Positions 1 to 64,000 of a stretch of 64,000 nt of DNA are shown one piece after another. Both the position numbers and the translations under genes were made by a program. Location: positions 12,214 through 76,213 of the forward strand of contig JAYTCK010000013.1 in assembly GCA_043736515.1 (NCBI GenBank), written 5' to 3'. This DNA comes from a bacterium (GTDB lineage Bacteria > Patescibacteriota > Minisyncoccia > Phycocordibacterales > UBA6899). Positions within the stretch are counted from its first letter, which is position 1. Every line of letters starts with the position of its first letter. The notes under the pieces were generated by a model that saw only the letters and a list, made by a program, of their open reading frames with translations, made no database searches and was not told the DNA's origin.

Positions 1-2883
1 AGTACCCATCCACACCGCACTTGGTGCCACCACCGTCTCGTCCCCATCGAGCGTTGTAGAATTAATGCTGCGATCAAGCGTTGCGAGTTTGCATAATATA
101 ATCTGACATGAATAACGAATATCTTTAATAGTATCAACCCCCCACCCAGCAATCTGCACCACCTGCATTCCCGGAGGCGGCACCCATGCATCTATGGTTG
201 TGTGCATATCTCTCGCATTCGAAAGCAATGAATCCTTGAGCACGTTCGGAACATCACGCTCATTATCCGCAGGCTCACTCCATGTGCCACCTTGACCACG
301 GAGGAAGTATTCGAGTGCGGCTGCTGTGCTCACGGTCGTACTTGCAAGAGCATGTAATTCGCTTAACTCGCTCACGCTTTCATCAAAAATAATTACCGGA
401 GATTGCACCGTAGTGAAATAGTGTGCAGATGGAAGCAGATTGTACGCACTCGGCATATGCTCACCAAGCATTCGCGCTTCTTGTTTCGTGAGAATAATTC
501 CTGCACCAAGATTTGCTTCATCACCATGCAGCAAGCCGGCAATCGCCTTGGGTGTTCCTAACTGTGGTGCGGCAACCATAATAACAGTATCAATCTTCTT
601 TTCGAATGGATCATGATTTTCTGCCAATTTTGCAAGGAAGTATTTGGCGAGCAAGCCGCCATTTGAATGTGTGACGATGGTCACCTTGCCTGTATCGGAA
701 GTGCCCGCAAGGCGGTGAAGTTCCTGAATGAGAAATGGGGTTGTGGTGCTTTGGAGATATGAAACATATGCACCTGTTTTGTTGCCACTCTTTAATAATT
801 CAGGAAAATCAAGACGCCAGTCATACGGCAAAGCTTTCCATTCATTAATCATTCCGGCACCCACAACATCTTGCTTCATAAAATTAATAAAGTTTTTATA
901 GACGTTCACGCCATAGACTTCGTCAAGCACACTTTTTTCAGGTAATCCATCCAATGTGACAATATCAGTATTAATAGATGTGCCGTTGGGGTTGAGATAC
1001 AGTTGAGTGTTGTCACCGAATGTCGGAGGATCCCAGATTTGCGTTGCGGGAGAGGTGCTTGCGCGGAACAGTCGTGACGCCTCAAGTCCCGGCAAGAATG
1101 CAACATTCGAATATCCTGTTTTAAAGGAAAATTGATTTTCCGTGGCAGTTGGTATTGTTGTCGTTGCACCACCGACAGCGGCAGTGAAGGAGTAGTTGTA
1201 TGTGTGTTTTGCAAACGTGAGTGGATGATAATAACTGAAGAGTTCACCATTACGATAGTCCCCGTCTTTGAGTGTTGTTGATGCAGTTGTTGTGTCTCGA
1301 GTGAGCGCCATGATTGTGGGGATCGATGATACCGGATTTGCAACCTCAAACACAGGAATAACCGTAGCGGTTATATTCTCCGGTGCACGATTCCCTGCGT
1401 CAGTATAAATAACAGAAAACGTGAAATGCGTTTTCCCTGCAGTGCCCTTGTGATCCTGAATCCCGTCATCTTCATAGAGACCTTTGAGAGTGTCGGTGGC
1501 AAAGGAAAGTCTGGGTACTTGAATGACAAGAGCTTTCCACCCATCCTTCACCGTCCATGGGAGGTTGTCCTGTCCGATCGTGTACATGCGAGGTGTATCA
1601 CAAAAACCATCCGTGTTTGAATCATTGCATCCCTCTGGTGGTGTATCGAACGTATCCCAGTAATTGCCACCATTTGGATTAGCTATATGAAACACGTTTC
1701 CCACACCGGCGTAATTCACGGCGTGCGCCCCATTATTCAAAAAATTATTATTATAGACTTGATTCCCTATTGCAGGGGAGAAAATCATAAGCCCCGTGTT
1801 TTGATTGTCTCGTATCGTATTCTCGTGCACCACATTGTTGGATGAAGTAAAGAAGAGCACTCCTTGGTATGTACGAGAAATGTTGTTGGACAGGAAACTG
1901 TTGTTGTTTGAATTAAAGAGAAGTATCCCTTGATATACATCGGAAACACTATTGGATATAAAACGATTATTATTCGAACCAGAGTAGAGCAGGACTCCTT
2001 GATGTCCTGGGCGTCTTTCGAGAGTTCCTAGGTTAATCGCATTGTTTTCAAATAAATTATCAAGAGAACTGAAGAGCGCAAATCCTTGATTGCGATAGAT
2101 TACCGGAACAGTGAGCAACACGGTGTTCCCTGTTATTGTGTTCGCACTTGAAGAGTAAAAGACTATTGCCTGATAGTCATTGTTAGTGAAGTTATTATTC
2201 ACGATATGGTTGCTTAATGAACTGAATGCACTCACGCCATAAGAAAAATTACTAATCTGGAGGTTCTTGAGGGTGACATTTGTTCTGCCATTCAAATACA
2301 CCCCAGAGCCGGTATGGGATCCCGAGAGCGTGAAATTATTTCCATCAAGTGTGATGTTGTCGGAATCGATCTGGACGGTTTCGGAGAGATTTTGTGTAAG
2401 GGTGCAGATTTTTGTAATGTTGTCCCATATTCCCACAACAATACAATCTCCGCCCGTTGCATCGTCGCGGATGAACTTGGTGCTTTTGTGCGGTTGGATG
2501 AAGATGACATGGGGAATTAGGATATCTTGCGTGTATGAATATATACCCCTTTCGTCAGTATTGAATTGAGTGAGATTGTGATAGCTATCTTCGTATTTGT
2601 AGTATGTGGTGTTTGGAAGAAAGCCACCCATAGAGATGGTGGTCGCAGTGGAAGAGGAAGTCGTCGCATCGATCATGAGTGTCACAATGTTTGGAACAGA
2701 TTCGAGGCGGAGATCTATAAGTGCGGAACTTTGGAGGGTGATGTTGAGATAGTCACTGTCGGTGATGACAAAGTGTGTGCCCTCATCTTGGATCGTGCCC
2801 GGGGGGTTGATTGTTTCGGCGGAAGCAACACCGTGCATGAGCAAAGAAAGAAAGATCGACAGGGTGAAAATAATGCCACGCAT
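1..2883 (-). CDS. Large secreted protein, N-terminus at 2883, running off the window start (>960 aa). Signal peptide MRGIIFTLSIFLSLLMHGVASA, then right-handed parallel beta-helix repeats (NNNFTNNDYQAIVFYSS..., SNSVSDVYQGILLFNSNNNSF...), then a C-terminal alpha/beta-hydrolase (lipase/LCAT/PGAP1-like) region with nucleophile elbow VTIVTHSNGG
   Basis: Manual reverse-complement translation from the CAT at 2881-2883. The frame stayed open at spot checks 2761-2883, 1441-1500 and 961-1020. It is not in the ORF track because it is edge-truncated. Domain calls are from motif recognition only. Confidence 0.6.
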   Translation of the reverse strand, partial: MRGIIFTLSIFLSLLMHGVASAETINPPGTIQDEGTHFVITDSDYLNITLQSSALIDLRLESVPNIVTLMIDATTSSSTATTISMGGFLPNTTYYKYEDSYHNLTQFNTDERGIYSYTQDILIPHVIFIQPHKSTKFIRDDATGGDCIVVGIWDNITKICTLTQNLSETVQIDSDNITLDGNNFTLSGSHTGSGVYLNGRTNVTLKNLQISNFSYGVSAFSSLSNHIVNNNFTNNDYQAIVFYSSSANTITGNTVLLTVPVIYRNQGFALFSSLDNLFENNAINLGTLERRPGHQGVLLYSGSNNNRFISNSVSDVYQGILLFNSNNNSFLSNNISRTYQGVLFFTSSNNVVHENTIRDNQNTGLMIFSPAIGNQVYNNNFLNNGAHAVNYAGVGNVFHIANPNGGNYWDTFDTPPEGCNDSNTDGFCDTPRMYTIGQDNLPWTVKDGWKALVIQVPRLSFATDTLKGLYEDDGIQDHKGTAGKTHFTFSVIYTDAGNRAPENITATVIPVFEVANPVSSIPTIMALTRDTTTASTTLKDGDYRNGELFSYYHPLTFAKHTYNYSFTAAVGGATTTIPTATENQFSFKTGYSNVAFLPGLEASRLFRASTSPATQIWDPPTFGDNTQLYLNPNGTSINTDIVTLDGLPEKSVLDEVYGVNVYKNFINFMKQDVVGAGMINEWKALPYDWRLDFPELLKSGNKTGAYVSYLQSTTTPFLIQELHRLAGTSDTGKVTIVTHSNGGLLAKYFLAKLAENHDPFEKKIDTVIMVAAPQLGTPKAIAGLLHGDEANLGAGIILTKQEARMLGEHMPSAYNLLPSAHYFTTVQSPVIIFDESVSELSELHALASTTVSTAAALEYFLRGQGGTWSEPADNERDVPNVLKDSLLSNARDMHTTIDAWVPPPGMQVVQIAGWGVDTIKDIRYSCQIILCKLATLDRSINSTTLDGDETVVAPSAVWMGT

Positions 2884-3334
2884 AAAATAGTGAGCGGATA
2901 CTTGATAAAATGTATCCTTTAAGCTACTCAGAATTTACTGAAACGCAAGGAGTGGGATTTTCTATACTTTGCTCAGGACGCAGTACGACTCCTCAGGGGC
3001 AGTGCTTCAGGGAGTCCGAACCAGATGTTACAAATGCTACACCCAAAGCCCCATTCTGGAGGCAATCTGAGCGAGCAATTTTAAAATCGAAATGGCTTAA
3101 AATATAGGGATTTGACGAAAAAACGAGGGTGTACAATTAAGGTATATGAATACAAACAAAATGCCGCGATTCTCGGCACGTAAAAAGAACAAGGATCTCA
3201 TGACGCTTCTCCTTTCGACCGCCTCATTCCAAAATGAGGTCAAGGCACTCCGCAAACAATTCGGAATTAAGGAGGGGGGAAATAGCACATCTGAAGAACA
3301 CGAAAAATGAGAACGACTCTTTTGGGATAGTGCA

Positions 3335-4141
3335 ATGGATCAGAAGGCAGAGAGTGGGGATGGGCACACGAAGAGTGACGAGTACTTCAGGGCACTGAAC
3401 GACCTCACGAGAAGATATCACCTCCCAGGAAATTTCGATCGCCATACTCGATGTTACGTTGAAATGGGAATGATCTCCTGGCCAGTCAACAGCTTCGACA
3501 TAACGCCAGTGGGATTCCCTGCTCGTTCGTTTAGGTTGAACATCTATCTCCTCCTGCGTAATCCCTTCTATTATGGTGAATTTGAATATCCGATGGGGAG
3601 TGGTAATTGGTATCCCGGCAAACAAACACCCATTATCACCAAGGAACTTTTCGATAGAGTGCAGTCATCTCTTCAAGATCACTACATTCCAAAAACGGAA
3701 AGCAGGGAGTTCGCCTTCACGAAGCTCATTAAATGCGGGTACTGCGAGAGTGGCATCACCGCCGACGAAAAATTCAAGAGACTCAAAGACGGAGGAACAA
3801 ATCGGCATGTCTATTATATGTGCACCAAGGGCAAGGGTGTGGAGTGCAAGAATGCGCCGATCAATGAGAAAGACCTAATCGAAGAATTGACTGGGCTACT
3901 CGACACCATCGACCTCGACGAGATCGGAATGAGGTCAAAGATCGAGGACGAAATGGCCCGCTATAATAAATTCCGTATCGGCGTGCTCGGACTGAAAACG
4001 AAAGAGCGCAATACCGATGTCGATGTGCGCAACTACGCAAAGTACCTGCTCAAAGATGGCACGCTAACCGAGAAGCGCGAGCTACTGGTATGCCTCAAGA
4101 GTCAGCTCATTCTGAAAGATCGAAAAGTATCACTGCAATAG
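3335..4141 (+). pseudogene. C-terminal fragment of a large serine recombinase. It has the recombinase-domain tail (NPFYYGEFEY), a zinc ribbon (KCGYCESGITADE ... YYMCTKGKGVECKN) and a coiled coil. The N-terminal resolvase catalytic domain is absent
   Basis: ORF-track protein of 268 aa. No catalytic-domain sequence upstream at 3100-3334, which holds only a short unrelated ORF. Adjacent to tRNA-Gly and a duplicated tRNA fragment. Confidence 0.55.
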
Positions 4142-4157
4142 TCGAACAAAACAGAAA

Positions 4158-4190
4158 AACCGCTTCATGTTGAAGCGGTTTTTCTGTTCA
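4158..4190. terminator. Hairpin AAAAACCGCTTCA-TGT-TGAAGCGGTTTTT, bidirectional intrinsic-terminator-like
   Basis: Perfect 13-bp stem flanked by A/T runs, just after the recombinase-fragment stop. Confidence 0.5.
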
Positions 4191-4263
4191 TGCCAGCCTT
4201 GACGCATGCGATTCTCGACTGTGTGAGTCGCGATGCATCCTAGTCACTTGACTTAGCCCTGTC

Positions 4264-4337
4264 TGGTGCGGGATGGGAGAATCGAACTCCCACCAGAAGT
4301 TTGGAAAACTCCTATTCTACCATTAAACTAATCCCGC
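4264..4337 (-). tRNA. tRNA-Gly(UCC), CCA encoded
   Basis: Reverse complement GCGGGATTAGTTTAATGGTAGAATAGGAGTTTTCCAAACTTCTGGTGGGAGTTCGATTCTCCCATCCCGCACCA. Acceptor GCGGGAT/ATCCCGC, anticodon loop TTTCCAA, T-arm GGGAG-TTCGATT-CTCCC. Confidence 0.85.
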
Positions 4338-4385
4338 ATTATTGTCTTTTGCCTCACGATTCTCGAATCGAACCTCTTACAGAGG

Positions 4386-4474
4386 CTGTATACCTTTTGG
4401 ATTTTTCAGAAAAAACCTCAAAAGGTCTTGCGCTCTGGCTCCCGCAAAGCCGGGTTCCCAAATGCCAGAGCTCA
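4386..4474 (+). repeat. tRNA-associated structured repeat, copy A (~90 nt). Followed at 4475-4523 by an exact duplicate of the first 49 nt of tRNA-Gly(UCC)
   Basis: CTGTATACCTTTTGGATTTTTCAGAAAAAACCTCAAAAGGTCTTGCGCTCTGGCTCCCGCAAAGCCGGGTTCCCAAATGCCAGAGCTCA aligns with copies at 26783-26870 and 30203-30289. Compensatory changes in two stems. Confidence 0.7.
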
Positions 4475-4620
4475 CCCACCAGAAGTTTGGAAAACTCCTA
4501 TTCTACCATTAAACTAATCCCGCTTGCTTATTGTGAGACTTTCGTATCCTAGCAAATTGACAACAAGGTGGCAACGGGGAAAAATGAGTAGAGATGCACT
4601 TTTTATAATAAGGATGGGTC

Positions 4621-5433
4621 ATGCCAATGAAGACAAATCCGCTTTTGGATCCCGTGCGTGCAAAGAATATGTACCGGCTTATACAGGGAATTTTTGATTT
4701 TTGGAAGCTTTGTGTCAGTCACCGCTTACTTTTACTCGGAGTAGACCGGGCGACATGGGTAATGATGCAGCGAGAAAAAATGCTCCCACCGCGAGACGAT
4801 CTCGCATCCCGCATCGCGGCGTTAATCCGAATTTACCACATGAGTGGAGATATTTACCCGCGGGACTCTGATCTCGCCGCAAAGTGGATTGAGAGGCCAA
4901 TTTTTGTTGAACCCTTTTTGGGGGTTAATCCGCGCCAATTCATGCTTATGTATGTAACGAGAGATGGGGTAGAAGAACTACAGGTTATTATTGAGTATCT
5001 CAACAATTGTTTTACTCGTTGGGATTGCCTTCGCGATCAGCATGGAAGACTGCTGCGCTGTAATGACGAGTTGCGCATGAGTGAAGAGCCCATCGACACT
5101 CTTGCACAAATGATTCTTCGAATTCAAAACAGCTGGAAATTACCCGACTCGATATTTGAACACATCATTGGAGTAAGCATGGCCGAGGTCGCTGATGTGG
5201 CAATTGGGAAAAATATACCGCCATTGAAAGTGGCTACTCAGATGAGGAGAATTGCTTGTATTGACATCGCACTGTGGTGCAATGTAGAGGACGATGAAAA
5301 AATATCTTTGTGGATGCTTTCGTTAAACAGTCATCCCCTTTTTTGCGGAGCCCCGCCGTATCATCTCCTCTCTTCACAAAACCCGAGCGTTGCAAGGGTT
5401 GTCTATACTTACCTTCGCAATATTTCACCGTAG
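4621..5433 (+). CDS. Hypothetical protein. The N-terminal ~130 aa resemble the DUF2384 (Xre/MbcA/ParS-type antitoxin toxin-binding) domain. The C-terminal ~140 aa are unassigned
   Basis: Motif pattern LLLLGVDRATW...DDLASRIAALIRIYHMSGDIY...AAKWIERPIFVEPFLGVNPRQFM...GVEELQVIIEYL. No RES-domain partner seen. Confidence 0.35.
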   Translation: MPMKTNPLLDPVRAKNMYRLIQGIFDFWKLCVSHRLLLLGVDRATWVMMQREKMLPPRDDLASRIAALIRIYHMSGDIYPRDSDLAAKWIERPIFVEPFLGVNPRQFMLMYVTRDGVEELQVIIEYLNNCFTRWDCLRDQHGRLLRCNDELRMSEEPIDTLAQMILRIQNSWKLPDSIFEHIIGVSMAEVADVAIGKNIPPLKVATQMRRIACIDIALWCNVEDDEKISLWMLSLNSHPLFCGAPPYHLLSSQNPSVARVVYTYLRNISP

Positions 5434-5483
5434 CCTCGTGCTACGGCTTTTTCATTCTATGATATTCAGAGTATAATTCTTTT

Positions 5484-6818
5484 ATGTCTTCTATTTTTAA
5501 ATCCTATGATGTGCGTGGGCTGTATCCTTCAGAAATTAATGAGGAAATTGTTGAGAAAATTGGCCGTGCGTATGTGCTTCATACTCACGCAAAGCGTGTG
5601 GCTTTAGCAAGCGATAAGCGCGCATCATCACCATCCCTATTTGCGGCTTTAGTAAAAGGCATCACTGAAAGTGGGGCGAGTGTAATCGATCTCGGACTTC
5701 TTTCAACTCCAATGCTGTACTTTGCATCTTCCGCTTTAGATGTTGATGGGGCTATTATGGTCACTGCGTCTCATAATCCCGGAGAGTATAACGGCCTTAA
5801 GTTTTGCGAGAAGAATGCTGTGCCGATTGGCCTATCGAGTGGCCTTGCTCAAATTAGAGACCTTGTACTTACTGGAAACTTTGCTCCTGCACCCAATTTG
5901 GGAGCGATAACCTCGCAAGATATAAAGCCCGACTACGACAAACACATCGCATCTTTTGCCGACTTTAAGAATACACACTTTCACATTGCAACAGATACTG
6001 CACATGCGATGGGAGTGCTCGAGCTTCCCGTCTTGAGACAACTTCCGGGAATTGTGCTCACGGCTACGCTCTATGACACTCTTCAATTCCCAGGGGTGTG
6101 TCCTCACGAAGCAAACCCTCTTCAAACAGAAACACTGATCGAGCTCCAACATGCTGTGCGGAGCACAAAAGCAGACATGGGGATCGCATACGATGGAGAC
6201 GCTGATCGCATTGGTTTTATTGACGAACTCGGACGTGTCGTCCCCATGGACATTGTGACGGCGCTCCTAGCGCAAGCACTACTTCCAGAGCACAAGAACG
6301 GTGTAGTGCTCTATGATCTCCGCTCATCACGTGCAGTCAAAGAAGCGATAGAAAATGCTGGGGGTATCGCACATGAATCTAAGGTAGGGCACGCCAATAT
6401 AAAAAGACAGATGATAGAGGAAAACGCATTCCTTGCGGGTGAAGCATCAGGACACTACTACTTTGCACTTTCGGGATATCGGGCTGAAATGGGCACACTT
6501 CCTGCAATTCTTATCTTGAATTTAATGACACGAAACAAGAAAAAGCTCTCCGAACTCGTTGACTCAGTGCGACTTTATGCTCACTCTGGGGAAATAAATA
6601 TGGAGGTAAGCAATAAGGATGAAATTTTTGCGAAAATAAAAGCATCGTATGCAGATGGGAAATTATCCGAACTGGATGGGGTAAAAATCGAGTATCCTGA
6701 GTGGTGGTTTTCACTCCGCGCTTCGAATACCGAGCCATTAATCCGACTTAACCTTGAGGCAAGCACAAAAGAGCTCATGCAGCAGAAATTGGAGGAGGTG
6801 CTTGCGATAATCTCTTAA
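5484..6818 (+). CDS. Phosphomannomutase/phosphoglucomutase (alpha-D-phosphohexomutase family)
   Basis: Active-site TASHNPGEYNG, metal loop AYDGDADR, sugar-binding GEASGH. Confidence 0.9.
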   Translation: MSSIFKSYDVRGLYPSEINEEIVEKIGRAYVLHTHAKRVALASDKRASSPSLFAALVKGITESGASVIDLGLLSTPMLYFASSALDVDGAIMVTASHNPGEYNGLKFCEKNAVPIGLSSGLAQIRDLVLTGNFAPAPNLGAITSQDIKPDYDKHIASFADFKNTHFHIATDTAHAMGVLELPVLRQLPGIVLTATLYDTLQFPGVCPHEANPLQTETLIELQHAVRSTKADMGIAYDGDADRIGFIDELGRVVPMDIVTALLAQALLPEHKNGVVLYDLRSSRAVKEAIENAGGIAHESKVGHANIKRQMIEENAFLAGEASGHYYFALSGYRAEMGTLPAILILNLMTRNKKKLSELVDSVRLYAHSGEINMEVSNKDEIFAKIKASYADGKLSELDGVKIEYPEWWFSLRASNTEPLIRLNLEASTKELMQQKLEEVLAIIS

Positions 6819-6945
6819 CAAACTGTCCGGAAAAAATAAAACCCACATTGTTTATGCGGGTTTTATTTTTATGCATCGACTTTGAGATGCGCATCATTTT
6901 GATGATGCCTTCCAGGCCATTCTGATGGCCGTTTAAACTTATAGA

Positions 6946-7377
6946 TTAACGTTCCACTTGAATGACTTGTGTCAACTCTGCTGTGGGCGCCTTTACAACA
7001 ATACGATTTCCGGATGAGGTAGCAATCGTATAGCCTGTGTTATTAACGGAAGTTGATAAAGGATCAACGGGCATGCTAACAATGTAGCTTGGGACCAAGC
7101 CAGAGAGATCTGCGCATGATGTTGTTGCAACAGCGTTTGACTTACAGACCTGCTTATCAGTTCCATTAATTCCCGAAGGAAGTGCCCCGCGGTTGTCTAC
7201 TGCGTACTGATGTACTGCATTTAAAATGGCATTTACATTACTCCAGCGCTGAGAGTTGTTTGCCTGAGCAAATTGACGTGCGGGGTTAATTGCAACAACG
7301 ACAATTGCTGCGAGGATAGCGATGATACCGATAACCACGAGCACTTCAATAAGCGTAAAACCTTTATTTTTCTTCAT
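6946..7377 (-). CDS. Type IV pilin (prepilin with class III signal peptide)
   Basis: MKKNKGFTLIEVLVVIGIIAILAAI: G/F cleavage site, Glu at +5, hydrophobic N-terminal helix. Confidence 0.85.
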   Translation of the reverse strand: MKKNKGFTLIEVLVVIGIIAILAAIVVVAINPARQFAQANNSQRWSNVNAILNAVHQYAVDNRGALPSGINGTDKQVCKSNAVATTSCADLSGLVPSYIVSMPVDPLSTSVNNTGYTIATSSGNRIVVKAPTAELTQVIQVER

Positions 7378-7502
7378 GTCTCATATAAAAACTAATAAAT
7401 AATTCCTTAGATACTACCGTACATATACTATTCTACAGCACAGAAAGTGGGCATGAAAGGGCGAGAAGGGCATAAACTGTGCAAAACTCATCTAATCTGT
7501 AC

Positions 7503-8021
7503 TTAATGGCCGACCGATATGATATCTCCGTTTTCGGACAAAAGCGCTGTCACCATGATGCCGGTTTCGTCATGAACTAAAACTGCATATCCGCTTCCCA
7601 TTCCGTCCGCGAGTGTGTCAACGGGGAGTTCTTTGAGGTAGGCGGGAATAAGGTGAGAAAGGCTTACAAACCCGGCCTCACTGCACCGTGCTGCATCTAT
7701 ATGAGGATGACAAATTTCTTGAGCAGTCCCGGTGGCTCGAAGGAGAAGCTCCCCATTGAGCATTCTTTGGTACTCGCTCAAGCTATTGTGCAGCATATTC
7801 ACCTGACTCCACCGCTCGGCATTACGAGCTTCGGCAAAGGCATTCGATGGGTTCATGGTCACAATCGCAAGAGTTCCTAATACGAAAAATAAACTCACTA
7901 TCATGAGTACTTCAATAATACTCAACTTATGGGGTGACCCCTTAAGGAATGATCGTTTCCTCGGAGCGTAACGCCCTTTTTTTTGTGGTGCTTTGTGAAG
8001 TTGTAAAAAATTATTTATCAT
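7503..8021 (-). CDS. Pilin-like protein with a non-canonical leader
   Basis: N-terminal segment SIIEVLMIVSLFFVLGTLAIV is pilin-like, but it lacks a canonical G-F/M cleavage motif. Sits in the pilus operon. Confidence 0.55.
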   Translation of the reverse strand: MINNFLQLHKAPQKKGRYAPRKRSFLKGSPHKLSIIEVLMIVSLFFVLGTLAIVTMNPSNAFAEARNAERWSQVNMLHNSLSEYQRMLNGELLLRATGTAQEICHPHIDAARCSEAGFVSLSHLIPAYLKELPVDTLADGMGSGYAVLVHDETGIMVTALLSENGDIISVGH

Positions 8022-8026
8022 AAGTC

Positions 8027-9625
8027 TTAATTCTGAATTTCTTCAGTGTATTTTTCCGAAACCCACCCATCACCACGCTCGCTCAAATCAAGATGAATCC
8101 AATCTTTTTCTTGCCCGATCACTACATACTCTTCCTGCGGATAAATTTTTGTAACCGAATCAAATGTCGCACCCGGACCACTTCGCACATTGAGCCATCC
8201 TGTCGGAGTGTTGCGAATGCGTACTTTTGTCTCATTTGCAATTACTTCCGTAGACGTGGCCTCCTCTTCTGGGGTGATTTCTTCAACTACCATTTCGGTT
8301 GTTGTGCCCGTATTCAAATTCACTTCAGTCACAGGGGTGCTGGTACTAATGCCACCGCTTGACGCAGGTGCAATACGGGAAATATTTTGTTCACGCAGCC
8401 CCATGTAGGGAAGGTATAAATATGCATATGCGACATACGCAAAAAGGATCAAGCTTGCACCAAAAAGTGGAAGTGCAAGTTTTCTCCATTGTCTCAAAAT
8501 TTTTGCTTCACGCTCTTCCCACTTCTCTCCTTCCCATCCGTGAAGGAGATTAATCCCCTCATTTTCGGGGCTCGGTGAACGAGCGCGGAGCGAAAGCCCT
8601 ATCACGGGTGCATACAACACAGATTCTTGTTCCCCAAGGATTTGCGCTGCAGACTTAGAAAGTAGCGCTAGCGGATTACCAAGAACCACATCGCATTTCA
8701 AGTTCATCGCTAGGTATACCACAATGTCGGGTATAAGTGCCTCGCCGCCAGCCAAGACAACATTGGTCACTGCCTTGTGATATGTTGATTCAAAATAGCT
8801 TGTCGCCTTTGTTAATTGAGGCAGTATAAGCTGAAGCTGCTCTTGGAGTATAACCATGGAGCGATTGTCGGGAAGTGCGCGAGAAAGTCCACTCGTCCGC
8901 TTCAGTTCTTCGGCGTCTTCAAAACTCACGTGCAATCGATCAATAAGCGCGCGGGTAAAGTTGTTTCCTGCAATCGGCAGGCTGAGAGAGAGTCCAAGTC
9001 GGTGTTGTTCGTCAAAAAAACCCAACGTGGTGGTTCTATTTCCGATATCGATAATCATGCTCGCATTGCCGTCTTCAAGGAGAAGCGCGCGGGCCAAGCT
9101 TATTGTTTCCATGTCGATCGCAAGCGGAAGCAAATTGACATCTTCACATACCGCAATGTACGCATCAATGATCTCTCGAGGTGCCGCAGCAAAAAGGATG
9201 CGATCATTTCCCCCGACATTCTCCTCTGCAATATGCCAATCAGTATAAAGCGAATCAAGCGGGGCAGGAATAATTTCACCCGCCTTTTTTTGTATAGTTT
9301 TTGCAATATGCTCATCGGGCAGCGACGAGGAGACAGTAAAGAGGTGCGTAAAACTTTGTGACTCGGGGATAGAAAAAACAACAGGAACTTCTTCGTCGAG
9401 CCTGATTGGCTTAGGGAGCGCGCCGGCACAGGCCGCACGAATATGTTCTCCCAATTGTTTTCGGTCACGCACCAACCCCCCCTCGATAACACCTTGGGGC
9501 AGCGGTGACCGCCCAAACGACACAATCTCATTCTTTGAATTCAAACGTAAAACTGCACAGGTGCGGTCACTGATGTGGAGTGCAATTGGAGAAACGGTAA
9601 ATGATGAAAATGGAAACCAGCGCAT
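8027..9625 (-). CDS. pilM: PilM (actin-like pilus assembly ATPase fold) fused to a PilN-like transmembrane region and a C-terminal SH3b domain
   Basis: PilM-like core (IDIGNRTTTLGFFDE...), TM helix LALPLFGASLILFAYVAYAYL, C-terminal GWLNVRSGPGATFDSVTKIYPQEEYVVIG. Confidence 0.7.
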   Translation of the reverse strand: MRWFPFSSFTVSPIALHISDRTCAVLRLNSKNEIVSFGRSPLPQGVIEGGLVRDRKQLGEHIRAACAGALPKPIRLDEEVPVVFSIPESQSFTHLFTVSSSLPDEHIAKTIQKKAGEIIPAPLDSLYTDWHIAEENVGGNDRILFAAAPREIIDAYIAVCEDVNLLPLAIDMETISLARALLLEDGNASMIIDIGNRTTTLGFFDEQHRLGLSLSLPIAGNNFTRALIDRLHVSFEDAEELKRTSGLSRALPDNRSMVILQEQLQLILPQLTKATSYFESTYHKAVTNVVLAGGEALIPDIVVYLAMNLKCDVVLGNPLALLSKSAAQILGEQESVLYAPVIGLSLRARSPSPENEGINLLHGWEGEKWEEREAKILRQWRKLALPLFGASLILFAYVAYAYLYLPYMGLREQNISRIAPASSGGISTSTPVTEVNLNTGTTTEMVVEEITPEEEATSTEVIANETKVRIRNTPTGWLNVRSGPGATFDSVTKIYPQEEYVVIGQEKDWIHLDLSERGDGWVSEKYTEEIQN

Positions 9626-9661
9626 AAATCAAAATTGAACGAAGGAGAGCTAAAAAACAAA

Positions 9662-10078
9662 CTACGGTACGGTTGCCCACGAGCGAATCTCTAGCAAGGG
9701 ATTTACTTGTGCAATATCCACGCGCACATTTCGGACATAGTTGTTATGGATGCCTTGTGTTGTAATAACACGATCAACATTCCCCGAACCCGAAAGAGGC
9801 AGAATTCTGCATGTTTCCCCTCCACCTACTATTATAGTCTCATTACCGATATAGGCTAAATCGGCTTTCAGTCGCATCAATGCCTCCTCGGCACACGCAT
9901 CGCTCAAGAACAGCGCCCTAAGGGAGGATTCTTCCCCAGAAACTGCATTGAGCGTATCGATGCCGCGGAGTGACGATCCAACGCCAATAAGAAGCATCAG
10001 TGCGCCTGCAATAAGCACGCTGATAAGTGCAATATAGCCACCGTGTAATTCTGATCTTTTTTGTGTAAAAAGTAGCAT
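9662..10078 (-). CDS. Minor pilin-like protein
   Basis: Hydrophobic N-terminal helix GGYIALISVLIAGALMLLIGVG. Operon context. Confidence 0.45.
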   Translation of the reverse strand: MLLFTQKRSELHGGYIALISVLIAGALMLLIGVGSSLRGIDTLNAVSGEESSLRALFLSDACAEEALMRLKADLAYIGNETIIVGGGETCRILPLSGSGNVDRVITTQGIHNNYVRNVRVDIAQVNPLLEIRSWATVP

Positions 10079-10081
10079 ATT

Positions 10082-10597
10082 TTATCGTGTATTACCCAGC
10101 AGCAGCGTTGTCGTAAAAGTTTCAGAAAACTGGAAAGGACGCCACACCCCCGTTGTGCTCGCCGAAAGCAACAACGTCACACGCACCCCAGTCGACGTGC
10201 TCATTGTCCCAACTGAGGAAAAAACGATATCGTCAACACGCACAAGAGGGGGTGTTATAGCAACGGAAGGGCTCGTTCCCAATGTGCGAAAAAGCGTTCC
10301 ATTTACCAGCGTAATCCTCCCTGCCCCGACACTGGGACTCAGTGTCTCAAGTGCCGATGACGTTGCAGAGACTCCCGGGGTGGTAATCGCATTGCTTACA
10401 TTTACAAGCTCTGACAATGTGCCGAATACTTTTGTTGCAGTAGCGAATACATCTCCAATTGCTCTCCCTTTTGTCTTTGCGTCCATGACACTCATACTCA
10501 CGGAGCCAACCCCAATAAGAAGCACAACAACAATGGCAATATAGAGAATCATCTCGATCAATGTCGTGCCTCGGCTTTTGTTTATAGAGACTCTCAT
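10082..10597 (-). CDS. Prepilin-type pseudopilin
   Basis: RGTTLIEMILYIAIVVVLLIGV: G/T cleavage site with Glu +5. Confidence 0.7.
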   Translation of the reverse strand: MRVSINKSRGTTLIEMILYIAIVVVLLIGVGSVSMSVMDAKTKGRAIGDVFATATKVFGTLSELVNVSNAITTPGVSATSSALETLSPSVGAGRITLVNGTLFRTLGTSPSVAITPPLVRVDDIVFSSVGTMSTSTGVRVTLLLSASTTGVWRPFQFSETFTTTLLLGNTR

Positions 10598-10600
10598 GAG

Positions 10601-13402
10601 TTAATTATACGTTATTGAAACATCTGTTAGTGCAGGTGTCGTTATTCCATCTCCCACAAGTTTCGCGCGGTACTGTATCCACTCAAGACCATCAGCAAGT
10701 GGGTCCGGTGTGATGATGCTTCCTGAAACAGGAAATGTCCCTCCTCGGATACCGCCCGATCCAACCCACGCAGCGTTTATAAGTCCAGCTTCTGTGGCAG
10801 AAGTACGCACCTGTACTGTTGTTGTTCCTGTTCCTGATTGAGTCCAATCAATACTGCCCCACACAACTCCCGTACTCCCCACATCAAATGCAGATGACGT
10901 GAGCCACCCCTCCCGAGCAAATAATGAAGAAACTGCAGATGGTGCCACAATAGCAAATTCCCGATTATTATCCGCGGAGGAAAGATACGCATAAACCCCA
11001 TCCGTAGCAACACCACTTACAACACCCCCAAATAGGAGCGTCCCGATTCGCTGTGGTACTCCCGGATTTATTGTGTTGAGAATAGTGAAGCCTGCTCCTG
11101 ACTGGTTGTTTCCGACAAACACAAGACTGCCCAATGCGCGAACGGAATTATTGTCTGCACCAAGATCCAAGGAACTCGTGAATGTAATTGCGCCGGAAAG
11201 CACATTGAACGCAAAGAGGAAAAGATCACTAGCGGCCCCATTGTTTTGGGTCCCCAGTACAACATGAGTATTGTTTACATAAGTAATACTGAGTGCATCT
11301 GTGGTGCCGGTTGTGTTATACGATTGCACTTCAGTGAGAATCCCCGGTATGTTCCTATTGAGTATCATCAACTCCTTTGCATCATTCGCTGTCGCAACAC
11401 CAATGTATCCTCCGCGAAGAAACACAAGGCCGTTTACATTTGCACCCACTTCAAATGCAGCCGAAAGCGTCGGCAGAGAGGGGTTTGCTACATCAAGGAG
11501 GTGCACTTCGCGACCACCTCCCGCCGTATTATTCCTCGTACCAAGAGCGAGTGTGGTGCCCGACACCGCAACGGTCGCTCCATCAAGACTCCCGAGACTA
11601 TTATACACACCGACTATTGTGGGATTATTGGGATCAGCAATATTCACCACAATAAGTTCGCGATTGTTGTCGCTCGTTGCCAAGTAAGCATAGGGACCGG
11701 AAACCGCAATCGCGTTTACGTCGGCACCAATTTCTAATGAACGAATAAATTGGGGGAGTGCGGGGTCAATTATATTAATGACCGAAAACTCTGCGCTACT
11801 TCCGCTCACAAGTGTTCCCACGTATGCATAATTTCCGCTTACTGCCATTCCTACTCCGTCGGCAGCACTAGTCAAATTCACACTGCTTCGCAGGAGTGGT
11901 ACCTCCCATTCACCACTCCCTCCTTTGAGGACGACAAGTTCCGGATTGTTATTGGCAAGACCGACATATATATACGGTCCAATCGGTAGTAGGGTGTTTG
12001 CCCCTGCACCTTGTGTGACATCGTATATAGCGGGGGCGAGGAAGGATGGGAGAGCAAACGCAATAACCTCACTATTTCCTAGCGGAGTTGCAGCATACAG
12101 ACGAGCATCAGAACCAAGTGCAAGTTTGTGAACCGCCACTGATACATCTGCACCATCGCTTATCGCGAGTACCCCGAGAGGATTTGCTACATCCACACGC
12201 ACAACCTCCTGTGCTGTGGATTGGTTTCGTGCGATGTAGAGCTCAGTCCCACCTAGCACAAAGGACCTCACATCTGCACCGCCAGGGAGATCGAGCGAAT
12301 TTGCTGTGCCAAAATCACTTGTACGCACAACCAAAAGTTCAATTGCATCCGAGGTTCCCATAAATAGGTATGGTTCATAAAGTGCAAGTGCATTCACTCT
12401 TCCCGGATAATTTGCGGTACGCACAGTCGGAACTCCTCCTGTGGGATTTGCAATGTTGAATTCGTACAATTCAAAACTTGTTGAATTGGCACGGCCGAGA
12501 TAGAGCGTTGTTCCTGTTGCAACAAGCGAGAGCGCGTCGGCTCCACCAGCAAGGTTGAGTGCTTGTACCTCTCCCAGGTCGGAACGACGAAGCACGACAA
12601 GTTCGCGTGTATCACTGTCTGTTGCAAGGTAGATATAGTTTCCTGACACGAGAACGGCATTCACTGTCGCACCGATATCCACGCTTCCGAGCACTGAAAG
12701 CGTGCCCCGTCCGGCATCAGCGAGGTCGAGGGCCGTAAACGGTTTAGTAGAAGCGGCAGAGGATGCAAGATACAGAACACCATCTGCTTCTGCCATTGCC
12801 GAAAGTGTTCCGATATCCGGCATATCATAAGTAAGAAACTCGCTGGGTTTTACCCAATCACCGCGGGGAGAGAGGAGTACTGCACCATCGCCATCGTTAC
12901 CCACCCTCACACCATTTAATTTTCCTCCTTCAAAATCTGCGACGGTGGTATGCGTCCACCGCGAGCCGTACAGTTGGTGGAGAAATGTTTGCGTTTCAAC
13001 TTTTCCCACTGTCCCAATTCGCGAGGGCCACTCGACCGTCACCCGGGCGAGCAATTTTCCAATGCCGGACGAAGAAATGGTAACGGTGCGTGTGAACTTG
13101 TCCGTAATATCCGGTGTGGGAGTAAGCTGCCAATTTGATCCCGAAAGTGCGAGACCATGAGTACCCGCGGTAAGCAGTGAGTAGTTTTCCGATCTTATGC
13201 TCCGTAGTGCGCCAATACTTTCCTGTGCGACAAGTGTGGCACGAAAGCGCTCCACCGCATCACTCGTCATAAGCATTCCTGAAAGACCGATGGTGCCGAG
13301 TGACGCAACGAAGAGCGTAAAGATTGCAATCGCAAGGAGTACCTCAACGAGGCTTATTCCACGATTGTAATGTTTCTTTAATTTATCAGTAGTCAGTATC
13401 AT
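10601..13402 (-). CDS. Giant (933-aa) prepilin-type protein, candidate pilus tip adhesin. It has an N-terminal pilin helix followed by multiple LVIVD-type beta-propeller repeats
   Basis: N-terminus NRGISLVEVLLAIAIFTLFVA. Repeats such as YAYLATSDNNRELIVVNIADPNNPTIVGVYN, REVHLLDVANPSLPTLSAAFE, GNYIYLATDSDTRELVVLRRSDLG. Confidence 0.7.
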   Translation of the reverse strand: MILTTDKLKKHYNRGISLVEVLLAIAIFTLFVASLGTIGLSGMLMTSDAVERFRATLVAQESIGALRSIRSENYSLLTAGTHGLALSGSNWQLTPTPDITDKFTRTVTISSSGIGKLLARVTVEWPSRIGTVGKVETQTFLHQLYGSRWTHTTVADFEGGKLNGVRVGNDGDGAVLLSPRGDWVKPSEFLTYDMPDIGTLSAMAEADGVLYLASSAASTKPFTALDLADAGRGTLSVLGSVDIGATVNAVLVSGNYIYLATDSDTRELVVLRRSDLGEVQALNLAGGADALSLVATGTTLYLGRANSTSFELYEFNIANPTGGVPTVRTANYPGRVNALALYEPYLFMGTSDAIELLVVRTSDFGTANSLDLPGGADVRSFVLGGTELYIARNQSTAQEVVRVDVANPLGVLAISDGADVSVAVHKLALGSDARLYAATPLGNSEVIAFALPSFLAPAIYDVTQGAGANTLLPIGPYIYVGLANNNPELVVLKGGSGEWEVPLLRSSVNLTSAADGVGMAVSGNYAYVGTLVSGSSAEFSVINIIDPALPQFIRSLEIGADVNAIAVSGPYAYLATSDNNRELIVVNIADPNNPTIVGVYNSLGSLDGATVAVSGTTLALGTRNNTAGGGREVHLLDVANPSLPTLSAAFEVGANVNGLVFLRGGYIGVATANDAKELMILNRNIPGILTEVQSYNTTGTTDALSITYVNNTHVVLGTQNNGAASDLFLFAFNVLSGAITFTSSLDLGADNNSVRALGSLVFVGNNQSGAGFTILNTINPGVPQRIGTLLFGGVVSGVATDGVYAYLSSADNNREFAIVAPSAVSSLFAREGWLTSSAFDVGSTGVVWGSIDWTQSGTGTTTVQVRTSATEAGLINAAWVGSGGIRGGTFPVSGSIITPDPLADGLEWIQYRAKLVGDGITTPALTDVSITYN

Positions 13403-13408
13403 TGAATA

Positions 13409-13858
13409 TCAATTTTGCGTAATTATTCCAGCGTCATTAACCTGGATTTTATGAGTTCTTTCATAGAGCATAATGGTAATCGTTCCTGTCGCAGTAGGTA
13501 TTCCTGATACTCGAGCAAAAATAATTTCGTCTTCCTCGCTATTAATATTTGTGCCCGCGGGAAGTGGGAACATCTCGTCACGTGAAACAAGACGCGTACT
13601 ATGGGTATCACCCTGAAAAAGCACATAGCTCGTCGGTAAGAGTTTCACTCCATGTGCACTCCCCTCCATTCCCAATCGAGCCCTTGATTCTGCGTTGCGA
13701 AGCGCACTCAATATGCCAGTTGTGGTTTCATCGGCAACTTGAAACTGATAGAAACGAAATCCTACAGGAAGAGCGAGCGCAAGCAATGCCGTGCCCAGGG
13801 AAAGTACGAGAAGTATTTCGATTATTGAAAAGCCTTTTTGGGGTGATTGTAACCGCAT
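13409..13858 (-). CDS. Prepilin-type minor pilin, FimT/GspH-like
   Basis: QKGFSIIEILLVLSLGTALLALAL: G/F cleavage site with Glu +5. Confidence 0.7.
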   Translation of the reverse strand: MRLQSPQKGFSIIEILLVLSLGTALLALALPVGFRFYQFQVADETTTGILSALRNAESRARLGMEGSAHGVKLLPTSYVLFQGDTHSTRLVSRDEMFPLPAGTNINSEEDEIIFARVSGIPTATGTITIMLYERTHKIQVNDAGIITQN

Positions 13859-13902
13859 AACTTAAACTAAACCAAATAAGATTGTCCTATTGTCTCCTTG
13901 CG

Positions 13903-15033
13903 TTATCTTCCTGCACTCGATGTAAACTGGTAGATCGGCATAATGATTGCGATTGCAATAAAGGCGACCATAACACCCATGACAAGGAGAAGTACCGGCT
14001 CAATAACCGTAGGTAAGCGCTTCGTCATGGTATACACCTCTTTGCGATAGTATTCGGTAAGATACCCAAAGGTTTCGTCGAGCGTACCGCTTTTTTCTCC
14101 GACTGCAAGAATGCTCGTGAAGTCGCGCGGAAAAAGCTTGGGGTATCCTTTAAGTGCGGAGGCGAGGGTGGTCCCTCGTTGCACTTGCTTGCTGACGTCA
14201 ACGATGGCCTCCCTGTAGCGCAAGTTTGTTGCACCTTCTGCCGTTACATCGAGAATTTCATAGATTGAAAGCCCACCGTGAAAAAGCGTGGTGAAGAGTT
14301 GTCCTACAAGCGTCAGCTGATACTCACGGAGCATGCGTCCAACAAAAGGAATTCGGAGATACATACCGTGAAGCACACGCCGTACTGGAAGCAAACGATT
14401 CAGAAAAATAACAAGTACGGCAATGGCAGCGCAGAGTAGTGCGATGATAAACCATGACTCTTGAATCGTATTGGTGATCCAGAGGAGAATGCGTGTCGGA
14501 AGTGGGAGCTCCCCTTTCATTTGAGAAAAAACGGGAAGCAGTCGCGGGAGCACTAAAAGCGAGAGTCCACTCGATACTCCAATGGTCGCGACGAATACGA
14601 TGGCGGGGTAGAGCATTGCACCATGTACTTCCCTTTTAATGTCCGCATTGTGCTCAAGCCAATCAGCCAAAAAATTGAGGTTCTCATCAAGTGTTCCCGA
14701 GGCCTCACCTGCTTTAACTACCGAAATCATGACGTCTCCAAATACTCGGCGATGCTTTGCGAGCGCGTCAGTAAGTGTGACGCCAGACTCAACGTCATTT
14801 TTCATTTTGAGCAAAATCTTGGAAAGCCGTGGCGTGGCGGTGCTGGAAAGCTCCTCGAGAGACTCGTTGATCGTCATTCCACTCTTCAGCATGAGTGAAA
14901 GATTTTTAGAAAAGTGCACCAATTCTGCGGTTCCTATGCCGAACATATCTCTATAGTATACAGCATCCTGAATAAAGCATGGAACATAAAAAGTTCCAAA
15001 ATAAGCTGCCGGAAAAATCGTGGGGGGCACCAT
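13903..15033 (-). CDS. pilC: Type IV pilus inner-membrane platform protein PilC (GspF family)
   Basis: Two GspF-type domains and three TM segments. The ORF-track version extends to 15276 and would overlap the RT gene. An internal Met (MVPPTIF...) at 15033 is the likely start. Confidence 0.85.
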   Translation of the reverse strand: MVPPTIFPAAYFGTFYVPCFIQDAVYYRDMFGIGTAELVHFSKNLSLMLKSGMTINESLEELSSTATPRLSKILLKMKNDVESGVTLTDALAKHRRVFGDVMISVVKAGEASGTLDENLNFLADWLEHNADIKREVHGAMLYPAIVFVATIGVSSGLSLLVLPRLLPVFSQMKGELPLPTRILLWITNTIQESWFIIALLCAAIAVLVIFLNRLLPVRRVLHGMYLRIPFVGRMLREYQLTLVGQLFTTLFHGGLSIYEILDVTAEGATNLRYREAIVDVSKQVQRGTTLASALKGYPKLFPRDFTSILAVGEKSGTLDETFGYLTEYYRKEVYTMTKRLPTVIEPVLLLVMGVMVAFIAIAIIMPIYQFTSSAGR

Positions 15034-15101
15034 GCTCCTAATAAGAGAAACCGCTGAGCGTCTGTTGCCCACGTCTACTGCTAACCGTGCTGCGTACGAG
15101 C

Positions 15102-16097
15102 TTAAAACTCCCAAAAAGAAAGAATCTGCTGCTTTAAGCCATGAGCATTCCCATGACTCAAGAGTCCAAGATAGGAATTGATTGTTTCTGCCTTGCCTTT
15201 TTTTGCTCTGATCCCCCGAAGCATTCTTTTCTTCGTCGCTGTTCGCAGTACACGATGATCGGGAAAATGCACCCACCCAAGAAAGTCCACGCCGGATGCG
15301 AATGCCCGAAGCGACACCTTGTTGGGATGAAGTTCCAATTTCAACATTTCCCCCAAAAACTCTTCAATGCGTGGTAGCAGAGTTTCAAGCAGACTTTTGT
15401 CTTCCGAAAAAAAGACAAAATCATCCGCATAACGAATATAATATTTTGCTTTGAGTGTATGCTTTACAAATTGATCAAATTCGTTCATGTAGATATTCAC
15501 CAAGAGTTGGGAGGTCAGATTACCGAGTGGAAGACCCTTCCCGGGTGCGGTGCTCTCAAAGCTTTCAATCACACGCAGAAGCAACCAAAGAATATCTTGG
15601 TTCGTAATATATTTTTTAAAAATACTCATCAATATCTCCTGATCAATCGAAGCAAAAAATTTGCGAATATCACACTTCAGCACCCAGCATGTCCGTGTGT
15701 GATTCTGAGAGACTTTGTATCCAAGAGCACGGAACCGATCAATTGCTCTGTGTGTCCCCTTTCCTTCACGACAGGAATACGAGTCTGCGATAAACATGCG
15801 ATCAAAGTAGGGATAGAGAATGCGGTAGATGGCATGATGTAGCAATCGGTCGCGCACTGAAGCTTTGTGGATATTGCGCGGTTTGGGGTCGGAGATATTG
15901 AAGGCGTAATATTCACCATGGCGATAGGTCTTCCCTTTCAGATCGGCATGCAAACAAAAAACGTGGTCTGACAATTGATACTGAAATTCCTGCACATCAC
16001 TCTTTTTTCTCTTTCCCTTTAAGAATCCTCTCCACGCCGCGAGCAAATTTTCCACAGAAATGATATCCTCATATGTATGAATGAACTGAATACCCAT
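15102..16097 (-). CDS. Diversity-generating retroelement (DGR) reverse transcriptase
   Basis: YADDFVFF catalytic box. The DGR-specific LGNLTSQ motif replaces the canonical QGxxxSP. N-terminus ENLLAAWRGFLKGKRKK. ORF track starts at TTG 16133. ATG 16097 is more likely. Confidence 0.85.
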   Translation of the reverse strand: MGIQFIHTYEDIISVENLLAAWRGFLKGKRKKSDVQEFQYQLSDHVFCLHADLKGKTYRHGEYYAFNISDPKPRNIHKASVRDRLLHHAIYRILYPYFDRMFIADSYSCREGKGTHRAIDRFRALGYKVSQNHTRTCWVLKCDIRKFFASIDQEILMSIFKKYITNQDILWLLLRVIESFESTAPGKGLPLGNLTSQLLVNIYMNEFDQFVKHTLKAKYYIRYADDFVFFSEDKSLLETLLPRIEEFLGEMLKLELHPNKVSLRAFASGVDFLGWVHFPDHRVLRTATKKRMLRGIRAKKGKAETINSYLGLLSHGNAHGLKQQILSFWEF

Positions 16098-16110
16098 ACA
16101 CCAAAGGTTA

Positions 16111-16120
16111 CCCCCCCCCC
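16111..16120. repeat. Homopolymeric C10/G10 tract between the divergent avd and RT starts
   Basis: ACCCCCCCCCCG on the + strand, 13 nt upstream of RT ATG 16097 on the minus strand. Confidence 0.8.
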
Positions 16121-16154
16121 GAGCATTTTGCAACCCAAACTCATCCCAGTTGTT

Positions 16155-16508
16155 TTGAAATTAAAAGACACTTACGGAGTGTGGCAAAACTATCTCAACC
16201 ACTTTCCCAAGGCCAATCGTTTTACCCTTGGATCAAAAATTGACGACGTATTTCTTGGAGCAATTGAGTATTGCTTTCTAGCAAGTTACGCATCCGCCGG
16301 TGACAAACTCATATTTATCGACAAAGCGATATCGCGGGTCGATCTCATAAAATTGCTTTTGCAACTCGCGTGGGATATTCAGGCGCTTGATACGAAAAAA
16401 TATGTTCACCTATCGGAATATTTAGCGGAGAGCGGAAAGATGCTGGGTGGATGGCGACGACAAATTGCAAACAAAACTCCCGAGACTATTGCTCGGGAGA
16501 AATTATAA
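16155..16508 (+). CDS. avd: Avd-like accessory variability determinant (four-helix-bundle DGR protein)
   Basis: About 117 aa from a TTG start (the ORF track extends to ATG 16077, which would overlap the RT start). C-terminal GKMLGGW motif typical of bAvd. Lies between RT and TR, but on the opposite strand to RT, TR and target. Confidence 0.55.
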   Translation: MKLKDTYGVWQNYLNHFPKANRFTLGSKIDDVFLGAIEYCFLASYASAGDKLIFIDKAISRVDLIKLLLQLAWDIQALDTKKYVHLSEYLAESGKMLGGWRRQIANKTPETIAREKL

Positions 16509-16513
16509 GAGTA

Positions 16514-16642
16514 GCGAACCCCAAGGAAACGGTAGTTGCCATTCCAGTCATCGTTCCGCCAGTTGAGGTTGAGGTTGCGCTTCGAGCCATTCCTGTACAG
16601 ATACGGTACGTTCCGATTGCCGTTCACCTTCGCGACCGAACC
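16514..16642 (-). repeat. DGR template repeat (TR), 129 bp
   Basis: Identical to VR 16990-17118 except at 15 positions. All 15 are T on the + strand (A on the coding/minus strand) in TR, against C/A/G in VR. Read in frame, the TR encodes Asn (AAC) at the variable positions. Confidence 0.85.
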
Positions 16643-16903
16643 CTGTGCAGTAGGTCATCCTCACCACCACCCCTTGAACTTTCACAGACGGCGCCATCCG
16701 CGAATACATTCTCGAGATTGTATCGTATTTGTGATCTTTTTATCACCAATCCTACTGCGCCAACTTTTTCAATTTTTTAACAATCTTATGCAACTCTCCC
16801 TGCAATCGTAACCGCAAGAATTCTCGGCATAAGCGTTGCGGACAAATTATTCACAGCCGTAACCGTGAATTTTTCATTTATCATGATTACTATATCAAAA
16901 AAA

Positions 16904-16926
16904 GTCCCGCACGAAACGTGCGGGAC
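16904..16926. promoter_or_regulatory. GC-rich hairpin downstream of VR (DGR hairpin/cruciform-like element)
   Basis: GTCCCGCAC-GAAAC-GTGCGGGAC, perfect 9-bp stem, about 50 nt 3' of the target-gene stop. Confidence 0.6.
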
Positions 16927-16974
16927 AAGGGTCCAAGGTACAAAGGGTCAAAGTGCGGACCCAAGGAGCGAGAG

Positions 16975-17571
16975 TCAGAGTGCGGAGTTGCGAACCCCAA
17001 GGAAACGGTAGTCGCCAAACCAGTCAGCGTCCCGCCAGCCGAGGCTGAGGTCGCGCTCCGAGCCATCCCTGCACAGATACGGTACGTCCCGACTGCCGTC
17101 CACCTTCGCGACCGAACCGAGAGCAACGATCGGGAACTTACGTTGCTCTTCGGGGTTTGCAGCGGCGGAGGCGAGCAAGTGTTCGATCTTCCCGGGTTGA
17201 TAGCCCTCGGCGATAATCAGGCGTTCGGCTTCGTCCGCTGAGACGACACGATCGAAGTGGAAAAGCTTGCGCTCGACCACCACGATACCAGAGCCGACGA
17301 CGGAAAAGCGTTTGGTGGTGATGTCGCTGTTGGTCCAGTCGTAGCGTCCGGCGGCGATCATTTGTTCGAGGGTGAGGGCGTAGTTGATGGCGAGGCGGGT
17401 GCCGCCACTCACTTCTTGTGGCGGATTGAGTCCCGCAAGGAACTTCTTCACATGCGTGAGGATATTCCCCTCCGAGAGACTCTTGACGTCGGCCGGAGTC
17501 CAGCCGTTACGCTCGAGTGCGTGATCAAGCTCCGCTGCTTGACGGGAAGACATAACAAACTTGTCGCTCAT
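16975..17571 (-). CDS. DGR target protein (198 aa) with a C-terminal variable repeat (VR 16990-17118)
   Basis: C-terminus ...DVPYLCRDGSERDLSLGWRDADWFGDYRFLGVRNSAL is encoded by the VR. Only 4 codons follow the VR before the stop. Confidence 0.8.
   Translation of the reverse strand: MSDKFVMSSRQAAELDHALERNGWTPADVKSLSEGNILTHVKKFLAGLNPPQEVSGGTRLAINYALTLEQMIAAGRYDWTNSDITTKRFSVVGSGIVVVERKLFHFDRVVSADEAERLIIAEGYQPGKIEHLLASAAANPEEQRKFPIVALGSVAKVDGSRDVPYLCRDGSERDLSLGWRDADWFGDYRFLGVRNSAL
16990..17118 (-). repeat. DGR variable repeat (VR)
   Basis: See the TR entry. Adenine-specific TR/VR mismatch pattern. Confidence 0.85.
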
Positions 17572-17913
17572 GACATGTTCCTTTCAAAAGTGACTTGTTT
17601 CAAAAACCTGTCACACGCCATTGGGCTCCCGAATATCGGGTTTGCCATAGCCAGAAAATGCTTATTTTTAAGTACCTTATGGCTATGGCAAACTTGGTTC
17701 AACTATCAGGCAATCTCAAAAAATTCTGCTTAGAGTATACACCCAAAACCTAAAACTGTCAAGTTCGGAAAGAGTTACGTTGGTGTGTATGTTAAAAAAT
17801 AATATTTGCTTAGAAGCACAAACTCCAACGCTCACTCTTAGAAGCGAGTCCAGCTCCACTTTTGATTGGCCGCAGGCTTCTACAGACCAAAAGTGGGGCT
17901 GGGCGAGCGGACG

Positions 17914-19623
17914 TTATGAGCTCTTTGTTGCACGCACAATCTCCTCGAGAGTTGTTTCTCCTGAAAGCACCTTGGTAATGCCGTCTTCGAGCATGGTTTT
18001 CATCCCTTCGGCGCGTGCCTGTTTGGTGATGATTTCGGCGGACGAACGGGCTGCAATGAGTGCGCGAATCTGGTCGGAAACTTCCATGACTTCAAAGATT
18101 CCAAGGCGGCCGTGATAACCCGTATCGCCGCATAGCTTACATCCATTCTTTGCGCCACGGTAAAAACGAATTTTTGCAATGTCCTTTTTTCCGGAAAATT
18201 CTTTGATCAACTTGGTCAGCTCCGGTTCACTTTTTAAAAGTGCTAATTCATCTCCCCCAAGGAAATAATTGGTTCGACATCTGTCACAAACACGTCGCGT
18301 GAGACGTTGAGCAATAATGATATTGATCGAAGAAGAAATAAGGAAAGGCTCAATCCCCATTTCAACAAGTCGAGGAAATGTTGTTGATGCATCATTGGAG
18401 TGTAATGTTGAGAGAACAAGATGTCCGGTCATTGCAGCATTCACCGCAATTGACGCAGTCTCGTTATCGCGAATTTCTCCAACCATCACAATATCAGGAT
18501 CTTGGCGTACGATAGAACGCAGTCCTGTTGCAAAGGTAAGTTTCTTTTTTTCGTTCACCTGCGTTTGTTGGACATGCTCAACAGCATACTCAACCGGGTC
18601 TTCAATTGTCATAATATTCACATCAGATGTATTCAGGATTTGGAGGATAGCGTAGAGGGTCGTTGTTTTTCCAGCACCTGTCGGTCCCACAGTAAGAATC
18701 ATGCCGTATGGCTTGCGTGACGCGCGTTCTACTTTTGCTAAATCGGAAGTATCAAATCCAATGTCAGTGAGTGAGAAGCGCTGTGACTCTTCAGCCAAAA
18801 GACGCATGACAATATTTTCTCCGTGCGTCACGGGAAGTATTGAAAGACGCACATCAAATTTTTCCGGGCGTTCATTTGGGGTAAGAGGGTCTGCCGCAAA
18901 ACTAAATCGTCCGTCCTGCGGAGCCGCGTGTTCATCAGTACGAAGTCGAGACATGATCTTAAGGCGAAACACAACCTTCTCATGAAGTGGCAGTGGGTAG
19001 CGCGATAGTTCATGCAGTATGCCGTCGATACGAAACCTAACCGACACATGTGCGAGGAGTGGTTCAATATGAATATCAGACGCACGAGAAGAGTGCGCAT
19101 ATGCAAGAATGTAACTTACAAATGTCACTACGTCTTGATCGCGAAATTGTACCTTGAGCTGCTCCAATGTTTTTTCGATTTTATCTCCAAAACTTTTTTC
19201 ATATTGCCTGAGCACTTCACGCAATGCTTTAGGGGTCGCATACGAGATCAAGACCGTCTTCCCATGCTTGCGTTCAATCATGTTAAAAAATTCGTAGTTG
19301 TTGGGATTTGCAGTTGCAATGGAGAGAGACTTCTCATCTTGCCGAAAAATTACCGCCTCCTGACTGCGTGCAACAACCTCGGGAAGAAGTTCGAGTAACT
19401 CTTTTGGAATCCTCTCTTGTGCGAGGTCGATGAAATTAACTTGAAAAATACTTGCGAGCAATTGTCCAAGATGTGCGTCGGAAATAAGTCCGCTCTGCGG
19501 CAAGTATTCGAGGATTGGAATCCCCTTTGCTTCGACATCTTTTGCAGCCTGATCAAACTCCTCGGCTGTCACAAGGTTCATGCCGAGTAAGTATGTTTTA
19601 ATTTGTGCTACGGAAATTTCCAT
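17914..19623 (-). CDS. pilB: Type IV pilus assembly ATPase PilB (GspE family)
   Basis: Walker A GPTGAGKTTT, GspE N-terminal domain, C-terminal tetracysteine motif. Confidence 0.9.
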   Translation of the reverse strand: MEISVAQIKTYLLGMNLVTAEEFDQAAKDVEAKGIPILEYLPQSGLISDAHLGQLLASIFQVNFIDLAQERIPKELLELLPEVVARSQEAVIFRQDEKSLSIATANPNNYEFFNMIERKHGKTVLISYATPKALREVLRQYEKSFGDKIEKTLEQLKVQFRDQDVVTFVSYILAYAHSSRASDIHIEPLLAHVSVRFRIDGILHELSRYPLPLHEKVVFRLKIMSRLRTDEHAAPQDGRFSFAADPLTPNERPEKFDVRLSILPVTHGENIVMRLLAEESQRFSLTDIGFDTSDLAKVERASRKPYGMILTVGPTGAGKTTTLYAILQILNTSDVNIMTIEDPVEYAVEHVQQTQVNEKKKLTFATGLRSIVRQDPDIVMVGEIRDNETASIAVNAAMTGHLVLSTLHSNDASTTFPRLVEMGIEPFLISSSINIIIAQRLTRRVCDRCRTNYFLGGDELALLKSEPELTKLIKEFSGKKDIAKIRFYRGAKNGCKLCGDTGYHGRLGIFEVMEVSDQIRALIAARSSAEIITKQARAEGMKTMLEDGITKVLSGETTLEEIVRATKSS

Positions 19624-19634
19624 CTGTGAGAAAC

Positions 19635-20006
19635 TTATTTACCGGAAGGAGGGAGTACGCAGATTGCTTCAACAATATTGTGGACAGTGTTTTCGCCTTT
19701 CATAAAGTATGCGGTTGCACCTAGCGATAATGCCTCCTCTTTATCATGCTCTTGCGCCAGTGTGGAAAAAATAAATATCGTGGCATGTTTCGCTTCGGGT
19801 AAATTGTGGATTTTTTCAAGCACTTCAAAACCATCTGTTTTGGGTAAAATCAAATCGAGGACTACAACATCGGGTTTCCATTCTTTTACTTTTTGAATGC
19901 CCTCCTCTCCACCAGCAACAACAGCTACCTCCATGTTTGCCTGATGCAATTCAGACTCGAGGAGCGTGCTCAAGAATTTATCATCGTCAATTACTAAAAC
20001 TTTCAT
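19635..20006 (-). CDS. Single-domain response regulator (receiver)
   Basis: MKVLVIDDD..., DVVVLDLILP, K near the C-terminus. Confidence 0.8.
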   Translation of the reverse strand: MKVLVIDDDKFLSTLLESELHQANMEVAVVAGGEEGIQKVKEWKPDVVVLDLILPKTDGFEVLEKIHNLPEAKHATIFIFSTLAQEHDKEEALSLGATAYFMKGENTVHNIVEAICVLPPSGK

Positions 20007-20107
20007 AAAGATACTATAGCAGGAGTTAGGGTCTGGTGGCTAGGGTATGGGGTTTAGTGAAATGCTCGATGCAATTCTTCACTAGACACTAGTGGCTATA
20101 CCCTGCA

Positions 20108-20746
20108 TTATTTGTGTCCTAGTGGACATCCACTATGTTTGCGTGCCGGGCAATATTGTCGCCCATATTCGATAAGTAGGTACGTTACGCGGAACCAGTC
20201 CTTTTGAGAAAACATTTCCATGAGGTCCTTTTCGATCTTGTTTGGCAGAATTTCATCCGAAAGACCGAGTACCCGAGCAAGACGTTTCACGTGTGTGTCC
20301 ACAGCAATCCCCTCCACTATCCCATATGCATTCCCCAAGACGACGTTTGCTGTTTTTCGTGCCACACCGGGAATAAGCAGCATCTCCTTCATTGTTCGCG
20401 GCAATGTGCCATGAAACATCTGTTTCACCATACGTGCCGCAGCGAGAATATTTTTTGTTTTGTTACGATAAAAACCGGACTGAAAAATCATTTGCTCAAA
20501 TTCACGAGGATTTGCATGCACATAATCTTCAATTGTGGGGAATCGTGCAAAGAGAGCCGGAGTAATTTCATTAACTTTTTTGTCGGTACACTGCGCTGAA
20601 AGTTCCACTGCAACGAGAAGCTCCCAGTTATTTGTAAAACGAAGCATCATTCCTGCACCAGGAATAAGTCGTTTTAGTTTTTTTAAAATAGCTCTACCCC
20701 GCAACATGCGTGCACGTTTCTGAGATATCGTTTCATGACGTTTCAT
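20108..20746 (-). CDS. nth: Endonuclease III (HhH-GPD DNA glycosylase with 4Fe-4S cluster)
   Basis: LIPGVARKTANVVLGNAYG helix-hairpin-helix. C-terminal Cys cluster CPARKHSGCPLG. Confidence 0.9.
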   Translation of the reverse strand: MKRHETISQKRARMLRGRAILKKLKRLIPGAGMMLRFTNNWELLVAVELSAQCTDKKVNEITPALFARFPTIEDYVHANPREFEQMIFQSGFYRNKTKNILAAARMVKQMFHGTLPRTMKEMLLIPGVARKTANVVLGNAYGIVEGIAVDTHVKRLARVLGLSDEILPNKIEKDLMEMFSQKDWFRVTYLLIEYGRQYCPARKHSGCPLGHK

Positions 20747-21258
20747 ATACTCGAATCGAATACAGGGCGACCGACATACGGGGGTATCGCAGCAACAGAT
20801 TCTCCGGAGATTGTGAGATTGTGCACGTCCACAACAAAGCGAGTGAGCGCTCCATTACTCCTTCCGTAGAACATTAGTGTTGTTGCGGTGAGCCACGTGA
20901 ATGAGACATCATCCGCCTCAACAGAAAACGCACCTTCAAGAACATATAAAGCACGTGGGCGGGCGACCTCAACATACACCGCAGGCATTCCAGAGTGAGT
21001 GGGAGCAACGTATGCTCTCTTTGTTCGCAAATGATTCGCATACTGTGCATCTATGGGCACGCTTGGCGCATTTGTAATTTCTCTTATCACAAGCACGCCA
21101 TCGATTGATTGTCCCACCGTGACACTTTGTGTTTCACGGTACATTGCTAATTTTGCTGTTTCAGGTGAAACACGAGAAAAAAAATCTCCGGATGTTTCAT
21201 ACGCGAATGCGAGCAGGGCAATAAGGAGGGCGATAATGGTGAACAGGTATCGTGGCAT
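20743..21258 (-). CDS. Hypothetical membrane-anchored or secreted protein
   Basis: N-terminal TM/signal segment LFTIIALLIALLAFA. No recognisable domain. Confidence 0.35.
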   Translation of the reverse strand: MPRYLFTIIALLIALLAFAYETSGDFFSRVSPETAKLAMYRETQSVTVGQSIDGVLVIREITNAPSVPIDAQYANHLRTKRAYVAPTHSGMPAVYVEVARPRALYVLEGAFSVEADDVSFTWLTATTLMFYGRSNGALTRFVVDVHNLTISGESVAAIPPYVGRPVFDSSI

Positions 21259-21347
21259 ATTTTTAGTGTAGCGAAGTAGAAAAAAAGTACAACCCAGCCC
21301 CAGTTTTGTTTATGGGGATTGCAAAACTGGAGCTGGGCGAGCGGGAT

Positions 21348-21836
21348 TTACACTTTGGTGATAATTTCTACTACCCCCGTAGCACAATCAAAATAGACAT
21401 TACGCCCCACCGTTCCGCCGATCACTTCTGTTTCAATTTTTATTCCCAATTCAAGGAGGCGAGCTCTGGCAGACTCAGTGTTTTCAAAGCCAATACCTTT
21501 TTTGTCACCATCAAGAAGTGTAAACATATGTGCGCCTCCCACGAGTTTAGCAACAAGACTTTCGCGCTTAGCTCCCCGTGCTTCAACCTCAAGGAGAAGG
21601 ATATCAATTGCCTTGTCCGCATATTTTGAAAAAAGTCTTCCCTCACTATCCCGGGTTGTATTTTGGTATTGATCGTCCCTTGCACGGGGAAGGATCGCAT
21701 GGGCCATTCCACCCACACGAGCAAGTCCGTCATGAAGCACAACAACAACGCATGAGCCAACACCATTTGTCACAATGGTGTACTCGTGATTTCCTGCAAA
21801 CAATTCCGCGATGCGAATTTCGATAGTTTTGCTCAT
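21348..21836 (-). CDS. cheD: CheD chemoreceptor glutamine deamidase
   Basis: GVGSCVVVVLHDGLARVGGMAHAILP matches the CheD signature. Confidence 0.8.
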   Translation of the reverse strand: MSKTIEIRIAELFAGNHEYTIVTNGVGSCVVVVLHDGLARVGGMAHAILPRARDDQYQNTTRDSEGRLFSKYADKAIDILLLEVEARGAKRESLVAKLVGGAHMFTLLDGDKKGIGFENTESARARLLELGIKIETEVIGGTVGRNVYFDCATGVVEIITKV

Positions 21837-21840
21837 ATCA

Positions 21841-22491
21841 TTATGAGACTATTTTACTTGTGAGCCTCAAAATTTCTTTTACGGCCTCTGGTCCAAGAAA
21901 AAGATACATGCGGCCTGTAACTTCTTCACCAAGATGACAGTCAGTTGCGTCTGGTGATGGATCAACACAAATGGTTACATTCATGGAAAAAAATTCTTCG
22001 TGCCGGGCAAACATTGAGGCGGTCAGCGAGTTGAAGATTGCTCCACCCATATCAACAACAACATTCGGTACGGAATGCTCGAGTGAACAATGAAGGAATT
22101 TTTCAAGTCCCTGGAGCATTCCTCCTGTCAGCACATTTCCTACTTCTTGAAAGACGGACCTGTCGAATGCATCAAGCGCGCGAAGATCTCCTACTTTTTT
22201 TCCGGAAAGGACTTGAAGAAGGTGTATCGCTGTGTCACGAGGGAAGAGCAGAAAAACATATCCGTCCAAACCACCCGAAATGCGGAGCAACACCGCAAGG
22301 GCAATATCTTGAGGCTTATCGATAAAGTGCGCAGCACTGACAGAAGTTTTGAGAGACGACATGGGAACACTGATCGTTGTCCTCTGTCCTACTAATTTCG
22401 AGAGAGTTGTGCCAGCATGAGACACGCCAATATTTAAAAGTTCAGCAAGCTGGTCTTTTTCATCTGCTGTAAGTTGGAGTAGTGATGTCAT
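21841..22491 (-). CDS. cheC: CheC-family CheY-P phosphatase
   Basis: N-terminus EKDQLAELLNIGVSHAGTTLSKLVGQRTTISVP is CheC/FliY-like. Confidence 0.7.
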   Translation of the reverse strand: MTSLLQLTADEKDQLAELLNIGVSHAGTTLSKLVGQRTTISVPMSSLKTSVSAAHFIDKPQDIALAVLLRISGGLDGYVFLLFPRDTAIHLLQVLSGKKVGDLRALDAFDRSVFQEVGNVLTGGMLQGLEKFLHCSLEHSVPNVVVDMGGAIFNSLTASMFARHEEFFSMNVTICVDPSPDATDCHLGEEVTGRMYLFLGPEAVKEILRLTSKIVS

Positions 22492-22496
22492 AAAAA

Positions 22497-24239
22497 TTAA
22501 TGTGAAGATACTTCTGTAGAAGTCGTTTCACGCAAAATGTCCGCATGAGTGTTCTCCAGTATATCTCCGAATGCGCGAAGGAGTAAACCGTGGGTATCCA
22601 GGAGAAGAACGGTGCGCCCATCGGGAAGAAGGGTTGAACCCGAAAAACCTTGAATTTCGCGCAGGACGGGTGGAAGTGATTTTACCAAAAGCTCCTGCTC
22701 GCCCACACACGAATCAACAACGAGAGCTACTTCTTCTCCTTCTATGGATAGGAGTACAGCGTGAAGCTCTTGTCCCAATACTGTTTTCCGAAATGTATCG
22801 CCAAATGTTATTCCAAGGAGTCGACTAAGCCAAAAGATGGGTACAGGTTTCTCGTTTAATACAATGTTGGGTTGATGGGCACTGCGCACAATAGTATCCG
22901 GAGCAATATCAAATGTCCGCACAATACTCGTAAATGGGACTGCAAAAGTAAATCCACTCGCACGCACAATAAGCACCTTTACCGTCGCAAGAGAAACGGG
23001 TAAGTCGAGCAAAAAGCGTGTCCCTCCTTTTTCAGAAAGTGGCGACACAATACTCACGTGTCCCCCGACATCTTGAGTAAACACGCGCACCGCCGAAAGT
23101 CCGACACCTCTTCCGGAGATATCGGTCACCTCAGTGTTTGTTGACATGTTGGGATTAAACAGGATGTCAGCAATTTCATTATTACGGAGCACCACTCCAA
23201 CTTCTTTACTTACTATTCCACGTTCAATTGCAACTTCTCGTACACGTTCGTAATTTATTCCTGCACCGTCATCTGAAACGATTACATGCACACGATCATT
23301 TTTTCGCTCCGCCTTAAGTGTCACTGTTCCGCTCTTTACAATGCCATGATCAACGGCATTTCGTAGAAGATGTGCGAGGGCTCCACCTAAACCTTCAAGC
23401 ACCGTACGATCGAGTTCGACATCGCTTCCTTCTACGTGAAACGACACCTGCTTGCCTTCTCGAAGCGACAAATCCCGGATCATGCGAGGGAACTGCCCAA
23501 ATATCTGTTCAACGGGAACCAACCGTACACGCAAGAGTTCACTCTGTGTTTCAGAAAGAAGACGCGCAAGTTCACTGAATAACCCTTTAAACTCTTGGAC
23601 AAAAAATAACTTTTGCTTCAGCATGGGGTCTGCAGTTGTTTTCGAAATATCCACAACCGGCTCTAGTATCGTGTCGAGCTTAAGGCGAAGCATGAGCATT
23701 TCTTCAAAAAGTCCCATGAGTGCGTCAAGACGTTCAACCGCAACGCGCACTGTTGTTGGCGGAACATAAGGAGCACTAATCAGATTTTTATTTACCACAG
23801 GAGTCGACACTGGTGGGGTTATGGGTGCTGTTTTTTCGGAAGTCCCGTTTGTGGATGGCTCGAGAAGCACCTTCAATGCACTTACGGTTGTCTCGACAGA
23901 AAGCTCTTTGTCAGCTTCTTTAATAGAAGCGAGCGACTGACCAAGATGATCTGTAGCAAGAAGTGCTGCGCTTACTGCCTCTTTGGAAAGCACGAGTGTG
24001 CCTTGTTCACACGCACGAAACACATCTTCCATAAGATGTGCGAGTCGCGCCATTTCCGTATAGCCCATAGTCGCTGAGGATCCTTTAATAGTATGTGCAC
24101 TGCGCATCAAGGTAGCGTAATGCTCAAGGTTACGCGGATCTTCTTCCAGCAAAAGAAGTGTGCGTGAAAGAGTGCTCAGCTGATCTTCGGCTTCCGTACA
24201 AAAAAGGTCTTTAAACTTACTTCTGGCATCAGGAGTCAT
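22497..24239 (-). CDS. cheA: Chemotaxis histidine kinase CheA
   Basis: HPt domain HTIKGSSATMGY, HATPase LLRNAVDHGI and DDGAGI, C-terminal CheW-like domain. Confidence 0.9.
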   Translation of the reverse strand: MTPDARSKFKDLFCTEAEDQLSTLSRTLLLLEEDPRNLEHYATLMRSAHTIKGSSATMGYTEMARLAHLMEDVFRACEQGTLVLSKEAVSAALLATDHLGQSLASIKEADKELSVETTVSALKVLLEPSTNGTSEKTAPITPPVSTPVVNKNLISAPYVPPTTVRVAVERLDALMGLFEEMLMLRLKLDTILEPVVDISKTTADPMLKQKLFFVQEFKGLFSELARLLSETQSELLRVRLVPVEQIFGQFPRMIRDLSLREGKQVSFHVEGSDVELDRTVLEGLGGALAHLLRNAVDHGIVKSGTVTLKAERKNDRVHVIVSDDGAGINYERVREVAIERGIVSKEVGVVLRNNEIADILFNPNMSTNTEVTDISGRGVGLSAVRVFTQDVGGHVSIVSPLSEKGGTRFLLDLPVSLATVKVLIVRASGFTFAVPFTSIVRTFDIAPDTIVRSAHQPNIVLNEKPVPIFWLSRLLGITFGDTFRKTVLGQELHAVLLSIEGEEVALVVDSCVGEQELLVKSLPPVLREIQGFSGSTLLPDGRTVLLLDTHGLLLRAFGDILENTHADILRETTSTEVSSH

Positions 24240-24286
24240 GTGTCTATTGTATCAGACATCATCCCGAAGTGAGCGTGGGGTAGCTC

Positions 24287-25372
24287 CTAGAATTTGCTGA
24301 CCCGATCAAGAATCCAATTAGGGATTTCCTCGAGGGCAAGTACTGCATCAACAACACCTTCGTGAAGGGCGCTTTTGGGCATAAATGGCACCACTGCTGT
24401 TTCTGGATCCTGGACAACTGTTACACCGCCATAAGATTTTATTGCACGGAGTCCCAATGTCCCATCACTTCCCATTCCTGAAAGCAACACCCCAAATACA
24501 CGCGAACCGTAACTCTTGGCAATTGTTTCCATGGTTTGGTCGATGACACCGTTTTCACTATCAGGGTTTGGAAAAGACAAGACAAATCGATGAGTACCAT
24601 CAGCCTCATCTTTTTTCGAATGCTCCTTATGCAGAAGAGAATATCCGCCGGGTACCACAAGTGCCGTGCCGGGCATAAATGCGTCATTGCCTTTTGCTTC
24701 CCGCACAGAAAGTCTGACGGTGCGATCGAGTCGTTCAGCAAAAAGCTCCGTAAAATATTTTGACATGTGCTGCACAACAACAAAAGCGATCTGTGGGGTT
24801 GGTGGAAAAATAGTGAGGAAGTGCTCAACTAATGGTGGTCCTCCAGTTGAAGCACCGATTACAACCACCGAAAGCGGGCTGTCATTGTGTGCATTACTTG
24901 GGATTGGTTTAGTACCGTGTATTTCAAGGTATGCGTATGCTTTCCTAATTTTTACTTGTTGAACCCCCACCTCATATATTTTTGAAACAATGGATTCTGC
25001 GATTTTTTCCAAATCCAAAGAAACCTCACCTGAAGGTTTTGCTATCACATGTGCTCCCGACTCACGTAACATCTGAAATACTTTTTGCCCGTCGGTGCCG
25101 TCAAAAGCGGAAAGCATGATGATCGCGGGAAGGATTTGATCGCCAAGCATAATCTCTGCCGTAGCTTCAATGCCATTTTTCTGAGGCATATGATAATCCA
25201 TCGTGATCACATCAGGCCTGAGATCTCGAGCAAGCCGCACAACTTCAGTCCCGGTGCTTGCAGTGCCAACAACCGTAATGCCGCTGTGCGCACGAAGAAG
25301 CTCGACGACATAGGTACGAATAAAAAATGAATCATCCGCTACGAGCACGCGAATGTCATCATTGTGATCCAT
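24287..25372 (-). CDS. cheB: CheB methylesterase (receiver plus methylesterase domain)
   Basis: RVLVADDS...TMDYHMP, VVIGASTGGP. Confidence 0.9.
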   Translation of the reverse strand: MDHNDDIRVLVADDSFFIRTYVVELLRAHSGITVVGTASTGTEVVRLARDLRPDVITMDYHMPQKNGIEATAEIMLGDQILPAIIMLSAFDGTDGQKVFQMLRESGAHVIAKPSGEVSLDLEKIAESIVSKIYEVGVQQVKIRKAYAYLEIHGTKPIPSNAHNDSPLSVVVIGASTGGPPLVEHFLTIFPPTPQIAFVVVQHMSKYFTELFAERLDRTVRLSVREAKGNDAFMPGTALVVPGGYSLLHKEHSKKDEADGTHRFVLSFPNPDSENGVIDQTMETIAKSYGSRVFGVLLSGMGSDGTLGLRAIKSYGGVTVVQDPETAVVPFMPKSALHEGVVDAVLALEEIPNWILDRVSKF

Positions 25373-25399
25373 AAATATACAAAAGGCGCAGAGAAAGAG

Positions 25400-25765
25400 T
25401 TACGCGCTCAAATAGTGCTTTGCTTTATCAAGCACCTGGTCACGATCAAAAGGTTTCACAACGTAATCAAGTGCACCGAGAGACTTTGCTTCGGAGATCA
25501 TTTCCTGCTGTCCTACCGCAGACACAACAATGATTTTTGCTTCCTTGCCAATTTCGCGGAGTACATCCATTCCATTGAATTCCGGCATGATCATATCAAG
25601 AAATACAAAATCAGGATGTTCACTCTTGTATTTTTCAAGTCCCTCTCGTCCGTTACTTGCTTCAACAAAAGAGGAGTAGCCGGCGCTTTCAAAAATATCT
25701 CGAAGCACCTTCCGCATAAATGCGGAGTCATCAATAATTAAAATTTTCTTTGAATTGGTTTCCAT
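25400..25765 (-). CDS. cheY: CheY-like response regulator
   Basis: KILIIDDSAFMRKVL, FVFLDMIMP, VVKPF. Start taken at the internal Met METNSKK. Confidence 0.85.
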   Translation of the reverse strand: METNSKKILIIDDSAFMRKVLRDIFESAGYSSFVEASNGREGLEKYKSEHPDFVFLDMIMPEFNGMDVLREIGKEAKIIVVSAVGQQEMISEAKSLGALDYVVKPFDRDQVLDKAKHYLSA

Positions 25766-25810
25766 AATGTAAGAATAGTGTAACATACGTGCCCTAATTC
25801 CGTGAAGTCT

Positions 25811-26464
25811 CTACGGTGCTAGTGGTGCGTCAGCAACGTGTAAAAGATCTTCTTGATTCAATATTTCCTCAAAATTAAGCCATAATACGGGTCGGAGTTG
25901 GTTTGTTTCAGGCAAAGGAGTGGGTGCTACTGGTTCCGGCCTGATCATAAAATCTTGTACATTATTTTGCTGCTGGAGTGGGAGCATATACATGAACATT
26001 CCTTTTACATAGCGTGGCGGAATATGTGCCGCTATGACGGGGTCAGGCGCAACAACATCCTTTTGCAAAATATGCACCACTGTTTTGGGGTGATCGACAA
26101 GAACTGCAAAATAGTTATTCTGTGTGTGTATGACAAAAAGATAACTTGGAATAAGTGGTCTCGTCCTCGCAAGATGCATGCGCTTGAGAATATCGAGTAC
26201 GACAACAACCTTACCGCGCATATGAAAAATCCCTGCGATGGATATTGGGGCATTCGGAACAATCGTCACAGGAGGGATTTTCATCACGTGATCAACATCG
26301 AGCGCCGGGACAGCATATATTTCCCCATCAATCTCAAAAAGAAAAAATTGCATGCGGTCATTCTCTTTTGTTGCATCTGATAGAGAATTAAATGCTTCAA
26401 TTGTTGGATCGGTTAATGTTTCCATACTATAGAGTATTGTAGCGCGGAGTGGGGTGCACAACAA
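25811..26464 (-). CDS. cheW: CheW-like coupling protein with a C-terminal extension
   Basis: FLFEIDGEIYAVPALDVDHVMKIPPVTIVPNAPISIAGIFHMRGKVVVVLDI. Confidence 0.75.
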   Translation of the reverse strand: MLCTPLRATILYSMETLTDPTIEAFNSLSDATKENDRMQFFLFEIDGEIYAVPALDVDHVMKIPPVTIVPNAPISIAGIFHMRGKVVVVLDILKRMHLARTRPLIPSYLFVIHTQNNYFAVLVDHPKTVVHILQKDVVAPDPVIAAHIPPRYVKGMFMYMLPLQQQNNVQDFMIRPEPVAPTPLPETNQLRPVLWLNFEEILNQEDLLHVADAPLAP

Positions 26465-26585
26465 ATGCGCCGGGAATTTCTCGCCTTACAGGCGCAGTAC
26501 CCCTTTCCCATTTCTGAGGATTCAGAAATCCTCAGAAATATGGGAGAAGGGCTTCGAATCCCGACGAAAGGCACGCAGGTGCCTT

Positions 26586-26648
26586 TCTCGCCCCGACAAT
26601 ATGAAAAAAGAACCTTCATTAGGTTCTTTTTTTATATTGTCGGGGCGC
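26586..26648. terminator. Long nested perfect hairpin abutting or overlapping the tRNA-Pro 3' end
   Basis: GCCCCGACAATAT-[GAAAAAAGAACCT TCAT TAGGTTCTTTTTT]-ATATTGTCGGGGC. Confidence 0.5.
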
Positions 26649-26712
26649 CGGGATTCGAACCCGGAGTCGCTCGCTCCCAAAGCGAGAATGTTAGCCGTTA
26701 CACCACGCCCCG
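26640..26712 (-). tRNA. tRNA-Pro(UGG), no encoded CCA
   Basis: Reverse complement CGGGGCGTGGTGTAACGGCTAACATTCTCGCTTTGGGAGCGAGCGACTCCGGGTTCGAATCCCGGCGCCCCGA. Anticodon loop TTTGGGA. Confidence 0.85.
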
Positions 26713-26782
26713 TATATTTACTACCTTGTGACACACGCTCATTTCGCACAAGCACTGAGTGTTAGCCGTCTCCGTACCGGAG

Positions 26783-26870
26783 CTGTACACCTTTTGGATT
26801 TTTCGGAAAAAACCTCAAAAGGTCTTGCGGTGTGGCTCCCATAGGAATGGGTTCCCTTTTGCCACACCTC
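26783..26870 (+). repeat. tRNA-associated structured repeat, copy B. Followed at 26871-26883 by a duplicate of the first 13 nt of tRNA-Pro. A D-loop fragment (TGTTAGCCGT) lies on the other side at 26760-26769
   Basis: CTGTACACCTTTTGGATTTTTCGGAAAAAACCTCAAAAGGTCTTGCGGTGTGGCTCCCATAGGAATGGGTTCCCTTTTGCCACACCTC. Confidence 0.7.
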
Positions 26871-26943
26871 ACACCACGCCCCGTTAAACAACAAAACGCT
26901 CATCTGAGCGTTTTGAGTATAGCAGATAGTGAAACAAAGACAA

Positions 26944-28095
26944 TCAGAAGTTGCGGAATACGTCTCGGGCCATATCGCGAGAAGTTGTGTATCTCATTTT
27001 TGCCATATCCATATTTAACTTCTCGATTTGAGTCCTTATTTGTGCTTGCTTTATATTCTTACGGTCAATTTGGTCATATATATTCGCGACCCCATGTTCG
27101 GCTCTCAAGCTTTTTGTATCTCTACGGACTTCGTCCTTCACCGTCTTTATTTCCGTCGTTGCATCAAGACGAATCTCCTGCTCATTTAATTTAGCAATTT
27201 GGGCTTCATATCTTGCCTGTTCGGCGGCCGAGGGGTTGGGCTTGGAAAGAAATGCTGCCCGCGCCTCTGCCCGCTGGGTTTTCAGTTGCGCCTTGCTTAC
27301 ATCATACCTTGCTTCCATTTGCATGGGTTGGGTTCTGTTCTCTACACGTGACTCAACCTCGGCAATTCGGGAATTTCCGCCTGCTCGTAACAATAGCTCC
27401 TCTTTTTCTCTATCTAGCTTCTCATGCTGCATCGCAAGATTTTGTTGCTGTTGTTGCATACGTTCAATTCGTTGTCCTCCTTGCACTCCACGCTCAATTG
27501 GACGGATAACGCCTCCTTCAATTGTTTTTCCAAGTCTTGGATTTTGAGCTCCGACAACACCGGCCACTACAGGGATAAAGTCAACATAGCCCGCCGCTTC
27601 TGCATTGTCGGTGTGCGAAAAAGCCGCAATTGCGACCACTACGCCGGTAGTTACATGACGCACAGCTTTAAGCGATCCATTCATTAATTTCTTTAACAGA
27701 CCACTGCTTTGCTCAGCTTTTTCCGCATTCTCTGGGCTCTCCACAGCAGCAAAAGTACCGCCCACTGCTGCAACACGAGCAGCTTGGTTTGATTTTCCTT
27801 CCACATCGAGGGCATTAAGCGCCATCGCTTCGGTTCCCTCCCCTACCTCTGCCGCTAACCCTTGATTCTCTGGAGTAAGATTGGTAAATTCCATAACTGC
27901 ATTTTGTGTGGCAGGTGGAAGTTCTGACATTTCTATAATCTCAATTGATTCAGAGTCTGGAGACTCATTAAGATTAGTGACATCAGATATACCGCTCTCC
28001 TTCTCTGCCTCTGATATATGTACCGGAATTATGTCTTCGTGAATCACAACTCCTTCCTCCTCGGGTATTTCGAAACTTTGGAATTTCTCGCTCAT
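26944..28095 (-). CDS. Hypothetical coiled-coil protein (Q/E/K-rich)
   Basis: Long heptad-like region (MQQQQQNLAMQHEKLDREKEELL...). No catalytic motifs. Confidence 0.4.
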   Translation of the reverse strand: MSEKFQSFEIPEEEGVVIHEDIIPVHISEAEKESGISDVTNLNESPDSESIEIIEMSELPPATQNAVMEFTNLTPENQGLAAEVGEGTEAMALNALDVEGKSNQAARVAAVGGTFAAVESPENAEKAEQSSGLLKKLMNGSLKAVRHVTTGVVVAIAAFSHTDNAEAAGYVDFIPVVAGVVGAQNPRLGKTIEGGVIRPIERGVQGGQRIERMQQQQQNLAMQHEKLDREKEELLLRAGGNSRIAEVESRVENRTQPMQMEARYDVSKAQLKTQRAEARAAFLSKPNPSAAEQARYEAQIAKLNEQEIRLDATTEIKTVKDEVRRDTKSLRAEHGVANIYDQIDRKNIKQAQIRTQIEKLNMDMAKMRYTTSRDMARDVFRNF

Positions 28096-28104
28096 ATAAA
28101 AATA

Positions 28105-28383
28105 TTACGCTAATGCTTCTTCGTATTCACGACGCTCTTGCTTCACAATTTCGTGAAGCTTTTTTAAATTTCCCTGAGCATCGAGCTTTTTCTTCAAATT
28201 TTTTACAATCGCATCGATACCAAACGGATCTTCCTCGCAGACTTGTATAAACATCAGGAGCATCACGTCGGCCACAAACGGAATTCGTCCAGAAAGAATT
28301 TTTTTATCTTCAGCAGGAATATGCGATTGTTCAACAATTGCAGTTGCTTTTTCAGTCAGTTCCTTGCGTGATTGTTCTATCAT
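28105..28383 (-). CDS. Small hypothetical protein
   Basis: ORF only. Confidence 0.3.
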   Translation of the reverse strand: MIEQSRKELTEKATAIVEQSHIPAEDKKILSGRIPFVADVMLLMFIQVCEEDPFGIDAIVKNLKKKLDAQGNLKKLHEIVKQERREYEEALA

Positions 28384-28704
28384 ATATACATTAATACTAT
28401 ATCACAATTTTAATATAAAGCAAATCCTAGCCAGGCTTTTCTGACTAAGTTTTATACAGGACAGTATACCACCAGAACTTTTTCTTACATATGTAATTTA
28501 TTTAACTGAGGAGCGCCGCACAAAACATTAGGTAGGCCTGACCGATCAATATCTTACGAATTACTATAAAAAACGTTTCACGTGAAACGTTTTATGTATT
28601 TGTTGTGTTTCACGTGCTACCAAATTGGCAAGAAATGAACACTTTGTTAATTAAATATAAAACACCATCTCGTTACACATGAAACTAACTATCGCGCACA
28701 ATCA

Positions 28705-29100
28705 CTACAAAATGACATCATGAATTACATTTACTCGTGCAGTTTTGTTAAAAGCGTTCAATTCTATAGTAATTACATCAAACTGCCAGTCTTCGGAAAC
28801 ATTATATTCGAAAATATATGCTTGGATTGTGCGGCCAATACTCTGAAGCTTTGATTTGTGTACATTATCTTCCGGGCGGTAATTATCAAGTTTCTCCCCT
28901 AATGTTCCACGTGTAACAGTTTTCACCTCAACAAAGTGCAAGCGTTGATTTTTCCTGCAAATAACATCAATCTCTCCATACTTTTTTAAGTAATTTCGCT
29001 CAGCTATCGAAAAACCTTGTTTCACAAGAAACCTAACTGCAATATCCTCACCAATTTGGCCAACTTTTTGTTTTTCTGTTTTTTCACCCATTTCTCCCAT
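28705..29100 (-). CDS. yraN: YraN-family (UPF0102) endonuclease-like protein
   Basis: GQIGEDIAVRFLVKQGFSIAERNYLKKYGEIDVICRKNQRLHFVEVKT. Confidence 0.75.
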   Translation of the reverse strand: MGEMGEKTEKQKVGQIGEDIAVRFLVKQGFSIAERNYLKKYGEIDVICRKNQRLHFVEVKTVTRGTLGEKLDNYRPEDNVHKSKLQSIGRTIQAYIFEYNVSEDWQFDVITIELNAFNKTARVNVIHDVIL

Positions 29101-29605
29101 ACTAATCTAAAACCGTTCCACATGAAACATTCTCAAACACAGAACGGCATGGTACGGCAATTAAGCCGGCATACGCACTGTGCCAATCAGCAATGAAACT
29201 TCCTGGCAATGTTCCACGTGTAACATCTGATTGCCACGATCATGTCTCTTCTGAAATGCTTGGCTTTTTATGATTTATTAGACTTTTTTAAAAAATCCTT
29301 CGCGAAGCTATCCACTGTTTAAAAACCCGCGCTTTATCCTGCGAGGTTCAACCTCGTAGGATGTTATATAAAGCCTAATTCTTGAAGGAATACTGACTAT
29401 TAAAAGAGGTCTCATGTGTAGCTGCCATAAAAACTGAGCCGAAGCACTGAGGGTAGTGTCTGTGTATAAACATGTGGATAGTGTGCATAAAGGACACTCA
29501 AGGACACAATTTTGTCCTTTATAAACACTATACACAGGGTTATCCACAGTTGTGCGCACAGGAGGTGACAAAAAGCGCGAGTTGCTATTTAATTAGAAAA
29601 GAGCC

Positions 29606-30007
29606 TTGCCGTATGGAGGTATTGTGGAAAACAGACTGAAAGTTTTGGTTGTTGAAGATGATTCTGATCTTCAAGATGCCTACCGAATGAGCCTTGAGCA
29701 TCTTGTAGACGTTGTCACTGCCGGCAGTATTTCCTCAGCAATGACTGCGCTGCGACGTGAAAAAAAGTTTTCGCTTATTATTCTCGATGGGAATGTCCCA
29801 CGGCGCGATAATGAGCCTTTGATGCAGACGACGGTTGAACTTGCACAACACATCTCGTTTGTACTTGGCATCCCCATGATTTCCGCTTCCGGCGACGAGA
29901 AATTAAACGACATACTTGTCTGCAGAGGCTGTATACGAGCAGACAAGTTCACTGCTGTTCAAGAAGCGGAGAGGTTCCTTGCGGGAATTAATGCCAAAAT
30001 AACCTAG
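29606..30007 (+). CDS. Receiver-domain-like protein (degenerate response regulator)
   Basis: KVLVVEDDSDLQD, LIILDGNVP. Confidence 0.5.
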   Translation: MPYGGIVENRLKVLVVEDDSDLQDAYRMSLEHLVDVVTAGSISSAMTALRREKKFSLIILDGNVPRRDNEPLMQTTVELAQHISFVLGIPMISASGDEKLNDILVCRGCIRADKFTAVQEAERFLAGINAKIT

Positions 30008-30040
30008 CTGTAGTACAGCTGCCCGAAATTTTCGGGCTTT
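30008..30040 (+). terminator. Rho-independent terminator
   Basis: GCCCGAAATTTTCGGGC followed by TTTTTTATT. Confidence 0.65.
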
Positions 30041-30150
30041 TTTATTGGTCTTTCATTAGCAAAATTGGCGGGAGGAGGATCGTCGTTAATTTGCCATTTC
30101 AAATAAGATTCGCTAGTATATGGCGACACGCTGAGCATAAAAATGCGCTT

Positions 30151-30202
30151 GCGGGTATGGTTTAGTGGTAGAATACGTCCTTGCCAAGGATGAGACGGGA
30201 GT
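30151..30202 (+). pseudogene. Exact duplicate of the first 52 nt of tRNA-Gly(GCC), ending in the T-stem. Interrupted by repeat copy C
   Basis: GCGGGTATGGTTTAGTGGTAGAATACGTCCTTGCCAAGGATGAGACGGGAGT is identical to 30345-30396. Confidence 0.75.
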
Positions 30203-30289
30203 GAGGTGTGGCTACTGGGAACCCATTCTGATGGGGCCACACCGCAAGACCTTTTGAGGTTTTTTCTGAAAAATCCAAAAGGTGTACAG
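30203..30289 (-). repeat. tRNA-associated structured repeat, copy C. Inverse orientation on the + strand, but in the same orientation relative to its tRNA as copies A and B
   Basis: Reverse complement CTGTACACCTTTTGGATTTTTCAGAAAAAACCTCAAAAGGTCTTGCGGTGTGGCCCCATCAGAATGGGTTCCCAGTAGCCACACCTC. Confidence 0.7.
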
Positions 30290-30344
30290 GTCCTGTAGGG
30301 ACCGATTCTCCCTAAATGAGGAATCGCGGTACAATATAAAAAAT

Positions 30345-30415
30345 GCGGGTATGGTTTAGTGGTAGAATACGTCCTTGCCAAGGATGAGACGGGAGTTCGA
30401 TTCTCCCTACCCGCA
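30345..30415 (+). tRNA. tRNA-Gly(GCC), no encoded CCA
   Basis: GCGGGTATGGTTTAGTGGTAGAATACGTCCTTGCCAAGGATGAGACGGGAGTTCGATTCTCCCTACCCGCA. Anticodon loop TTGCCAA. A TACAAT -10-like box lies at 30329-30334. Confidence 0.85.
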
Positions 30416-30459
30416 CAAATACAAAAATACCGCCGCCGCAAGGCGGTATTTTGTATTTG
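30416..30459 (+). terminator. Long perfect hairpin immediately 3' of tRNA-Gly(GCC)
   Basis: CAAATACAAAAATACCGCC-GCCGCAA-GGCGGTATTTTGTATTTG. Confidence 0.6.
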
Positions 30460-30706
30460 TGCGGGTAAGAAGTGCCCCACGGCACTTCGTGGGAGAATCG
30501 AAGCCGTTCTCCCATAATTTTAAGCGACAACCGCTGTCGTTTAAAATTGGGAAACGGGTACTGCGCCTGTAAGGCGAGATTCTCATATTTAAGTACCTGC
30601 GGAAGTAATCGGCGATTCTCCCTAGTTATGCCTGCTTAATGCGTAGTTGGCGATTCTTTGATTTTTTGTCAACTGCGCGCTATAGTTGGCCTATTATATA
30701 GACGAC

Positions 30707-30778
30707 GCTCCCGTAGTGAAACGGATATCACAACGGTCTTCGAAACCGTTAGTCCAAGTTCGAGTCTTGGCGGGAGCA
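30707..30778 (+). tRNA. tRNA-Arg(UCG), no encoded CCA
   Basis: GCTCCCGTAGTGAAACGGATATCACAACGGTCTTCGAAACCGTTAGTCCAAGTTCGAGTCTTGGCGGGAGCA. Acceptor GCTCCCG/CGGGAGC. Anticodon loop CTTCGAA. Confidence 0.8.
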
Positions 30779-30791
30779 CAAATAGAAATTT

Positions 30792-32279
30792 ATGAAAAAA
30801 TTATTTTCCATTCCGGAAGAAATATCTTTTGTAACAAGGACCCTCGAACACGCCGGTTATGAAGCATACCTTGTTGGCGGCTGCGTGCGCGACCTTATCC
30901 GCAGTGCGAAACCCAAAGACTGGGACGTGACGACCAACGCAAACCCTGATCAAATCATCGGACTTTTTCCAAAAACATTTTACGAAAACGAATACGGCAC
31001 AGTTGGCGTGGTAAATGAGGAGATTCCGGAAGGGGACATAGAGCGCGGAACACTGCGTGTTGTTGAGGTTACTCCGTATCGCAAAGAGACAACGTATTCA
31101 AACTTTCGACATCCCGACGAAGTATTGTTCTCTGGAAATTTGCATGACGATCTTCTCCGGCGAGACTTCACGATGAACGCGATTGCGTACAGTACCTCGA
31201 CGGGAGAGATTGTTGATCCACACATGGGAGTTGAGGATATTGAGCGCCATCTTATTCGTACCGTTGGCAAGCCCGAAGACCGCTTTCATGAGGATGCGCT
31301 CCGTGTCATGCGTGCCATTCGCTTTGGTGCTGAGCTAGGCTTCGCTATTGAAATGGAGACAATGAATGCTGTTGTGAAGTTCGGACATCGATTGGAGAAA
31401 ATTGCGGCTGAGCGTATTCGTGATGAATTCATAAAAATTATTATGTCGGAGCGCCCAATGGAGGGAATTATTTTGCTGCATCGTGCCGAGATACTCCAAT
31501 TTATTATGCCTGAGCTAGAGCAAGGACTTGGGTGCGAACAAAATGGCGATCACATCTACCATGTGTGGGAACACAACCTTCGTGCACTCGAACACTCGAA
31601 GGAGCGCAACTGGCCGCTTCATGTACGCATTGCGGCACTCCTCCATGATGTTGCGAAACCCGCGACACGCAAGTGGGCGGAGGAAAAAAAGGATTGGACA
31701 TTTTACGGACACGACGTTGTTGGAGGACGAATGGCGACGAAAATGCTTGAGCGGCTCAAATTTCCCAAACAATTTATTCATGACGTTGCAACACTCGTGC
31801 GGTATCATCTTTTCTTTTCCGATATTGAAAAAATAACACTTTCTGCAGTAAGACGCATTGTCGCAAATGTTGGACCGGAACTTGTATGGGATCTTATGAA
31901 TGTTCGTGCCTGCGATCGCATTGGAATGGGGCGCCCAAAAGAAACTCCATATCGTCTACGCAAATATCACTCAATGATTGAAGAGGCGATGCGCGCCCCA
32001 GTCTCCGTGGGAATGCTCAAGATTGATGGTGCTCGGATTATGGAGGTGGCACAGATCAAACCGGGTCGTGAAATCGGATTTATTTTACATGCACTCTTTA
32101 ATGAGGTGCTTGATGACCCCTTGAAAAACTCCGCACAATATTTGGAGGAACGCACAAAGGAGCTCTTAGCTCTTCCGCTAAATGAATTAGCAAAGCTTGG
32201 TGAAGCGGGAAAAGAAACGAAGGCAGAAAAAGAGGAAGGAGAGGTAAGTGCGATACGTAAAAAATACGGCGTAAAGTAA
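30792..32279 (+). CDS. cca: CCA-adding tRNA nucleotidyltransferase with HD domain
   Basis: GYEAYLVGGCVRDLI...DWD polymerase-beta head. HD motif LLHDVAKP. Confidence 0.85.
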   Translation: MKKLFSIPEEISFVTRTLEHAGYEAYLVGGCVRDLIRSAKPKDWDVTTNANPDQIIGLFPKTFYENEYGTVGVVNEEIPEGDIERGTLRVVEVTPYRKETTYSNFRHPDEVLFSGNLHDDLLRRDFTMNAIAYSTSTGEIVDPHMGVEDIERHLIRTVGKPEDRFHEDALRVMRAIRFGAELGFAIEMETMNAVVKFGHRLEKIAAERIRDEFIKIIMSERPMEGIILLHRAEILQFIMPELEQGLGCEQNGDHIYHVWEHNLRALEHSKERNWPLHVRIAALLHDVAKPATRKWAEEKKDWTFYGHDVVGGRMATKMLERLKFPKQFIHDVATLVRYHLFFSDIEKITLSAVRRIVANVGPELVWDLMNVRACDRIGMGRPKETPYRLRKYHSMIEEAMRAPVSVGMLKIDGARIMEVAQIKPGREIGFILHALFNEVLDDPLKNSAQYLEERTKELLALPLNELAKLGEAGKETKAEKEEGEVSAIRKKYGVK

Positions 32280-32299
32280 TAAAAACATATTTCAATACT

Positions 32300-33970
32300 A
32301 TGAGTTTAGAATTTCCAATACAGGAGGATGTGGGCGACAACCAGCAGGGTCTGGTATCTGAAAATATCTCCGTCGAGGCTCCTTTGTTTGCGCGACAAGC
32401 CGGCACATTGACTGAGGAGCTTACTCGGCAAAATCCGCAGTCGCGGAAGCAGATAGAACAATTTGCAAGCGATTATGGAATGTTCAACGAAGTTGCCCAG
32501 GAAAATACCTCAACAAGTTCAATTCCCAAAATGCCTATTTTTTCAGAAGCACATACCTCTGAATCGGGCGAGCGAATGATGGAACAAGGTCTTCTTTATC
32601 AAGATATCGCAAAGTACCTGCGGCAATATAGTGGGGAAAAAGGCATCGCCGACAATGGGATTACCGTGACCTTAAATGCACTTACTGAATTCTTTTTAAC
32701 ATACGGGAGTGAGATTACTCGTGATGCCAGTGGAAAAGCGAGCGTACCAGCCGAAGGGATTTCTGAGAGCAGGAAAATGCAGATAGATCGTTTTCTGCTT
32801 GGAGACAGCGTATACAATAATAGACTTGGTCGCCTGAAGTCCAAATTTGGAGAAGAAATTCCAGAAGGTGCGATCGACGAGCTCAGGCACAAAACAGTTA
32901 TGAATTATATACGTGCCCTTTCGCGAGAACCCTCAGCGCACATGAGCATGGAAGATCAGCTCGTCGACACAAAAGATCCGTTCGCTCACCTTCAAGAAAA
33001 AACATTAGAAAATTTGTCTTTTTCTGCACACCTACCAACTCGAGAACTTTTAAAAGCTCTTGCGCAGACAAGTGGCGAGCGCTTTCTCACTGAGAAAACA
33101 TTTGATAGCGACCGTTCTTTGTATGAGATCCTTGATTTGGCAAATTTGAAAAGGGAGTTGATGGAGGTAAGGCGATCAGGAACACCAGAAGAAGTGTCCC
33201 GTGTGATCACAGGCACGGTCGACAATTTGAGTCGAAACATAAGAAAAATTTTTCAATATCAGAAAAATTCTCCGACCATAAGTGAGATGTCCAAAACTCG
33301 CACGGCAAACTGTGCCGGTTATGCTTTGATTGCCTCACTATTACTCAAGGAACTAGACATTAGCAACGCGACCGTCGGTGGAACACGTCACGCATTTATA
33401 GGATACACCACACCGGACAAATCGGTCTTGTTCAGCGATTTTCAAGGAGGACCTAGTACGAAAATCACGAGTGACGATCTCGACAGGGCAGACCCCGAAC
33501 ACGTGCAGAAATTTATCGACCAAGGCGACCGCGTCGTGATGCCGCTCAGGCTGTCTATTGGCACTCCGCTAAATTGGTGGAATCCAGATGAGGGATTCTC
33601 ATATCGGCAAGAGACGGTATATTTGTACAGGGAAATCGACCCTGGTCTCATGAATAGTCTCTACAGAATTCAAACCGGCTCCGGAATAACGCCAGAAATT
33701 ATCCTGGGAGCAGGGAGTGCAGTAGACCCAGGAATGCTAAAGTCTGTCGCACAGCTTAAGTCTGCCATTCAGTACAACCCAGACGATCCTTCGTTGTATC
33801 ATGAGTTGGCAGACAAACTTTCGCCTGTGGTCGGACAAGAACCTGATTTAGCTAACAAAGCATACGCAAAGTGGTTAGACCTTAGCAGCGAGGCAGGGGT
33901 TTCGCAAAAGGGGGAAAAGCAAAGAAGTTTTTGGACGAAGCTGAAGAAAAAATTTTGGTCAGATAAGTAA
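32300..33970 (+). CDS. Hypothetical protein with a transglutaminase-like cysteine-peptidase core
   Basis: RTANCAGYALIASLLLKELDISNATVGGTRHAFIGY (Cys...His arrangement). Confidence 0.45.
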   Translation: MSLEFPIQEDVGDNQQGLVSENISVEAPLFARQAGTLTEELTRQNPQSRKQIEQFASDYGMFNEVAQENTSTSSIPKMPIFSEAHTSESGERMMEQGLLYQDIAKYLRQYSGEKGIADNGITVTLNALTEFFLTYGSEITRDASGKASVPAEGISESRKMQIDRFLLGDSVYNNRLGRLKSKFGEEIPEGAIDELRHKTVMNYIRALSREPSAHMSMEDQLVDTKDPFAHLQEKTLENLSFSAHLPTRELLKALAQTSGERFLTEKTFDSDRSLYEILDLANLKRELMEVRRSGTPEEVSRVITGTVDNLSRNIRKIFQYQKNSPTISEMSKTRTANCAGYALIASLLLKELDISNATVGGTRHAFIGYTTPDKSVLFSDFQGGPSTKITSDDLDRADPEHVQKFIDQGDRVVMPLRLSIGTPLNWWNPDEGFSYRQETVYLYREIDPGLMNSLYRIQTGSGITPEIILGAGSAVDPGMLKSVAQLKSAIQYNPDDPSLYHELADKLSPVVGQEPDLANKAYAKWLDLSSEAGVSQKGEKQRSFWTKLKKKFWSDK

Positions 33971-34098
33971 TACAGAGGAGCGGTAATATACGAAAAAAAT
34001 ACAACGTAAAGTGATAACAATCCCCGCGAGACTTCTCTTGTGGGGATTGTTTCTAGGTTCAACAAGTAAGTGCAACACTCCTGTAACATAAGGAGCAT

Positions 34099-34813
34099 AT
34101 GAATTATAGGCATTTCAGCATTGTGGAGCGCGAAAAGCTTCAAGATGGGTTGTGGGCAAAAAGGTCGATTCGTTCAATAGCCGAGGAACTCGGCAGGAGT
34201 CCCTCCTCAGTTTCTCGCGAAATTGCGAAGAATAAACCCCTGCAGTTCAGGCGATACACCCCACGGTTAGCACACGAGCGGGCGCTCGAGCACCGCCACC
34301 ATCGCGGAAGAACAGACCGTCTCAAAAATCAGGTTGTACGCAGCTATGTCCATCACAAACTCAAGGAGGGCTTCTCCCCCGAACAGATCGCCGGACGACT
34401 CCGCATCGACCACCCCAAGGAACGTATCTCCCACGAAGCAATCTATCAATTCATCTACGTGCAAGTGCATCGTGGTGGACGTGGGGACGTTCGACCTGGA
34501 CATGTTGATCTCCGTCCATGGTTGAAGCGCAGACATAAGGCACGTGCAAAGCACGGATTCCGTAAAGGAGCCCGTGTCTTGCGGCCTTCCGGACCATCCA
34601 TTGATGTACGACCCAGAGTGGTCGATCGTCGCACCCGTCTTGGAGATTGGGAGAGCGACACGGTGGAATCCTGTCTCCATCGTCCGGGAATCAACACGCT
34701 TGTGGTCGGATGAAGAGCTTGCACGGGTGGAGTATGCGATCAATACACGACCGAGGAAACGGCTGGGGTGGAGAACCCCGTTAGAAGTATGGAGTGTTGC
34801 ACTTCGAAGTTGA
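34099..34813 (+). mobile_element. Degenerate IS30-family transposase gene, frameshifted with an internal deletion. No intact DDE core
   Basis: Two overlapping ORFs in different frames. N-terminal HTH plus ...GDWESDTV. C-terminal ...INTRPRKRLGWRTPLEV. Local GC well above the window average. Confidence 0.7.
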
Positions 34814-34923
34814 ATGTACCGTTATATGAGTTGACAAATCAATAAGAATGTGTAGTGTGTGAAATAGGCACCTTACAAAGTTCGGAGCCATCCCTGTAAC
34901 AACTTTTCTCAAGGAGAGACAAA

Positions 34924-35607
34924 GTGGTAAATCAATTTGAAGTATTGGATGACGGACGACGAGCAAAACCTTCACATCAGAACAATGACCAACGCGGCGA
35001 TTTCGGCGCAACGGCGATATTCATTTTTTCACCCGACTTCCATGAGATCGTGACCGTATACGGATCTCGATTCGGTAACCGCAAAGTGCCTTCCGGCGGC
35101 ATAGAAGAAAGAGACTTCGCATCTTCTCGCTCAAGTATTGCTGAAGCTGCAGAGCGCGGTGCTCTTCGTGAATGCACAGAGGAGACACGCATGACGGAGG
35201 ACAAGCTCGTCGGTGTATGCAAGTCATCAGTCGAGGATGTCATCCGCGGCAAAATGATGCGTTACTACTTCATTGGGATTGCCAAGGAGCGCTGTGTTAT
35301 CACTCCTTTTCGCTCCAAGGAAGACGGCAAGGACCGGTATGTCGATCACCAGCGCTGGGAACATGTCGCCGACGTGCTGTGTGGAGCTTCCCGTAGTGGA
35401 GAGCAGTACAACACGCACTATTCAATCGCGCTGCTCAAAATAATTCAAGAGATGAAGGAATGGGGATATGACAATGACTCGGGTTTTGTGGAGCTCTTGA
35501 GGACACTCAGATTATTTTCGGAATCTGACTTCGAGGAGCAATTAAAGGTGCTGATTGCCCGCAGAGAGGTCGAAGAGGCATCGAGGAGACAGCGCCAGTA
35601 TTCATAG
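34924..35607 (+). CDS. Nudix hydrolase
   Basis: Nudix box PSGGIEERDFASSRSSIAEAAERGALRECTEETRM. Confidence 0.7.
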   Translation: MVNQFEVLDDGRRAKPSHQNNDQRGDFGATAIFIFSPDFHEIVTVYGSRFGNRKVPSGGIEERDFASSRSSIAEAAERGALRECTEETRMTEDKLVGVCKSSVEDVIRGKMMRYYFIGIAKERCVITPFRSKEDGKDRYVDHQRWEHVADVLCGASRSGEQYNTHYSIALLKIIQEMKEWGYDNDSGFVELLRTLRLFSESDFEEQLKVLIARREVEEASRRQRQYS

Positions 35608-35652
35608 TGTGCAGAGAGTGTGTGCCCGGCAAATTGCCGGGCTTTTTTATAC

Positions 35653-36447
35653 TTATTTTAGTTCGATCCAAACTGGACAATGATCTGAGCCATAGATGTT
35701 TGGGGAAATTCCTGCGGAGACAAGTTTGGGCATAGCTTCAGGTGCAAGGAAAAAATAATCGATGCGCCAGCCGACATTGCGTTCTCGTGCGGCTGTTTTC
35801 ATATCCCAATAACTGTATGCTCCTTCCCTGGTCGGATAAAAATGGCGGAATGAATCAATCCAGCCTCGATATGTGAGCTCGTCAATCCACGCACGCTCCT
35901 CAGGTAGGAATCCTGTATTTTTTTCGTTCGCTTTTGGCCGCGCAAGGTCAATTTCTTCATGAGCCGTATTTACATCGCCGCAGAAAATAACTTTCTTTTT
36001 TTGCAAACGGAGTTTTTCAACATAAAGAAGAAATGCATCATAAAAATCAAGCTTATATTTGAGTCGCACTGGTCCGCCTCCGCCATTGGGGAAATAGACA
36101 TTTAAAAGGACAAGGTCACCCCAATGTCCTATAACCACGCGTCCTTCATCATCAAATCCAGGAAGTCCGATACCGTATTCAACCTTGTCAGGTTTTATTT
36201 TCGAATAAAGCGCAACGCCGCTATACCCCTTCTTTATCTTCGAATGTGAAAAATATGCAAAATATCCCTTTGGCGCACGCACTTCTTCGGGGAGCTGGCT
36301 CGGCTCAGCCTTTGTCTCCTGAAGCAGGACAATATCAGCACTGCTTTCATAAAGCCAATCCAAAAAACCTTTCTTGTGCGCAGCCCGTAGTCCGTTCACA
36401 TTCCATGAAACAAGTTTCATGGGAAACATTATATCGCAGGTGGACAC
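35653..36447 (-). CDS. xth: Exodeoxyribonuclease III (AP endonuclease)
   Basis: KLVSWNVNGLRA, LLQETK, C-terminal SDHCPV. Confidence 0.9.
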   Translation of the reverse strand: MSTCDIMFPMKLVSWNVNGLRAAHKKGFLDWLYESSADIVLLQETKAEPSQLPEEVRAPKGYFAYFSHSKIKKGYSGVALYSKIKPDKVEYGIGLPGFDDEGRVVIGHWGDLVLLNVYFPNGGGGPVRLKYKLDFYDAFLLYVEKLRLQKKKVIFCGDVNTAHEEIDLARPKANEKNTGFLPEERAWIDELTYRGWIDSFRHFYPTREGAYSYWDMKTAARERNVGWRIDYFFLAPEAMPKLVSAGISPNIYGSDHCPVWIELK

Positions 36448-36507
36448 TCTTGCGCTAACAACATTTGGACGTAATAATACGAAAGGAAGTTTAAACAGGG
36501 GTTCATC

Positions 36508-36909
36508 ATGGGCAAGATAGTGCGGTTACTACAGAAACCTACCGAATTAATCAGAGGGGAAAATCCCTACATGCCAAGTGCGAAAGTAATAGCAAAATTC
36601 CGCCTTCCGCGAAAACTTGAAATACAGCATCTTGCAAAAGTTGCTGAGACAATCGACCTCGCAGAGCTAGGAATCTGGATACCGCGGTGTCGATATCCTG
36701 AGCGCTATGAGGCTGGGGTTCGCTACGGGCTTGCGCACAATCTTCGGACAGATGTGAAAACACAATTTCGCCCCCTCTTTAGTAGCGGATTTTGTTTGGC
36801 AAAAATTTTTTACCGAACACTCGCACCGAATCACCGGCTCGCCGCTTCAGGATCATACAAGATGAAGGTCAGCCAAAACTGGCAAATAAGCACATTGAAA
36901 GAAGTTTAA
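36508..36909 (+). CDS. Hypothetical protein
   Basis: ORF only. Confidence 0.3.
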   Translation: MGKIVRLLQKPTELIRGENPYMPSAKVIAKFRLPRKLEIQHLAKVAETIDLAELGIWIPRCRYPERYEAGVRYGLAHNLRTDVKTQFRPLFSSGFCLAKIFYRTLAPNHRLAASGSYKMKVSQNWQISTLKEV

Positions 36910-36953
36910 TAGAAAATCGTCCGATGGACGATTTTTTTGTTTCACAGGAAACA

Positions 36954-37907
36954 TTACTTTCTTCGTTTGTCGTGAAACATTTTGTGAATTTCGCGTAACT
37001 TCGAATCAGTTACATGCGTGTATATTTGTGTAGTAGAAATATTGGCATGTCCGAGAAGCGCTTGTACCGACCGGAGATCAGCACCGTTTTCAAGGAGGTC
37101 GGTTGCAAAGCTGTGGCGAATAACATGCGGTGTGACTTTTTTAGAAATCCCTGCCTTGATAGCGTAGTGTTTCACAATACGTTCCACGGAGCGCGCGGTG
37201 ATACGAAGCGATGCATTCTCGTTTACGTTAGGGGGTTTACTACCGGCTTTGCCGCTCCGTCCTATGTGAATGAACAGAGCGTCATCCACATCTGTCCTTT
37301 TGTTTAGATAGTCCTTGAGGGCCTGCTTGGCTGTATCGGACAAAAAAACGACACGCACCTTTTCTCCTTTGCCACGTACGGAAAATTCATCGCGCGAAAG
37401 GTCCAAGTCGCGGGGAAGGCCGCAAAGTTCAGAAACGCGTAATCCTGTTGAAAATAGAAGCTCGAGCATTGCCTTATCCCGAAGCTCTGCAAGATTATTC
37501 CCTGCGGGAGATGCCAAGAGACGGCCTAAGTCTTGAGTACTCATGAGATCGAGCTCACGTTCTGATGTTTTTGCCAGTTCAATTCGATCGGGGGGCATGA
37601 CGTTTACGCCTTCTTTCGCGCAATACTTAAGAAACGCACGCAGTGCAATAAGGTAATAGTTTTGAGTACGTTTTTTGAGCGTTGTTCCCTGTATTCCTCG
37701 CTTCGACATGCTCGCCGGTTGTCGATTAAGCCATAAGCGATACTCGCGAATAACCTCATAGGTAATATCTTCGGGCTGCGAGAGCTTAGCGTAGGCGATA
37801 AAACGTGAAAGGTAGTGATCGTAATTCATCACTGTTTTTACGCTTCGTCCTTTTTCGATCTCTGTGTATTCAAGAAATCTACGTTTCCATTCCATAATAT
37901 CCATCAC
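36954..37907 (-). CDS. Tyrosine recombinase XerC/XerD
   Basis: R...HxxR...Y catalytic region HVIRHSFATDLLENGADLRSVQALLGHANISTTQIYTHV. Confidence 0.85.
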   Translation of the reverse strand: MMDIMEWKRRFLEYTEIEKGRSVKTVMNYDHYLSRFIAYAKLSQPEDITYEVIREYRLWLNRQPASMSKRGIQGTTLKKRTQNYYLIALRAFLKYCAKEGVNVMPPDRIELAKTSERELDLMSTQDLGRLLASPAGNNLAELRDKAMLELLFSTGLRVSELCGLPRDLDLSRDEFSVRGKGEKVRVVFLSDTAKQALKDYLNKRTDVDDALFIHIGRSGKAGSKPPNVNENASLRITARSVERIVKHYAIKAGISKKVTPHVIRHSFATDLLENGADLRSVQALLGHANISTTQIYTHVTDSKLREIHKMFHDKRRK

Positions 37908-37943
37908 ATCATTATAGTCTGTGTGTCCTACTGTGTATAACGA

Positions 37944-38138
37944 TTGAAAAAAAATATGGCGAATGTTACGATAAGTACATCACCTAAACCTATGTCGTTA
38001 GAATCATTTGTCGAAAAACAAGAAGCCTCTCCTGATAGAATCATGGACCCTTTGGGGGATGTCGATCAAAAAGTAGTCCAAGATGAGATTGATGCGAATC
38101 CACAGATTCTCGCAAATGCCGTAGAAGACCTAGTCTAA
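37944..38138 (+). CDS. Small hypothetical protein
   Basis: ORF only. Confidence 0.3.
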   Translation: MKKNMANVTISTSPKPMSLESFVEKQEASPDRIMDPLGDVDQKVVQDEIDANPQILANAVEDLV

Positions 38139-38147
38139 TTTTTTGGC

Positions 38148-38432
38148 ATGCCTATACCCACCTACACTGATAATCTTGCGAAGGAAGCAAAGAATTTGCT
38201 CAATTCGGCAAATATTACCGTTATTTCCGGAGGAAACATCTTTAGTGATGATCATGAGAGTGAGGACGTAGCAAGCATCAGCATTGAGTCGCTCAATAAA
38301 GAGCTGGCCAGCATTCAGACAAAAGCTGCTCCAGACGATGCAATTGAATTTCTTTCCGAAGAGTCACCCCACGACCTCCCGTTTGAACATTTCAAAAATA
38401 GCCTCAAGGAAGCAGCTCAAAAGACGGCCTAA
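38148..38432 (+). CDS. Small acidic hypothetical protein
   Basis: ORF only. Confidence 0.3.
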   Translation: MPIPTYTDNLAKEAKNLLNSANITVISGGNIFSDDHESEDVASISIESLNKELASIQTKAAPDDAIEFLSEESPHDLPFEHFKNSLKEAAQKTA

Positions 38433-38502
38433 GGTCGTTCCTCGGCTTTGAGAGGTGCGACCTTGAAGAAGCTGGCCGTTTTTTGCGGTACTGCTCGATA
38501 AG

Positions 38503-38562
38503 CGGCAGCCAACTTCTCCGAGGTACGACCTCCCAAGGCTGAGGTCGGACCTCAAGCTGCCT
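38503..38562. repeat. Palindromic REP-like repeat, family copy 1. A degenerate half copy precedes it at 38433-38462
   Basis: GCGGCAGCCAACTTCTCCGAGGTACGACCTCCCAAGGCTGAGGTCGGACCTCAAGCTGCC. Other copies at 59577-59630, 60111-60171 and in-CDS at 59441-59484. Confidence 0.8.
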
Positions 38563-38603
38563 AAAACTTGCGTACTTTAAATTTGTGTGCTAGGCTACAC
38601 CCC

Positions 38604-38867
38604 ATGCTTACAGTCAAGAAAAAGCAGGTCATTATCGGAAAACACCAGCGTCATGCAGAAGACACGGGTTCTCCGGAAGTGCAGGTTGCGATCATTAGCC
38701 AAAAGATCAACGAACTTGCCGCGCATTTGAAGGATAATAAGAAAGATCATCATTCGCGCCGCGGGCTTCTCAAGATGGTTTCTGATCGACGCGCACACCT
38801 GAAATATTTAAAAAAGAAGAGCGAGACGAAATACAACGCTCTGGTCAAAAAATTAGGAATTAAGTAG
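38604..38867 (+). CDS. rpsO: 30S ribosomal protein S15
   Basis: DTGSPEVQVAIISQKINELAAHLKDNKKDHHSRRGLLKMVSDRR. Start taken at the internal Met. Confidence 0.85.
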   Translation: MLTVKKKQVIIGKHQRHAEDTGSPEVQVAIISQKINELAAHLKDNKKDHHSRRGLLKMVSDRRAHLKYLKKKSETKYNALVKKLGIK

Positions 38868-38904
38868 CAATCTTCATAAACGGCGAACACTCGCTCATGA
38901 AGAT

Positions 38905-38940
38905 CAGACAACAATAATGCGCGTTTATCGCGCATTATTT
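38905..38940 (+). terminator. Intrinsic-terminator-like hairpin after rpsO
   Basis: AATAATGCGCG-TTTAT-CGCGCATTATT followed by a T-rich run. Confidence 0.6.
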
Positions 38941-39058
38941 GTTCATCTTGTATCTGTTATAATGTGTAGTGTGCGACATCGGTTTTTATAAATTTTTAAT
39001 TCGTGGGAGGCCTTCGATGAATTTTCTTTGATTATTTCCTCCCACTCTCATTTTTAAT

Positions 39059-39637
39059 ATGGCAATTATCAAACACCTGGACCAGCGTGTGGGCGTTTTC
39101 ATCGACACACAAAATCTCTACCACAGCGCAAAACATCTGTATGATGACTCTCGCGTTAATTTTAATAACATCCTCAAAGACAGCGTCGCCGGGCGAAAAC
39201 TTATTCGTGCGATGGCGTATGTAATCTCCACAAAAGGAGGGGAGGAGAGTGTCTTTTTTGATGCACTGAATAAAATCGGCATCGAAACACGCGTCAAAGA
39301 ACTCCAGGAGTTTTGGGGAGGGGCAAAAAAGGGTGACTGGGACGTTGGGCTCGCCGTTGATGCTATTACACTTGCCCCAAAACTCGACGCAGTAATCATT
39401 GCTTCCGGCGACGGAGACTTTGTGCCGCTTGTGGAATACCTGCGCGTTAATATGGGAACTCAAGTAGAGGTGATCGCTTTCGGCAAGTCAGCATCTACAA
39501 AACTTCGCGAAGCAGCAGACGATTTCTTCGACCTTTCAGACGATCCAGCATCCTATTTGATAGGCTACAAGGAAAAGCGCAGGACAAACGGAAACGGCCG
39601 AAACGGAGGCGCTACAAGACGCGCCGTGTCACTATAG
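39059..39637 (+). CDS. NYN-domain (LabA-like) putative RNase
   Basis: VGVFIDTQNLYH...DWDVGLAVDAITLA...VIIASGDGDFVPLVEYL. Confidence 0.75.
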   Translation: MAIIKHLDQRVGVFIDTQNLYHSAKHLYDDSRVNFNNILKDSVAGRKLIRAMAYVISTKGGEESVFFDALNKIGIETRVKELQEFWGGAKKGDWDVGLAVDAITLAPKLDAVIIASGDGDFVPLVEYLRVNMGTQVEVIAFGKSASTKLREAADDFFDLSDDPASYLIGYKEKRRTNGNGRNGGATRRAVSL

Positions 39638-39949
39638 AATTTACACAAAAGCTTTACTGTGTTAGCTTGGTGGAAGATGAGCCAAAGGAGTTTTCATGGA
39701 TTTCTGGATAGAAAGTGCATGGTTTCTGGCAACGGGATGCGCAATCGGTGCTGTCATCTTTGGAATAGCACTCCTTGCACAACGCAAGAAGTAACCGTGA
39801 CGCAATGCCCTCAACCGGGGGCTTTTGTTTTTGCTAATTTTTGATAGAGTGACAACATTAATGGTTGTGGCGCACAGATCATCTTGTTGAACCCAGCAGA
39901 ATAAGGAGTTCAATTCGAGAATCTGAGCGACACAAAGTAATTTTGTGTT

Positions 39950-42109
39950 ATGAAAAAAGAATCATACGAAGTAGAGATCGGTGGCAAAAAACTTATTGCG
40001 GAGTTTAATGACCTTGCAGATCAAGCGCATGGATCAGTGATGATCCGTTATGGGAACACCGTCATACTTGCAACGACAGTAATGTCGAACAAAAAACGTG
40101 AGGGTGGAGACTTCTTCCCGCTCACGGTTGATTATGAGGAGCGGTTTTATGCCGCAGGGCAAATTCTCGGAAGTCGCTTTATGCGACGCGAAGGCAGGCC
40201 CTCGGATGCAGCAGTGCTTTCGGGTCGTATCATTGATCGCACCATTCGCCCTCTTTTTGACGGACGTATTCGCTACGACGTACAAGTGGTTATTACGGTA
40301 CTTTCTATCGATGATAATGAGCCCGACATCCTCGCAGTCAACGGTGCATCACTCGCCCTTGCGACATCAGACATTCCCTTTGACGGACCCGTCTCTGCAA
40401 TTCGTGTCGCACGACAAAATGGTAAGTGGGTCACTCTTCCGTCATTCAAAGTTGAGGAAGGTCACGAGGTCATCGACGGGGACTGTGAACTTGTTGTGTG
40501 CGGAAAGGATGGCAATGTAAACATGATTGAAATGGGTGGAAAAGAAATTCCGGAAGATGCGGTGATGGAAGGACTCGCGTATGCAAGTGCGGAAATCGAA
40601 AAGCTGCAAAAATTTCAAAAGGAAGTCGTTGCAAAACGCGGGAAAGCAAAGCGCGCTATTGTGCTTGATGAGATTGGTGATGATATCAAAGCTCTGTTCG
40701 CGGAAAAAATCGCTCCGAAATTTGAAGCATCTATTTGGGGGGAGGCGGGCCGCGCGCGTGAATATGCACTCCTTGAAGAGTGGCTCTTGTCTGTAAAGGA
40801 GGTAGAAGGAATGAATGTGAAACTTGCAGAACAATACTTCGATGATGCAGTGAATGATCTCCTCCACACAAAAGCCATCAATGAGAACAAGCGCCCTGAT
40901 GGTCGCGGGTTTGATGACGTGCGACCGCTCTTTGCACAAGCAGGAGAAGTATCTCCCGTCTTGCACGGAACAGGAATTTTTTATCGTGGAGGAACTCATG
41001 TACTCTCCGTCTTAACCCTTGGCGGACCGCAAGATTCACAAATTGTTGAGGGTATGGAAGTGCAGGGCAAGAAACGCTATATGCATCATTACAACTTCCC
41101 ACCGTTCTCCTCAGGTGAGACGGGTCGCATGGGGGGCATGAACCGCCGCGCAATAGGCCATGGTGCACTCGCAGAGAAGGCGCTCATGCCTGTGTTGCCT
41201 GAAAAAGAGGCTTTCCCTTACACTATTCGCATCGTCTCAGAATCAATGGCTTCGAACGGTTCTACATCAATGGCCTCGGTGTGTGGTTCAACACTTGCAC
41301 TCATGGATGCCGGTGTACCTATCACAAGCCCAGTCGCTGGTATTGCATCCGGACTTATGATGGAGTCAGCAACAAAGTATAAAGTACTTACCGACATTCA
41401 AGGCCCTGAGGACCATCATGGGGATATGGACTTTAAAGTAGCGGGAACAAAGAACGGGGTCACAGCAATACAAATGGATGTAAAGGTTGGAGGTATTCCG
41501 CTTCCGATACTTAAAGAGGCATTTGAAAAAGCAAAAGCTGCACGTATCACCATCCTTGCGACAATGAAAGCCGCAATTGACGCTCCACGAGGTGATATTT
41601 CTCCCTACGCACCAAAGATCGTCGTGATAAAGATCAAGCCCGATCAAATCGGCATGGTCATCGGATCGGGCGGCAAGACAGTAAATGAAATTCGTGAAAT
41701 GACCGGAGCTGAGATCGATATTGAAGATGACGGCACAGTATTCTGCACCGGAAAAAATGGTAGTGCTGAGAAAGCGCGTGATATCATCGCAGAGATGACG
41801 CATGAATATCAGCCGGGGGAAATGTTTAAGGGTGTTGTTACTCGCCTTATGGACTTTGGTGCGTTCGTGAAAATCGGGCACAGCGCAGAAGGTTTGGTGC
41901 ATGTTTCCGAGATTGCATCATTCCGCGTCGAGCGCGTCACTGACTATATTAAGGAGGGAATGGAAGTTCCCGTTGTCGTGAAAGAAGTTGACGAAAAAGG
42001 ACGCATCAACCTCTCAATAAAGCGAGCCGATGCAAATTTCTTTCAACAAAAAGATACTCCACCATCCCCAACCGCACGACCATTCACCCCAAAACCACCG
42101 ACTCAATAA
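39950..42109 (+). CDS. pnp: Polyribonucleotide nucleotidyltransferase (PNPase)
   Basis: Two RNase PH domains, KH (IGSGGKTVNEI) and S1 domains. Confidence 0.95.
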   Translation: MKKESYEVEIGGKKLIAEFNDLADQAHGSVMIRYGNTVILATTVMSNKKREGGDFFPLTVDYEERFYAAGQILGSRFMRREGRPSDAAVLSGRIIDRTIRPLFDGRIRYDVQVVITVLSIDDNEPDILAVNGASLALATSDIPFDGPVSAIRVARQNGKWVTLPSFKVEEGHEVIDGDCELVVCGKDGNVNMIEMGGKEIPEDAVMEGLAYASAEIEKLQKFQKEVVAKRGKAKRAIVLDEIGDDIKALFAEKIAPKFEASIWGEAGRAREYALLEEWLLSVKEVEGMNVKLAEQYFDDAVNDLLHTKAINENKRPDGRGFDDVRPLFAQAGEVSPVLHGTGIFYRGGTHVLSVLTLGGPQDSQIVEGMEVQGKKRYMHHYNFPPFSSGETGRMGGMNRRAIGHGALAEKALMPVLPEKEAFPYTIRIVSESMASNGSTSMASVCGSTLALMDAGVPITSPVAGIASGLMMESATKYKVLTDIQGPEDHHGDMDFKVAGTKNGVTAIQMDVKVGGIPLPILKEAFEKAKAARITILATMKAAIDAPRGDISPYAPKIVVIKIKPDQIGMVIGSGGKTVNEIREMTGAEIDIEDDGTVFCTGKNGSAEKARDIIAEMTHEYQPGEMFKGVVTRLMDFGAFVKIGHSAEGLVHVSEIASFRVERVTDYIKEGMEVPVVVKEVDEKGRINLSIKRADANFFQQKDTPPSPTARPFTPKPPTQ

Positions 42110-42144
42110 TATGGAAGAAAACATCCGCCCCTCATAACAGGCGG

Positions 42145-43080
42145 ATGTTTTGTTGTATGCGAGCAAACACAGCGTATAATAAGCGAATGAAGGAAATCTC
42201 GTATGATGATTCACTGTTTAAAAACAAAGAATCAGAGTGGCTTAAAAAACATAAACAACGGATCCCTCCGCCTGTTTCTCCTTTACCGCCACAGGAAGTG
42301 GCAATAAAAGAAGTAGCAGTACCTGCTGCACTAGTGAGACCGGTCGCTCATACCGTTACAGAGGACGAAGAGCACCATTTTGGTTTAATTATTTTTGTGC
42401 TCACTCTTGTGCTCGCCTTCGGAATCGGAGTAGGAGCGTATGTACTTATTGGGATAAATAAGAAACGTGTTGCTGTCGACGAAACGCCTGTAGTTGAGAA
42501 GATCGCCACCAACGATGTCCAGTATACCAACATACTGTTAAGCAACTCTCCTCGTGCTCAAGTCCTTGTTGACGTTGCCCTCGCTTTTAAAAATACATCA
42601 CTCACAGAGAGTGGTGTGCACCATGTTGCGTTCATGGAGAGCACCACAAAAGAGACTACGCGACCGGCAACAGTGCGCGAGCTCTTCGGAGCGATACGCG
42701 TTGAACGTGTCTCTGACGCACTCTTCAATTCTCTGGAAGACAGCTTGAAATATGAAATCTATTCAGATCCAGTGCCTGCAGGCAAACTTATTTTGTCATC
42801 CCGAGGAAGTGCGCATACATTTGGTGCATTCTTTGACTGGGAAGCGGGCATGGTCCGAACGCTTGTTCCACTCCTCCATCCCATACAACCCACAAGTTAT
42901 CTGAAGGACCTTGAGGGGAGGAAATTCCATGATGAACGCATTGGCACGATCGACGCTCGGGTCCTCTTTGATGGGGGAGAAAATGTTGTGCTTATCTACG
43001 GATTTATTGATCCTAAAACATTCGTTATTGCTGGAAGTAGAGAGGCTTTTTTCAAAGAAAGTTCAAAAATTGAGAAATAA
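42145..43080 (+). CDS. Hypothetical membrane-anchored protein
   Basis: Single TM (FGLIIFVLTLVLAFGIGVGAYVLIGI). The start codon is uncertain. Confidence 0.4.
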   Translation: MFCCMRANTAYNKRMKEISYDDSLFKNKESEWLKKHKQRIPPPVSPLPPQEVAIKEVAVPAALVRPVAHTVTEDEEHHFGLIIFVLTLVLAFGIGVGAYVLIGINKKRVAVDETPVVEKIATNDVQYTNILLSNSPRAQVLVDVALAFKNTSLTESGVHHVAFMESTTKETTRPATVRELFGAIRVERVSDALFNSLEDSLKYEIYSDPVPAGKLILSSRGSAHTFGAFFDWEAGMVRTLVPLLHPIQPTSYLKDLEGRKFHDERIGTIDARVLFDGGENVVLIYGFIDPKTFVIAGSREAFFKESSKIEK

Positions 43081-43137
43081 TAAAACGGAAATGGCCGTGT
43101 TTGCATCCTTTATACACATTGCGTATGATGGGCAGAT

Positions 43138-43494
43138 ATGGATACAGCACAATACAAGGAATCACTTTTAACGGAGCTGGCACTGCTTAAAAAAGAACTG
43201 GAGAATGTCGGCCGCATTAATCCGGATAATCAAAATGACTGGGAGCCAGTTGCAAACGACCTCAATATTGATACAGCCGAAGATGAGGAGCGAGCTGCCG
43301 GTATTATTGATTTTGAAGCACAGAGTGCAGTAGAGTTTACCCTCGAAGAGCGATTCAATAAAGTAAAAGCTGCGCTCGAGCGCATCGAGAACAACAACTA
43401 TGGTCTCTGCCGTGTGTGCAAAGAGCGAGTTGAAGATGCGCGTCTTCGCGTAAACCCTTCTGCCGAAACGTGTATCGCTCACAGGGATAACTAA
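43138..43494 (+). CDS. DksA/TraR-family zinc-finger protein
   Basis: Coiled-coil N-terminus. C-terminal CRVC...C motif. Confidence 0.55.
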   Translation: MDTAQYKESLLTELALLKKELENVGRINPDNQNDWEPVANDLNIDTAEDEERAAGIIDFEAQSAVEFTLEERFNKVKAALERIENNNYGLCRVCKERVEDARLRVNPSAETCIAHRDN

Positions 43495-45089
43495 TGAGTA
43501 TGGTAGCGAAAGTATACTCAGCCCAACCGACAATATTCGGTGCACATCCGATCACTATCGAGGCGGATCTCGCAAAAGGTCTCCACGCGTTTACCATTGT
43601 CGGACTTGCCGATAAAGCCGTGGATGAATCGCGCGACCGCGTGAGTGCTGCCATCAAAAATTCCGGATGGAAGTCTCCCAAACAACGCAATCAAAAAATT
43701 ACCGTTGCACTTGCGCCTGCTGATCTTAAAAAGTCTGGACCCCTTTTTGATCTCCCCATTGCACTCTGCTATCTGCTTGCGGCCAATGATATTCGATTTA
43801 ATTCTGCAGAAAAACTTTTTGTTGGTGAGCTTGCACTCGACGGAGCAGTGCGGGGTGTCCGTGGAGTCCTCGCGATTGCTTCTGAGGCAAAGAGGCGCGG
43901 AATAAAAGAACTCTATGTCCCAAAAGAAAATGCCGAAGAAGCGGCGCTAGTATCTGGCATTACGGTATATCCTGTCACGTCGCTTTACGAAATCATTGCG
44001 CATCTCTCACCAACCAGCAACATCGCGCATGAAGAGGGCGAAGAGAGGGTAGGTATCGTGCTGAAGCGAATCGACCCAATGCCCCACACCAAGCTTACGC
44101 ACAAGGAAATAAAAACTGCGGACCGTTCGTTTGCGGATATTCGCGGACAAGAAGTTGCAAAGCGTGGGCTCATGATCGCCGCGGCGGGTGGCCACAATAT
44201 CGCAATGTGGGGACCGCCCGGTACAGGTAAGTCCATGCTCTCCAAGGCATTTACCGAACTTCTTCCACCGCTCTCGGAAGCTGAGGCTCTTGAAGTAACG
44301 GCGATACATTCAATTGCAGGCCAACTCAAAGAGAGTATCATCGCGCTACCGCCTTTTCGCTCTCCGCATCATACTGCCTCATACGTATCTGTCGTTGGTG
44401 GGGGGACTACTCCCAAGCCTGGTGAAGTCACGCTTGCACACCATGGTGTACTTTTTCTTGATGAGTTCCCTGAATTTGATAAACGCGTACTTGAATCGCT
44501 ACGTCAACCGCTTGAGGAGGGCATTGTGCACATCTCGCGCGCCAAGGGTTCCGAGCAATTCCCAGCCCGTTTTATTCTGGTCGCAGCAATGAACCCTTGC
44601 CCGTGCGGATACTTCGGTGACCCGAAGAAGCAATGCGCATGCAATCCCGCACAGATCACACGTTACCAACGCAAAGTATCAGGACCGATTGTGGACCGCA
44701 TCGACCTCTGGATCGAAGTTCCGCGTCTTCCACACAGCACTCTTGCGCCGGGAAAACGCGATGTAAATGCACACAAACAATTTGATGAGTTTACCAAAAA
44801 AATTCTCTCTGCACGGCATCATCAAGCAAATCGTTTTGCCGGCAATGAGAAAGTGAAGCTCAATGCGCATATGGGAGTACGTGATATCGACCGCATGATC
44901 AAACTCACTGACAAAGTAACAACACTATTAAACGATAGCGCAAAACGTCTCGATCTTTCACCGCGCGCATATCACCGTATTATTAAGCTCGCGCGCACGA
45001 TTGCCGATCTCGACGAATCCCGTTATGTTGGAGAAGCACACATCCTTGAGGCACTGCAGTACCGCCCTAAACGCTTATTCGCATCATAA
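43494..45089 (+). CDS. Mg-chelatase-like AAA ATPase YifB/ComM
   Basis: Lon-like N-terminal domain, Walker A GPPGTGKSM, C-terminal Mg-chelatase region. Confidence 0.85.
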   Translation: MSMVAKVYSAQPTIFGAHPITIEADLAKGLHAFTIVGLADKAVDESRDRVSAAIKNSGWKSPKQRNQKITVALAPADLKKSGPLFDLPIALCYLLAANDIRFNSAEKLFVGELALDGAVRGVRGVLAIASEAKRRGIKELYVPKENAEEAALVSGITVYPVTSLYEIIAHLSPTSNIAHEEGEERVGIVLKRIDPMPHTKLTHKEIKTADRSFADIRGQEVAKRGLMIAAAGGHNIAMWGPPGTGKSMLSKAFTELLPPLSEAEALEVTAIHSIAGQLKESIIALPPFRSPHHTASYVSVVGGGTTPKPGEVTLAHHGVLFLDEFPEFDKRVLESLRQPLEEGIVHISRAKGSEQFPARFILVAAMNPCPCGYFGDPKKQCACNPAQITRYQRKVSGPIVDRIDLWIEVPRLPHSTLAPGKRDVNAHKQFDEFTKKILSARHHQANRFAGNEKVKLNAHMGVRDIDRMIKLTDKVTTLLNDSAKRLDLSPRAYHRIIKLARTIADLDESRYVGEAHILEALQYRPKRLFAS

Positions 45090-45104
45090 TCGACCCGCAA
45101 AAAC

Positions 45105-45620
45105 ATGGAAGAACAAATAATTACCGTAAACGAAAAAGATGAGCCGATCGGAACAATGGGGAAACTTGAAGCCCACCAAAAAGGAATGCTTCATCGCGCA
45201 TTTTCAATTTTCATAAAAAATAACGAGGGGAAGTTTTTACTCCAGCTGCGTGCAAAAACCAAATACCATAGCGGCGGGCTCTGGACGAACACCTGCTGCG
45301 GCCACCCTAAAGCGGGGGAAGAGACCTTGGCTGCGGCCCACCGCCGACTCCGTGAAGAAATGGGTTTTGATTGTAATCTCGAAGAAGTGTTTGTTTTTCA
45401 CTATCAGACTGCGCTCGAGCGTGGGTTACAAGAAAATGAAATCGACCACGTATTTGTTGGGACTTATGATCAAGAGCCGAATATCAATCCTGAAGAGGCA
45501 GAAGATTGGGCGTGGATGACGCGTGTGGAAATCGAGAAAGATATTGCAGAACGACCTCAAAAATATACATACTGGTTTGGGATCGCAATACAAAAAGCAA
45601 AAGAAGGAGGTTTCTTTTAG
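45105..45620 (+). CDS. idi: Isopentenyl-diphosphate delta-isomerase type 1 (Nudix fold)
   Basis: GMLHRAFSIFIKNNEGKFLLQLRA...TNTCCGHPKAGE...RRLREEMG. Confidence 0.85.
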   Translation: MEEQIITVNEKDEPIGTMGKLEAHQKGMLHRAFSIFIKNNEGKFLLQLRAKTKYHSGGLWTNTCCGHPKAGEETLAAAHRRLREEMGFDCNLEEVFVFHYQTALERGLQENEIDHVFVGTYDQEPNINPEEAEDWAWMTRVEIEKDIAERPQKYTYWFGIAIQKAKEGGFF

Positions 45621-45636
45621 CACCCACATTTATAAA

Positions 45637-46329
45637 TCAGCGCACGTGCACACGATGGTGCGTGATACGCATTTGAATATCATCGACAGGCTTGAGTAAT
45701 TTTTCTTGTTGGTGGGAAACAAATTTGTAGTGCGTAATGTCGCACATATCTTCAGCGATCTTCCACGCATCATTTCCCGTGATCCATTTTTCAGGCTTAT
45801 ATCGTGACAAATCGAGCGGACGTGAATAGGTGCGCAGTGTCTTGTCGCCCGTTTGATTATAGTACTCGTGAAAATATGACATGACGAGTTCGCGGAGCGA
45901 GCGGTAGATCGGATCACGGTAGCGTACATAGGCATGGTTGCCTTTTGAAATGGCTCCCCAATATCCATTTTTTTTAAACACAGCGATAATGTGGTCGTCG
46001 TCCTTGTTGTTCGCAGCGAGATCAACAAGCAGGGGACTCTCGCCATGAAACCAGAACGCAAGAGCGGCCAGAAGTGCTCCCTCAATGCAGTGTGCACGGT
46101 TGGTCTTCATGACTTCGCGCACCGACATGCAGCTATCGCCATTACGCTCAAAGTTCTGCGGAATTGCAGAAACAAAGTCCTGAATTTTTTGTGGGGTGTT
46201 AAGTCTCTTTAACACAGCAATCTCCTTTGAAGTAAGACCTATTTTTTTGTTATCAAAAGCAATTTTGTTCACTATTTCAGTGTAACAAAAAAAGAGGGGA
46301 TTCTCCTCTTTGTTTACTGCCCTTAACAC
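45637..46329 (-). CDS. Hypothetical protein, possibly with a cysteine-peptidase-like fold
   Basis: Segment RAHCIEGALLAALAFWFHG only. Weak. Confidence 0.35.
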   Translation of the reverse strand: MLRAVNKEENPLFFCYTEIVNKIAFDNKKIGLTSKEIAVLKRLNTPQKIQDFVSAIPQNFERNGDSCMSVREVMKTNRAHCIEGALLAALAFWFHGESPLLVDLAANNKDDDHIIAVFKKNGYWGAISKGNHAYVRYRDPIYRSLRELVMSYFHEYYNQTGDKTLRTYSRPLDLSRYKPEKWITGNDAWKIAEDMCDITHYKFVSHQQEKLLKPVDDIQMRITHHRVHVR

Positions 46330-46577
46330 AACCGAGCTGCATTATCTCTTGTGATCGATTTTACCCAATTCTGATTAATCACCTGAACAAGTGCGCCAGC
46401 AGTGAACGTGCTTGTAAGTACCAAGCCGGCCATCGTCATCACCTTCACATCAAACTGCCGCATGTCTTTGGTAAGGTACGCTGTGCGTATTTCATCCCGA
46501 AATGCATCATCGAAAACAAATTGGGCAAGACGATTTTCGTTCAAAATATTCACATGATCACCAAACTTCATTACCAT
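46323..46577 (-). CDS. Small hypothetical protein
   Basis: ORF only. Confidence 0.3.
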   Translation of the reverse strand: MVMKFGDHVNILNENRLAQFVFDDAFRDEIRTAYLTKDMRQFDVKVMTMAGLVLTSTFTAGALVQVINQNWVKSITRDNAARLC

Positions 46578-46660
46578 CGCGCTCCCCTAAAAGAATGTGC
46601 CGTTGCTCAATCTAACATTAGAGAAGCGAAAAGCAAATCAACAACAAAGCCCGATTAGCA

Positions 46661-46791
46661 GAAGAATCCTTTTTGATTTGGGATGAGATGCGCAGTCCTG
46701 GACCGTTTCGGAGTCGGGGGCTGTAGTCTCCTACTGCCCCCGACTGCGAAATCGGGAAGGCTACCAGGTCGCCCAAATCAAAAAGGATTCT
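46661..46791. repeat. MITE-like element or structured region: 21-bp perfect terminal inverted repeats flanking ~90 bp with an internal GC hairpin
   Basis: AAGAATCCTTTTTGATTTGGG at 46661-46681 and its reverse complement at 46771-46791. Inner GTCGGGGGC...GCCCCCGAC. The right arm overlaps the last codons of the M23 peptidase gene. Confidence 0.55.
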
Positions 46792-47827
46792 TGGCGCCGC
46801 GGATCTCGAAGTGAAGGTGCGTGCCAGTACTTCGTCCCGTATTCCCCATCGTCCCTAATTGTTGCCCCTGCACTAACACATCACCAACAGACACTGTCAC
46901 CGTGAGAAGATGTGCATAGAGCGTTTGCGTGCCATTCCCGTGTTTCACAACAACATAATTTCCATAACCGCCGTTACATCCTCGGCTGACGCAACCACTG
47001 CGCGCAATGATCACCTCACCGCCCGCTGCAGCGAGAATCGGTGCCCCAAGATAAGCACCAAGGTCGACACCATTGTGACCGTGTATGCCTTGTGTTTTGC
47101 GATAGCTGGCTACGGGCGATTTATAATACCCAGCGCCCGCAGTCAAAATAGTTCCTCCCAACTTCGTTGAAGCGGGGCGTGTGGTGGGCTGCACCGCAAC
47201 AATTTCACCGTCGGGAATAATAAGCGTATTACCGATCATGAGTGCTCCTTCCTCAATGCCGTTAAAGCTGAGGATCTCCTCGACATCGCTGCCGTATTTT
47301 TTTGCAAGACTGGCGAGCGTATCACCCTTTTTCACGGTGTGCTGGATTCCCGTTACAGGAAGAATGACCAATGTTTCCCCTATGGTTAACTTTTGTCCGC
47401 GGCTCATATTGTTTGCCCAAATAATTGTATTTACCGAAACATCGAACATACTGGCGATTGAAGACAGAGAATCTCCCTCACGTACCACGTAAATACTGAT
47501 TTCCCCATGGTTGTTCATTCCATCAGGAACATCGGCTAAGCCGCCCCCGGGACCCGCATCCGGTAAAATAGCACTACCACCCACGGTATTCACATCATTT
47601 ACCGACTGTTTTTGGGCAAGGTCACTCCCTGCTACGCCCGCAAGCAAGGCGATATTTTGCGAATTAATAATCTTCTCTTGGGTATTGGCCTTCACAAAAA
47701 TATCGCTAAAGAAAGAAAAAAAGCCGGCATATGCGACGGCTCCAGGCAAAATAAGAAATAATAACATGGAAAAGCCCAGCTTTGTCCATGAAAGCGGAGT
47801 TTGGGAAAAACTATTATGCCGCTTCAT
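46778..47827 (-). CDS. LysM-domain M23 family metallopeptidase
   Basis: Two LysM motifs (YVVREGDSLSSIA..., HTVKKGDTLASLAKKYG). M23 motifs HNGVDLGA and HLHFEIR. Confidence 0.85.
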   Translation of the reverse strand: MKRHNSFSQTPLSWTKLGFSMLLFLILPGAVAYAGFFSFFSDIFVKANTQEKIINSQNIALLAGVAGSDLAQKQSVNDVNTVGGSAILPDAGPGGGLADVPDGMNNHGEISIYVVREGDSLSSIASMFDVSVNTIIWANNMSRGQKLTIGETLVILPVTGIQHTVKKGDTLASLAKKYGSDVEEILSFNGIEEGALMIGNTLIIPDGEIVAVQPTTRPASTKLGGTILTAGAGYYKSPVASYRKTQGIHGHNGVDLGAYLGAPILAAAGGEVIIARSGCVSRGCNGGYGNYVVVKHGNGTQTLYAHLLTVTVSVGDVLVQGQQLGTMGNTGRSTGTHLHFEIRGAKNPF

Positions 47828-48230
47828 GCCGCGCGAATGCGGGGAATCGGGATGAGTATTATTGAGCTGTATAAGCCATTGTGAGTTAATTCGATCAGTA
47901 GTGCATCTGTTCCTCTAGAAATCACTATTTGAAGAGGATGAGTCGAGCAATCGTTGACAACCGTATTAAAAGATTATATCTGCTGCGGAAGACCCACGTC
48001 AATCACTTTTTGAAGAATTTTCCTTAAATGAGACCCTCGTATAACAGTATAATATGGCTAAAAACATGGGTTTTCTGGAAATGCTGTTTTGGGGAGTCTT
48101 GTTATCTGGCTCAGGAAAAGGCTCTTTTCAGCATTGTGGACAGTGTGGCCATAAGGCCATAAAAGCGCTCAACAGGGCTATTCTAGGAATACTTCGGCGA
48201 TATTGCCAACTAGTGCTAATATAATGTCTA

Positions 48231-50249
48231 ATGATAAATCTCCTTTCAGGCTTAAATCCGGAGCAGCAAGAAGCTGTCCTCGCCACCGAGGGCCCCGTGC
48301 TCATTGTTGCCGGGGCTGGAGCCGGAAAAACAAAAACACTTACCCATCGGATCGGCCATATTATCGAAAAGGGGGTACCACCCCAGGCAATTCTTGCTAT
48401 TACCTTTACAAACAAGGCCGCAAAGGAGATGCGGGAGAGGGCACTTAAGCTTATCGGAAAGGAGAGTGGGGGCAGTATGTGGGGGCGGCGTGACATACCA
48501 TTTATTGGCACGTTTCACGGACTGGGGATTTCTATCCTCAGAGAGAAAGGGGAGGTAATAGGGATACCCCGCTCTGCTACCATTCTTGATGCTGACGATG
48601 CGTTCAAACTAATTAAGAGTGCGATGAAAAAGGCAGGGATAGATCCAAAACAGTTTGAACCCCGCAAGATTCAATCGCTTATCTCCCGACACAAAGGAAA
48701 CATGGGGACCGCGGATACCATTGAAGCAACCATTCAAAACCGTTATCTGGCGCAAGCGGCAAAACGCGCATTTATTATCTATGAGCAATCACTTCGTGAG
48801 ACTAATGTACTCGATTTTGATGACCTGCTTGAAAAGACAGTACGGCTCCTTGAAACACACCCCGACGTACGCAGATATTATCAAACACAGTGGCAATATG
48901 TGCACGTCGATGAATATCAAGATACGAACGAAGTGCAGTATCAGCTTGTACGGCTTCTTGTGGGCGAGCGCAAAAACATTTGCGTTGTCGGCGACAGCGA
49001 CCAAAACATTTACAGTTGGCGTGGTGCCTCGATCGCAAATATTTTGGAATTTGAAGAAGACTACCCCGGCGCGAAAGTGATATTGCTTGAACAAAATTAT
49101 CGCTCGACTCAACGTATCCTTTCTGCTGCTAACGGCGTCATCGGAAAAAATACGATGCGCAAGGCAAAAAATTTATTTACAGAAAACGGCGAAGGGGAAC
49201 AACTCTCAGTGATGGCATCATACGACGAAGGGGATGAGGCGCGCTACGTCGCATCGAAGATCGGAGCGCTGCTCGGAGAAGGCCGTCTGCCGGATACGAT
49301 CGCAATACTCTACCGCACGAACTTCCAATCACGTGTGCTTGAAGAAGCACTGCTTTATTCCGGTATACCGTACCAAGTGCTCGGGGTGCGATTTTATGAA
49401 CGCAAAGAAGTGAAGGATGTGGTCGCGTATCTTCGCGCTGCAATGAATCCCAAAGCACACTTTGATTGCGAGCGCGTCATTAACGTACCACCACGCGGAG
49501 TCGGCAAAGTCACGCTTGAGAAAATTTTTCGCGGAGAAAGGAGTATGCTACCCGCCACCATGCGTGCGAAGGTTGATGCTTTTTTTGAATTGCTTCTCCG
49601 AATCAAAACTGCTGCCGATACTTTGAAGCCTTCACAACTTATTTCCTATATCATCAAAGAAACAGGGATTGAAAAGATGTATGCAGGAGAACATGAAAGC
49701 GGTGACGAAGAGGACACTGAACGACTCGCAAACGTGCACGAATTGGTTACGGTGGCTATGCGCTATGATGCATTTGGTGGACAGGAAGGAATCGAGCAGT
49801 TCCTTGCAGACATCGCACTTGAGTCAGATCAGGATAATCTCAATACCAATCAAAGTGCCGTACGGCTTATGACGATTCATGCAGCCAAGGGGCTAGAATT
49901 CGACTATGTCTTCATCACAGGAATGGAGCAAGATCTTTTTCCATCACGCCGCTCACAGGACGAAAGTAAAGATATTTCAGAACGCGAGGAGGAACGACGT
50001 CTGTTTTATGTTGCGCTCACCCGCGCAGCAAAAAAAGTCTTTCTCTCGTACGCATCATTTCGTACGATTTTTGGCCAGCGCCAGGTTAATTTTCCCTCGG
50101 AGTTTCTTTCTGATATTGCCGACGAATTAATCAGTTACGAGTCACGGACAGGCGAAACACTTGGCGAGAAGCCCAAACGGAAAGTAAGTTTGCTCGGCTG
50201 GGATGAAATGTTCGGTGATGATAGCGAGGAAACCGTGACCTATATATAG
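48231..50249 (+). CDS. ATP-dependent DNA helicase PcrA/UvrD
   Basis: LNPEQQEAV, Walker A AGAGAGKTKTL, UvrD helicase motifs throughout. Confidence 0.9.
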   Translation: MINLLSGLNPEQQEAVLATEGPVLIVAGAGAGKTKTLTHRIGHIIEKGVPPQAILAITFTNKAAKEMRERALKLIGKESGGSMWGRRDIPFIGTFHGLGISILREKGEVIGIPRSATILDADDAFKLIKSAMKKAGIDPKQFEPRKIQSLISRHKGNMGTADTIEATIQNRYLAQAAKRAFIIYEQSLRETNVLDFDDLLEKTVRLLETHPDVRRYYQTQWQYVHVDEYQDTNEVQYQLVRLLVGERKNICVVGDSDQNIYSWRGASIANILEFEEDYPGAKVILLEQNYRSTQRILSAANGVIGKNTMRKAKNLFTENGEGEQLSVMASYDEGDEARYVASKIGALLGEGRLPDTIAILYRTNFQSRVLEEALLYSGIPYQVLGVRFYERKEVKDVVAYLRAAMNPKAHFDCERVINVPPRGVGKVTLEKIFRGERSMLPATMRAKVDAFFELLLRIKTAADTLKPSQLISYIIKETGIEKMYAGEHESGDEEDTERLANVHELVTVAMRYDAFGGQEGIEQFLADIALESDQDNLNTNQSAVRLMTIHAAKGLEFDYVFITGMEQDLFPSRRSQDESKDISEREEERRLFYVALTRAAKKVFLSYASFRTIFGQRQVNFPSEFLSDIADELISYESRTGETLGEKPKRKVSLLGWDEMFGDDSEETVTYI

Positions 50250-50250
50250 T

Positions 50251-51093
50251 ATGAAACGTATTAGCGCAAAAAAATCACTCGGGCAACATTTTCTTCGTTC
50301 AAAAACTGCGATCAAGCAAATCGTTGGTGCTGCGCGATTGTTACCCGATGAGATTGTGCTTGAGATCGGCCCCGGAGAAGGGGCGCTCACTGATGCACTT
50401 CTTCAAAGCGGCGCTAGGGTGATTGCGGTTGAAACAGATAGGCGATGTATAGAAAAACTCAATGAACGCTTTGCAGATGCGATTGATAAAAAACAGTTGC
50501 TTGTGATTGAAGGAGACATCCGCAACGAGGAGGTACAAAAAATGCTATTTTCAAAAAAGTACTGCGGGGCCCTGCCGTATAAATTGGTTGCAAATATACC
50601 TTACTACATTACAGGGATGCTCTTCAGGCTTTTTCTAGAACACCTGCGACAACCGACGCATATAATTTTTCTTGTGCAGAAAGAGGTTGCACAACTCATC
50701 GTCGCAAGGGAAGGGAAAGAAGGCATACTCTCACTGGCTGTGAAGGCATACGGCACTCCCCGCATTGTTGCGAAAGTGAAACGCGAAGCATTTTCCCCGC
50801 CTCCCAAGGTTGACTCAGCGATTATTGCCATTGAAAACATTTCACGCGCACAATTAGTAGGCCTTCGTGATGAAGATTATTTTCGTGTTGTCAAAGCCGG
50901 ATTTGGTGCCAAGCGCAAAATGCTGCTGGGGAATCTCGCAAAAGAATTGAGTATCTCACGAGAAAAACTCGAAGCAATCTTTGCAGATATTGGCATTGAT
51001 ACACAAACTCGAGGAGAAGATGTTCCCGTTTCTCAATGGATTTTTCTCGCAAGGATTTTACTTGAAACAGAGAAAACAAAGAGTTCAAAATAA
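50251..51093 (+). CDS. rsmA: 16S rRNA (adenine1518/1519-N6)-dimethyltransferase RsmA/KsgA
   Basis: LGQHFL, SAM-binding VLEIGPGEGALT. Confidence 0.9.
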   Translation: MKRISAKKSLGQHFLRSKTAIKQIVGAARLLPDEIVLEIGPGEGALTDALLQSGARVIAVETDRRCIEKLNERFADAIDKKQLLVIEGDIRNEEVQKMLFSKKYCGALPYKLVANIPYYITGMLFRLFLEHLRQPTHIIFLVQKEVAQLIVAREGKEGILSLAVKAYGTPRIVAKVKREAFSPPPKVDSAIIAIENISRAQLVGLRDEDYFRVVKAGFGAKRKMLLGNLAKELSISREKLEAIFADIGIDTQTRGEDVPVSQWIFLARILLETEKTKSSK

Positions 51094-51113
51094 CTGGAAG
51101 TTGAGGGGGGGGG

Positions 51114-51548
51114 TTAGCCTGATGTCCCAACGCGAACCATAATTCCACTAGTGGGCCACGTCGCACAAGACTTGCCCACCCAATAGAGGCACACGCTGCC
51201 TACTTGGCGGTTTCCAAGAAGCCATACGCCTGTTGAATACACCATTCCATACGGATGAAGGATCGTATACCCTGGAGAGTAAACATAATTCGGGGGAGTT
51301 CCAGGTGTGGTGCTGAGATCAATTACGGTGACGGCAATATCAGCTGGATTAGAATTGCAGGTACAATAATGAATGTACGTAGAGAGGCCACCAAAGGGAA
51401 TTCCTGTTTCTGCTTGTACTCCGCGTGTCGTAAACATAATCGTGAATGCGACAACCGCACCCACAACGAGAATGATAAATACCGGCAAAAATCGAAATAT
51501 ATTTTGCCCATGTATGGTAAGCGCGAATAATTGTTTAAATGAGGACAT
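51114..51548 (-). CDS. Hypothetical membrane-anchored Cys-containing protein
   Basis: N-terminal TM FLPVFIILVVGAVVAFTIMF. ORF only. Confidence 0.3.
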   Translation of the reverse strand: MSSFKQLFALTIHGQNIFRFLPVFIILVVGAVVAFTIMFTTRGVQAETGIPFGGLSTYIHYCTCNSNPADIAVTVIDLSTTPGTPPNYVYSPGYTILHPYGMVYSTGVWLLGNRQVGSVCLYWVGKSCATWPTSGIMVRVGTSG

Positions 51549-51607
51549 ATATCAAGAATACAATGTATGAATAAAAATGTGTAGCTCGTTTTTCGCGGAT
51601 CGAGCGA

Positions 51608-52696
51608 CTAACGTGTGACGGTGAAAATAATTGACTCAGTAAGTCCGTTTTCATTGCGCAAATAAAACCAAATAGGAACGCGCATACTACTAGGAAGATC
51701 ATTTGCGGTAAAGTTCAGTCCGGGTATCGTCGCGTTGACCGTAAATTGAATCGTTTTGCCATCTGAAGAAGCAATAGGGGACTGAACACCCTGACCCCCC
51801 ACCGCTTCGTTCCCCGTAAAGGTGAATCCCTCTCCCGTCACAGTAACAACTGAGCCGAGGGGGCCTTCTTTCGGGCTAAAGGTCAGTATTTTGGGGGAAG
51901 AAACGGCAGGGTCGGTCACAATAAGAAACGAGCTGTTGGTATTACCTTTGCTGCTTGATACGAAAAGGTTCTGTATTCCCCGCGGTGCATCAGGTGGGAT
52001 TGTAAATGTGAGCATGCCCCATGAATCAACAAGAGTCTTCTCAATTACTGATGAGCCAAGATGCACCGTATTTCCCGTCGTGGCAAGGCCTAACGCGTAA
52101 AGCGTTATTTTTGTCCCACGTGGTGCAGCGTAGGACGACGGGTACATGATGAGTGGCGTGGGGGAAGTAAATGTAGTGACGCCAAAATCGATCGGGGGAG
52201 CTCCGCTTTGTACACTTGTACTACTCTGTGCGGGTATTGGAGGAAGAACAGGTTCAGCAACTGGGGTCACGGGGGAAAGTGATGGGGCCTTGGAATACGC
52301 AGCAATGCAAAGTGCGAGAAGTTTCGCTCGACTGTATAACCCAACATAGCCTGTACCGCCCGCAAGCCCAGCTGGGGTAAGCACCTCAGCTTTGAACAAA
52401 TTCTGAAATTTGATTACAGCGAGTTTCGTTTTAGTACCAAAATACGTTGTTTCTTGACCACGAGAACCTATCCCGGTTTCTGAAACACGTGTTGCCGGGT
52501 TGGCATTAAGTAGTTGTTGTAGTTGCTTTACATCCTGTCCGCTCGCACCTACACCCAGATTACGCGTAAGGGAAGCACAATTTTCGGCAGCGAGAGCAAA
52601 GCTGGGCAATCCCAAAAAAGCTATTAATAGAGGGAGGGTACTCAATAACAATTTTTGATAATTATTCATGTGTCTCATTAATGAACCAATATTCAT
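51608..52696 (-). CDS. Secreted protein with a putative peptidoglycan-binding domain and Ig-like repeats
   Basis: Signal peptide. PG_binding_1-like segment LGVGASGQDVKQLQQLLN...TYFGTKTKLAVIKFQ. Confidence 0.5.
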   Translation of the reverse strand: MNIGSLMRHMNNYQKLLLSTLPLLIAFLGLPSFALAAENCASLTRNLGVGASGQDVKQLQQLLNANPATRVSETGIGSRGQETTYFGTKTKLAVIKFQNLFKAEVLTPAGLAGGTGYVGLYSRAKLLALCIAAYSKAPSLSPVTPVAEPVLPPIPAQSSTSVQSGAPPIDFGVTTFTSPTPLIMYPSSYAAPRGTKITLYALGLATTGNTVHLGSSVIEKTLVDSWGMLTFTIPPDAPRGIQNLFVSSSKGNTNSSFLIVTDPAVSSPKILTFSPKEGPLGSVVTVTGEGFTFTGNEAVGGQGVQSPIASSDGKTIQFTVNATIPGLNFTANDLPSSMRVPIWFYLRNENGLTESIIFTVTR

Positions 52697-52820
52697 CTAT
52701 AATACCACACCAAAAAACATGTGCATTAAGTATTTCTGTGTTCATTTCGTAAATATTGACAATATAAAAAAACAAGCTAGAATACACAATAGTCACGTCA
52801 ATTGTTCATTGGAGAAAATT

Positions 52821-53405
52821 GTGAAAAAGTCGCTTACTCTCGTTTTGTTCGTCTTGGTTCTTACTGGAGCAACTTCGGCTATTGCAGCAGTTCGCTGCGG
52901 TGCAGACGGAAAATGTTACGACCTCGGCCCCAAACGAAACCTCGATACGGGTAAAATGGCGCCTGAGCCTGTTGATAACCTGCTCAAGCGCTATAGCTAT
53001 GTGACCCCGTATTTACCCAAAGGCACCAAACAGGTGTACGACGCCCCCGAAGCCGGCCCTTGCACAAAAGATGGGATCGTTCACAAGAACGCCACCTCGA
53101 GCAGAGGATGCTACATTTTTAGCAGCTCGGACGGCAATTTCAAGATCCAAATTCAAAAACAAGGCTCCTCCTTTTCCTATATTTCACAAATTTGGAAGAA
53201 AGTGAACAAGGAATGGGTGGCCTGGGCCGAATTCGATACAAGCGGACAAGCAACCTATGCTTCGACTGAGGCAGCTCGATTTGCCGGACAGAATGTCCCT
53301 CGAAGAAACGAGGACTACGCAAAAGACTTGCCGACAGTGCCGGGAATACTGAATGCTCCTGGGGTGGGCACCATACTGGATGGTATCCTGAAAAAATCTA
53401 GATGA
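52821..53405 (+). CDS. Secreted hypothetical protein
   Basis: GTG start with a GGAGA RBS. Signal peptide VKKSLTLVLFVLVLTGATSAIAA. The ORF-track version starts earlier, at 52668. Confidence 0.4.
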   Translation: MKKSLTLVLFVLVLTGATSAIAAVRCGADGKCYDLGPKRNLDTGKMAPEPVDNLLKRYSYVTPYLPKGTKQVYDAPEAGPCTKDGIVHKNATSSRGCYIFSSSDGNFKIQIQKQGSSFSYISQIWKKVNKEWVAWAEFDTSGQATYASTEAARFAGQNVPRRNEDYAKDLPTVPGILNAPGVGTILDGILKKSR

Positions 53406-53512
53406 GATGAGCACAAATCGCAACAAGCGGGACATAGTCCCGCTTTTTTTTATCTGAAAGGTGTATAACTCACAATCATAACTACCTGACACCTGTTATA
53501 CTAAGCGTACGC

Positions 53513-54541
53513 ATGAACTGGAGAAGCGTTTTCTTGGATAACAAAAAAATACTCACAAGCTGTTTTGTTGCACTCGTTATTCTCGGATTGGGCTTTTTGT
53601 CACATTCACAGGGAAACCTCTTTGCTGCTTTAGCAACACTCGGAGGGAAACAAGCGGATAAAATCATGCTTCCAGCCGATCTTATTACGCCCACACCGAT
53701 TGACATCACCAATCGTGACACCGACAACGACGGGTTGGCTGACTGGGAAGAGCGACTTCATGGTGCAGACCCGGAAAATCCCGATACCGACGGTGATGGG
53801 ACAAATGACGGCGGCGAAATCCGGGGGGGGCGCGATCCGGTCAAGCGAGGCCCAAATGACCTGCTTCCTGTCATAGCAGACCCCAACTTCGCCACATCAT
53901 CGACAGACGTTCTGGGGCTCAAAAAGGAGTTTTTTGCAAAATACTTAGCCGCACAAGCACAAGATGTACGCGAAACAACCTTCCGCGACCTCATTAAAAA
54001 TTTTGACGCAAAAAAATACCGTACCACTCATCAAATCGTTAGCCTAAACATATCTTCAGACAACAGTATTGAGGCCATGCGCGCCTATGGAAACGCATTT
54101 GGCATACTTATTGTGCGCTACACCAAACGCACACACCGAACTGAGGAAGAAATTCTCGGAGATGCGTTACCTCAAAAGAACAGCAAAGTCCTCCAGGAAT
54201 TGCAGCTGCCCGCCGTCACATATAAAAATTTTGCAAAGGATCTTTTAGTGCTTCGCGTCCCCTCATCACTCGCATCACATCACTTGAAAATTGTTAACGG
54301 CTACGACGGCATGTCAAAAGGTTTACTGGGTTTGCAGAAACTTTTCCTTGACCCCGTGGAAGGGGGTGGTGCTTATCAGGTATACACGGAACAGCGCTTG
54401 AAAGTCACTGAGGGCTACGCGGGAATTGTTTCATCGTTTAATGCAAACAGAGTCACGTTTGCTCCTGACGAACTTGGATATCCATTTTATAGACCGCAGA
54501 CCAGAGGAGGGGTGGGGACAACTTCACAACAAAAAATATAG
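53513..54541 (+). CDS. Membrane-anchored hypothetical protein with Asp-rich calcium-binding-like repeats
   Basis: TM near the N-terminus. DTDNDGLADWEERLHGADPENPDTDGDGTNDGGE. Confidence 0.4.
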   Translation: MNWRSVFLDNKKILTSCFVALVILGLGFLSHSQGNLFAALATLGGKQADKIMLPADLITPTPIDITNRDTDNDGLADWEERLHGADPENPDTDGDGTNDGGEIRGGRDPVKRGPNDLLPVIADPNFATSSTDVLGLKKEFFAKYLAAQAQDVRETTFRDLIKNFDAKKYRTTHQIVSLNISSDNSIEAMRAYGNAFGILIVRYTKRTHRTEEEILGDALPQKNSKVLQELQLPAVTYKNFAKDLLVLRVPSSLASHHLKIVNGYDGMSKGLLGLQKLFLDPVEGGGAYQVYTEQRLKVTEGYAGIVSSFNANRVTFAPDELGYPFYRPQTRGGVGTTSQQKI

Positions 54542-54569
54542 TAAAACACAATTTATCCGCTATAATAGT

Positions 54570-56120
54570 ATGATGACAATGTTACTCCTTGCAATCTCAA
54601 CTGTACTTCACAAAGGTTTCAGGGTAACACTCATTTTAAGTTTTTTGTTTCCTGTTTTTTTTGCGCACACCGAAGTTGCTTTGGCACAATCATACGTACC
54701 TGTAGCCGTCGTCCGTTTTGATGCCTTCGACGATTACGTCAATAGATTTAATGAAACTTTTGGAGCGGATGTTCCAAATGGCACCACCGACTCTCTGCGT
54801 GATCTTATTTCCGGTTCAAACCCCGGAGGTTTAGCTGCTGCGCCCTGCGAAAAAAAAGACAATGAAAATGAGGCTTTTGCTTACGAAGACGGTAATTGGG
54901 CGGCGGCGCACGCAAGCAGCACAGAAAATGGCAACGAAGGAATTCCGCTCACTGTACCCGAAGGGGGGCCTGCCGGCGGGCCGGCGCCTAGCCGTGTACA
55001 GATCAATGCATCCGCTTCATTGCGATGCCTCCTTCAAGAGCTCGTCGAGTGGCAGAAGCTTGATCTCAGTATTCAAATTCACGGCATGCTCAAGACATAC
55101 ATTGCCGATGCACAAGCAAAACAACTCAATAATCAACTTCGCAACAAAATTGCAGCAGCAAACCTTGATTGGGGCAAAGCAGGAAATGTCGTTGTCAATG
55201 ATGGCGTAAATTCAAATACGGCCGTTTATAATTTAAATTCCACCCAAAATATTACAAACAAGAATTCTCGACAACTCGATCACATCGCCGCTCAAGGCGT
55301 GGCTGATCCGGCATCGGGAAACCCGGTAGGTTCGCTTGATATCTGCGAACCGTGGCGACTCGATACCACAGCGAGCATGGTACGCAATAACCGTACCGAC
55401 GATCCTATCAACTACACCCAAGAAGTGACGAGGTGTACGCTCTCCTCGGTGATCAATCCCGTTGATTGGGATAGGTTTAGCGACAACCTCAACGACACCG
55501 CAAGTATTGAGGGGGGATTTGCCACGTTTGATGCGATGCTCCTCGGAAACGCAAACTCACCGCTCGATGCGGCGAGCACCGCAAGTTTTGCCGCGCAGGG
55601 CCGTATTGACCGGCAAGAAGAGGCCACAAAAGCAGAATCGCAATCGGACGATTTTGAAAGTACGAAAGAATGCAGTGGGCTTCCCGACGACCCTCATTGT
55701 CTCGACACACGATCACTGGCTGTTTCTCCCAGCGGTCAAAACAAGGAGACAGTCACACGCAACGCTGCTCAGGGTGATGATGCGGTTGCGAACAATACCA
55801 TGCTTGATGGTACCGCAGCAACAAGCTCAGAGCTCCAATCACTGCAGCTCAATACGCAAGGTGGGGCCTACGGATACGACGCGACACCACTTCAGGCGTC
55901 GCAAACATCCGTCAATAAACTCGTAGAGGAGTTTTATGACGTTATCAATGTTGCATACTTTTATGGTGTAACTTCTGACACTGCACTTTGGGCAGAGGCA
56001 ACCATGCTGATGATCTACGACGAAATGAAATTCACCGAAAACAGTACGGAGGTTATTGTTACCACAGGAACCGCAGATGATCCGACAGGATACGGAGGTG
56101 GATGGAATGCTGTACCATAA
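54570..56120 (+). CDS. Secreted hypothetical protein
   Basis: Start placed at the internal Met, after the upstream gene's stop. Signal peptide MMTMLLLAISTVL. Confidence 0.35.
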   Translation: MMTMLLLAISTVLHKGFRVTLILSFLFPVFFAHTEVALAQSYVPVAVVRFDAFDDYVNRFNETFGADVPNGTTDSLRDLISGSNPGGLAAAPCEKKDNENEAFAYEDGNWAAAHASSTENGNEGIPLTVPEGGPAGGPAPSRVQINASASLRCLLQELVEWQKLDLSIQIHGMLKTYIADAQAKQLNNQLRNKIAAANLDWGKAGNVVVNDGVNSNTAVYNLNSTQNITNKNSRQLDHIAAQGVADPASGNPVGSLDICEPWRLDTTASMVRNNRTDDPINYTQEVTRCTLSSVINPVDWDRFSDNLNDTASIEGGFATFDAMLLGNANSPLDAASTASFAAQGRIDRQEEATKAESQSDDFESTKECSGLPDDPHCLDTRSLAVSPSGQNKETVTRNAAQGDDAVANNTMLDGTAATSSELQSLQLNTQGGAYGYDATPLQASQTSVNKLVEEFYDVINVAYFYGVTSDTALWAEATMLMIYDEMKFTENSTEVIVTTGTADDPTGYGGGWNAVP

Positions 56121-56132
56121 GAATGATTCATA

Positions 56133-58766
56133 ATGTTTACCTTCTTTAATCAATACAAAACAAAAACAGGCGCGCTGCTTTTTGCTCTCCAACTGCTCAT
56201 CGTTTTTGCCGTTCCTGTTGAGGTGGTGTATGCACAGGGCGCTCATCGCCCTGGAAATACTGTATGCCACGCCAGCCTCGTTGGTAGGGGGTGCTATCCG
56301 ACCATGGCAGCATGCACAGCCGCGGCAGGGGTGTGGACATGTAGAGACTCAATATCAACACAGAGTGGCGGAGAAGGAGTATCAACAGGGATAGACAGAC
56401 TAACTAAAAAGGGTGGGGAAATAGCGCTGAAAGGAACCCTGGCCATTGTCGGCACCGTGCTTGAATTCATTGCCAAATTCGTTGCAAAATTTGCTGGAAT
56501 GTTTATGCGCTCAATGGGCCATATTCTCGACATGGCGATCGATCGCACCATTAACGGCGAGACATACCGCGATTTGGCCGCGGTGCTTGTCGGCTGGACC
56601 GCCGTACGTGATTTTTCAAACATGTTGTTTATTTTTGTGCTGCTTTATATCGCCATTCAAACAATTCTTGGACTTGGGGGGGGCGGCGCGAAGCGTTTGC
56701 TTTCGCATGTCGTTATTGCGGCACTGCTCATCAACTTCAGCCTCTTTTTTACACAGGTCGTCATTGATGCCGGCAACGTACTTGCGATGGGATTTTGGAC
56801 TCAGATGACAACCAAACAGGGGGCGAGAGAGTGGCCGTCTGCTTCAGCTGCTTTTCTTGAGGGTTTTCGTATGCAAACGATCTTTGATACTAATGGGGAT
56901 ATCATGACGGAGACACCAGGCGGTCCGACCAATACTGACCCGATGGACAGAGCGATGATCTATGCGGGCGGTGCGGTCATGATGTTTGTCGCAGGATATG
57001 TCTTCCTTGCGGGTGCGGTCATAATGATCGTGCGTACGGTATGGCTGCTTATCCTTATGATTGGCTCTCCTTTTGCGTTTGTTTCTTTTGCTCTGCCCTC
57101 AAAAGGGGGATTTACAAGCTGGTGGTGGAGTAATCTCGTTAGCCAGGCTTTTGTCGCACCCGCATTTGTGTTCATGCTTTTTATTTGCTCAATCATCATT
57201 AAATCCCTCGACCTCAATATGCTCACCGGGGCCGTCAACGCAAAATTTGCGCCGGCGATTCTCGGGGGGGTAAATAATTACGCGATCTTCTACAACTTTT
57301 TTGTCATCATCATTTTACTGCTTGCATCGCTCACTGTTGCAAACAAAGTAAGCAGCGGCGCAGGAAAGATGGGGGGTGACATGGCAAAGAAATTTATTGG
57401 CAATGGCGCAGCTTATGGCTTTACCGGTATGGCTGCTGTTGGACGACAAACATATGGACGTAGCGCTGCAGCCTCACTCCGTGACAAAGACGGGAAGGAA
57501 ACAGAGTGGGCAAAGAAACAACGCCAACTTGTTACTGCGGGCGGCATGAAAGACGCGACTTTCCTAGATAAGAGCAAAGCACGTCTTGCAAACAGCCGAC
57601 TTTCTCTTGCAGAGAAAGGTGCCAGCGGAACATATGATATCCGCAATGCTCCAATGGGTGGCCTCGGCGTGACTGCAGCACTCGGGAAAGCAGGGGTAAG
57701 TACCGGGGCAGGAAGCAAGAAGAGCTACGAAACACACGGACAAGCACTGGGTAGCGTAACGGGTGGATACCGTGGAACCGCCAACGAGAAAGACCTCATT
57801 GCCACAGCAAAGGCACGATTCCCCGATGACCCTGCAGCACAAAAAGCCTACCTTGAAGGCCGCGGTGTATCACTCAGCGCTGACCGCAATAAAGATCTTA
57901 CTAAAGATCTTGACCGCAAAATTAAGACTGGCGACAAAAAAGAAATACTTAAAACTGAGCCTGACACCCACAATGCTCAGAAAAAGAAGCTTGCAGAGCT
58001 CAGAGCGTCCAATGCAAATGCGACTGAGATTGCAGAGGCGGAAAAATCGCTGGCCAGCACCGCCAAAACAATCGCTGACGCGCTCAAGGAACTTAATGCA
58101 AAAGAAGTTGCTGAACTTTCTCCCACCATACTCAACAAGAAGGTTGTTCAGGAGAATCTCAATGCACAGCAGCTTGGAGCAATCCTCGCTCACGACAAAG
58201 AGAAGGGCTATGATGACCCAACACTTCTTCCTGCAATTGGTGCAGCTGTGCTTGCTTCTCAGAATAATGGAGCGAAGAACTACATGAGGAAAGTTGCGGC
58301 TTCCCAGCCTGGTGCATTTGGTCTCGACTTCAAAAAAGATGTTGTTGATATCAAAAACGAATATGAGAGCCGAAAATCTGCAAACAAACTTGGAGAAATT
58401 CACACTGAGAGCGGTAAAACATACGAAGAACATCTCCGTGAGCAGTCTGCTAAATCGTTAGGATACATGGATCCAAAAGAAATTTCCGATTGGGATGAGG
58501 AGACGATCACGCATGAACTAGTGGCAAAGAGTTTGAATAAGCAACACCTGACTAACCTTGTAGCCAAGCAGAAAATTGAAGCGAGCTTCGACGACGAATT
58601 CTTTACCAAACTCGCTAATGAAATAAGCGCTGGAGGAAATGACGCCGCGAAAAAGTACATTAACACCGCAAAAGGCGACAACCCATTCTCCGGAAAAGGA
58701 GTGCAGGCCCCACCACCCACACCACCCTCAACAATTATCATTCCTCCGGGATCAAGGACAGCATAA
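56133..58766 (+). CDS. VirB6/TrbL-like polytopic membrane protein with a long Lys/Ala-rich low-complexity C-terminal extension
   Basis: Signal peptide plus at least 6 TM helices in residues 150-420. Adjacent to PrgI-like and VirB4 genes. Confidence 0.45.
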   Translation: MFTFFNQYKTKTGALLFALQLLIVFAVPVEVVYAQGAHRPGNTVCHASLVGRGCYPTMAACTAAAGVWTCRDSISTQSGGEGVSTGIDRLTKKGGEIALKGTLAIVGTVLEFIAKFVAKFAGMFMRSMGHILDMAIDRTINGETYRDLAAVLVGWTAVRDFSNMLFIFVLLYIAIQTILGLGGGGAKRLLSHVVIAALLINFSLFFTQVVIDAGNVLAMGFWTQMTTKQGAREWPSASAAFLEGFRMQTIFDTNGDIMTETPGGPTNTDPMDRAMIYAGGAVMMFVAGYVFLAGAVIMIVRTVWLLILMIGSPFAFVSFALPSKGGFTSWWWSNLVSQAFVAPAFVFMLFICSIIIKSLDLNMLTGAVNAKFAPAILGGVNNYAIFYNFFVIIILLLASLTVANKVSSGAGKMGGDMAKKFIGNGAAYGFTGMAAVGRQTYGRSAAASLRDKDGKETEWAKKQRQLVTAGGMKDATFLDKSKARLANSRLSLAEKGASGTYDIRNAPMGGLGVTAALGKAGVSTGAGSKKSYETHGQALGSVTGGYRGTANEKDLIATAKARFPDDPAAQKAYLEGRGVSLSADRNKDLTKDLDRKIKTGDKKEILKTEPDTHNAQKKKLAELRASNANATEIAEAEKSLASTAKTIADALKELNAKEVAELSPTILNKKVVQENLNAQQLGAILAHDKEKGYDDPTLLPAIGAAVLASQNNGAKNYMRKVAASQPGAFGLDFKKDVVDIKNEYESRKSANKLGEIHTESGKTYEEHLREQSAKSLGYMDPKEISDWDEETITHELVAKSLNKQHLTNLVAKQKIEASFDDEFFTKLANEISAGGNDAAKKYINTAKGDNPFSGKGVQAPPPTPPSTIIIPPGSRTA

Positions 58767-58784
58767 GATTGGTATTACGTAATT

Positions 58785-59552
58785 ATGGCAACAGATTTTA
58801 ACAACCTTCCTCAAGCAATAAAAGACTTACTTCTCTCCGAGAAGCTTGTTGATGACGTTGAAGGTATCGCTAAGCATCATGGGCTACGCCCTGAGGAATA
58901 TGGCTTGCTCCTTCGTGCGACTACTCAACTCCTTGAGGGCAACATGCCCGCAACAGAATACATGGCTTCTCTTGTTGGTGAATTAGATCTCTCTCGTGAA
59001 AAAGCTGCGCTTGTGGCTCAGGACATTAATCAGAATATTTTTAACCCTGTCAAAGAAGAGCTGAAGCAAGTTCATGCAGTAAATGGAGCGAAAGATGGGG
59101 TTACACCACCACAACCTCTCCCTAAGGTCGCATCGAGTTCACACCTCTCCTCAAATCCTGTTGCTACAGCAACACCGGCACCTCTTCCCAAGCTTTCCGA
59201 AATTGCAGCCGCCTACACCGGCAAAACGGAAAAGCCAATGCCGCCCCAAAGTCCTCCGTTATCTGCCCCCTCCCAAAGTATTTTTGAGCAGAAAATGGGG
59301 GGGACATTTCGCATGAAAAGCGATACCACAAGTCACGCCGGGAGTGTGCCGCCACAGGGGGCAGCTAACTTCACCACAGGAGTACTTCCAAATTTCAGTA
59401 CTCGAGGACTCGATGAAATTTCTGGTCGCTCCGAGGTACGACCACCCAAAGCTGAGGTCGGACCCCAGTCTGCCCCCACATCGTCTAGTGCTGTTATGCC
59501 GAACCCCGGCACGTCATCCAAGGTTGACCCGTACCGAGAAGCGACAGGCTAA
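58785..59552 (+). CDS. Hypothetical Pro/Ser-rich protein. Its C-terminus is encoded by a REP-like repeat copy
   Basis: ORF only. The repeat at 59441-59484 encodes ...RSEVRPPKAEVGPQSA. Confidence 0.35.
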   Translation: MATDFNNLPQAIKDLLLSEKLVDDVEGIAKHHGLRPEEYGLLLRATTQLLEGNMPATEYMASLVGELDLSREKAALVAQDINQNIFNPVKEELKQVHAVNGAKDGVTPPQPLPKVASSSHLSSNPVATATPAPLPKLSEIAAAYTGKTEKPMPPQSPPLSAPSQSIFEQKMGGTFRMKSDTTSHAGSVPPQGAANFTTGVLPNFSTRGLDEISGRSEVRPPKAEVGPQSAPTSSSAVMPNPGTSSKVDPYREATG

Positions 59553-59576
59553 TAAAATGTGCAGAGAGTATCAGTT

Positions 59577-59630
59577 CAGCCAACTCCTTCGAGGTCCGAC
59601 CTTTCAAAGCCAAGGTCGGACCTCAGGCTG
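59577..59630. repeat. Palindromic REP-like repeat, family copy (variant)
   Basis: CAGCCAACTCCTTCGAGGTCCGACCTTTCAAAGCCAAGGTCGGACCTCAGGCTG. Confidence 0.75.
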
Positions 59631-59663
59631 ATCAGTCACTGCTAACAACCACTCCCTACTTAT

Positions 59664-60095
59664 ATGCAATTCCAAGTCCCACAATTTCTCGATGTCGAAG
59701 ACAAGGTCATAGGACCGCTCACCATCAAACAATTTCTCTACTTAATAGGAGGGGCGGGGTTTGCATATCTCACGTTTCGTTTTATTCCGTACATTGGACT
59801 CGTGCTCTCCTTAGCATTCGTGGCTCTGGGTGTGTCGCTCGCTTTCTATAAATTCAACAACAAGCCCTTTGTATACATTATTGAAGCGGCATACAATTAT
59901 ATACGAAACGCGCGTCTCTACGTGTGGCACAGAAGAGAGCGCACGACGGAGGTTTCTATGGCACCTGATCTCACAAATTTTATTCCAACAAAAACAGGGG
60001 GCATGGGTATCCCCAAATCAGGAGGGAGCAAATTGAATGAACTGTCATGGAGCATAGATGTGAAGAAGGAGACAAGCGCGAAAGATACTTTGTAA
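59664..60095 (+). CDS. PrgI/VirB3-like small T4SS membrane protein
   Basis: FQVPQFLDVEDKVIGPLTIKQFLYLIGGAGFAYLTF followed by a second TM. Confidence 0.5.
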   Translation: MQFQVPQFLDVEDKVIGPLTIKQFLYLIGGAGFAYLTFRFIPYIGLVLSLAFVALGVSLAFYKFNNKPFVYIIEAAYNYIRNARLYVWHRRERTTEVSMAPDLTNFIPTKTGGMGIPKSGGSKLNELSWSIDVKKETSAKDTL

Positions 60096-60110
60096 GACGG
60101 TCAAGGTGAT

Positions 60111-60171
60111 GCGGCAGCCAGCTTCTCCGAGGTCCGACCTCCCAAAGCTGAGGTCGGACCTCGGGCTGCCG
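60111..60171. repeat. Palindromic REP-like repeat, family copy
   Basis: GCGGCAGCCAGCTTCTCCGAGGTCCGACCTCCCAAAGCTGAGGTCGGACCTCGGGCTGCCG. Confidence 0.8.
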
Positions 60172-60237
60172 GAATAAGCACAACATTACAATTATCCCCG
60201 CACATCGTACTTCGTTTTCCTATTCGTATCATTTAAT

Positions 60238-60915
60238 TTGATTTATACTGTAGATATGGCAATTCCTGGAAGACCAACACAAGAGTTCATACCAATCAAA
60301 GATGTGCGGAATGGTGTGATCGTGCTCAACAACGGCGACCTTCGCATGATGCTTATGACATCATCGCTCAACTTTGGACTCAAATCCTCAGATGAACAAA
60401 CAGCGATCATCATGCAATTTCAGGATGCCCTCAATTCGCTGGAATTTCCCATCCAGATATATATTCAATCAAAGCGACTTGATATCCGTCCGTATCTCAA
60501 GCTTCTTGAAGAGCGCGAAAAAGTGCAGTTAGTCGATGCTATGAAAATTCAAGTCCATGAATACATCGCCTTCATTAGCGACTTCACGAGTCACACGAAC
60601 ATCATGTCAAAAACCTTTTTTATTGTTGTGCCTTATTCATCAGGACCCAAGATAGCAGGAGAGAAAGGAGGAGGAGGCCTGCTGTCGGGAATTTTAGGAG
60701 GTGGCGCCAATGATCCAAAGAAGAAACTCACTCAGGCAGAGCAGCAAAGTTTTGAGGAGGCGCGCGTACAGCTTGAACAGCGCGCTTCGATAGTTGAGCA
60801 AGGTCTTTCACGCTGCGGTATTCGTACGACACGGCTTGGGACAGAGGAGATCGTGGAACTTTTTTATAAGAAATTCAACCCCGGGGAGCTTGAAGCGGGG
60901 ATAGCAACACCCTAA
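60238..60915 (+). CDS. VirB4-like T4SS ATPase, N-terminal domain (separate ORF)
   Basis: Ends at TAA 60913-60915. The next ORF starts 5 nt later in another frame. Confidence 0.55.
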   Translation: MIYTVDMAIPGRPTQEFIPIKDVRNGVIVLNNGDLRMMLMTSSLNFGLKSSDEQTAIIMQFQDALNSLEFPIQIYIQSKRLDIRPYLKLLEEREKVQLVDAMKIQVHEYIAFISDFTSHTNIMSKTFFIVVPYSSGPKIAGEKGGGGLLSGILGGGANDPKKKLTQAEQQSFEEARVQLEQRASIVEQGLSRCGIRTTRLGTEEIVELFYKKFNPGELEAGIATP

Positions 60916-60919
60916 TCTT

Positions 60920-62713
60920 ATGGCAGACTACAACCTGATGAATACTGGGGGAGTACTCCCAACCGACCTTTATCAAGCAACAAACCTTGATATGAAGGAT
61001 ATTCTTGCGCCGGCGGCAATTAAGATTACCCCGAATGAAATGTATGTGGGTGGAAAAATGCTCCGCACGTTTTTTGTCATTTCGTATCCACGCTACCTTT
61101 CTCAGGACTGGTTTACTCCTGTCATTAACCTCGACAAGGTCTACGATGTGTCTATCATGATTCATCCCGTTGAGACCGAGCTTGCGCTCCGCACATTTCA
61201 GAAAAAAGTTGCCGAGGTGCAGAGTCAAATCAATGAACGTGAGCGCAAGGGATTTGTGCGCGATCCTATTCTTGATATTGCCTATCAAGATCTTGAGGAC
61301 TTGCGTGACAAACTGCAGCAGGCACAAGAGCGTCTGTTTGATGTGGGTATCTATATCACCGTCTATGCAAATGAGAAAAACGAACTCGACAGAGCGGAAA
61401 GTGAGCTAAAAAGCATTCTTGACTCAAAGCTCGTCTATGTAAAGCCCGCTATCTTCCAGCAAGGAGAGGGGTACCGCAGTGTACTTCCGCTTATGACCGA
61501 CGAGCTTGAGGTGCACTACAAATTGAACTCCGCTCCGCTCTCTTCAATATTTCCTTTTGTATCCTTTGACCTCACCAGCGACAAAGGAATTCTTTGGGGA
61601 CTGAACCGCCACAATGCATCACTCATTCTCTTTGATAGATTTTCGATGCCGAACTACAACTCGGTGACCTTTGCAGTATCCGGCTCAGGAAAATCATATA
61701 CCACGAAGCTTGAGATCTTGCGTACGCTTATGTTTGACGCTGATGTGATCGTTATCGATCCTGAACAGGAGTACCAATTCCTTGCCGAAGCAACTGGTGG
61801 GAGATATTTTAATATTTCACTTACGTCTGAACACCACATCAATCCTTTTGATCTTCCTGTTCCGCGTGATGATGAGTCGCCGGCGGATGTGCTGCGTTCA
61901 AACATCATTTTCTTGGTGGGACTTTTCCGCATTATGTTGGGAGGCCTTACTCCGGAAGAGGACGGTATTATCGATCGAGCTATCTCGGAAACGTATGCAT
62001 TAAAGGACATAACTCCTGAGGCAAACTTCCTCGATATTGAGCCGCCGCTCATTTCAGACTTCGAACTCGTCTTATCGGGCATGGAGGGAACGCAATCGCT
62101 ACTCCTTCGTCTTGAGAAATACACCCGAGGTACGTGGGCTGGATTCTTGAACAAACCCACAAATATCGATATAAGTAAGCGTTTTACGGTATTTTCCGTC
62201 CGCAACATGGAAGATGAGCTCAAGCCCGTTGCTGTCTATATCGTTACGCATCATATTTGGACGGCAATCAGAAAAGAGCTTCGTAAACGCCTCCTTGTTG
62301 TAGACGAGGCCTGGTGGATGATGAAATCCGAAGATACTGCATCATTTCTCTTTAGCCTCGCCAAGCGCGGTCGTAAGTACTATTTGGGCATCTCGACCAT
62401 CACGCAAGACGTGAACGACTTTCTTCGCTCACCCTACGGCCTGCCCATTCTCACCAATTCATCTATTCAGCTTCTGCTTAAGCAGTCGCCCACCTCTATC
62501 GACCTCGTGCAGCAGACATTCCACCTTACGGACGAAGAAAAATTCCTTTTACTTGAATCATCCGTTGGTGAGGGGCTCTTCTTTGCCGGATTGAAGCATG
62601 TGGCCATTAAAGTGCACGCCTCCTATATCGAAGACCAGATCGTGAGCTCTGACCCGGCCCAGCTCCTCTCAATTGCGAAGGCAAAGCAAGACCTGAAAGA
62701 TGCACAAGGTTAA
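60920..62713 (+). CDS. VirB4/TrsE-like T4SS ATPase, C-terminal ATPase domain
   Basis: Walker A FAVSGSGKSYTTK. Walker B LLVVDEAWWMM. Confidence 0.8.
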   Translation: MADYNLMNTGGVLPTDLYQATNLDMKDILAPAAIKITPNEMYVGGKMLRTFFVISYPRYLSQDWFTPVINLDKVYDVSIMIHPVETELALRTFQKKVAEVQSQINERERKGFVRDPILDIAYQDLEDLRDKLQQAQERLFDVGIYITVYANEKNELDRAESELKSILDSKLVYVKPAIFQQGEGYRSVLPLMTDELEVHYKLNSAPLSSIFPFVSFDLTSDKGILWGLNRHNASLILFDRFSMPNYNSVTFAVSGSGKSYTTKLEILRTLMFDADVIVIDPEQEYQFLAEATGGRYFNISLTSEHHINPFDLPVPRDDESPADVLRSNIIFLVGLFRIMLGGLTPEEDGIIDRAISETYALKDITPEANFLDIEPPLISDFELVLSGMEGTQSLLLRLEKYTRGTWAGFLNKPTNIDISKRFTVFSVRNMEDELKPVAVYIVTHHIWTAIRKELRKRLLVVDEAWWMMKSEDTASFLFSLAKRGRKYYLGISTITQDVNDFLRSPYGLPILTNSSIQLLLKQSPTSIDLVQQTFHLTDEEKFLLLESSVGEGLFFAGLKHVAIKVHASYIEDQIVSSDPAQLLSIAKAKQDLKDAQG

Positions 62714-62813
62714 AGCATCCAGGTGGAGGCAAGACAGGGATGTTGTGAGGGTAGAGTATCTCTGTCCACAGAGATGAACCGACGAGATGGTATGAATAGG
62801 CTATAATAAGCAA

Positions 62814-63281
62814 ATGGCTATTTCCACTTTAAACTCTCAGGGTTACCAAGTTACAGAGTCAGCAAAAAAGCCAAGTGAGAAGAATAAGACAAATTTACTC
62901 TTTTTTTTCTTAGTATTAGGATTGGCAATTACAAAAGACCTTATTGATATTATCAGCCATGCGCTTATTGCGGTGGGTATGGGGCTTACTGCAACCATGC
63001 TTGGAGCTGTGGTAGGAATACCGCTTGTGGCCGTGTCATGGGTAGTGACTTTTGTTTTCGGGCTTTTTGTAAACTTCACCATTGCAGCCTACTTCTTTTC
63101 AACGGGACATGGGATAGGCCGCCGCTTGGCGATACAGAGTATTGGATTTATAATGGAGTTAGTGCCTTACGTCAGTTTGCTCCCACTCACGACTATCACT
63201 TTTGTCATCGCACATTTCCTCGGCAAGGTGCCGAATCCCACCAAAGTAATACAGTCTGCTCGAAAGCTTGCTCATATTTGA
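62814..63281 (+). CDS. Hypothetical polytopic membrane protein (possible T4SS component)
   Basis: 3-4 TM helices. TATAAT-like box upstream at ~62796. Confidence 0.35.
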   Translation: MAISTLNSQGYQVTESAKKPSEKNKTNLLFFFLVLGLAITKDLIDIISHALIAVGMGLTATMLGAVVGIPLVAVSWVVTFVFGLFVNFTIAAYFFSTGHGIGRRLAIQSIGFIMELVPYVSLLPLTTITFVIAHFLGKVPNPTKVIQSARKLAHI

Positions 63282-63293
63282 AAATAGTTCCTA

Positions 63294-64000
63294 TGAAATT
63301 ACCACACCACATTCCTTCATTCTTTTTTTCAATATTTATTGCTCTAACTATACTCCTCATGCCTACGGAGGCTTTTGCCGCCGGGGGTGATCTCGTGAGC
63401 GTCAAAACAAACCCCGTTACCCCCGGCCCGAACCAAAGCGTAATGGTAAGCATCGAATCATTTGCGGTAAACATCAACTCAGCGAACATTATTTGGTATG
63501 TGAACAAGGAGCCACGCAAAGAAGGGGTCGGTGAAAAAACATTTACCTTCACCCTTGGTGATTTTGGAAATGTCTCGACAATCGATATCCTGATTCTCAC
63601 CGCTGAAGGATCGCAAATAAAAAGACAAGTAGTTCTTGCACCTGCTGAGATCGATATTCTTTGGGAAGCTCAAACCTATACTCCTCCGTTTTACAAAGGG
63701 AAAGCCCTACCGTCATACAAAAGCTTCCTCAGAGTAAGCGCTATTCCACGATATAACTCTCCTTCAAGCAACCCTAGTGAATATCATTACAAATGGAGAT
63801 ACAATCGCATCGAGAATGTTGGTGAGGGACTCGCAAAAAATAGCGTGGTTATCCCTTCTGGCTACGCGGATGCTGCGGTGCCCGTAATCCTCGATGTGAA
63901 GCTGCCAAGTACTCCATGGAGTGGATCTGCAAGTGCAAACATCAAAGGAGCCGAAGCAAAAGTAGTACTGTATGAAAATGCGCCCCTTTTAGGAATTCAA
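63294..64000 (+). CDS. Secreted hypothetical protein, 3'-partial (runs off the window end)
   Basis: MKLPHHIPSFFFSIFIALTILLMPTEAFAA signal peptide. Open to the window end. Confidence 0.4.

Follow-up and report, generated by a model that had tools for sequence, protein, structure and literature searches.

A recombinase stump and a structured, tRNA-linked repeat on opposite sides of a tRNA-Gly(UCC) gene in a patescibacterium

An intact tRNA-Gly(UCC) gene in the DNA of a patescibacterium stands between the C-terminal remnant of a large serine recombinase and a hairpin-rich, multi-copy element (hereafter E) that is joined to a 49-nt duplicate of the tRNA gene itself. Did the recombinase, or the island from which it remains, bring E to this tRNA, or do the two have separate histories? 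A sequence-only reading of the window (the whole stretch of DNA that was analyzed, 64,000 nt in length) had raised two possibilities, namely that a recombinase once mobilised these elements and that an integrative element decayed at this tRNA. The element, the 49-nt duplicate, and the nearby recombinase remnant on which that reading was based are all present, with slightly changed coordinates. The two possibilities fared differently.

Organization of the tRNA-Gly(UCC) locus

Read on the minus strand, the locus consists of a promoter-like site, a short leader, a tRNA fragment, E, T-loop pieces, a spacer, and the intact tRNA. The features of the window that are referred to below are as follows (loci from other genomes and from metagenomes carry L numbers).

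3500-4141, plus strand: C-terminal stump of a large serine recombinase (called as ORF 3335-4141, with homology from ~3500; Pfam, tblastn)
4142-4263, no strand assigned: conserved end of the recombinase island, with a terminator hairpin at 4153-4189 and motifs common to the same interval in L115 (three-way alignment)
4264-4337, minus strand: intact tRNA-Gly(UCC), CCA encoded (ARAGORN; Rfam tRNA, 67.2 bits)
4338-4356, minus strand: 19-nt AT-rich spacer TGAGGCAAAAGACAATAAT, directly upstream of the intact tRNA
4357-4372, minus strand: T-loop continuation of the interrupted tRNA copy, TTCGATTC, followed directly by its inverted complement, GAGAATCG
4373-4475, minus strand: E copy A, 103 nt (covariance model, 112.6 bits)
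4475-4523, minus strand: truncated ancestral gene, identical to positions 1-49 of tRNA-Gly(UCC) (100% over 49 nt to 4289-4337; repeat family D5)
4546-4574, minus strand: promoter-like site (TTGCCA-17-TAGGAT) preceding the fragment; tRNA-Gly(UCC) alleles without E have a homologous promoter region (alignment with L120, which is E-free, and L119)
26768-26872, minus strand: E copy B, interrupting a decayed tRNA-Pro(UGG) copy after position 13, 56 nt upstream of the intact gene (118.9 bits)
30201-30304, plus strand: E copy C, following an exact 51- to 53-nt copy of the 5' part of tRNA-Gly(GCC), 41 nt upstream of the intact gene (113.4 bits; repeat family D4)

The element had previously been placed at 4386-4474. 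It is real, but that interval corresponds to its core, and the best bounds, set by GTGAG and the base of the third hairpin, are 4373-4475. The identification of 4475-4523 as a 49-nt duplicate of tRNA-Gly(UCC) was correct in every position; Rfam recognizes this fragment as a sub-threshold partial tRNA (22.8 bits), and its G at 4475 is also the first base of E. The duplicated segment is the 5' part of the tRNA gene (positions 1-49), unlike the 3' part that is usually duplicated by integrases. The insert bracketed by the tRNA repeat comprises 186 nt, and the intact gene starts 35 nt past E.

At the junction on the other side of E, the tRNA bases AG (or GAG) are absent from the interrupted copy. 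The relative L010 has the same T-loop junction, and similar combinations of direct and inverted T-loop pieces are found at copy C and in L029, L035, and L099. The spacer at 4338-4356 includes a -10-like box and a weak promoter-like match (TCGAGA-17-AATAAT). Its sequence appears to have diverged from a copy of the native leader's end, with ACAATAA common to both; comparable spacers are present at 28 other tRNA-linked copies of E.

The recombinase stump as part of a decayed island

The family of large serine recombinases to which the stump belongs is common in Paceibacteria. The Pfam search of ORF 3335-4141 returned a partial Recombinase domain (PF07508) and the Zn_ribbon_recom domain (PF13408), both above the cut-offs, and no Resolvase catalytic domain (PF00239). 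There are 4,675 relatives, the best of them 67 to 96% identical; most of the best matches are 417 to 446 aa long and contain all three domains. Three full-length relatives (420 to 440 aa) align in tblastn from residues ~204, 226, and 241, respectively, to their C termini, corresponding to window positions 3500, 3509, and 3539 to 4138, and a tblastn search with full-length relatives detected no remnant of the catalytic half upstream of the ORF. Given that only the C-terminal part of the relatives aligns and that no N-terminal remnant lies upstream, ORF 3335-4141 is a C-terminal stump, and its first ~55 to 68 codons represent read-through of unrelated sequence. No ORF longer than 147 aa is present in the first 3.3 kb of the window.

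The recombinase and tRNA genes of the window are convergent, and the stump ends ~230 nt from E copy A. The arrangement of recombinase genes of this family relative to nearby tRNA genes is as follows.

Window: tRNA-Gly(UCC), convergent, 123 nt from the recombinase stop codon to the tRNA 3' end
L115: tRNA-Gly(CCC), convergent, 124 nt from the recombinase stop codon to the tRNA 3' end
L124/L125: tRNA-Arg(GCG), convergent, 115 nt from the recombinase stop codon to the tRNA 3' end
L112/L113: tRNA-Gly(CCC), convergent, one Abi-like cargo gene between the recombinase and the tRNA
L116/L117: tRNA-Arg(UCU), convergent, two cargo genes between the recombinase and the tRNA, one of them a ThsB-TIR gene

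The stretch from the recombinase end to the tRNA, including the end of each gene, shows 81% mean column identity between the window and L115, despite the different isoacceptors. Since intact relatives abut the 3' ends of tRNA genes, this recombinase family marks tRNA-3'-end islands, and the window contains a decayed one. The suggestion that an integrative element decayed at this tRNA is thus sustained for the recombinase stump, which has equally spaced, convergent intact counterparts at other tRNAs, but it does not apply to E and the 49-nt repeat. An island of this family would once have adjoined the 3' end of tRNA-Gly(UCC) and then decayed; the recombinase is left without its catalytic half, and no long ORF is present in the 3.3 kb that lie beyond.

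Relationship between the recombinase and E

Mobilization of E by the serine recombinase or its island, with the 49-nt repeat as an attachment-site scar of that island, is suggested by proximity only (the stump is 123 nt from the tRNA and ~230 nt from E) and has become highly improbable. E and the repeat are found on the 5' side of the tRNA, as opposed to the 3' side for the island. A tblastn search with the stump against the 111 E-bearing loci (725 kb with 113 copies of E) produced a single weak match, located 3.6 kb from E, and zero matches in the 46 E-bearing loci that come from genomes. In the reverse direction, 11 loci in which close relatives of the recombinase are intact were searched with the covariance model, and E was absent from all of them. 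In the syntenic locus L010, whose phosphomannomutase is 74% identical to that of the window, E occupies the same site in tRNA-Gly(UCC) and the recombinase is absent, an unrelated 317-aa gene being in the place of the stump. The opposite situation is seen in L112 and L124, where the recombinase is present beside the tRNA and the upstream region contains neither E nor the repeat, and likewise in L115, over the 46 nt upstream of the tRNA that are held by its contig.

The junctions are also of a different kind. Strand exchange by large serine recombinases takes place at a crossover of 2 bp, and long direct repeats are not left behind. The insert at copy A is bracketed by an exact 49-nt direct repeat, which is not expected of serine-recombinase junctions, and the window holds no other copy of the tRNA 3' end of the kind that would mark the far end of the island. 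In this wider sample, therefore, no association between E and the recombinase was found, and the idea that a recombinase once mobilised these elements has to be abandoned, given the one weak match in 725 kb, the E-free loci of the 11 relatives, and the presence of E without the recombinase in L010. The observation that copies B and C have no recombinase nearby is correct for the recombinase family of the window stump. Because the intact relatives are equally spaced 3' of their tRNAs and the association between E and the recombinase is absent, the stump and E represent two independent events that flank tRNA-Gly(UCC), an island on its 3' side and E on its 5' side.

Structure and conservation of E

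E is a noncoding unit of 102 nt (103 nt in copy A) that comprises three hairpins. In copy A, these are arranged in the order GTGAG, P1 (with the internal loop GGGAA and the inner stem P1b), GCAAG, P2, GTATACAG, and P3, where P2 is a 15-bp stem with a bulged A and P3 is a 5-bp stem with a GUA loop. The three copies in the window can be aligned from GTGAG to the foot of the third hairpin and show compensatory differences in the stems; the core pattern has these 3 matches in the window and 0 in 100 shuffles. A covariance model was built from 49 copies. In their alignment, 97% of the cells at paired positions are paired, compared to 82% in shuffles and 31 to 52% in slid controls, and compensatory double changes are seen in 23 of the 34 pairs. 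The single-stranded motifs GUGAG, GGGAA, GCAAG, GUGUACAG, and the GUA loop are almost invariant. The stems contain 46 G-U pairs versus 13 A-C pairs, an excess from which it follows that the folding strand is the tRNA-sense strand of copy A. With P1 beginning at the second base of E and P3 closing it, E has strand-specific end hairpins, as in IS200/IS605-type elements (PATE).

No terminal inverted repeats were found in E, its 5' end matching the reverse-complemented 3' end at 6.1 of 20 positions on average, and E contains no ORF longer than 31 aa. In Rfam 15, no family matches E at the gathering score, where the tRNA alone is recognized, or at E-values of up to 10.

The fold is well preserved even where its surroundings are not: E has 0 to 2 broken pairs out of 34 in places where the adjacent tRNA stump is 10 to 36% diverged. 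Judging from these sequences, E may be kept by selection in place, or else its copies may overwrite each other. Concerted evolution of E within genomes was not seen overall, and identity between copies is the same within a genome as between genomes (0.76 in both cases). This equality is unlike the result of a recent burst and suggests an equally good fit to a resident functional RNA. E avoids coding DNA, as only 19 of the 97 cores fall into long open stretches (which make up 78% of the DNA), nearly all of them on the opposite strand. The orientation of E relative to the neighboring protein genes is near random, with no significant bias. Instead of being purely selfish, or in addition to it, E may act in the precursor transcript, for example in processing, in insulation, or by self-cleavage at its 5' edge.

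Distribution of E

Copies of E were collected with a pattern that demands three conserved motifs, so that decayed copies are under-sampled. This pattern matched 46 stretches in species-representative genomes and 65 in metagenomes, yielding 113 nonredundant copies in Paceibacteria-type genomes and metagenomes. A match in a Sedimenticolaceae genome (L033) was dismissed as a chance one, and the remaining loci come from Paceibacterota, Lloydbacteria, or Parcubacteria-type assemblies, some of them labelled Saccharibacteria. Viral contigs, phage records, and plasmid records gave 0 matches. E is a discrete, strand-specifically folded, multi-copy unit that is confined to one clade of the CPR bacteria. 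No published description of E was found in the literature, the nearest being that of group I introns in tRNA genes of Patescibacteria.

No mobility gene recurs beside E in the 111 loci, and no enzyme able to move E was found among its neighbors. The ORF clusters within 3 to 4 kb of E consist only of syntenic housekeeping genes, plus an IS200-like gene in one lineage. The latter lies near E in L005, L083, and L104, and its assignment to PF01797 was confirmed for the homologous copy in L001. This gene is flanked by a different palindrome family, and there is no such gene in the window. Genomes with E also contain REP-like palindromes of another family (D1).

Target sites and junctions

The sites that E has entered are numerous and diverse, and tRNA genes are strongly preferred among them. 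An intact tRNA gene on the same strand is found 22 to 100 nt (median, 40) downstream of 30 of the 113 copies, compared to the expected 0.8% (P = 1e-36), and 12 anticodons are involved. The sites within the same tRNA vary between genomes: E is found after position 13 or ~38-40 in Pro-UGG, after 17 or 38 in Pro-GGG, and after 4 or 49-51 in Gly-CCC. This variation indicates independent insertions. The conserved sequence interrupted by E in L006 and L024 has no match among Rfam families, and neither tmRNA nor RNase P was detected as a target.

Every tRNA-linked copy follows the same plan. The sequence directly 5' of GTGAG is a copy of the local tRNA, beginning at approximately position 1 and ending where E is inserted. 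Past E, 2 to 5 target bases are lost before the tRNA sequence picks up again, for 8 to 25 nt only; in tRNA-Gly, the inverted complement of this resumed piece often comes next. An AT-rich spacer of ~20 nt and the complete gene make up the rest. The same duplication layout is seen at the start of the protein-coding gene msrA (L017). In the antisense insertions (L042 and L078), the duplicated part is the 3' end of the tRNA, which means that the polarity of the duplication follows E and not the gene. Arrays of fragments with E, as well as E nested in E, are found in L002, L023, L027, and L035.

A flank repeat that ends exactly at GTGAG was found at 30 of the 106 testable copies; such repeats range from 13 to >50 nt, and none can be detected at ~70% of copies. 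The 5' end of E is GUGAG (or GUGAA/GUGGG) in all 49 aligned copies, its fourth base being a purine versus the pyrimidine of group II introns, and the ends of E are constant across copies. Its 5' flank prefers GG (73% G at position -2 and 57% G at -1) and often has 1 to 3 next bases in common with GTG. No guide-like pairing of E with its flanks could be seen, the scores being 6.4 for a copy with its own flanks and 6.6 for cross combinations.

E departs from two kinds of small mobile elements. Neither the terminal inverted repeats of a MITE nor its short duplication of the target site, with a fixed length, was found (the repeats span 13 to >50 nt). Insertion of the IS200/IS605 (PATE) type, 3' of a fixed tetra- or pentanucleotide and without duplication, does not agree with a mere preference for GG and the presence of long duplications.

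Element-free alleles

Alleles without E were reached through the relatives of the neighboring phosphomannomutase gene. In L120 and L122, tRNA-Gly(UCC) lies beside the same phosphomannomutase gene with neither E nor the repeat. In the window, the sequence upstream of the 49-nt fragment aligns with the promoter region of the L120 tRNA gene, and the fragment is therefore a remnant of the ancestral gene in its original position. The working tRNA-Gly(UCC) gene, now downstream of E, must, to judge by this layout, be read through from the old promoter. A third allele, L119, contains a decayed tRNA-Gly(UCC) stump that ends at the same position (48), followed by a spacer and the intact gene, with no E at the junction. 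It follows that the duplication and E may arise separately or that E was lost from this locus.

Proposed origin of the locus and alternative explanations

The favored explanation combines two events, namely the decay of a recombinase island 3' of the tRNA and the copying-in of E 5' of it, by template switching and with persistence of those products in which the gene was rebuilt; in this complete form, it is considered probable, if only modestly so. E would have entered tRNA-Gly(UCC) after position 49, turning the ancestral gene into a 49-nt stump behind its native promoter. The template from which it was copied would have been a defined intermediate in single-stranded form (RNA or DNA), supplied in trans. 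Since nothing recurs beside E, the enzyme that moves it is likely to act in trans. The 5' G of E would have been joined to a G-rich site by 1 to 3 nt of microhomology. The subsequent steps are read from the anatomy of the junctions alone: short template switches of low processivity would have copied 8 to 25 nt of the target and sometimes an inverted piece before jumping back upstream. The survivors would be only those products that regenerated the whole tRNA. The need to rebuild an essential single-copy tRNA would account for repeats that, whichever way E faces, begin at the boundary of the tRNA or a few bases beyond it. At copy A, the 49-nt repeat is 100% identical and the two copies of the leader are poorly alike, so that a later conversion or re-insertion event would be needed.

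A bolder version of this scheme is that E represents a new class of small structured mobile elements of the CPR bacteria: RNA or single-stranded DNA that is copied into G-rich sites, with a 5'-side target duplication that rebuilds the hit gene ("self-healing"), and with a fold that is then selected, perhaps for precursor cleavage or insulation. This generalization is put forward as a tentative one and may well prove wrong.

The alternative that retains the most weight, albeit an unlikely one, is that E is, for the most part, a functional RNA module (processing, insulating, or self-cleaving) that resides in the host, is found in pre-tRNA leaders and untranslated regions, and spreads rarely, the tRNA stumps being local tandem duplications that E later entered or in which it was kept. 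In favor of such a module are the invariant single-stranded motifs and compensatory changes in the stems, a fold that persists beside a decaying stump, divergence as great within as between genomes, the location on the tRNA-sense strand behind a native promoter, the avoidance of coding DNA (19 of 97 cores), and the L119 stump, with no E at its junction. However, the end of the stump always coincides exactly with the first base of E, and the interrupted copy breaks off 8 to 25 nt past E in all cases; such regularity is not expected of independent events. Insertions into other copies of E, into msrA, and into the antisense strand also argue against a resident module, as do the empty alleles that lack both E and the repeat, an orientation relative to protein genes that is weakly biased at most, and the absence of a match to any ribozyme or regulatory family in Rfam.

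A further alternative, which ranks lower and is regarded as doubtful, is that E is a SINE-like retroelement that uses target-primed reverse transcription by an enzyme encoded elsewhere, the repeat being a long target-site duplication. R2 elements in rRNA genes are co-transcribed with a highly expressed RNA gene, and co-transcription of E with tRNA genes would be a parallel to that. The variable length of the duplication (13 to >50 nt), the constant full-length 5' end with 1 to 3 nt of microhomology, and the strand-specific, RNA-like fold are all consistent with such an origin, and these bacteria do possess reverse transcriptases of the kind found in diversity-generating retroelements (L115). 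Yet E has no A-rich tail, no 5'-truncated copies were seen, and the 8 to 25 nt of local target between E and the second repeat do not fit a simple staggered-nick model. The antisense insertions, in which the duplication extends up to the 3' boundary of the tRNA, are hard to explain by an RNA end. No reverse transcriptase linked to E was found in the 111 loci, and a published survey of complete Patescibacteria genomes turned up no group II introns (PMC13011429). The intermediate that is copied could be either RNA, as in the SINE-like route, or single-stranded DNA.

It is very improbable that E and the repeat form a miniature, site-specific integrative element of the tyrosine-integrase type, which would bring along a piece of tRNA as a replacement. 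Such an element would account for a direct repeat of tRNA sequence that brackets a short insert and restores a working gene. However, the repeat comes from the 5' rather than the 3' part of the gene and matches the local tRNA at each of the sites, so that each copy would need a different piece (from 12 anticodons, msrA, and E itself); there is no integrase in the 186-nt insert or beside E, and the junctions are untidy, with inverted pieces.

An intron, either group II-like or protein-spliced, within a functional interrupted copy is hardly credible: the 5' GUGAG resembles the group II consensus GUGYG and some of the flanks read CAG|GUGAG, but the interrupted tRNA copies lack the 3' part and decay, the 3' exon is truncated, an intact gene always follows, the 102-nt E has no domain V-like match in Rfam, and the pairing between flank and E is not copy specific (6.4 for self versus 6.6 for cross). 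At the sigma-factor-like fragment in L020 and at a small protein gene in L003 and other loci, no evidence of splicing was obtained, as the upstream frames are broken or E supplies the stop codon.

Significance

In CPR bacteria, an element that prefers tRNA genes should be lethal, because their genomes are tiny and their tRNA genes are single copy. That every surviving insertion of E carries a rebuilt gene is one way around this lethality. If the copying mechanism proposed above is intrinsic to E, it would be a mode of insertion that has not been described for small bacterial repeats, and it would give rise in these lineages to tRNA-gene fragments, tandem arrays, and tRNA genes that look split. 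The fold of E is a candidate for a new RNA family, possibly a catalytic or protein-binding one, in organisms with few known noncoding RNAs. In practical terms, E and the tRNA stumps confuse tRNA annotation in these genomes, and the recombinase family found beside tRNA 3' ends marks their defence-gene islands.

Comparison with known systems

On the 3' side of the tRNA, ORF 3335-4141 resembles the phiC31-type large serine recombinases in its recombinase and zinc-ribbon domains and is positioned like its intact relatives; it differs in lacking the catalytic resolvase domain and has no link to E. Islands and prophages integrated at tRNA genes, a description that does apply to the 3'-side recombinase island, are similar to E in that they target a tRNA and keep a working gene by means of a repeat of tRNA sequence. 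In the case of E, however, the repeat is the 5' part of the gene, the 186-nt insert carries no integrase, and a different piece of tRNA is found at each site.

Among the small bacterial repeats, REP/BIME, ERIC, BOX, Correia/NEMIS, and RUP are, like E, ~100 nt long, noncoding, multi-copy, hairpin rich, and mostly intergenic, are often co-transcribed, and carry no gene of their own. Unlike them, E has three hairpins, invariant joining motifs, and no terminal inverted repeats, and it targets tRNA genes with a long, variable target duplication that restores the gene. The REP/BIME system with RAYT is built on a 20- to 40-nt palindromic unit with a conserved GTAG and a flanking RAYT gene. E is 102 nt long and has three hairpins and a 5' GTGAG.

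The R2 elements of 28S rRNA genes and the LINE-1/Alu elements share with E a highly expressed RNA gene as a target, the use of the host promoter, a variable duplication, and microhomology at the 5' end. E differs from them in having no known reverse transcriptase partner, no tail, and no 5' truncation and in the additional local or inverted pieces of target that follow it. Its junctions, with short direct or inverted templated segments, microhomology, and duplications near hairpin-forming DNA, are like those of FoSTeS/MMBIR and the tandem inversion duplications of Salmonella; those events are sporadic, in contrast to the repeated insertion of one defined 102-nt unit with constant ends. E itself is a previously undescribed structured repeat that is restricted to one clade and whose insertions have an unusual layout, in which the target gene is restored.

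Recombinase island and neighboring genes

In the region adjoining the C-terminal stump of the large serine recombinase, positions 1 to 3300 of the window, ORFs do not exceed 147 aa, whichever frame is read; the genome is otherwise gene-dense. This region probably represents what is left of the body of the recombinase island after decay. The recombinase family itself is unusually conserved, with 67 to 96% identity among the best 120 of 4,675 relatives. Defense-type cargo, including an Abi-like gene, ThsB-TIR, and a type I restriction system, is encoded beside the recombinase in related loci (L112 to L117 and L123 to L127), and a diversity-generating retroelement (reverse transcriptase and bAvd) is found near it in L115. 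Two further features of the window are as follows.

4621-5433, 270-aa ORF adjoining the tRNA fragment, with a sub-threshold match to an Xre-like antitoxin HTH
16509-16649 and 16985-17125, direct repeat of 141 nt, 87% identical, 476 nt apart

Of the syntenic loci, L010 and L119 conserve the 270-aa ORF only in part, and its counterpart is absent in L122.

Insertion sites of E and related small elements

In five genomes (L003, L004, L014, L025, and L027), the three-hairpin element E occupies one common site, the extreme end of a conserved ORF of ∼72 codons. This ORF, ending in ...YEFGxxW|G, obtains its stop codon from E at the 5′ junction, and partial or tandem E copies follow. A third small insert, of about 55 nt (CGACCTAAAATTTMACGAC...GGAAGTRCTC..GTG), is found within E copies and within tRNA stumps (truncated tRNA copies); in L010, its remnants adjoin the stump.

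L023 7190-7510, third small insert
L027 6200-6260, third small insert
L035 4170-4230, third small insert
L119 2810-3010, third small insert

Weak relatives of E, designated E2, lie 3′ of tRNA terminators in the window.

26480-26565, minus strand, E2, 27.6 bits, 3′ of the tRNA-Pro terminator
30465-30578, plus strand, E2, 22.8 bits, 3′ of the tRNA-Gly(GCC) terminator

Ahead of each E2, the 3′ end of the tRNA is repeated in inverted orientation, and this inverted copy makes up a palindrome of ∼27 bp together with the tRNA end and the terminator; the inverted acceptor and T-arm are interrupted by a 23-nt hairpin (AGAAGTGCC..GGCACTTCGT). The same arrangement recurs in L035, L046, L119, and L122.

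IS200-like genes and D1 palindromes

In L001 (positions 4580 to 7014), two tRNA-Ser(GGA) genes are separated by 2.3 kb that include an IS200-like transposase gene. The two tRNA genes share flanking sequence, 23 nt upstream and about 55 nt downstream, and E is found upstream of the first one only. The window also carries a repeat family separate from E.

38502-38561, 59415-59474, 59573-59632, and 60111-60170, D1 repeats, GAGGTCCGACCTC-type palindromes

Because L005, with L083 and L104 identical, has a palindrome of this type directly 5′ of its IS200-like gene (Y1 transposase-like), the D1 repeats may represent REP-like sequences of a RAYT.

Follow-up and report, generated by a model that had tools for sequence, protein, structure and literature searches.

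Patescibacteria rely on attachment to host cells, for which few factors, type IV pili among them, have experimental support. Modular pilins, a design for which an adhesin role has precedent, were catalogued by Raynaud et al. (2021, PNAS, PMC8179133), who name a Candidatus Falkowbacteria pilin of 860 residues that has 12 motifs of IPR013211, the LVIVD repeat. Dataset S1 of that study holds pilin-LVIVD architectures (IPR012902-IPR013211) with 1, 2, 5 and more detected repeats; these entries are merely counted, and their function is described there as unknown. In Nanosynbacter lyticus TM7x, deletion of the minor pilin PilX2 lowered host binding from 10.6% to 4.6%, with the filament retained (Grossman et al. 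2024, PMC11623550). Core minor pilins prime pilus assembly, and PilI-PilJ-PilK form a tip licensing complex (PMC13533445).

Here, we describe a 933-residue protein encoded in a 64,000-nucleotide stretch of DNA (the window) from an ultrasmall bacterium of the Patescibacteria (CPR), in which a pilin module is joined to beta-propellers. Overall, we conclude that this pilin-propeller design is real and well conserved and that it belongs to an architecture class already catalogued by Raynaud et al. (2021).

Domain architecture of the 933-residue protein

A preliminary description of the window had placed a 933-residue reading frame at this position. The frame is real and fills the interval as a single ORF, with the correction that it is read from the minus strand; the plus-strand frame is crowded with stops. 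The gene and its parts are as follows.

10601..13402, minus strand: ORF of 933 aa, ATG to stop
13358..13402, minus strand: leader peptide, aa 1-15 (MILTTDKLKKHYNRG), read from the translation; its last residue, Gly, lies just before the predicted prepilin-peptidase cleavage site
12974..13357, minus strand: pilin module, aa 16-143, with a hydrophobic alpha-1 helix (18-72 in the model) bearing Glu at +5, followed by an antiparallel sheet (80-142)
12860..12973, minus strand: conserved connector, aa 144-181 (SRWxxTTxxDFxxGxxNG…GDGAVxL), modelled at low confidence (pLDDT 48-65)
11897..12859, minus strand: beta-propeller 1, aa 182-502, blades 1-7 of LVIVD type; 28 strands, grouped by fours into seven blades, with repeat HMM matches and blades in register
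10937..11896, minus strand: beta-propeller 2, aa 503-822, blades 8-14 of LVIVD type, holding the best Pfam LVIVD match (561-601)
10604..10936, minus strand: C-terminal all-beta sandwich-type domain, aa 823-933 (GWxTSSxFDxG…QVRTS…WIQYR…TDVxITYN), with 5-6 strands in the model (pLDDT 65-87)

The translated N-terminus, MILTTDKLKKHYNRG/ISLVEVLLAIAIFTLFVASLG (the slash marks the predicted cleavage site), has a basic leader whose last residue is Gly, a Glu at position +5 and a hydrophobic run of some 20 residues, so that every feature of a class III signal peptide of the prepilin type is present, as had been proposed for the motif G/ISLVEV. The leader and cleavage motif, RG/(I/V)SL(I/V)EVL, is kept in 13 homologues, across which the alpha-1 positions E20, V21, L22, A24 and F28 are invariant. 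Two Pfam families had been put forward as HMMER checks, and they behaved differently: LVIVD (PF08309) matched at 46.3 bits against a cut-off of 20.2 (E 2.6e-12, top stretch 561-601), whereas the pilin N-terminal family N_methyl (PF07963) scored 20.0 bits, 1.2 bits short of its cut-off of 21.2. Within the family, LVIVD was matched in 13/13 members and N_methyl in 12 of the 13 at E≤1 (best 2.5e-5); TIGR02532 was absent from the matches listed for the 933-residue protein in the profile scan. Gly, Ala, Ser and Thr make up 39.5% of the protein and Cys is absent, a composition typical of exposed pilins by the measure used in PMC11623550. The protein is acidic (79 Asp+Glu versus 50 Lys+Arg), and its nearest relatives all come from Patescibacteria metagenome-assembled genomes.

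In the AlphaFold model of the full protein (mean pLDDT 81.3), a long N-terminal alpha-helix packs on an antiparallel beta-sheet in the lollipop arrangement, and the model shows this module to have the GspI/XcpV-type tip pseudopilin fold. The features expected of a GspI-type subunit, namely the fold, Glu5 and a gene lying between H-type and J/K-type minor pilins, are all present. At the level of sequence profiles, membership failed for both gspI (TIGR01707, 15.7 bits versus a cut-off of 44.35) and pilV (TIGR02523, 14.9 bits versus 52.2).

The repeats between connector and C-terminal domain form propellers in the model, where 14 consecutive four-stranded blades span residues 182-820 and close into sevenfold rings. 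An HMM built from a single repeat (561-601) recovered 9 more copies at ≥5 bits, compared with 0 in 200 shuffles, giving 10-12 LVIVD copies by this approach. The two 7-bladed LVIVD propellers, which share 27.6% identity over 297 aa (E 4e-19), arose from an old internal duplication. The preliminary description had thus recognized the repeats correctly, but its figure of at least 8 is an undercount given the 14 modelled blades; likewise, the propeller fold it predicted was borne out by a confident model, although there are two such domains and not one, followed by an extra C-terminal domain. Neither disorder of the repeat region nor a lack of LVIVD matches, the two outcomes it had named as counting against a propeller, was encountered.

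Conservation across the 13 homologues falls on periodic scaffold positions of the propellers, with about one Glu per blade invariant or nearly so (E267, E311, E355, E399, E445, E538, E582, E632, E677 and E815 invariant; E488 nearly invariant), and revealed no distinct binding site. Full-length structural matches were generic eukaryotic WD40-type propellers that offered no functional lead; bacterial structural neighbours include E. coli YncE, a DNA-binding propeller.

Both segments that flank the propellers are conserved. In the connector, W149, T152, F157, G160, G164, G171, G173, A174 and L177 are invariant among the 13 homologues, and HMM matches to it were confined to relatives that also have the C-terminal domain (5/5). 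The C-terminal beta-sandwich, about 110 aa long, contains 19 invariant alignment columns. A Pfam scan of this domain alone at E≤10 returned no family, and PDB sequence searches gave nothing meaningful with the C-terminal-domain profile (best E 0.89), the whole-family profile (best E 0.21) or the N-terminal profile (best E 1.7).

The pilus operon and its second minor-pilin slot

The gene lies in a minus-strand cluster together with PilB, PilC, PilM and five other pilin genes, as listed here.

19635..20006, same operon: response-regulator gene preceding PilB
17914..19623, minus strand: PilB-type assembly ATPase at the operon head (76.6% identity to the PilB of a related locus, L002)
13903..14946, minus strand: PilC/GspF platform protein (T2SSF E 2.2e-52; GspF E 3.3e-75)
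13409..13858, minus strand: upstream minor pilin, 149 aa, GspH/FimU-like (G/FSIIEILL; N_methyl 21.2 bits; IV_pilin_GFxxxE 19.2 bits versus a cut-off of 16.3; gspH E 9.5e-5)
10082..10597, minus strand: downstream minor pilin, 171 aa (G/TTLIEMIL; N_methyl 18.8 bits), candidate GspJ/PilW-position subunit, assigned from its place in the conserved gene order
9662..10078, minus strand: downstream minor pilin, 138 aa, without Glu5 (GG/YIALISVL), candidate GspK/PilX-type cap subunit, assigned from its sequence
8027..9625, minus strand: PilM-like assembly protein to which a transmembrane segment and, C-terminally, an SH3_3 domain are fused (PilM_2 E 5.4e-27; SH3_3 E 2.1e-7)
6946..8021, minus strand: two pilin genes, with products of 172 and 143 aa (143-aa product: N_methyl E 2.6e-10, gspG-like E 1.6e-10)

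The four minor-pilin genes (9662..13858) are separated by gaps of 3-6 nt and follow the order H-I-J-K, with the 933-residue gene second. Its setting in a run of minor-pilin genes, noted earlier, therefore holds, and the run is part of a type IV pilus (T4P) operon. The 149-aa GspH/FimU-like pilin keeps its position in related loci, and Glu5 is missing from the 138-aa pilin in all 16 homologous loci examined (16/16). Absence of Glu5 is a trait of GspK-type tip pilins. The 143-aa pilin, 67% identical to its counterpart in L002, is likely the major pilin. Although the PilC ORF extends mechanically to 15276, homologues and the 347-aa gene called on an identical contig (L036) start near 14946. The order response regulator-PilB-PilC is conserved in >20 loci, and the longer order running from the response regulator through PilB, PilC, the H-like pilin, the 933-residue gene, the 171- and 138-aa pilins and PilM to a pilin is common to about 25 Patescibacteria loci. 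Genes for the prepilin peptidase PilD and for PilT were not found among the 40 window ORFs scanned.

A complete DGR is also present in this operon, and its target is a different gene. The sole TR/VR pair within 10000-18000 has its VR inside a 198-aa ORF at 16975..17571, and on this ground we reject diversification of the 933-residue protein by this element.

At the second minor-pilin slot, the pilin module is conserved and the cargo is not: it may be absent, one propeller, two propellers or unrelated domains, and some lineages carry a bare 200-aa pilin there. A profile search returned 34,188 relatives at E≤1e-3, only a subset of which have the full layout of pilin, two propellers and C-terminal domain; a 930-960-aa layout is common to dozens of 50%-identity clusters. 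Cargo that differs by lineage at a fixed slot is what one would expect of a module that determines specificity, and it offers a testable handle on host specificity. More speculatively, the GspI/PilV-position minor pilin of Patescibacteria may be a dedicated carrier of exchangeable cargo, in which the connector and C-terminal sandwich, possibly forming one split domain, frame cassettes that set host or surface range; we hold this extension only tentatively. If it were true, the double propeller described here would represent one allele of a determinant of host specificity, and cargo on an I-type subunit, not on PilK or PilY1, would be a distinct way to arm a pilus tip.

Proposed function and alternative readings

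On balance, we consider the 933-residue protein likely to be a modular minor pilin of the type IV class that belongs to a tip/initiation complex and displays a binding module, with the two propeller domains probably forming the adhesive end of the pilus. The proposed role as a tip adhesin in episymbiotic attachment, raised in the preliminary description, is strengthened by the GspI-like fold, the operon position, the variable cargo and the published precedent of TM7x PilX2 (PMC11623550). Under this proposal, prepilin peptidase would cut after Gly15, and the protein would dock by its alpha-1 helix into the initiation complex that the minor pilins form on the PilC platform. As PilB drives polymerization of the major pilin, this complex would be pushed outward, bringing the cargo of about 780 residues to or near the pilus tip. 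There, the propeller faces, the C-terminal sandwich or both might bind a ligand on a surface, a host cell being the most plausible one, and pilus dynamics could then hold the small cell attached.

Archaeal bindosome-type proteins bear pilin-like signals and provide the model for another reading, in which the class III signal serves only export, processing and anchoring, and the propellers sit at the cell surface on a membrane-anchored protein that is not a filament subunit. A cargo of 780 residues is indeed awkward to fit into a filament, and the failure to find PilD or a retraction ATPase among the scanned ORFs points the same way. We nevertheless regard this as unlikely: the gene occupies a fixed slot in the H-I-J-K set of a complete T4P operon across about 25 loci, a bare pilin of 200 aa fills that slot in some lineages, and the protein keeps Glu5 and the GspI-like fold, both characteristic of subunits assembling with other pilins. 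A comparably low probability attaches to a tip or initiation subunit whose cargo serves biogenesis, envelope crossing or DNA uptake instead of host adhesion, for example by passing or gripping the cell wall or S-layer or by capturing DNA for competence. The structural neighbour YncE and the wall-binding-type SH3_3 domain on the adjacent PilM would suit such roles, as would the priming of assembly by core minor pilins (PMC13533445). Against them, the acidity of the protein disfavours DNA binding, and the swapping or loss of the cargo in related operons disfavours a core assembly role for the propellers; moreover, TM7x PilX2 is needed for host binding and unnecessary for filament extrusion (PMC11623550).

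That the propellers constitute a pilus-delivered enzyme, such as a lyase or hydrolase directed at cell-wall polymers of the host, appears very improbable, since neither the protein nor its family members gave a significant match to a catalytic family and invariance falls on the scaffold Glu and Gly of each blade, not on a single-site constellation. Least credible of all is membership in the PilY1/PilC family of tip adhesins, with which there is only a general resemblance, a beta-propeller tied to a T4P minor-pilin operon. The comparison with PilY1 and tip-adhesin families suggested in the preliminary description fails as a claim of homology, which we reject: PF05567/IPR008707 found no match at E≤1 in any of the 13 members, PilY1 was not among the top structural matches of the 933-residue protein, and the protein has a pilin module of its own. 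The modular minor pilin with a binding cargo thus remains the reading that we favour.

Comparison with known systems

In its canonical form GspI is bare, with about 100-120 residues, and canonical systems carry extra mass on the K-type subunit or on PilY1. Relative to GspI/XcpV/EpsI of type II secretion systems and to PilV/PilI, the I-position subunit here is distinguished by its cargo of about 780 residues. The protein shares with the PilY1/PilC tip adhesins a 7-bladed propeller and a gene beside minor pilins. However, the PilY1 propeller belongs to IPR008707/PF05567 and the present ones to LVIVD, and the tip-associated PilY1 is a non-pilin joined through a C-terminal beta-strand donated to PilK (PMC13533445), whereas the 933-residue protein has its own pilin module. 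Archaeal and bacterial LVIVD surface proteins (Adindla et al. 2004, PMC2447325; PF08309) contain the same repeat of about 42-45 residues, which is typical of surface proteins; most of them lack the pilin N-terminus seen here, being S-layer or large surface proteins.

The modular pilins of Raynaud et al. (2021, PMC8179133) follow the same design, an N-terminal pilin module with a grafted non-pilus domain, and the LVIVD propellers are such a domain, not being T4P specific. Compared with the entries listed there, the 933-residue protein is resolved into two propellers totalling 14 blades and a C-terminal domain that bears no annotation, and it is placed in a defined slot, that of a GspI-like second minor pilin, within a conserved operon. 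With the architecture catalogued and a functional analogue published, it represents no new kind of system; within a populous but unstudied family, it is a concrete and well-modelled candidate for a host-contacting pilus part. That analogue, TM7x PilX2 (Grossman et al. 2024, PMC11623550), is the best functional one, as a Patescibacteria minor pilin with a C-terminal 7-bladed beta-propeller encoded in a pilin locus. RCC1 families were absent from the Pfam matches at E≤1 of the 933-residue protein and the 13 members, and by description PilX2 is set apart by one RCC1-repeat propeller and no predicted PilD signal, whereas the protein described here has two LVIVD propellers, a clear G/ISLVE motif and a further C-terminal domain.

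A long prepilin bearing two propellers

The interval 10601..13402 holds one 933-codon ORF on the minus strand, and stops occur throughout the reading frame on the plus strand; the 933-aa ORF of the preliminary description is therefore present, with its strand now assigned as minus. The product begins MILTTDKLKKHYNRG/ISLVEVLLAIAIFTLFVASLG (slash, end of leader); the leader is basic and its last residue is Gly, and the hydrophobic segment after it carries Glu at +5. Alignment of 13 full-length homologues (identity, 39-78%) showed E20, V21, L22, A24, F28, and L30 to be invariant, with the N-terminal consensus RG/ISLIEVLLAIAIF, in agreement with the class III signal peptide previously proposed. 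Pfam N_methyl scored 20.0 bits on this protein, below its cut-off of 21.2, and was matched at E<=1 by 12 of the 13 family members (best E, 2.5e-5). The protein is acidic, lacks cysteine, and contains 39.5% Gly/Ala/Ser/Thr, a content taken as a mark of exposed pilins in a study of TM7x (PMC11623550).

Searches with Pfam LVIVD (PF08309) gave 46.3 bits (cut-off, 20.2), the best stretch being residues 561-601, and all 13 family members were matched. A single-repeat HMM seeded on that stretch found repeats at ~45-residue intervals between residues 202 and 819. With the seed left out, 9 further copies scored at least 5 bits, compared to 0 in 200 shuffles, and the repeats are thus far beyond chance. 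They were modelled as 14 four-stranded blades by AlphaFold2, using the 13-sequence alignment (mean pLDDT 81.3); the LVIVD repeats noticed earlier are real, although the count of "at least 8" was too low.

Predicted layout of the 933-aa pilin (AlphaFold2 model)
Residues 18-72: long helix
Residues 80-142: antiparallel sheet, forming the pilin module with the helix
Residues 144-181: connector, poorly modelled and strongly conserved
Residues 182-820: propeller region, 56 strands in 14 groups of four
Residues 831-932: all-beta domain

The cargo carried by the pilin module consists of two propellers and a beta-sandwich. When aligned in register, all 14 blades show the pattern …G-x-a-x-x-v-a-v-s-G-n-y-a-Y-l-A-t…rELvVvdvsdP. 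Invariant propeller residues are periodic, with about one Glu per blade (E267, E311, E355, E399, E445, E538, E582, E632, E677, and E815; E488 is nearly invariant), a distribution that resembles a scaffold more than it does one active or binding site. The connector is invariant among the 13 homologues at W149, T152, F157, G160, G164, G171, G173, A174, and L177. Conservation is also high in the C-terminal domain (residues 823-933), where 19 alignment columns are invariant; neither Pfam (E<=10) nor PDB sequences gave a match to it.

In structural comparisons, the pilin module scored 8.4 with XcpV (GspI), 7.9 with both GspI of the GspIJK complex and the GspK pilin core, and 7.5 with EpsI (GspI); other minor and major pilins ranked lower. 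As modelled, it has the fold of the gspI/pilV/gspJ families. The corresponding NCBIfam models matched weakly, far under their cut-offs, and the protein is therefore not a member of these families by sequence.

The pilin operon and neighboring genes

As noted in the preliminary description, the gene lies in a run of minor pilins; three others flank it, and the four are spaced 3-6 nt apart.

Operon order, all minus strand except avd within gene 3
Gene 1: response regulator
Gene 2: PilB
Gene 3: diversity-generating retroelement (DGR) cassette
Gene 4: PilC
Gene 5: 13409..13858, 149-aa GspH-like pilin
Gene 6: 10601..13402, 933-aa pilin
Gene 7: 10082..10597, 171-aa pilin
Gene 8: 9662..10078, 138-aa pilin
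Gene 9: 8027-9625, PilM fused to a transmembrane segment and an SH3_3 domain
Gene 10: 172-aa pilin
Gene 11: 143-aa GspG-like pilin, probably the major pilin

The 138-aa pilin, last of the minor set, lacks Glu at +5 (GG/YIALISVL), as do its counterparts in 16 of 16 related loci checked. Absence of this residue is a hallmark of GspK/PilX-type cap pilins. In two related loci, L006 and L016, a far longer ORF (~995 and 627 codons) occupies this position, suggesting that the K-type subunit can bear cargo as well. In the 532-aa product of gene 9, the PilM-like part is followed by the transmembrane segment, a low-complexity linker, and the C-terminal SH3_3; loci L001 and L002 keep the same PilM/PilN-like fusion, in which the last domain may be wall-binding. 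The mechanically called PilC ORF (13903-15276, 457 aa, GTG start) runs into the reverse transcriptase gene. In homologues, and in the gene call for the identical contig L036, PilC starts ~110 codons later (347 aa, 13903..14946), and the overlap is thus an artefact of mechanical ORF listing.

A complete DGR occupies 15102-17571, between pilC and pilB.

15102..16133, minus: reverse transcriptase (RVT_1, E 2.2e-26)
16077..16508, plus: Avd (bAvd, 41.5 bits)
16509-16649: template repeat (TR)
16985-17125: variable repeat (VR), in the C-terminal 48 residues of the 198-aa ORF
16975..17571, minus: 198-aa target ORF, with no Pfam match and no obvious signal peptide

On the minus strand, 17 of the 19 TR/VR differences fall at TR adenines, including 15 of 15 in the core. 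The 933-aa pilin was rejected as the DGR target, since the only TR/VR pair within 10000-18000 places its VR in the 198-aa ORF. The cassette is missing from all ~25 related operons compared and is therefore an insertion between pilB and pilC. Its layout is unusual in that avd is oriented opposite to the reverse transcriptase, TR, and target gene, so that a TR-to-reverse transcriptase transcript would run antisense through avd; the 5' end of avd also overlaps the mechanical reverse transcriptase ORF by ~57 nt.

Immediately downstream of the pilus operon, and sharing its strand, lies a chemosensory gene set (20743-26464) that may represent a pilus-linked system in a small-genome bacterium. At the far end of the window, large ORFs with weak or no Pfam matches lie upstream of a TraG/VirB4-type ATPase, and 53513-62713 may encode a conjugation system or one like type IV secretion.

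21348..21836: candidate CheD (probable)
21841..22491: CheC/CheX
22497..24239: CheA-like protein (from translation only)
24287..25372: CheB
25811..26464: CheW
53513..54541: large ORF with TSP3 repeat
54426..56120: large ORF
56133..58766: large ORF (877 aa)
60920..62713: TraG/VirB4-type P-loop ATPase
36954..37907: tyrosine integrase
3335..4141: serine-recombinase fragment

Variable cargo at a conserved slot

A word-indexed search returned only the 13 full-length homologues, one of which carries the annotation Candidatus Paceibacterota; run SRR22198304 contains an identical copy, on a contig of 9.2 kb. An exhaustive profile search retrieved 34,188 proteins at E<=1e-3, which are LVIVD proteins in general, and 3,804 at E<=1e-30, showing that the family is much larger. 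Among the best 150 cluster representatives, ~50 have lengths of 925-960 aa and align over their whole length; forms of ~600 aa carry either the pilin module and one propeller or one propeller and the C-terminal domain.

Scanning species-representative genomes yielded 35 loci. Those matching past the N-terminus are nearly all Patescibacteria MAGs (Paceibacterota, Saccharibacteria, Collierbacteria, Woesebacteria, Dojkabacteria, and Peribacteria), with a few bins labelled otherwise. By tblastn with the window's operon proteins, ~25 loci keep the order response regulator-PilB-PilC-H-like-[slot]-171-138-PilM-pilin. The gene thus holds a fixed slot, second of four, in a conserved minor-pilin set beside type IV pilus (T4P) machinery, and its cargo varies by lineage. 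The N-terminus at the slot is kept as (G)(F/I/V)S(L/I)(I/V)EVLLA(I/V)A(I/V)F, while ORF length ranges from ~200 to ~1,400 aa (~200, 460-510, 630-660, 930-990, 1015, and 1402 aa in L001-L028).

Slot architectures by domain HMMs
~200 aa: pilin only (L017, L020)
~460-510 aa: pilin and one LVIVD propeller (a dozen loci)
~630-660 aa: pilin, one propeller, and C-terminal domain (L003, L007, L010, L025)
~930-950 aa: pilin, connector, two propellers, and C-terminal domain (window, L001, L002)
To ~1,400 aa: pilin and other, non-LVIVD cargo, with or without C-terminal domain (L018, L019, L023, L024, L026, L027)

A connector HMM (motif W-x-x-T-T-x-x-D-F) matches only where the C-terminal domain is present (5 of 5), compatible with the two being one unit that frames the cargo.

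Proposed role and relation to known systems

We are highly confident in the architecture of the 933-aa pilin and its association with T4P. Incorporation at or near the pilus tip is somewhat favored, by analogy with established T4P and type II secretion system biology and work on a tip "licensing" complex (PMC13533445). After cleavage at Gly15, the protein would pair with the J-position pilin and, together with the Glu5-less K-type pilin, form an initiation complex on PilC. Addition of the major pilin, driven by PilB, would move this complex outward, leaving the cargo exposed at the tip or just beneath it. There it could recognize a ligand, on a host or on some other surface; such adhesion is a plausible role on which we are evenly divided. 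In support of the analogy, the adhesin may be a module grafted onto a pilin, as is the case for S. sanguinis PilB (PMC8179133), and in the saccharibacterium TM7x host binding fell from 10.6% to 4.6%, with filaments still present, when the propeller-bearing minor pilin PilX2 was deleted (PMC11623550).

Alternatively, the protein could be a membrane-anchored surface protein whose pilin signal serves for anchoring only; this is disfavored by the conserved slot, by the retention of Glu5, and by the GspI fold. Cargo acting in assembly, envelope crossing, or DNA uptake fits poorly with the protein's acidic composition and with the cargo being dispensable in related operons, and no catalytic signature supports enzymatic propellers. 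Homology to PilY1, a comparison raised in the preliminary description, was rejected: PF05567 was unmatched in every member, and PilY1 was not among the top structural matches. PilY1 is, furthermore, not a pilin.

An InterPro survey for modular pilins by Raynaud et al. (2021) described, as "of unknown function," a Candidatus Falkowbacteria pilin of 860 residues in which IPR013211 occurs 12 times, and its Dataset S1 lists several pilin-LVIVD architectures (PMC8179133); as IPR013211 is the LVIVD repeat, this class was already known. To it we add the assignment of the blades to two 7-bladed propellers, the unannotated C-terminal domain and conserved connector, placement of the pilin module at the GspI/PilV position of a conserved H-I-J-K set, and cargo polymorphism at that slot. 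TM7x PilX2 is an already studied functional analogue from the same superphylum. In textbook systems the large module is on PilK/PilY1, whereas here it is on the I-type subunit.

Follow-up and report, generated by a model that had tools for sequence, protein, structure and literature searches.

An F1-like chemosensory gene cluster linked to the type IV pilus operon of a CPR bacterium

The chemosensory (che) genes in the 64-kb stretch of DNA analysed here, which we call the window, adjoin a type IV pilus operon. On balance, we consider it probable that this segment is the conserved F1-like chemosensory core of an ultra-small, Paceibacteria/Lloydbacteria-like CPR (Patescibacteria) bacterium, ancestrally joined to the pilus operon. 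Since related genomes share the che-pil layout, the output of the module is probably the pilus and not a flagellum, a role that we read from the gene neighbourhood.

The che cluster and its proteins

On the minus strand, from 26464 down to 19635, Pfam identifies cheW, cheY, cheB, cheA, cheC, cheD, an ORF of 171 aa, nth and a lone receiver gene. An earlier note on this DNA had listed the che genes, nth, the receiver and pilB, and these identities are borne out by Pfam; the 171-aa ORF between cheD and nth had been overlooked. Upstream, cheW is adjoined by a tRNA-Pro(TGG) gene (26639-26712, minus strand; ARAGORN and Rfam) with its own terminator-like hairpin behind it, read from the sequence at 26633-26603, so the che unit starts just after this tRNA gene.

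CheW (25811-26464; Pfam CheW E = 5.6e-20) is given here as the longest ORF, with a TTG start, while the gene call in another assembly begins 13 codons later (L001). It is followed by the CheY-type receiver (25400-25786; Response_reg E = 5.5e-28), the methylesterase/deamidase CheB with an N-terminal receiver before its CheB_methylest domain (24287-25372), CheA with Hpt, HATPase_c and CheW domains (22497-24239), the CheY-P phosphatase CheC (21841-22491; CheC/CheX) and CheD, the receptor deamidase and partner of CheC (21348-21836). The 171-aa ORF (20743-21258) overlaps nth by 4 nt; nth itself, a housekeeping gene within the cluster, encodes endonuclease III (20108-20746; HhH-GPD, and TIGR01083 nth with E = 1.7e-58). 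The stand-alone receiver (19635-20006; Pfam) is the first gene of the pilus operon. All these genes are on the minus strand.

The closest solved relatives of CheY are T. maritima CheY structures (E = 5e-32), to which the DD, D, S and K positions align; the phospho-acceptor residues are complete and the protein is of the Thermotoga/archaeal type. In CheB, alignment to a solved CheB finds the Ser of GASTGGP, the His of QHM, the Asp of GMGxDG and the receiver Asp all in place. Both E-x2-N active-site motifs are kept in CheC (alignment to T. maritima CheC, 1XKR), as are the catalytic Thr, Cys and His positions in CheD (T. maritima CheD, 2F9Z). CheA has four domains in Pfam: P1/Hpt at residues 11-93, a divergent P3 from 163 that scores under the Pfam cutoff, P4 at 284-415 and P5 at 422-553, with a linker of about 70 aa and no P2. 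Pfam finds a single Hpt and no receiver domain in it, and its P3-P5 part aligns with T. maritima CheA (1B3Q, E = 8e-59). The top NCBIfam models are CheY_Halo, CheC_Thtogales and CheD_Thtga, while CheA scores 320 bits with CheA_Halo against 212 for the E. coli type; all of these scores lie under the equivalog cutoffs.

Judged by gene content and nearest families, and not by class HMMs, the system is F1-like, a type known from Thermotoga, Bacillus and archaea. Outside CPR, the closest relatives of CheA in GTDB genomes come from Bacillota, Archaea and Thermotogae, among others (30-38% identity). Its placement among the outgroups on the CheA tree is poorly supported, with low bootstrap.

The earlier note had called the arrangement Pil-Chp-like. 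As a statement of kinship this does not hold, and true membership of the Pil-Chp (Tfp) class is exceedingly improbable. What speaks for it is confined to the pilus adjacency and two single-domain receivers that loosely resemble PilG and PilH. However, CheA possesses a single Hpt and lacks a C-terminal receiver, a domain architecture by which we consider membership refuted. Further, CheC and CheD are present, the cluster holds no PilJ-type MCP or PilK-type CheR, and the closest families are those of Thermotogales, haloarchaea and Bacillota.

For cheA, cheC and cheD, dN/dS against a relative that is 90% identical is 0.03-0.07. The catalytic residues, intact in CheB, CheC, CheD and CheY, and this purifying selection indicate, at the level of sequence, that the che module is functional.

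Receptors and unassigned neighbours

Our searches of all six reading frames detect neither an MCP nor a CheR gene in the window, in line with the earlier note. The Pfam scan covered 70 ORFs (almost every non-overlapping ORF of 120 aa or more and several shorter ones) with zero matches to MCPsignal or CheR, and HMMs made from genuine MCP and CheR sequences of the fetched loci gave a best E of 0.37 among six-frame ORFs of at least 30 aa. Two further contigs of this organism that were compared, L001 and L002, fall within the window. In close relatives there is likewise no MCP or CheR gene in the che cluster or up to 10 kb from it, and CheR is found in 0 of 15 CPR che loci. Two more distant CPR-like che clusters (L092 and L108) both have an MCP. 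One Lloydbacteria genome name, with the locus-tag prefix A2845, is carried both by an orthologous CheA (P0057) and by an orphan MCP (P0126). On the fetched contigs this MCP of 414 aa, whose best match is T. maritima TM1143, lies far from che genes, between gmk and the NAD kinase gene.

The earlier argument that CheB and CheD imply receptors is therefore reasonable: as the A2845 name is shared by these two proteins, a receptor gene may be expected away from the che cluster, and we infer that the window's own genome encodes one outside the window. Adaptation by methylation may be incomplete or absent, because CheR is missing from all 15 loci and cheB is gone from two relatives (L097 and L098).

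The same gaps, together with the CheA that lacks P2, could also mean that the module is a decaying chemotaxis remnant that, with receptors and CheR lost, has ceased to signal. We find this very hard to accept, given the low dN/dS, the integrity of every catalytic residue checked, a six-gene order that is kept across lineages with CheA identity as low as 41%, and the orphan MCP that shares the Lloydbacteria name and prefix with an orthologous CheA. Moreover, four-domain CheAs without P2 are common and functional (PMC10542144).

Two proteins beside the che genes have hydrophobic segments and conserved positions in most relatives, and one of them might replace the MCP as a non-canonical receptor. 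The first is the 171-aa protein, which has a membrane anchor at the N-terminus and then a beta-rich domain of about 140 aa. It is kept at the same position in most relatives (23-54% identity) and has no Pfam or NCBIfam match; comparison of its AlphaFold model (pLDDT 62) with known folds gave no significant match. The second is a 383-aa protein encoded upstream of the che unit together with a 92-aa protein (26944-28383, minus strand), both of unassigned family and without match in a family search. Its N-terminus is acidic, its middle hydrophobic and its C-terminus rich in Q, E, K and R. The orthologues of the 92-aa protein are 57-68% identical, those of the 383-aa protein 15-25%, so that conservation of the latter is mainly positional.

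A receptor role for either protein is nevertheless quite improbable. The 383-aa family shows no kinship with the MCP profile (hhalign probability 0.04%) and has no conserved motif, and a tRNA gene and terminators separate its gene from cheW. The 171-aa protein is absent from one linked relative (L106) and lacks a sizeable cytoplasmic domain. In addition, canonical MCPs occur in related genomes.

Linkage to the pilus operon

The stand-alone receiver gene ends 11 nt upstream of pilB (17914-19623, minus strand), which encodes the assembly ATPase (MshEN and T2SSE in Pfam; TIGR02538 type_IV_pilB as top model). Next in the operon, on the same strand, are the platform protein PilC (13903-14946; T2SSF, start set from orthologue N-termini), a prepilin-like protein of 149 aa (13409-13858), a giant prepilin-like protein of 933 aa with an LVIVD repeat (10601-13402; Pfam LVIVD), prepilin-like proteins of 171 aa (10082-10597) and 138 aa (9662-10078), a PilM-TM-SH3 fusion (8027-9625; PilM_2 and SH3_3), a prepilin-like protein of 172 aa (7503-8021) and a pilin of 143 aa (6946-7377). 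In the part from 6946 to 13858, Pfam finds N_methyl and the N-termini read as class III signal-like; the gene order of this part is repeated in L105 and L106. No gene for the retraction ATPase PilT was found in the window. The boundary of the operon is marked by a convergent phosphoglucomutase gene (5484-6818, plus strand; Pfam).

The earlier note had the genes running continuously through both modules. The che and pilus genes are indeed joined, but the pilus run is not unbroken: a 2.5-kb cassette, a diversity-generating retroelement (DGR; 15102-17571, mixed strands), recognised by its TR/VR repeat, bAvd and RVT_1, lies between pilB and pilC. Its target gene (16975-17571, minus strand; 198 aa) holds the VR (16985-17125) and is flanked by a strong promoter-like site and a terminator. 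The TR (16509-16649) is followed by bAvd (16077-16508, plus strand) and the reverse transcriptase (15102-16133, minus strand), which has the motifs LGNLTSQ and YADD. In the core of the repeat, where the match is good, TR and VR differ at TR adenines only, and population variation of the cassette is limited to the VR. The cassette is absent from the loci of four relatives (L089, L105, L106 and L107). DGRs are abundant in CPR genomes, and this one resembles them in the motifs of its RT, in bAvd, in the adenine-specific differences and in a VR that codes for the C-terminal part of a small target protein. It differs in its place within a pilus operon and in an avd gene that is opposite in direction to TR and RT.

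The physical join of the che module to the pilus operon is confirmed by relatives. The order che, 171-aa gene, nth, receiver, pilB, pilC, pilins is found in the window and in L089, L105 and L107. L106 is tighter, with cheD followed directly by receiver and pilB and without the 171-aa gene. The same order thus recurs, and the join is no accident of one genome. In these four relatives the receiver orthologue lies immediately upstream of pilB. Counting the window, the gap between receiver gene and pilB is 4-11 nt in three lineages, and the layout che-nth-receiver-pilB-pilC spans five lineages with CheA identity down to 41%. Of the two more distant clusters, L108 reads MCP-cheWYBACD-HK-REC-REC-pilB-pilC, while L092 has an MCP, the che genes to cheD and then a convergent pilC-pilB pair.

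At least four relatives (L003, L005, L087 and L097) keep che but have the phosphoglucomutase gene at the site of the pilus block, directly abutting nth, and a fifth (L008) also has no pilus block. The linkage is therefore dispensable. On a neighbour-joining tree of CheA, with 98-100% bootstrap at the key nodes, linked lineages form both basal branches (L107 and L106) and are interleaved with those that have no pilus block. For this reason the linkage looks ancestral in the clade, with the pilus block apparently lost from the site at least twice.

From cheW to pilB, none of the intergenic gaps holds a terminator-like site whose stem exceeds 5 pairs, and the che and pil genes could presumably be co-transcribed. 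However, since nth and the 171-aa ORF intervene and there is a promoter-like site (extended -10) ahead of the receiver gene, they may be separate transcription units.

These features also bear on the view that che and pilus genes form independent units, side by side for no functional reason in a small genome dense with genes, where che controls something else (an "alternative cellular function") and the receiver linked to pilB answers to another kinase elsewhere. Besides the intervening genes, the promoter-like site and the four or five relatives with che alone, a classical HisKA kinase lies between che and REC-REC-pilB in L108, so receivers upstream of pilB can have a kinase of their own. Further, the stand-alone receiver has the DD, D, S and K residues but is closer to generic OmpR/PhoP- or Spo0A-type receivers than to CheY (38% identity to the cluster CheY). 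We nevertheless consider independence unlikely, though it deserves to be taken seriously. The che-pil adjacency occurs in three arrangements and in distant CheA clades, L106 has cheD followed directly by receiver and pilB, and Pfam scans find no further histidine kinase encoded in the 64-kb window. To our knowledge CPR bacteria typically lack flagella, so the pilus would be the sole known motility or attachment machine left for CheY to address.

Proposed role and comparison with known systems

If the module controls the pilus, CheW and the four-domain CheA would assemble with small methyl-accepting receptors, one or a few in number, whose genes lie elsewhere. CheA would phosphorylate CheY and CheB, and probably the stand-alone receiver coupled to pilB as well; this last phosphotransfer, with the pilus as output, we infer from the gene arrangement. 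CheY-P, the pilB-linked receiver or both might then target the pilus motor, at PilB, PilC or PilM, and bias extension, with surface movement, or host finding and attachment, as the likely use. CheC would strip the phosphate, CheD would deamidate receptors and partner CheC, and CheB would demethylate or deamidate receptors.

With the F1 class of Thermotoga maritima, Bacillus subtilis and Archaea the module shares the set CheA, CheW, CheY, CheB, CheC and CheD, and the closest structures and top NCBIfam models for CheA, CheC, CheD and CheY are from Thermotoga or haloarchaea. In contrast to that class, CheA here has no P2 and a divergent P3, the cluster has neither CheR nor MCP, and the context is a type IV pilus operon instead of a flagellum or archaellum. 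The archaeal F1-type Che module, laterally related to bacterial ones, acts via CheF on the archaellum, a machine descended from type IV pili. Among NCBIfam models the haloarchaeal ones rank first for CheA and CheY here, but the target would be a bacterial PilB/PilC/PilM pilus. We recognised no counterpart of the adaptor CheF; for the 171-aa ORF there is neither a family match nor a significant fold match.

The Pil-Chp system of Pseudomonas aeruginosa (Tfp class; PilG, PilH, PilI, PilJ, PilK, ChpA and ChpB) resembles the module in that a chemosensory pathway adjoins pilus genes, in the presumed control of the pilus and in a pair of single-domain receivers that may serve as outputs. In ChpA, many Hpt domains are combined with a C-terminal receiver, whereas CheA here has one Hpt and no receiver; the parts are of different lineage. 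Pil-Chp has MCP and CheR in its cluster and no CheC or CheD, the reverse of what is seen here. It uses methylation, with PilK and ChpB acting on PilJ (PMC12129077).

The best mechanistic precedent for a receiver that acts directly on PilB is the Tax1 system of Synechocystis (PixG, PixH, PixI, PixJ and PixL), where CheY-like and PatA-type regulators interact with PilB1 and orient pilus activity (bioRxiv 10.1101/2021.06.11.447907; PMC11181946). Tax1 differs by its PATAN-domain receivers, photoreceptor MCP input and hybrid CheA, while the receivers of the module described here are plain single-domain proteins.

Gene order and the interruption between pilB and pilC

The gene run was established by a six-frame listing of open reading frames (ORFs) combined with Pfam scans. 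From cheW through the pilus operon the che and pilus genes are co-directional on the minus strand, from 26464 down to 6946, which bears out the earlier note's claim that che and pilus genes are joined here. The che unit consists of cheW (25811-26464), cheY (25400-25786, a single-domain receiver), cheB (24287-25372), cheA (22497-24239, with Hpt, HATPase_c and CheW domains), cheC (21841-22491) and cheD (21348-21836), all assigned by Pfam and separated by gaps of 4-47 nt; in CheC and CheD the active-site residues are conserved. Since a tRNA-Pro gene and terminator-like hairpins lie upstream of it, cheW is taken as the start of the unit.

After cheD and a gap of 89 nt follows an ORF of 171 aa (20743-21258) without a family match, which overlaps nth (20108-20746) by 4 nt. 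A single-sequence AlphaFold model of this ORF has a pLDDT of 62, and Foldseek against PDB gives nothing below E = 0.01 (TM ~0.3). Next, 101 nt after nth, there is a receiver-only gene (19635-20006), and 11 nt further pilB (17914-19623). Both nth and the receiver gene are Pfam assignments.

The Pfam families T2SSE and MshEN (pilB), T2SSF (pilC, 13903-14946), PilM_2 and N_methyl, together with prepilin-like N-termini (class III signal) in six ORFs, identify a type IV pilus operon. pilC is followed by five prepilin-like genes, a PilM-TM-SH3 fusion and a 143-aa pilin ending at 6946. One of the prepilin-like proteins (10601-13402), a giant of 933 aa, combines an N-terminus of prepilin type with an LVIVD (beta-propeller) repeat. 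Relatives carry it in their pilus operons at 42-55% identity, and it is plausibly a pilus-tip adhesin. A PilT-like query matches only PilB in the window, and there is no peptidase A24 match, as expected for PilD, among the window ORFs scanned; both genes may lie elsewhere in the genome.

The pilus genes had also been described as one continuous run. This does not hold, as a complete DGR (15102-17571) interrupts it between pilB and pilC. Its target gene encodes 198 aa (16975-17571, minus strand) and has the VR (16985-17125, 141 nt) at its C-terminal end. The TR (16509-16649) is a repeat of the VR, 87% identical to it, and in the core of the repeat, where the two copies match well, every one of the 15 differences is at a TR adenine. 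A bAvd gene (16077-16508) lies on the plus strand, opposite to the target gene, and the RT (15102-16133, minus strand) carries LGNLTSQ and YADD motifs. The top NCBIfam model for the RT is a group II RT, but below its cutoff; a group II intron or retron is ruled out by the adenine pattern of TR and VR, the Avd protein and the LGNLTSQ motif, all of which identify a DGR.

Another sequencing run of the same organism provides a contig (L001) that is 99.63% identical to the window over 10.6 kb, with 39 mismatches. Fourteen of these are in the 141-nt VR, all 14 opposite TR adenines (Fisher p = 3e-17). From this pattern the DGR appears to be active in nature.

The DGR target gene is bracketed by a predicted sigma-70-like promoter (17762-17734, 11-of-12) and a 10-bp GC-rich terminator (16926-16904), so that transcription from pilB into pilC looks doubtful. 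None of four relatives (L089, L105, L106 and L107) has a DGR at this site. The gap instead holds an ORF of 185 aa in L089 (7393-7950), one of 213 aa in L105 (12282-12923), and nothing in L106 and L107. Given this variation between lineages, the gap between pilB and pilC seems to be a spot where insertions are tolerated.

Several other features of the window were noted. Upstream of tRNA-Pro, a 157-nt segment (26714-26870; region 26714-26882) is missing from L001. It is flanked by a duplicate of the tRNA-Pro 5' end (cggggcgtggtgt); an integration scar and an assembly variant are both possible explanations. Between the UPF0102 gene and an ORF (29606-30007, plus strand) that matches receivers weakly and in part, an AT-rich stretch contains a 37-nt inverted repeat (29460-29549; 84% complementary, 16-nt spacer). 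There is a serine-recombinase-like ORF with only the C-terminal domains Recombinase and Zn_ribbon_recom (3335-4141), and a XerC/D-type tyrosine recombinase (36954-37907), whose gene is part of a synteny block shared with Lloydbacteria. Further, a T4SS-like cluster (54426-62713, plus strand) holds large ORFs of 564, 877, 255 and 225 aa without family match, a PrgI-family protein (59664-60095) and a VirB4/TraG-type ATPase (60920-62713). The content of the window is consistent with a CPR genome: many ORFs without family match, the T4SS-like cluster, the DGR and a lack of biosynthetic operons.

Class and integrity of the chemosensory module

The earlier note had called the system Pil-Chp-like. In the Tfp (Pil-Chp) class the kinase ChpA carries multiple Hpt domains and ends in a receiver. 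Neither feature is found in the CheA of the cluster: by Pfam and alignment it has one Hpt domain (residues 11-93), a weakly conserved linker some 70 aa long, and then P3, P4 and P5, and no Response_reg match is obtained even at E = 1. Further, CheC and CheD are present, and neither a PilJ-type MCP nor a PilK-type CheR is found in any frame of the window. Membership of the Tfp class is thus ruled out. What stands of the description is that the pathway, judging from its gene neighbourhood, probably addresses the pilus; the implied kinship is contradicted by both the domain architecture and the nearest families.

These nearest families point to an F1-like system. In NCBIfam, CheA scores highest with the model CheA_Halo (320 bits, compared with 212 for that of the E. 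coli type); for CheC, CheD and CheY the top models are CheC_Thtogales, CheD_Thtga / PRK13490 and CheY_Halo, with all scores under the equivalog cutoffs. The best solved relatives are the CheA, CheC, CheD and CheY structures of T. maritima. Among the matches listed in GTDB genomes, the best non-CPR relatives of CheA include Bacillota, Archaea and Thermotogae at 30-38% identity, and in a neighbour-joining tree the CheA of the clade falls among the CheAs of these three groups, with low support. The kinase has the F1 organisation of Hpt, dimerisation, HATPase_c and CheW core with no fused receiver, although H-kinase_dim scores under the Pfam cutoff (16 bits) in a region that aligns to P3 of T. maritima. 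A CheC-type phosphatase and CheD are encoded alongside it. By its nearest families and the joint presence of CheC and CheD, F1-like is a supported description of the system. The linker is too short for a P2 domain; CheAs with this four-domain, P2-less organisation are common, and they function (PMC10542144).

In alignments to solved structures the key residues of four components are intact: CheB keeps the motifs with Ser, His and Asp as well as the aspartate of its receiver, CheD its Thr, Cys and His, CheC both E-x2-N sites, and CheY the Lys, the Ser/Thr and the acidic pocket. Comparison with a relative of 90% identity (L093) gives dN/dS values of 0.03 for cheA, 0.04 for cheC and 0.07 for cheD, which are rough as dS is close to saturation. 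Selection on these three genes is clearly purifying.

Receptors and CheR

The absence of MCP and CheR from the window, also claimed before, was confirmed in two ways. Pfam gives no MCPsignal or CheR match in 70 ORFs, which take in almost every non-overlapping ORF from 120 aa upwards and several shorter ones. HMMs searched against all stop-to-stop ORFs of at least 30 aa in six frames of the window find nothing, with best E-values of 0.37 (MCP) and 0.55 (CheR). These HMMs were built from real MCP and CheR genes of 78 non-CPR CheA loci in GTDB genomes; the MCP set was seeded with a Pfam-annotated Uhrbacteria MCP, while an E. coli CheR sequence served solely to pull real sequences for the CheR set. 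The loci come from a profile scan of contigs with the CheA alignment, in which the matches listed were mostly non-CPR CheAs; these also served as outgroups.

The 15 CPR che loci, about 235 kb in total, contain no CheR, whereas among 78 non-CPR loci 28 have a CheR gene no more than 10 kb from CheA (Fisher p = 0.004). The CheB of the window is intact. In two relatives, L097 (1019-3272) and L098 (385-1709), cheY is followed directly by cheA with no cheB between them, so the methylesterase is dispensable in part of the clade. The lack of CheR at these loci and the loss of cheB hint at reduced methylation-based adaptation, as seen at the level of che loci rather than whole genomes.

With the Uhrbacteria MCP signalling domain as query, a short CPR MCP family was found. 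One member is a 414-aa MCP (P0126, L101:10001-11245) with MCPsignal only and no sensor domain seen by Pfam. Its best match is the T. maritima 44H receptor TM1143, and in one arm the alignment is gapped by 7 residues. It carries the locus tag A2845_05355 of Lloydbacteria RIFCSPHIGHO2_01_FULL and shares genome name and tag prefix with P0057 (A2845_00305), an orthologue of the CheA of the window. On the contigs fetched it sits between the guanylate kinase (gmk) and NAD kinase genes, with no che genes or CheR nearby. By orthology, the receptor for the genome of the window is probably an orphan gene elsewhere. The two contigs with identical CheA, L001 (13.9 kb) and L002 (3.6 kb), are both wholly inside the window. 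The 383-aa protein encoded upstream of the che unit was considered as a hidden MCP and rejected: it has no significant Pfam match, and a profile-profile comparison with CPR MCPs gives a probability of 0.04%.

The join of che and pilus genes among relatives

CheA homologues with more than 50% identity are found in Candidatus Lloydbacteria and Paceibacterota MAGs, and among the matches listed those at about 40% are in Uhrbacteria and other Patescibacteria. A conserved block, xerC-exoIII-cca ... UPF0102-92 aa-~350 aa-cheWYBACD-~170 aa-nth, in the window with a tRNA before cheW, is continued in two ways. In state A, nth is followed by receiver-pilB-pilC-pilin-giant pilin-...-pilM-pilin. This is seen in the window, in L001 (another sample of the same organism), and in L089, L105 and L107, with CheA identities of 63%, 54% and 41%, respectively. 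In L106 (53%) the pilus operon comes directly after cheD, and nth follows it. In state B (L003/L096, L005, L087 and L097) a convergent pgm gene lies directly after nth, and L008 is likewise without the pilus block. In the window pgm (5484-6818, plus strand) abuts the far end of the pilus operon, so the two states differ by exactly the block from receiver to pilin.

The first three relatives, in which nth abuts pgm, suggested that the pilus block was a recent insertion at the nth/pgm junction. This was overturned by the contexts of PilB homologues and by the CheA tree (neighbour-joining, 200 bootstraps), which show that the linked arrangement is basal and widespread. The basal branch is L107 (A), supported at 98-100%, and L106 (A) branches off next. 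L089 (A) and L087 (B) form a pair (99%), and L105 (A) is sister, at 98%, to a group in which L008 joins the pair of L003 (B) and L097 (B). From this topology state A is ancestral to the clade, and the pilus block has left the site at least twice.

Two more distant CPR-like clusters likewise join che to pilus genes, in differing arrangements. L108 has MCP-cheW-Y-B-A-C-D-HisKA kinase-receiver-receiver-pilB-pilC, an order unlike that of L107. L092 (Uhrbacteria) has dCache MCP-cheW-...-cheB-A-C-D with convergent pilC-pilB, a PilT-like gene and a pilin. That the join recurs in several arrangements speaks most strongly for functional coupling; what speaks most strongly against obligatory co-transcription is that the linkage was lost repeatedly and that nth lies in between. 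Judged by gene order, the join is more than chance.

The receiver upstream of pilB is the candidate link. All its phospho-acceptor residues are present, and it is more like generic receivers (PhoP, Spo0A, archaeal CheY) than like CheY itself. In all state-A relatives it sits immediately upstream of pilB, with 57-71% identity, and in three lineages at 4-11 nt from pilB. With CheY it makes two single-domain receivers (38% mutual identity), candidate outputs that only loosely recall PilG and PilH. There is no further histidine kinase among the window ORFs scanned, so CheA would be its simplest phosphate donor, and we infer that it may act as such. The counter-case is L108, where a classical kinase adjoins the equivalent receivers.

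CPR bacteria (Patescibacteria) are thought to live attached to hosts, with type IV pili as their main known surface machine, and in Saccharibacteria experimental work links pili with host association. How CPR cells find or choose a partner is a question for which an intact and strongly conserved Che module tied to the pilus operon offers a concrete, testable signalling route. Full-text literature searches returned no description of this cluster type in Patescibacteria and only passing mentions of chemotaxis genes in CPR. The component genes are routinely annotated in public MAGs; the finding is their conserved, CPR-specific arrangement.

A tentative reading, which we consider possible rather than probable, is that Paceibacteria-type CPR own a lineage-specific F1-derived che system, ancestrally wired to the type IV pilus through a dedicated receiver translationally coupled to PilB, and relying on a CheA that lacks P2 and on a single orphan receptor or a few of them. 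CheR would be missing genome-wide, with adaptation left to CheC, CheD and CheB alone, or with CheB acting merely as a deamidase or phosphate sink. Non-flagellated episymbionts could thereby direct pilus-based host seeking or attachment. CheB and CheD without CheR would, if confirmed genome-wide, bear on adaptation in minimal systems, and the cluster would exemplify a pilus-controlling chemosensory system made from F1-type rather than Tfp-type parts.

Chemosensory control of pili and related machines is known elsewhere. The Pil-Chp proteins PilG and PilH of P. aeruginosa have the pilus as their target. Archaea use CheF to connect an F1-type Che system with the archaellum, a machine related to the pilus; no CheF-like adaptor is recognisable in the window. 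In Synechocystis, Che-like response regulators bind PilB1 (bioRxiv 10.1101/2021.06.11.447907; PMC11181946).

Follow-up and report, generated by a model that had tools for sequence, protein, structure and literature searches.

A small folded element within a partial tRNA-Pro duplicate: an insertion-like footprint with loss of two target nucleotides

In a 64,000-nt stretch of bacterial DNA, referred to here as the window and numbered from its first letter, two pieces of a truncated tRNA-Pro copy lie on the tRNA strand and in tRNA order, with a 102-nt element that we call E (26770-26871) between them. The observation in the initial annotation, that an element is flanked here by split pieces of a tRNA-Pro copy, is confirmed, and its reading as an insertion is supported with small corrections. 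On balance, and without strong confidence, we lean toward regarding E as a discrete non-coding insertion element, non-autonomous and mobile or recently so, which occurs in genomes of the Patescibacteria (candidate phyla radiation, CPR) type, lands after a G and replaces two nucleotides of its target.

On the minus strand, the locus reads CGGGGCGTGGTG (26883-26872), E (26871-26770), ACGGCTAACAC (26769-26759), a 46-nt spacer and then the intact tRNA-Pro(UGG) gene starting CGGGGCGTGGTGTAACGGCTAACAT (26639/26640-26712, called by both ARAGORN and Rfam). The acceptor and D-stem piece lies where it was first reported: CGGGGCGTGGTGT at 26871-26883(-) is an exact match to tRNA-Pro positions 1-13, and this 13-mer occurs exactly twice in the 64-kb window, there and at 26700-26712(-), which is the start of the intact gene, against a chance expectation of 0.00. 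The D-loop piece is also a genuine tRNA-Pro match, although it had been placed one base off, at 26760-26770: ACGGCTAACAC (ACGGCTAACAc) at 26759-26769(-) is identical to positions 15-25 at 10 of 11 bases, and the 10-mer ACGGCTAACA is found in the window only in tRNA-Pro and at 26760-26769 (0.11 expected). At the last base of this piece, C replaces the T of tRNA-Pro, so that a G-C pair takes the place of the G10-U25 wobble in the D-stem. The partial duplicate covers tRNA-Pro 1-25 and stops at 26759, truncated after the D-arm just as had been described, and E stands in the D-loop in place of nucleotides 13-14 (U13-A14) rather than between them, as was originally proposed. Because every copy of E starts with T, the simplest description is tRNA-Pro 1-12, then E replacing U13-A14, and then resumption at A15; the exact left match is 12 nt ending at position 12, the exact right match is 10 nt from position 15, and two nucleotides are skipped. 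The intact gene, said to follow 55 nt away, does follow, at 46 nt from the D-arm piece and 57 nt from E.

Chance similarity or an assembly artifact, to which we give negligible weight, is already refuted by the 13-mer expectation, by the identical structure in L038, which was assembled independently, and in L018, which belongs to another species, and by at least 12 analogous junctions elsewhere. The identity of the flanks to tRNA-Pro, the point on which the insertion reading could have been refuted, is kept in L018 and is not due to chance.

Table 1. Coordinates of E, its relative E2 and the associated tRNA features in the window
Feature	Position	Strand	Basis
Sigma-70-like promoter TTGTCT-16-TGcTATACT	26916..26943	-	consensus scan; upstream of partial tRNA copy
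Hairpin followed by T-rich tail	26892..26915	-	pattern scan
Partial tRNA-Pro copy, positions 1-12 (13 counting the first T of E)	26872..26883	-	exact match
E copy B, 102 nt	26770..26871	-	covariance-model match, 119.7 bits; covariation
Resumed tRNA-Pro copy, positions 15-25 (D-loop and 3' strand of D-stem), where the copy stops	26759..26769	-	10/11
46-nt spacer between truncated copy and intact tRNA-Pro	26713..26758	-	homologous to L018 spacer and to region upstream of L018 partial copy
Intact tRNA-Pro(UGG)	26639..26712	-	ARAGORN, Rfam
Palindrome with 27-nt arms: tRNA-Pro 3' end, trailer, terminator hairpin and their inverted copy	26589..26647		96% complementary
E2, divergent E relative without P1, downstream of tRNA-Pro	26482..26564	-	covariance model, 25.6 bits, E-value 2e-4
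tRNA-Gly(UCC) positions 1-49 at copy A	4475..4523	-	repeat comparison, exact 49/49
E copy A, replacing tRNA positions 50-51 (AG)	4373..4474	-	covariance model, 115.4 bits
tRNA resumption at copy A, TTCGATTC	4365-4372	-	junction analysis
Intact tRNA-Gly(UCC), copy A upstream	4264..4337	-	tRNA call
tRNA-Gly(GCC) positions 1-51 at copy C	30151..30201	+	repeat comparison, exact; 53/53 including 1 nt upstream
E copy C, replacing T-loop positions 52-53 by sequential count (TT)	30202..30302	+	covariance model, 116.4 bits
tRNA resumption at copy C, CGATTCTCCCTA	30303-30314	+	junction analysis
Intact tRNA-Gly(GCC), copy C upstream	30345..30416	+	tRNA call
E2 downstream of tRNA-Gly(GCC)	30498..30576	+	covariance model, 20.7 bits, E-value 3.5e-3; 94% identical to tRNA-Pro E2

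E is a discrete folded element of about 101-102 nt with sharp and constant ends, which are TGAG on the 5' side and the end of hairpin P3 on the 3' side. In copy B, TGAG is followed by P1 (with an inner GGGAACCC hairpin), CGCAAGA, P2 (CCTTTTGAGGTTTTTTC CGA AAAATCCAAAAGG), TGTACAG and P3 (CTCCG GTA CGGAG), and an alignment of 25 copies gives the consensus TGAG, P1, CGCAAGA, P2, GGTGTACAG, P3, with the architecture constant and all canonical copies full length. P1 has 7-10 bp and closes an asymmetric loop with an invariant GGGAA and a variable inner hairpin, P2 is a long A/U-rich hairpin, and P3 is a 5-bp helix with a GUA triloop. Covariation supports this fold: P1 and P3 contain 62 double-compensatory cells versus 12.4 in shuffles, a count that none of 500 shuffles reached, and 98.3% of their cells are paired, as opposed to 33-58% once the partners are slid. 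A G-U pair in P2 that is conserved in 23 of the 25 copies indicates that the fold belongs to the tRNA-sense strand. Part of the invariance of P2 is an ascertainment artifact, as copies were retrieved by 20-mer scans with a P2 word. Where E contains extra sequence, this is found only at hairpin tips or junctions, namely in the P2 loop (L001, L024 and L034) and at the P2-P3 junction (L008 and L033).

The covariance-model search that had been recommended as a check detected three copies in the window, A, B and C, with the scores given in Table 1. About 25 further copies come from Saccharibacteria, Lloydbacteria and unclassified metagenome-assembled genomes (MAGs) or metagenome contigs, exact 20-mer scans having matched one Saccharibacteria MAG, one Lloydbacteria MAG, three unclassified MAGs and 25 metagenome contigs. 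From this distribution of E, from a diversity-generating retroelement in the window and from the genes present, we infer that the window itself belongs to a CPR genome. E was found neither in viral contigs by two exact-word scans, nor in phage records by BLAST of the whole block, nor in plasmid records by BLAST of E alone. At the gathering score, Rfam (Rfam 15) matched tRNAs only in the whole window and left E unmatched, and at an E-value of <=10 over 26600-27000 nothing overlapped E. A search of the literature on CPR tRNAs, structured RNAs and repeats, and for sequence strings of E, returned group I intron papers and unrelated primer matches only and no description of E, and the family appears to be undescribed in the resources searched.

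Several simple identities for E were rejected. A small ORF is not supported, as the ATG of the inner P1 hairpin is not conserved, and the helix order and conserved motifs, judged by eye only, do not fit the topology of HDV-like, hammerhead or twister ribozymes. Guide-like complementarity is countered by the differences in P1 and P3 between the window and L018 orthologues despite their having the same target. A degenerate target duplication formed by the 3' strand of P3 was ruled out on comparing copies B, C and A, and an integron attC-like or dif-like site, which is resembled only in the match of G/TGAGGT to G/TTRRRY, is contradicted by the 2-nt loss.

The anatomy of copy B recurs at other tRNA genes. 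When canonical copies with a readable target were scored, at least 12 copies had the tRNA-linked layout tRNA(1..x), E, tRNA(x+3..x+8-13), spacer and intact tRNA. Exactly two target nucleotides are lost at each well-defined junction, the resumed arm measures 8-13 nt, and the left flank always ends in G, mostly as GNG (GAG, GGG or GTG in most copies), after which E starts with T. The missing nucleotides are TA at window copy B, L018, L009 and L001, CA at L023a, L026 and L007, TT at window copy C, AG at window copy A, TG at L012, AA at L023b and CG at L028. A target-site duplication, for which it had been advised to search the ends of E, is absent, and the 12 junctions have the 2-nt loss instead. 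Insertion points are tRNA positions 5, 7, 12 or 17/18 (D-loop), 38 (anticodon loop) and 49-51 (T-arm), and the targets outside the window are Pro, Gly, Leu, Ser, Asn, Ile and Glu tRNAs, to which the window adds tRNA-Gly(UCC) and tRNA-Gly(GCC). In tRNA-Pro(GGG), E is located at position 38 in L023 and L032 and in the D-loop in L030, and these different positions imply independent events. Three copies (L023b, L028 and L001) are antisense to the tRNA and follow the same 2-nt rule, the ratio of sense to antisense being about 16:3; in L001, an intact tRNA-Ile sits within the P2 loop of E.

One end of the partial duplicate coincides with a tRNA terminus, usually the 5' start and only in L001 the 3' end, and the other lies 8-13 nt beyond E; an intact tRNA copy is present nearby, downstream of the duplicate except in L001. 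The partial copies usually start at mature tRNA +1 or within 1-2 nt of it, while in L018 and L025 the duplication reaches 12-30 nt upstream of +1. E has been seen at essential tRNA genes only inside partial duplicates. Within the non-tRNA repeat families H (L016 and L029) and R3 (L011 and L014), E is simply inserted, and past it the target goes on to its end; an empty R3 paralogue in L040 reads GACGGGG-TA-GCGAGCAC, and its counterpart in L011 reads GCCGGGG-E-GCGAACAC. The truncation and the adjacent intact copy are therefore specific to tRNA targets, as expected from selection on an essential gene.

Related genomes provide both filled and empty alleles of the tRNA-Pro locus. L018 is syntenic with the window (ORF, tRNA-Pro, CheW), and its coding DNA is about 80% identical, so that it represents a different species. 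Its layout is tRNA-Pro 1-12, E, ACGGCTAACAT (11/11), spacer and tRNA-Pro, with about 30 nt upstream of tRNA-Pro likewise duplicated, and its E has a different P1 (GCTCTGGC/GCCAGAGC), inner hairpin and P3 (CGTCT/AGACG), with pairing kept in all of them. An identical 383-aa neighbor protein is encoded on L036, L037 and L038; L038 has the form seen in the window, and L036 and L037, which derive from the same strain in two other sequencing runs or samples, lack exactly a 171-bp block, placing the upstream hairpin directly before the intact tRNA-Pro. The filled and empty alleles differ by 157 nt plus one copy of a 14-nt direct repeat, ACGGGGCGTGGTGT. The empty allele is either ancestral or the product of a deletion between the 14-nt repeats, and deletion is more parsimonious, and the likelier of the two, because L018 is filled as well. 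An insertion has thus not been observed directly, but whichever direction applies, the 171-bp block behaves as one unit that can be gained or lost. Copies A and C yielded no empty allele, since the contigs L039 and L043 are broken at the repeat and L040-L042 lack synteny there.

The ability of the block to be lost precisely between repeats would also be expected if it were the scar of a tRNA-targeting integrative element, in which the partial 5' copy is attL, the intact tRNA is attR and E is the conserved end of an island whose interior was deleted, resembling a cis-mobilizable or miniature integrative element. The order of 5' fragment, foreign DNA and full tRNA is known from tRNA integration, as in the tRNA-Thr fragment of Caldiarchaeum, which arose from integration into a tRNA gene (PMC3293823; general discussion in PMC9897764), repeat-mediated loss is possible in both cases, tRNA direct repeats of 12-51 nt flank the block, and a truncated serine recombinase gene at 3335-4141 adjoins copy A. 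Nevertheless, we consider this explanation very unlikely, because an att scar consists of an uninterrupted tRNA segment followed by element DNA, whereas here tRNA identity is broken by E and then resumes at x+3 for 8-13 nt. Moreover, the foreign DNA amounts to only about 150 nt without genes, one element is shared by many tRNAs and positions (at least seven tRNA identities, each of which would need a matching attP), the simple insertions of E in non-tRNA repeats have no repeat flanks, and an integrase is linked to no E copy.

A divergent relative of E bears on how the junctions may have formed. This relative, E2, has no P1 and the layout AAGNCC, P2', GGKGTACWG, P3, gives only weak covariance-model matches, and is found downstream of tRNAs in L012, L025 and L026 as well as in the window. 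On one side of E2 is an inverted copy of the tRNA 3' part, and on the other a T-loop/T-stem piece in direct orientation. Its flank contains the T-loop as a reverse complement (ATTCGAA, AATCGAA or ACTTGAA); upstream of this come a small hairpin and, beyond that, the acceptor strand, inverted and forming part of a palindrome with 24-27-nt arms. In L018, the region equivalent to that of the tRNA-Pro E2 holds a canonical E, which replaces two nucleotides (AT) of the inverted T-arm piece. Palindromes with arms of 24-27 nt are present in the window at 26589-26647 and 30403-30472, each centered on a terminator hairpin across which the 3' acceptor strand and trailer of tRNA-Pro or tRNA-Gly(GCC) are inverted, and similar ones are found in L012, L025 and L026.

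In the mechanism that we propose, a single DNA-level process, serial template switching (copy-choice) while tRNA genes are replicated or repaired, would produce both the insertion and the partial duplication. E, which lands after a G, usually the last of a GNG, in tRNA genes and other small structured repeats, would be copied in from another copy; synthesis would then resume on the target two nucleotides further on, continue for about one helical turn, and finally slip back to recopy the intact gene. Serial template switching is proposed because the direct-inverted-direct tRNA 3' pieces around E2, the palindromic filler after some junctions and the resumed arm of 8-13 nt resemble it. It is an inference from junction anatomy only, and the inserting enzyme is unidentified: the window ORFs scanned (64 kb only) included no transposase or HUH gene and no HUH Y1/RAYT gene.

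Small structured repeats with which E can be compared are REPIN/REP sequences, the PATE derived from IS200/IS605, Rickettsia palindromic elements and the double-hairpin elements of fungal mitochondria. Like repeats of the REPIN/PATE type, E is a non-coding, multi-copy and non-autonomous sequence of about 100 nt with strand-specific hairpins that show compensatory change, it has no terminal inverted repeats or target duplication, and it is found nested with other small repeat families and in RNA genes. Unlike them, it replaces two target nucleotides, recognizes no motif beyond G or GNG, is strongly directed to tRNAs, where it always lies within a partial gene duplicate, and has a core that is near-identical across distant CPR lineages, and no RAYT/TnpA gene was seen in the 64 kb scanned. 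Strand-specific hairpins at or near both ends without duplication, which are expected of an IS200/IS605-type PATE or REPIN, are present in E: P1 begins at nucleotide 1, P3 finishes at the last nucleotide, G-U pairs occur on one strand only and there is no target duplication. Insertion 3' of a specific, unchanged target of 4-5 nt is not observed, as E has only G/GNG and two nucleotides are lost. PATE/REPIN thus fits best as a comparison in style, though the 2-nt loss and the loose target set E apart. A MITE derived from a DDE transposase was rejected for lack of terminal inverted repeats, the 5' end (TGAGGTGTGGC) being unrelated to the reverse complement of the 3' end (CTCCGTACCGGAGCTG) and the hairpins internal, and for lack of a target duplication of fixed length, 12 junctions having lost two nucleotides instead.

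Group I introns occur in tRNAs of Patescibacteria (PMC13011429), and transposed bulge-helix-bulge introns of Thermoproteales are a topic listed in PMC4090602, which is cited here for that listing alone. Like mobile tRNA introns, which in archaea occupy several tRNA positions, E is a conserved sequence found within tRNA genes of lineages known to be rich in introns. It differs from them in that the interrupted copy is truncated and lacks two nucleotides, so that no tRNA is possible, and an intact tRNA gene is adjacent. A group I intron is excluded by size (101-102 nt compared with more than about 200 nt) and by the absence of an Rfam Intron_gpI match at an E-value of <=10, and for both group I and bulge-helix-bulge introns there are no complete, joinable exons, the 3' part ending after 8-13 nt with two nucleotides missing.

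Consensus scans placed sigma-70-like sites upstream of the partial copies at B (26943-26916), C (30091-30119) and A (4574-4546). The site at copy B is probably the native tRNA-Pro promoter, and in the empty alleles L036 and L037 the equivalent promoter-like region directly precedes the intact tRNA-Pro; the hairpin between this site and the partial copy may belong to the leader or may terminate the upstream ORF. A pattern scan predicted no terminator-like site between E and the intact tRNA at copies A, B or C. These pattern matches, for which there are no transcription data, suggest that the block, from tRNA(1..x) through E and the resumed arm to the spacer, may be transcribed as a pre-tRNA 5' leader, and the promoter-like sites further suggest that RNase P would still free a normal tRNA and tRNA supply would be kept. 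The earlier statement that the footprint sets the element apart from a simple leader is right in that the anatomy indicates an insertion with a defined target rule and is a poor fit to a leader alone, but it does not remove the possibility that the block serves as such a leader. A cis-regulatory tRNA leader or riboswitch-like element was rejected, since no terminator-like expression platform lies between E and the tRNA, its position is not fixed, and E also occurs in non-tRNA repeats, antisense to tRNAs and downstream of them.

The compensatory upkeep of the E fold across species could mean a host RNA function rather than selfish DNA. On such an account E would be a structured RNA with a host function, such as a module for leader activity or processing, or else a small RNA that is stable, expressed from tRNA promoters and freed by RNase P cutting the downstream tRNA. 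The tRNA fragments would be tolerated or used as a scaffold; the D-stem at copy B and the T-stem at copy C, for example, can close around E. The strand-specific fold with strong covariation, the confinement of extra sequence to hairpin tips and junctions, the promoter-like sites, the linkage of all five window copies of E and E2 to tRNAs, and the change that makes the D-stem around copy B a perfect Watson-Crick helix all agree with it. Against it, some copies of E reside in non-tRNA repeats or ahead of protein-coding genes (L004, L005, L010, L016 and L033), three are oriented antisense to their tRNA, and contigs of the same strain lack the tRNA-Pro block. Helices that could close around E are missing from copy A and from the anticodon-loop insertions and so are no general feature, and the constant 2-nt loss and variable positions are left unexplained. 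We regard a host function as unlikely.

The bias toward the sense strand fits a role or mobility at the RNA level as well as it fits the DNA-level process that we prefer. In a process resembling that of SINEs or R2, E would be co-transcribed from a hijacked tRNA promoter, reverse transcribed, for example by the reverse transcriptase of the diversity-generating retroelement (DGR) type that these genomes contain, and inserted by target-primed synthesis or template jumping. R2-type retrotransposons and the SINEs of eukaryotes share with E the use of highly transcribed RNA genes as targets, co-transcription, a small target deletion (2 bp upon R2 insertion) and, for SINEs, a tRNA-derived head joined to a body. 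Consistent with such a route are the start of most partial copies at or near tRNA +1, the position of E in a probable transcribed leader, the constant 2-nt target deletion, a DGR reverse transcriptase gene in the window (15102-16133) and the existence of the E2 subfamily without the 5' module. However, E has a bacterial host and a tRNA head that matches the local gene, no endonuclease-reverse transcriptase was found, DGR reverse transcriptases are template-specific, and canonical copies are full length, without randomly truncated 5' ends and without tails, A-rich or otherwise. The antisense insertions obey the same rule, and the duplication extends 12-30 nt upstream of +1 in L018 and L025. We consider movement via RNA improbable, and equally improbable, though mentioned here as a speculation, is a new bacterial mobile RNA element, which would hijack tRNA promoters, be released as a compact and possibly catalytic RNA, and be copied back at tRNA genes by reverse transcription or template jumping with a fixed 2-nt loss; if true, it would be a prokaryotic counterpart of SINE/R2 biology and could explain split or intron-bearing tRNA genes.

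If E is the insertion element that it appears to be, it stands for a family of small structured elements that has not been described before and is common to widely differing CPR bacteria, with a precise signature at tRNA genes, that is, insertion after a G, replacement of two nucleotides and a partial duplicate left behind. It would then offer a concrete and testable case of tRNA genes gaining interruptions and fragments, which has hitherto been discussed mainly in archaea, and would draw attention to a systematic origin of tRNA pseudo-fragments in annotated CPR genomes. The compact, conserved P1-P2-P3 RNA fold with its invariant linker motifs is a basis for seeking a partner enzyme or activity.

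Other repeats and mobile-element remnants occur in the window and in related sequences. The serine recombinase beside tRNA-Gly(UCC) and copy A is a truncated large enzyme with the Recombinase and zinc-ribbon domains only and may be the remnant of an integrated element. A DGR extends over 15102-17571(-) and comprises the reverse transcriptase ORF, a template repeat (16509-16649) and a variable repeat (16985-17125) at the 3' end of an ORF at 16975-17571; over 141 nt, 17 of 19 mismatches fall at template adenines. Repeat family H is a long nested hairpin of about 60 nt (GGCAGCC..GAGGTCCGACCTC..GGCTGCC), with copies at 38502-38561, 59415-59474, 59573-59632 and 60111-60170, and its loop holds E in L016, L024, L029 and L013/L027. 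Repeat K (CGACCAAAAATTTCATCGAGTCCTCGAGTACT...) is inserted in an H copy of the window at about 59385-59415 and in the P2 loop of E in L024 (3400-3470), L013 and L027; K within H and within E means that several small element families nest in each other. Repeat R3 (..CGGGG-NN-GCGARCAC..AAAGACTTAGTGAYTCGTG..) lies at 1290-1600 of L040, a relative of the window organism, between tRNA-Arg and the gene for the CCA-adding enzyme; it is also found in L011 and L014, and it is inserted inside E in L008 and L033.

The region around 28000-30000 is the probable replication origin, with the minimum of cumulative GC skew, a drop in GC content to 0.39 and a change of coding strand from minus on the left to plus on the right. 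Copies B and C flank this region as an inverted pair, 93% complementary and 3.4 kb apart. At 5020-5170 of L025, D-loop position 20 of a tRNA-Asn gene is followed by a second insert, which is unrelated and about 100 nt long; past this insert the tRNA restarts at position 4, and the acceptor stem of the final copy is poor (ATTCCGG). At 1600-1800(-) of L022, an older tRNA-Leu copy is split into a 5' part, which bears E, and a 3' part with the T-arm and acceptor; a complete tRNA-Leu with short flanks lies between the two, and the older copy has outer flanks that are complementary to each other (TGCAGCGAGT / ACTCGCTGCA).
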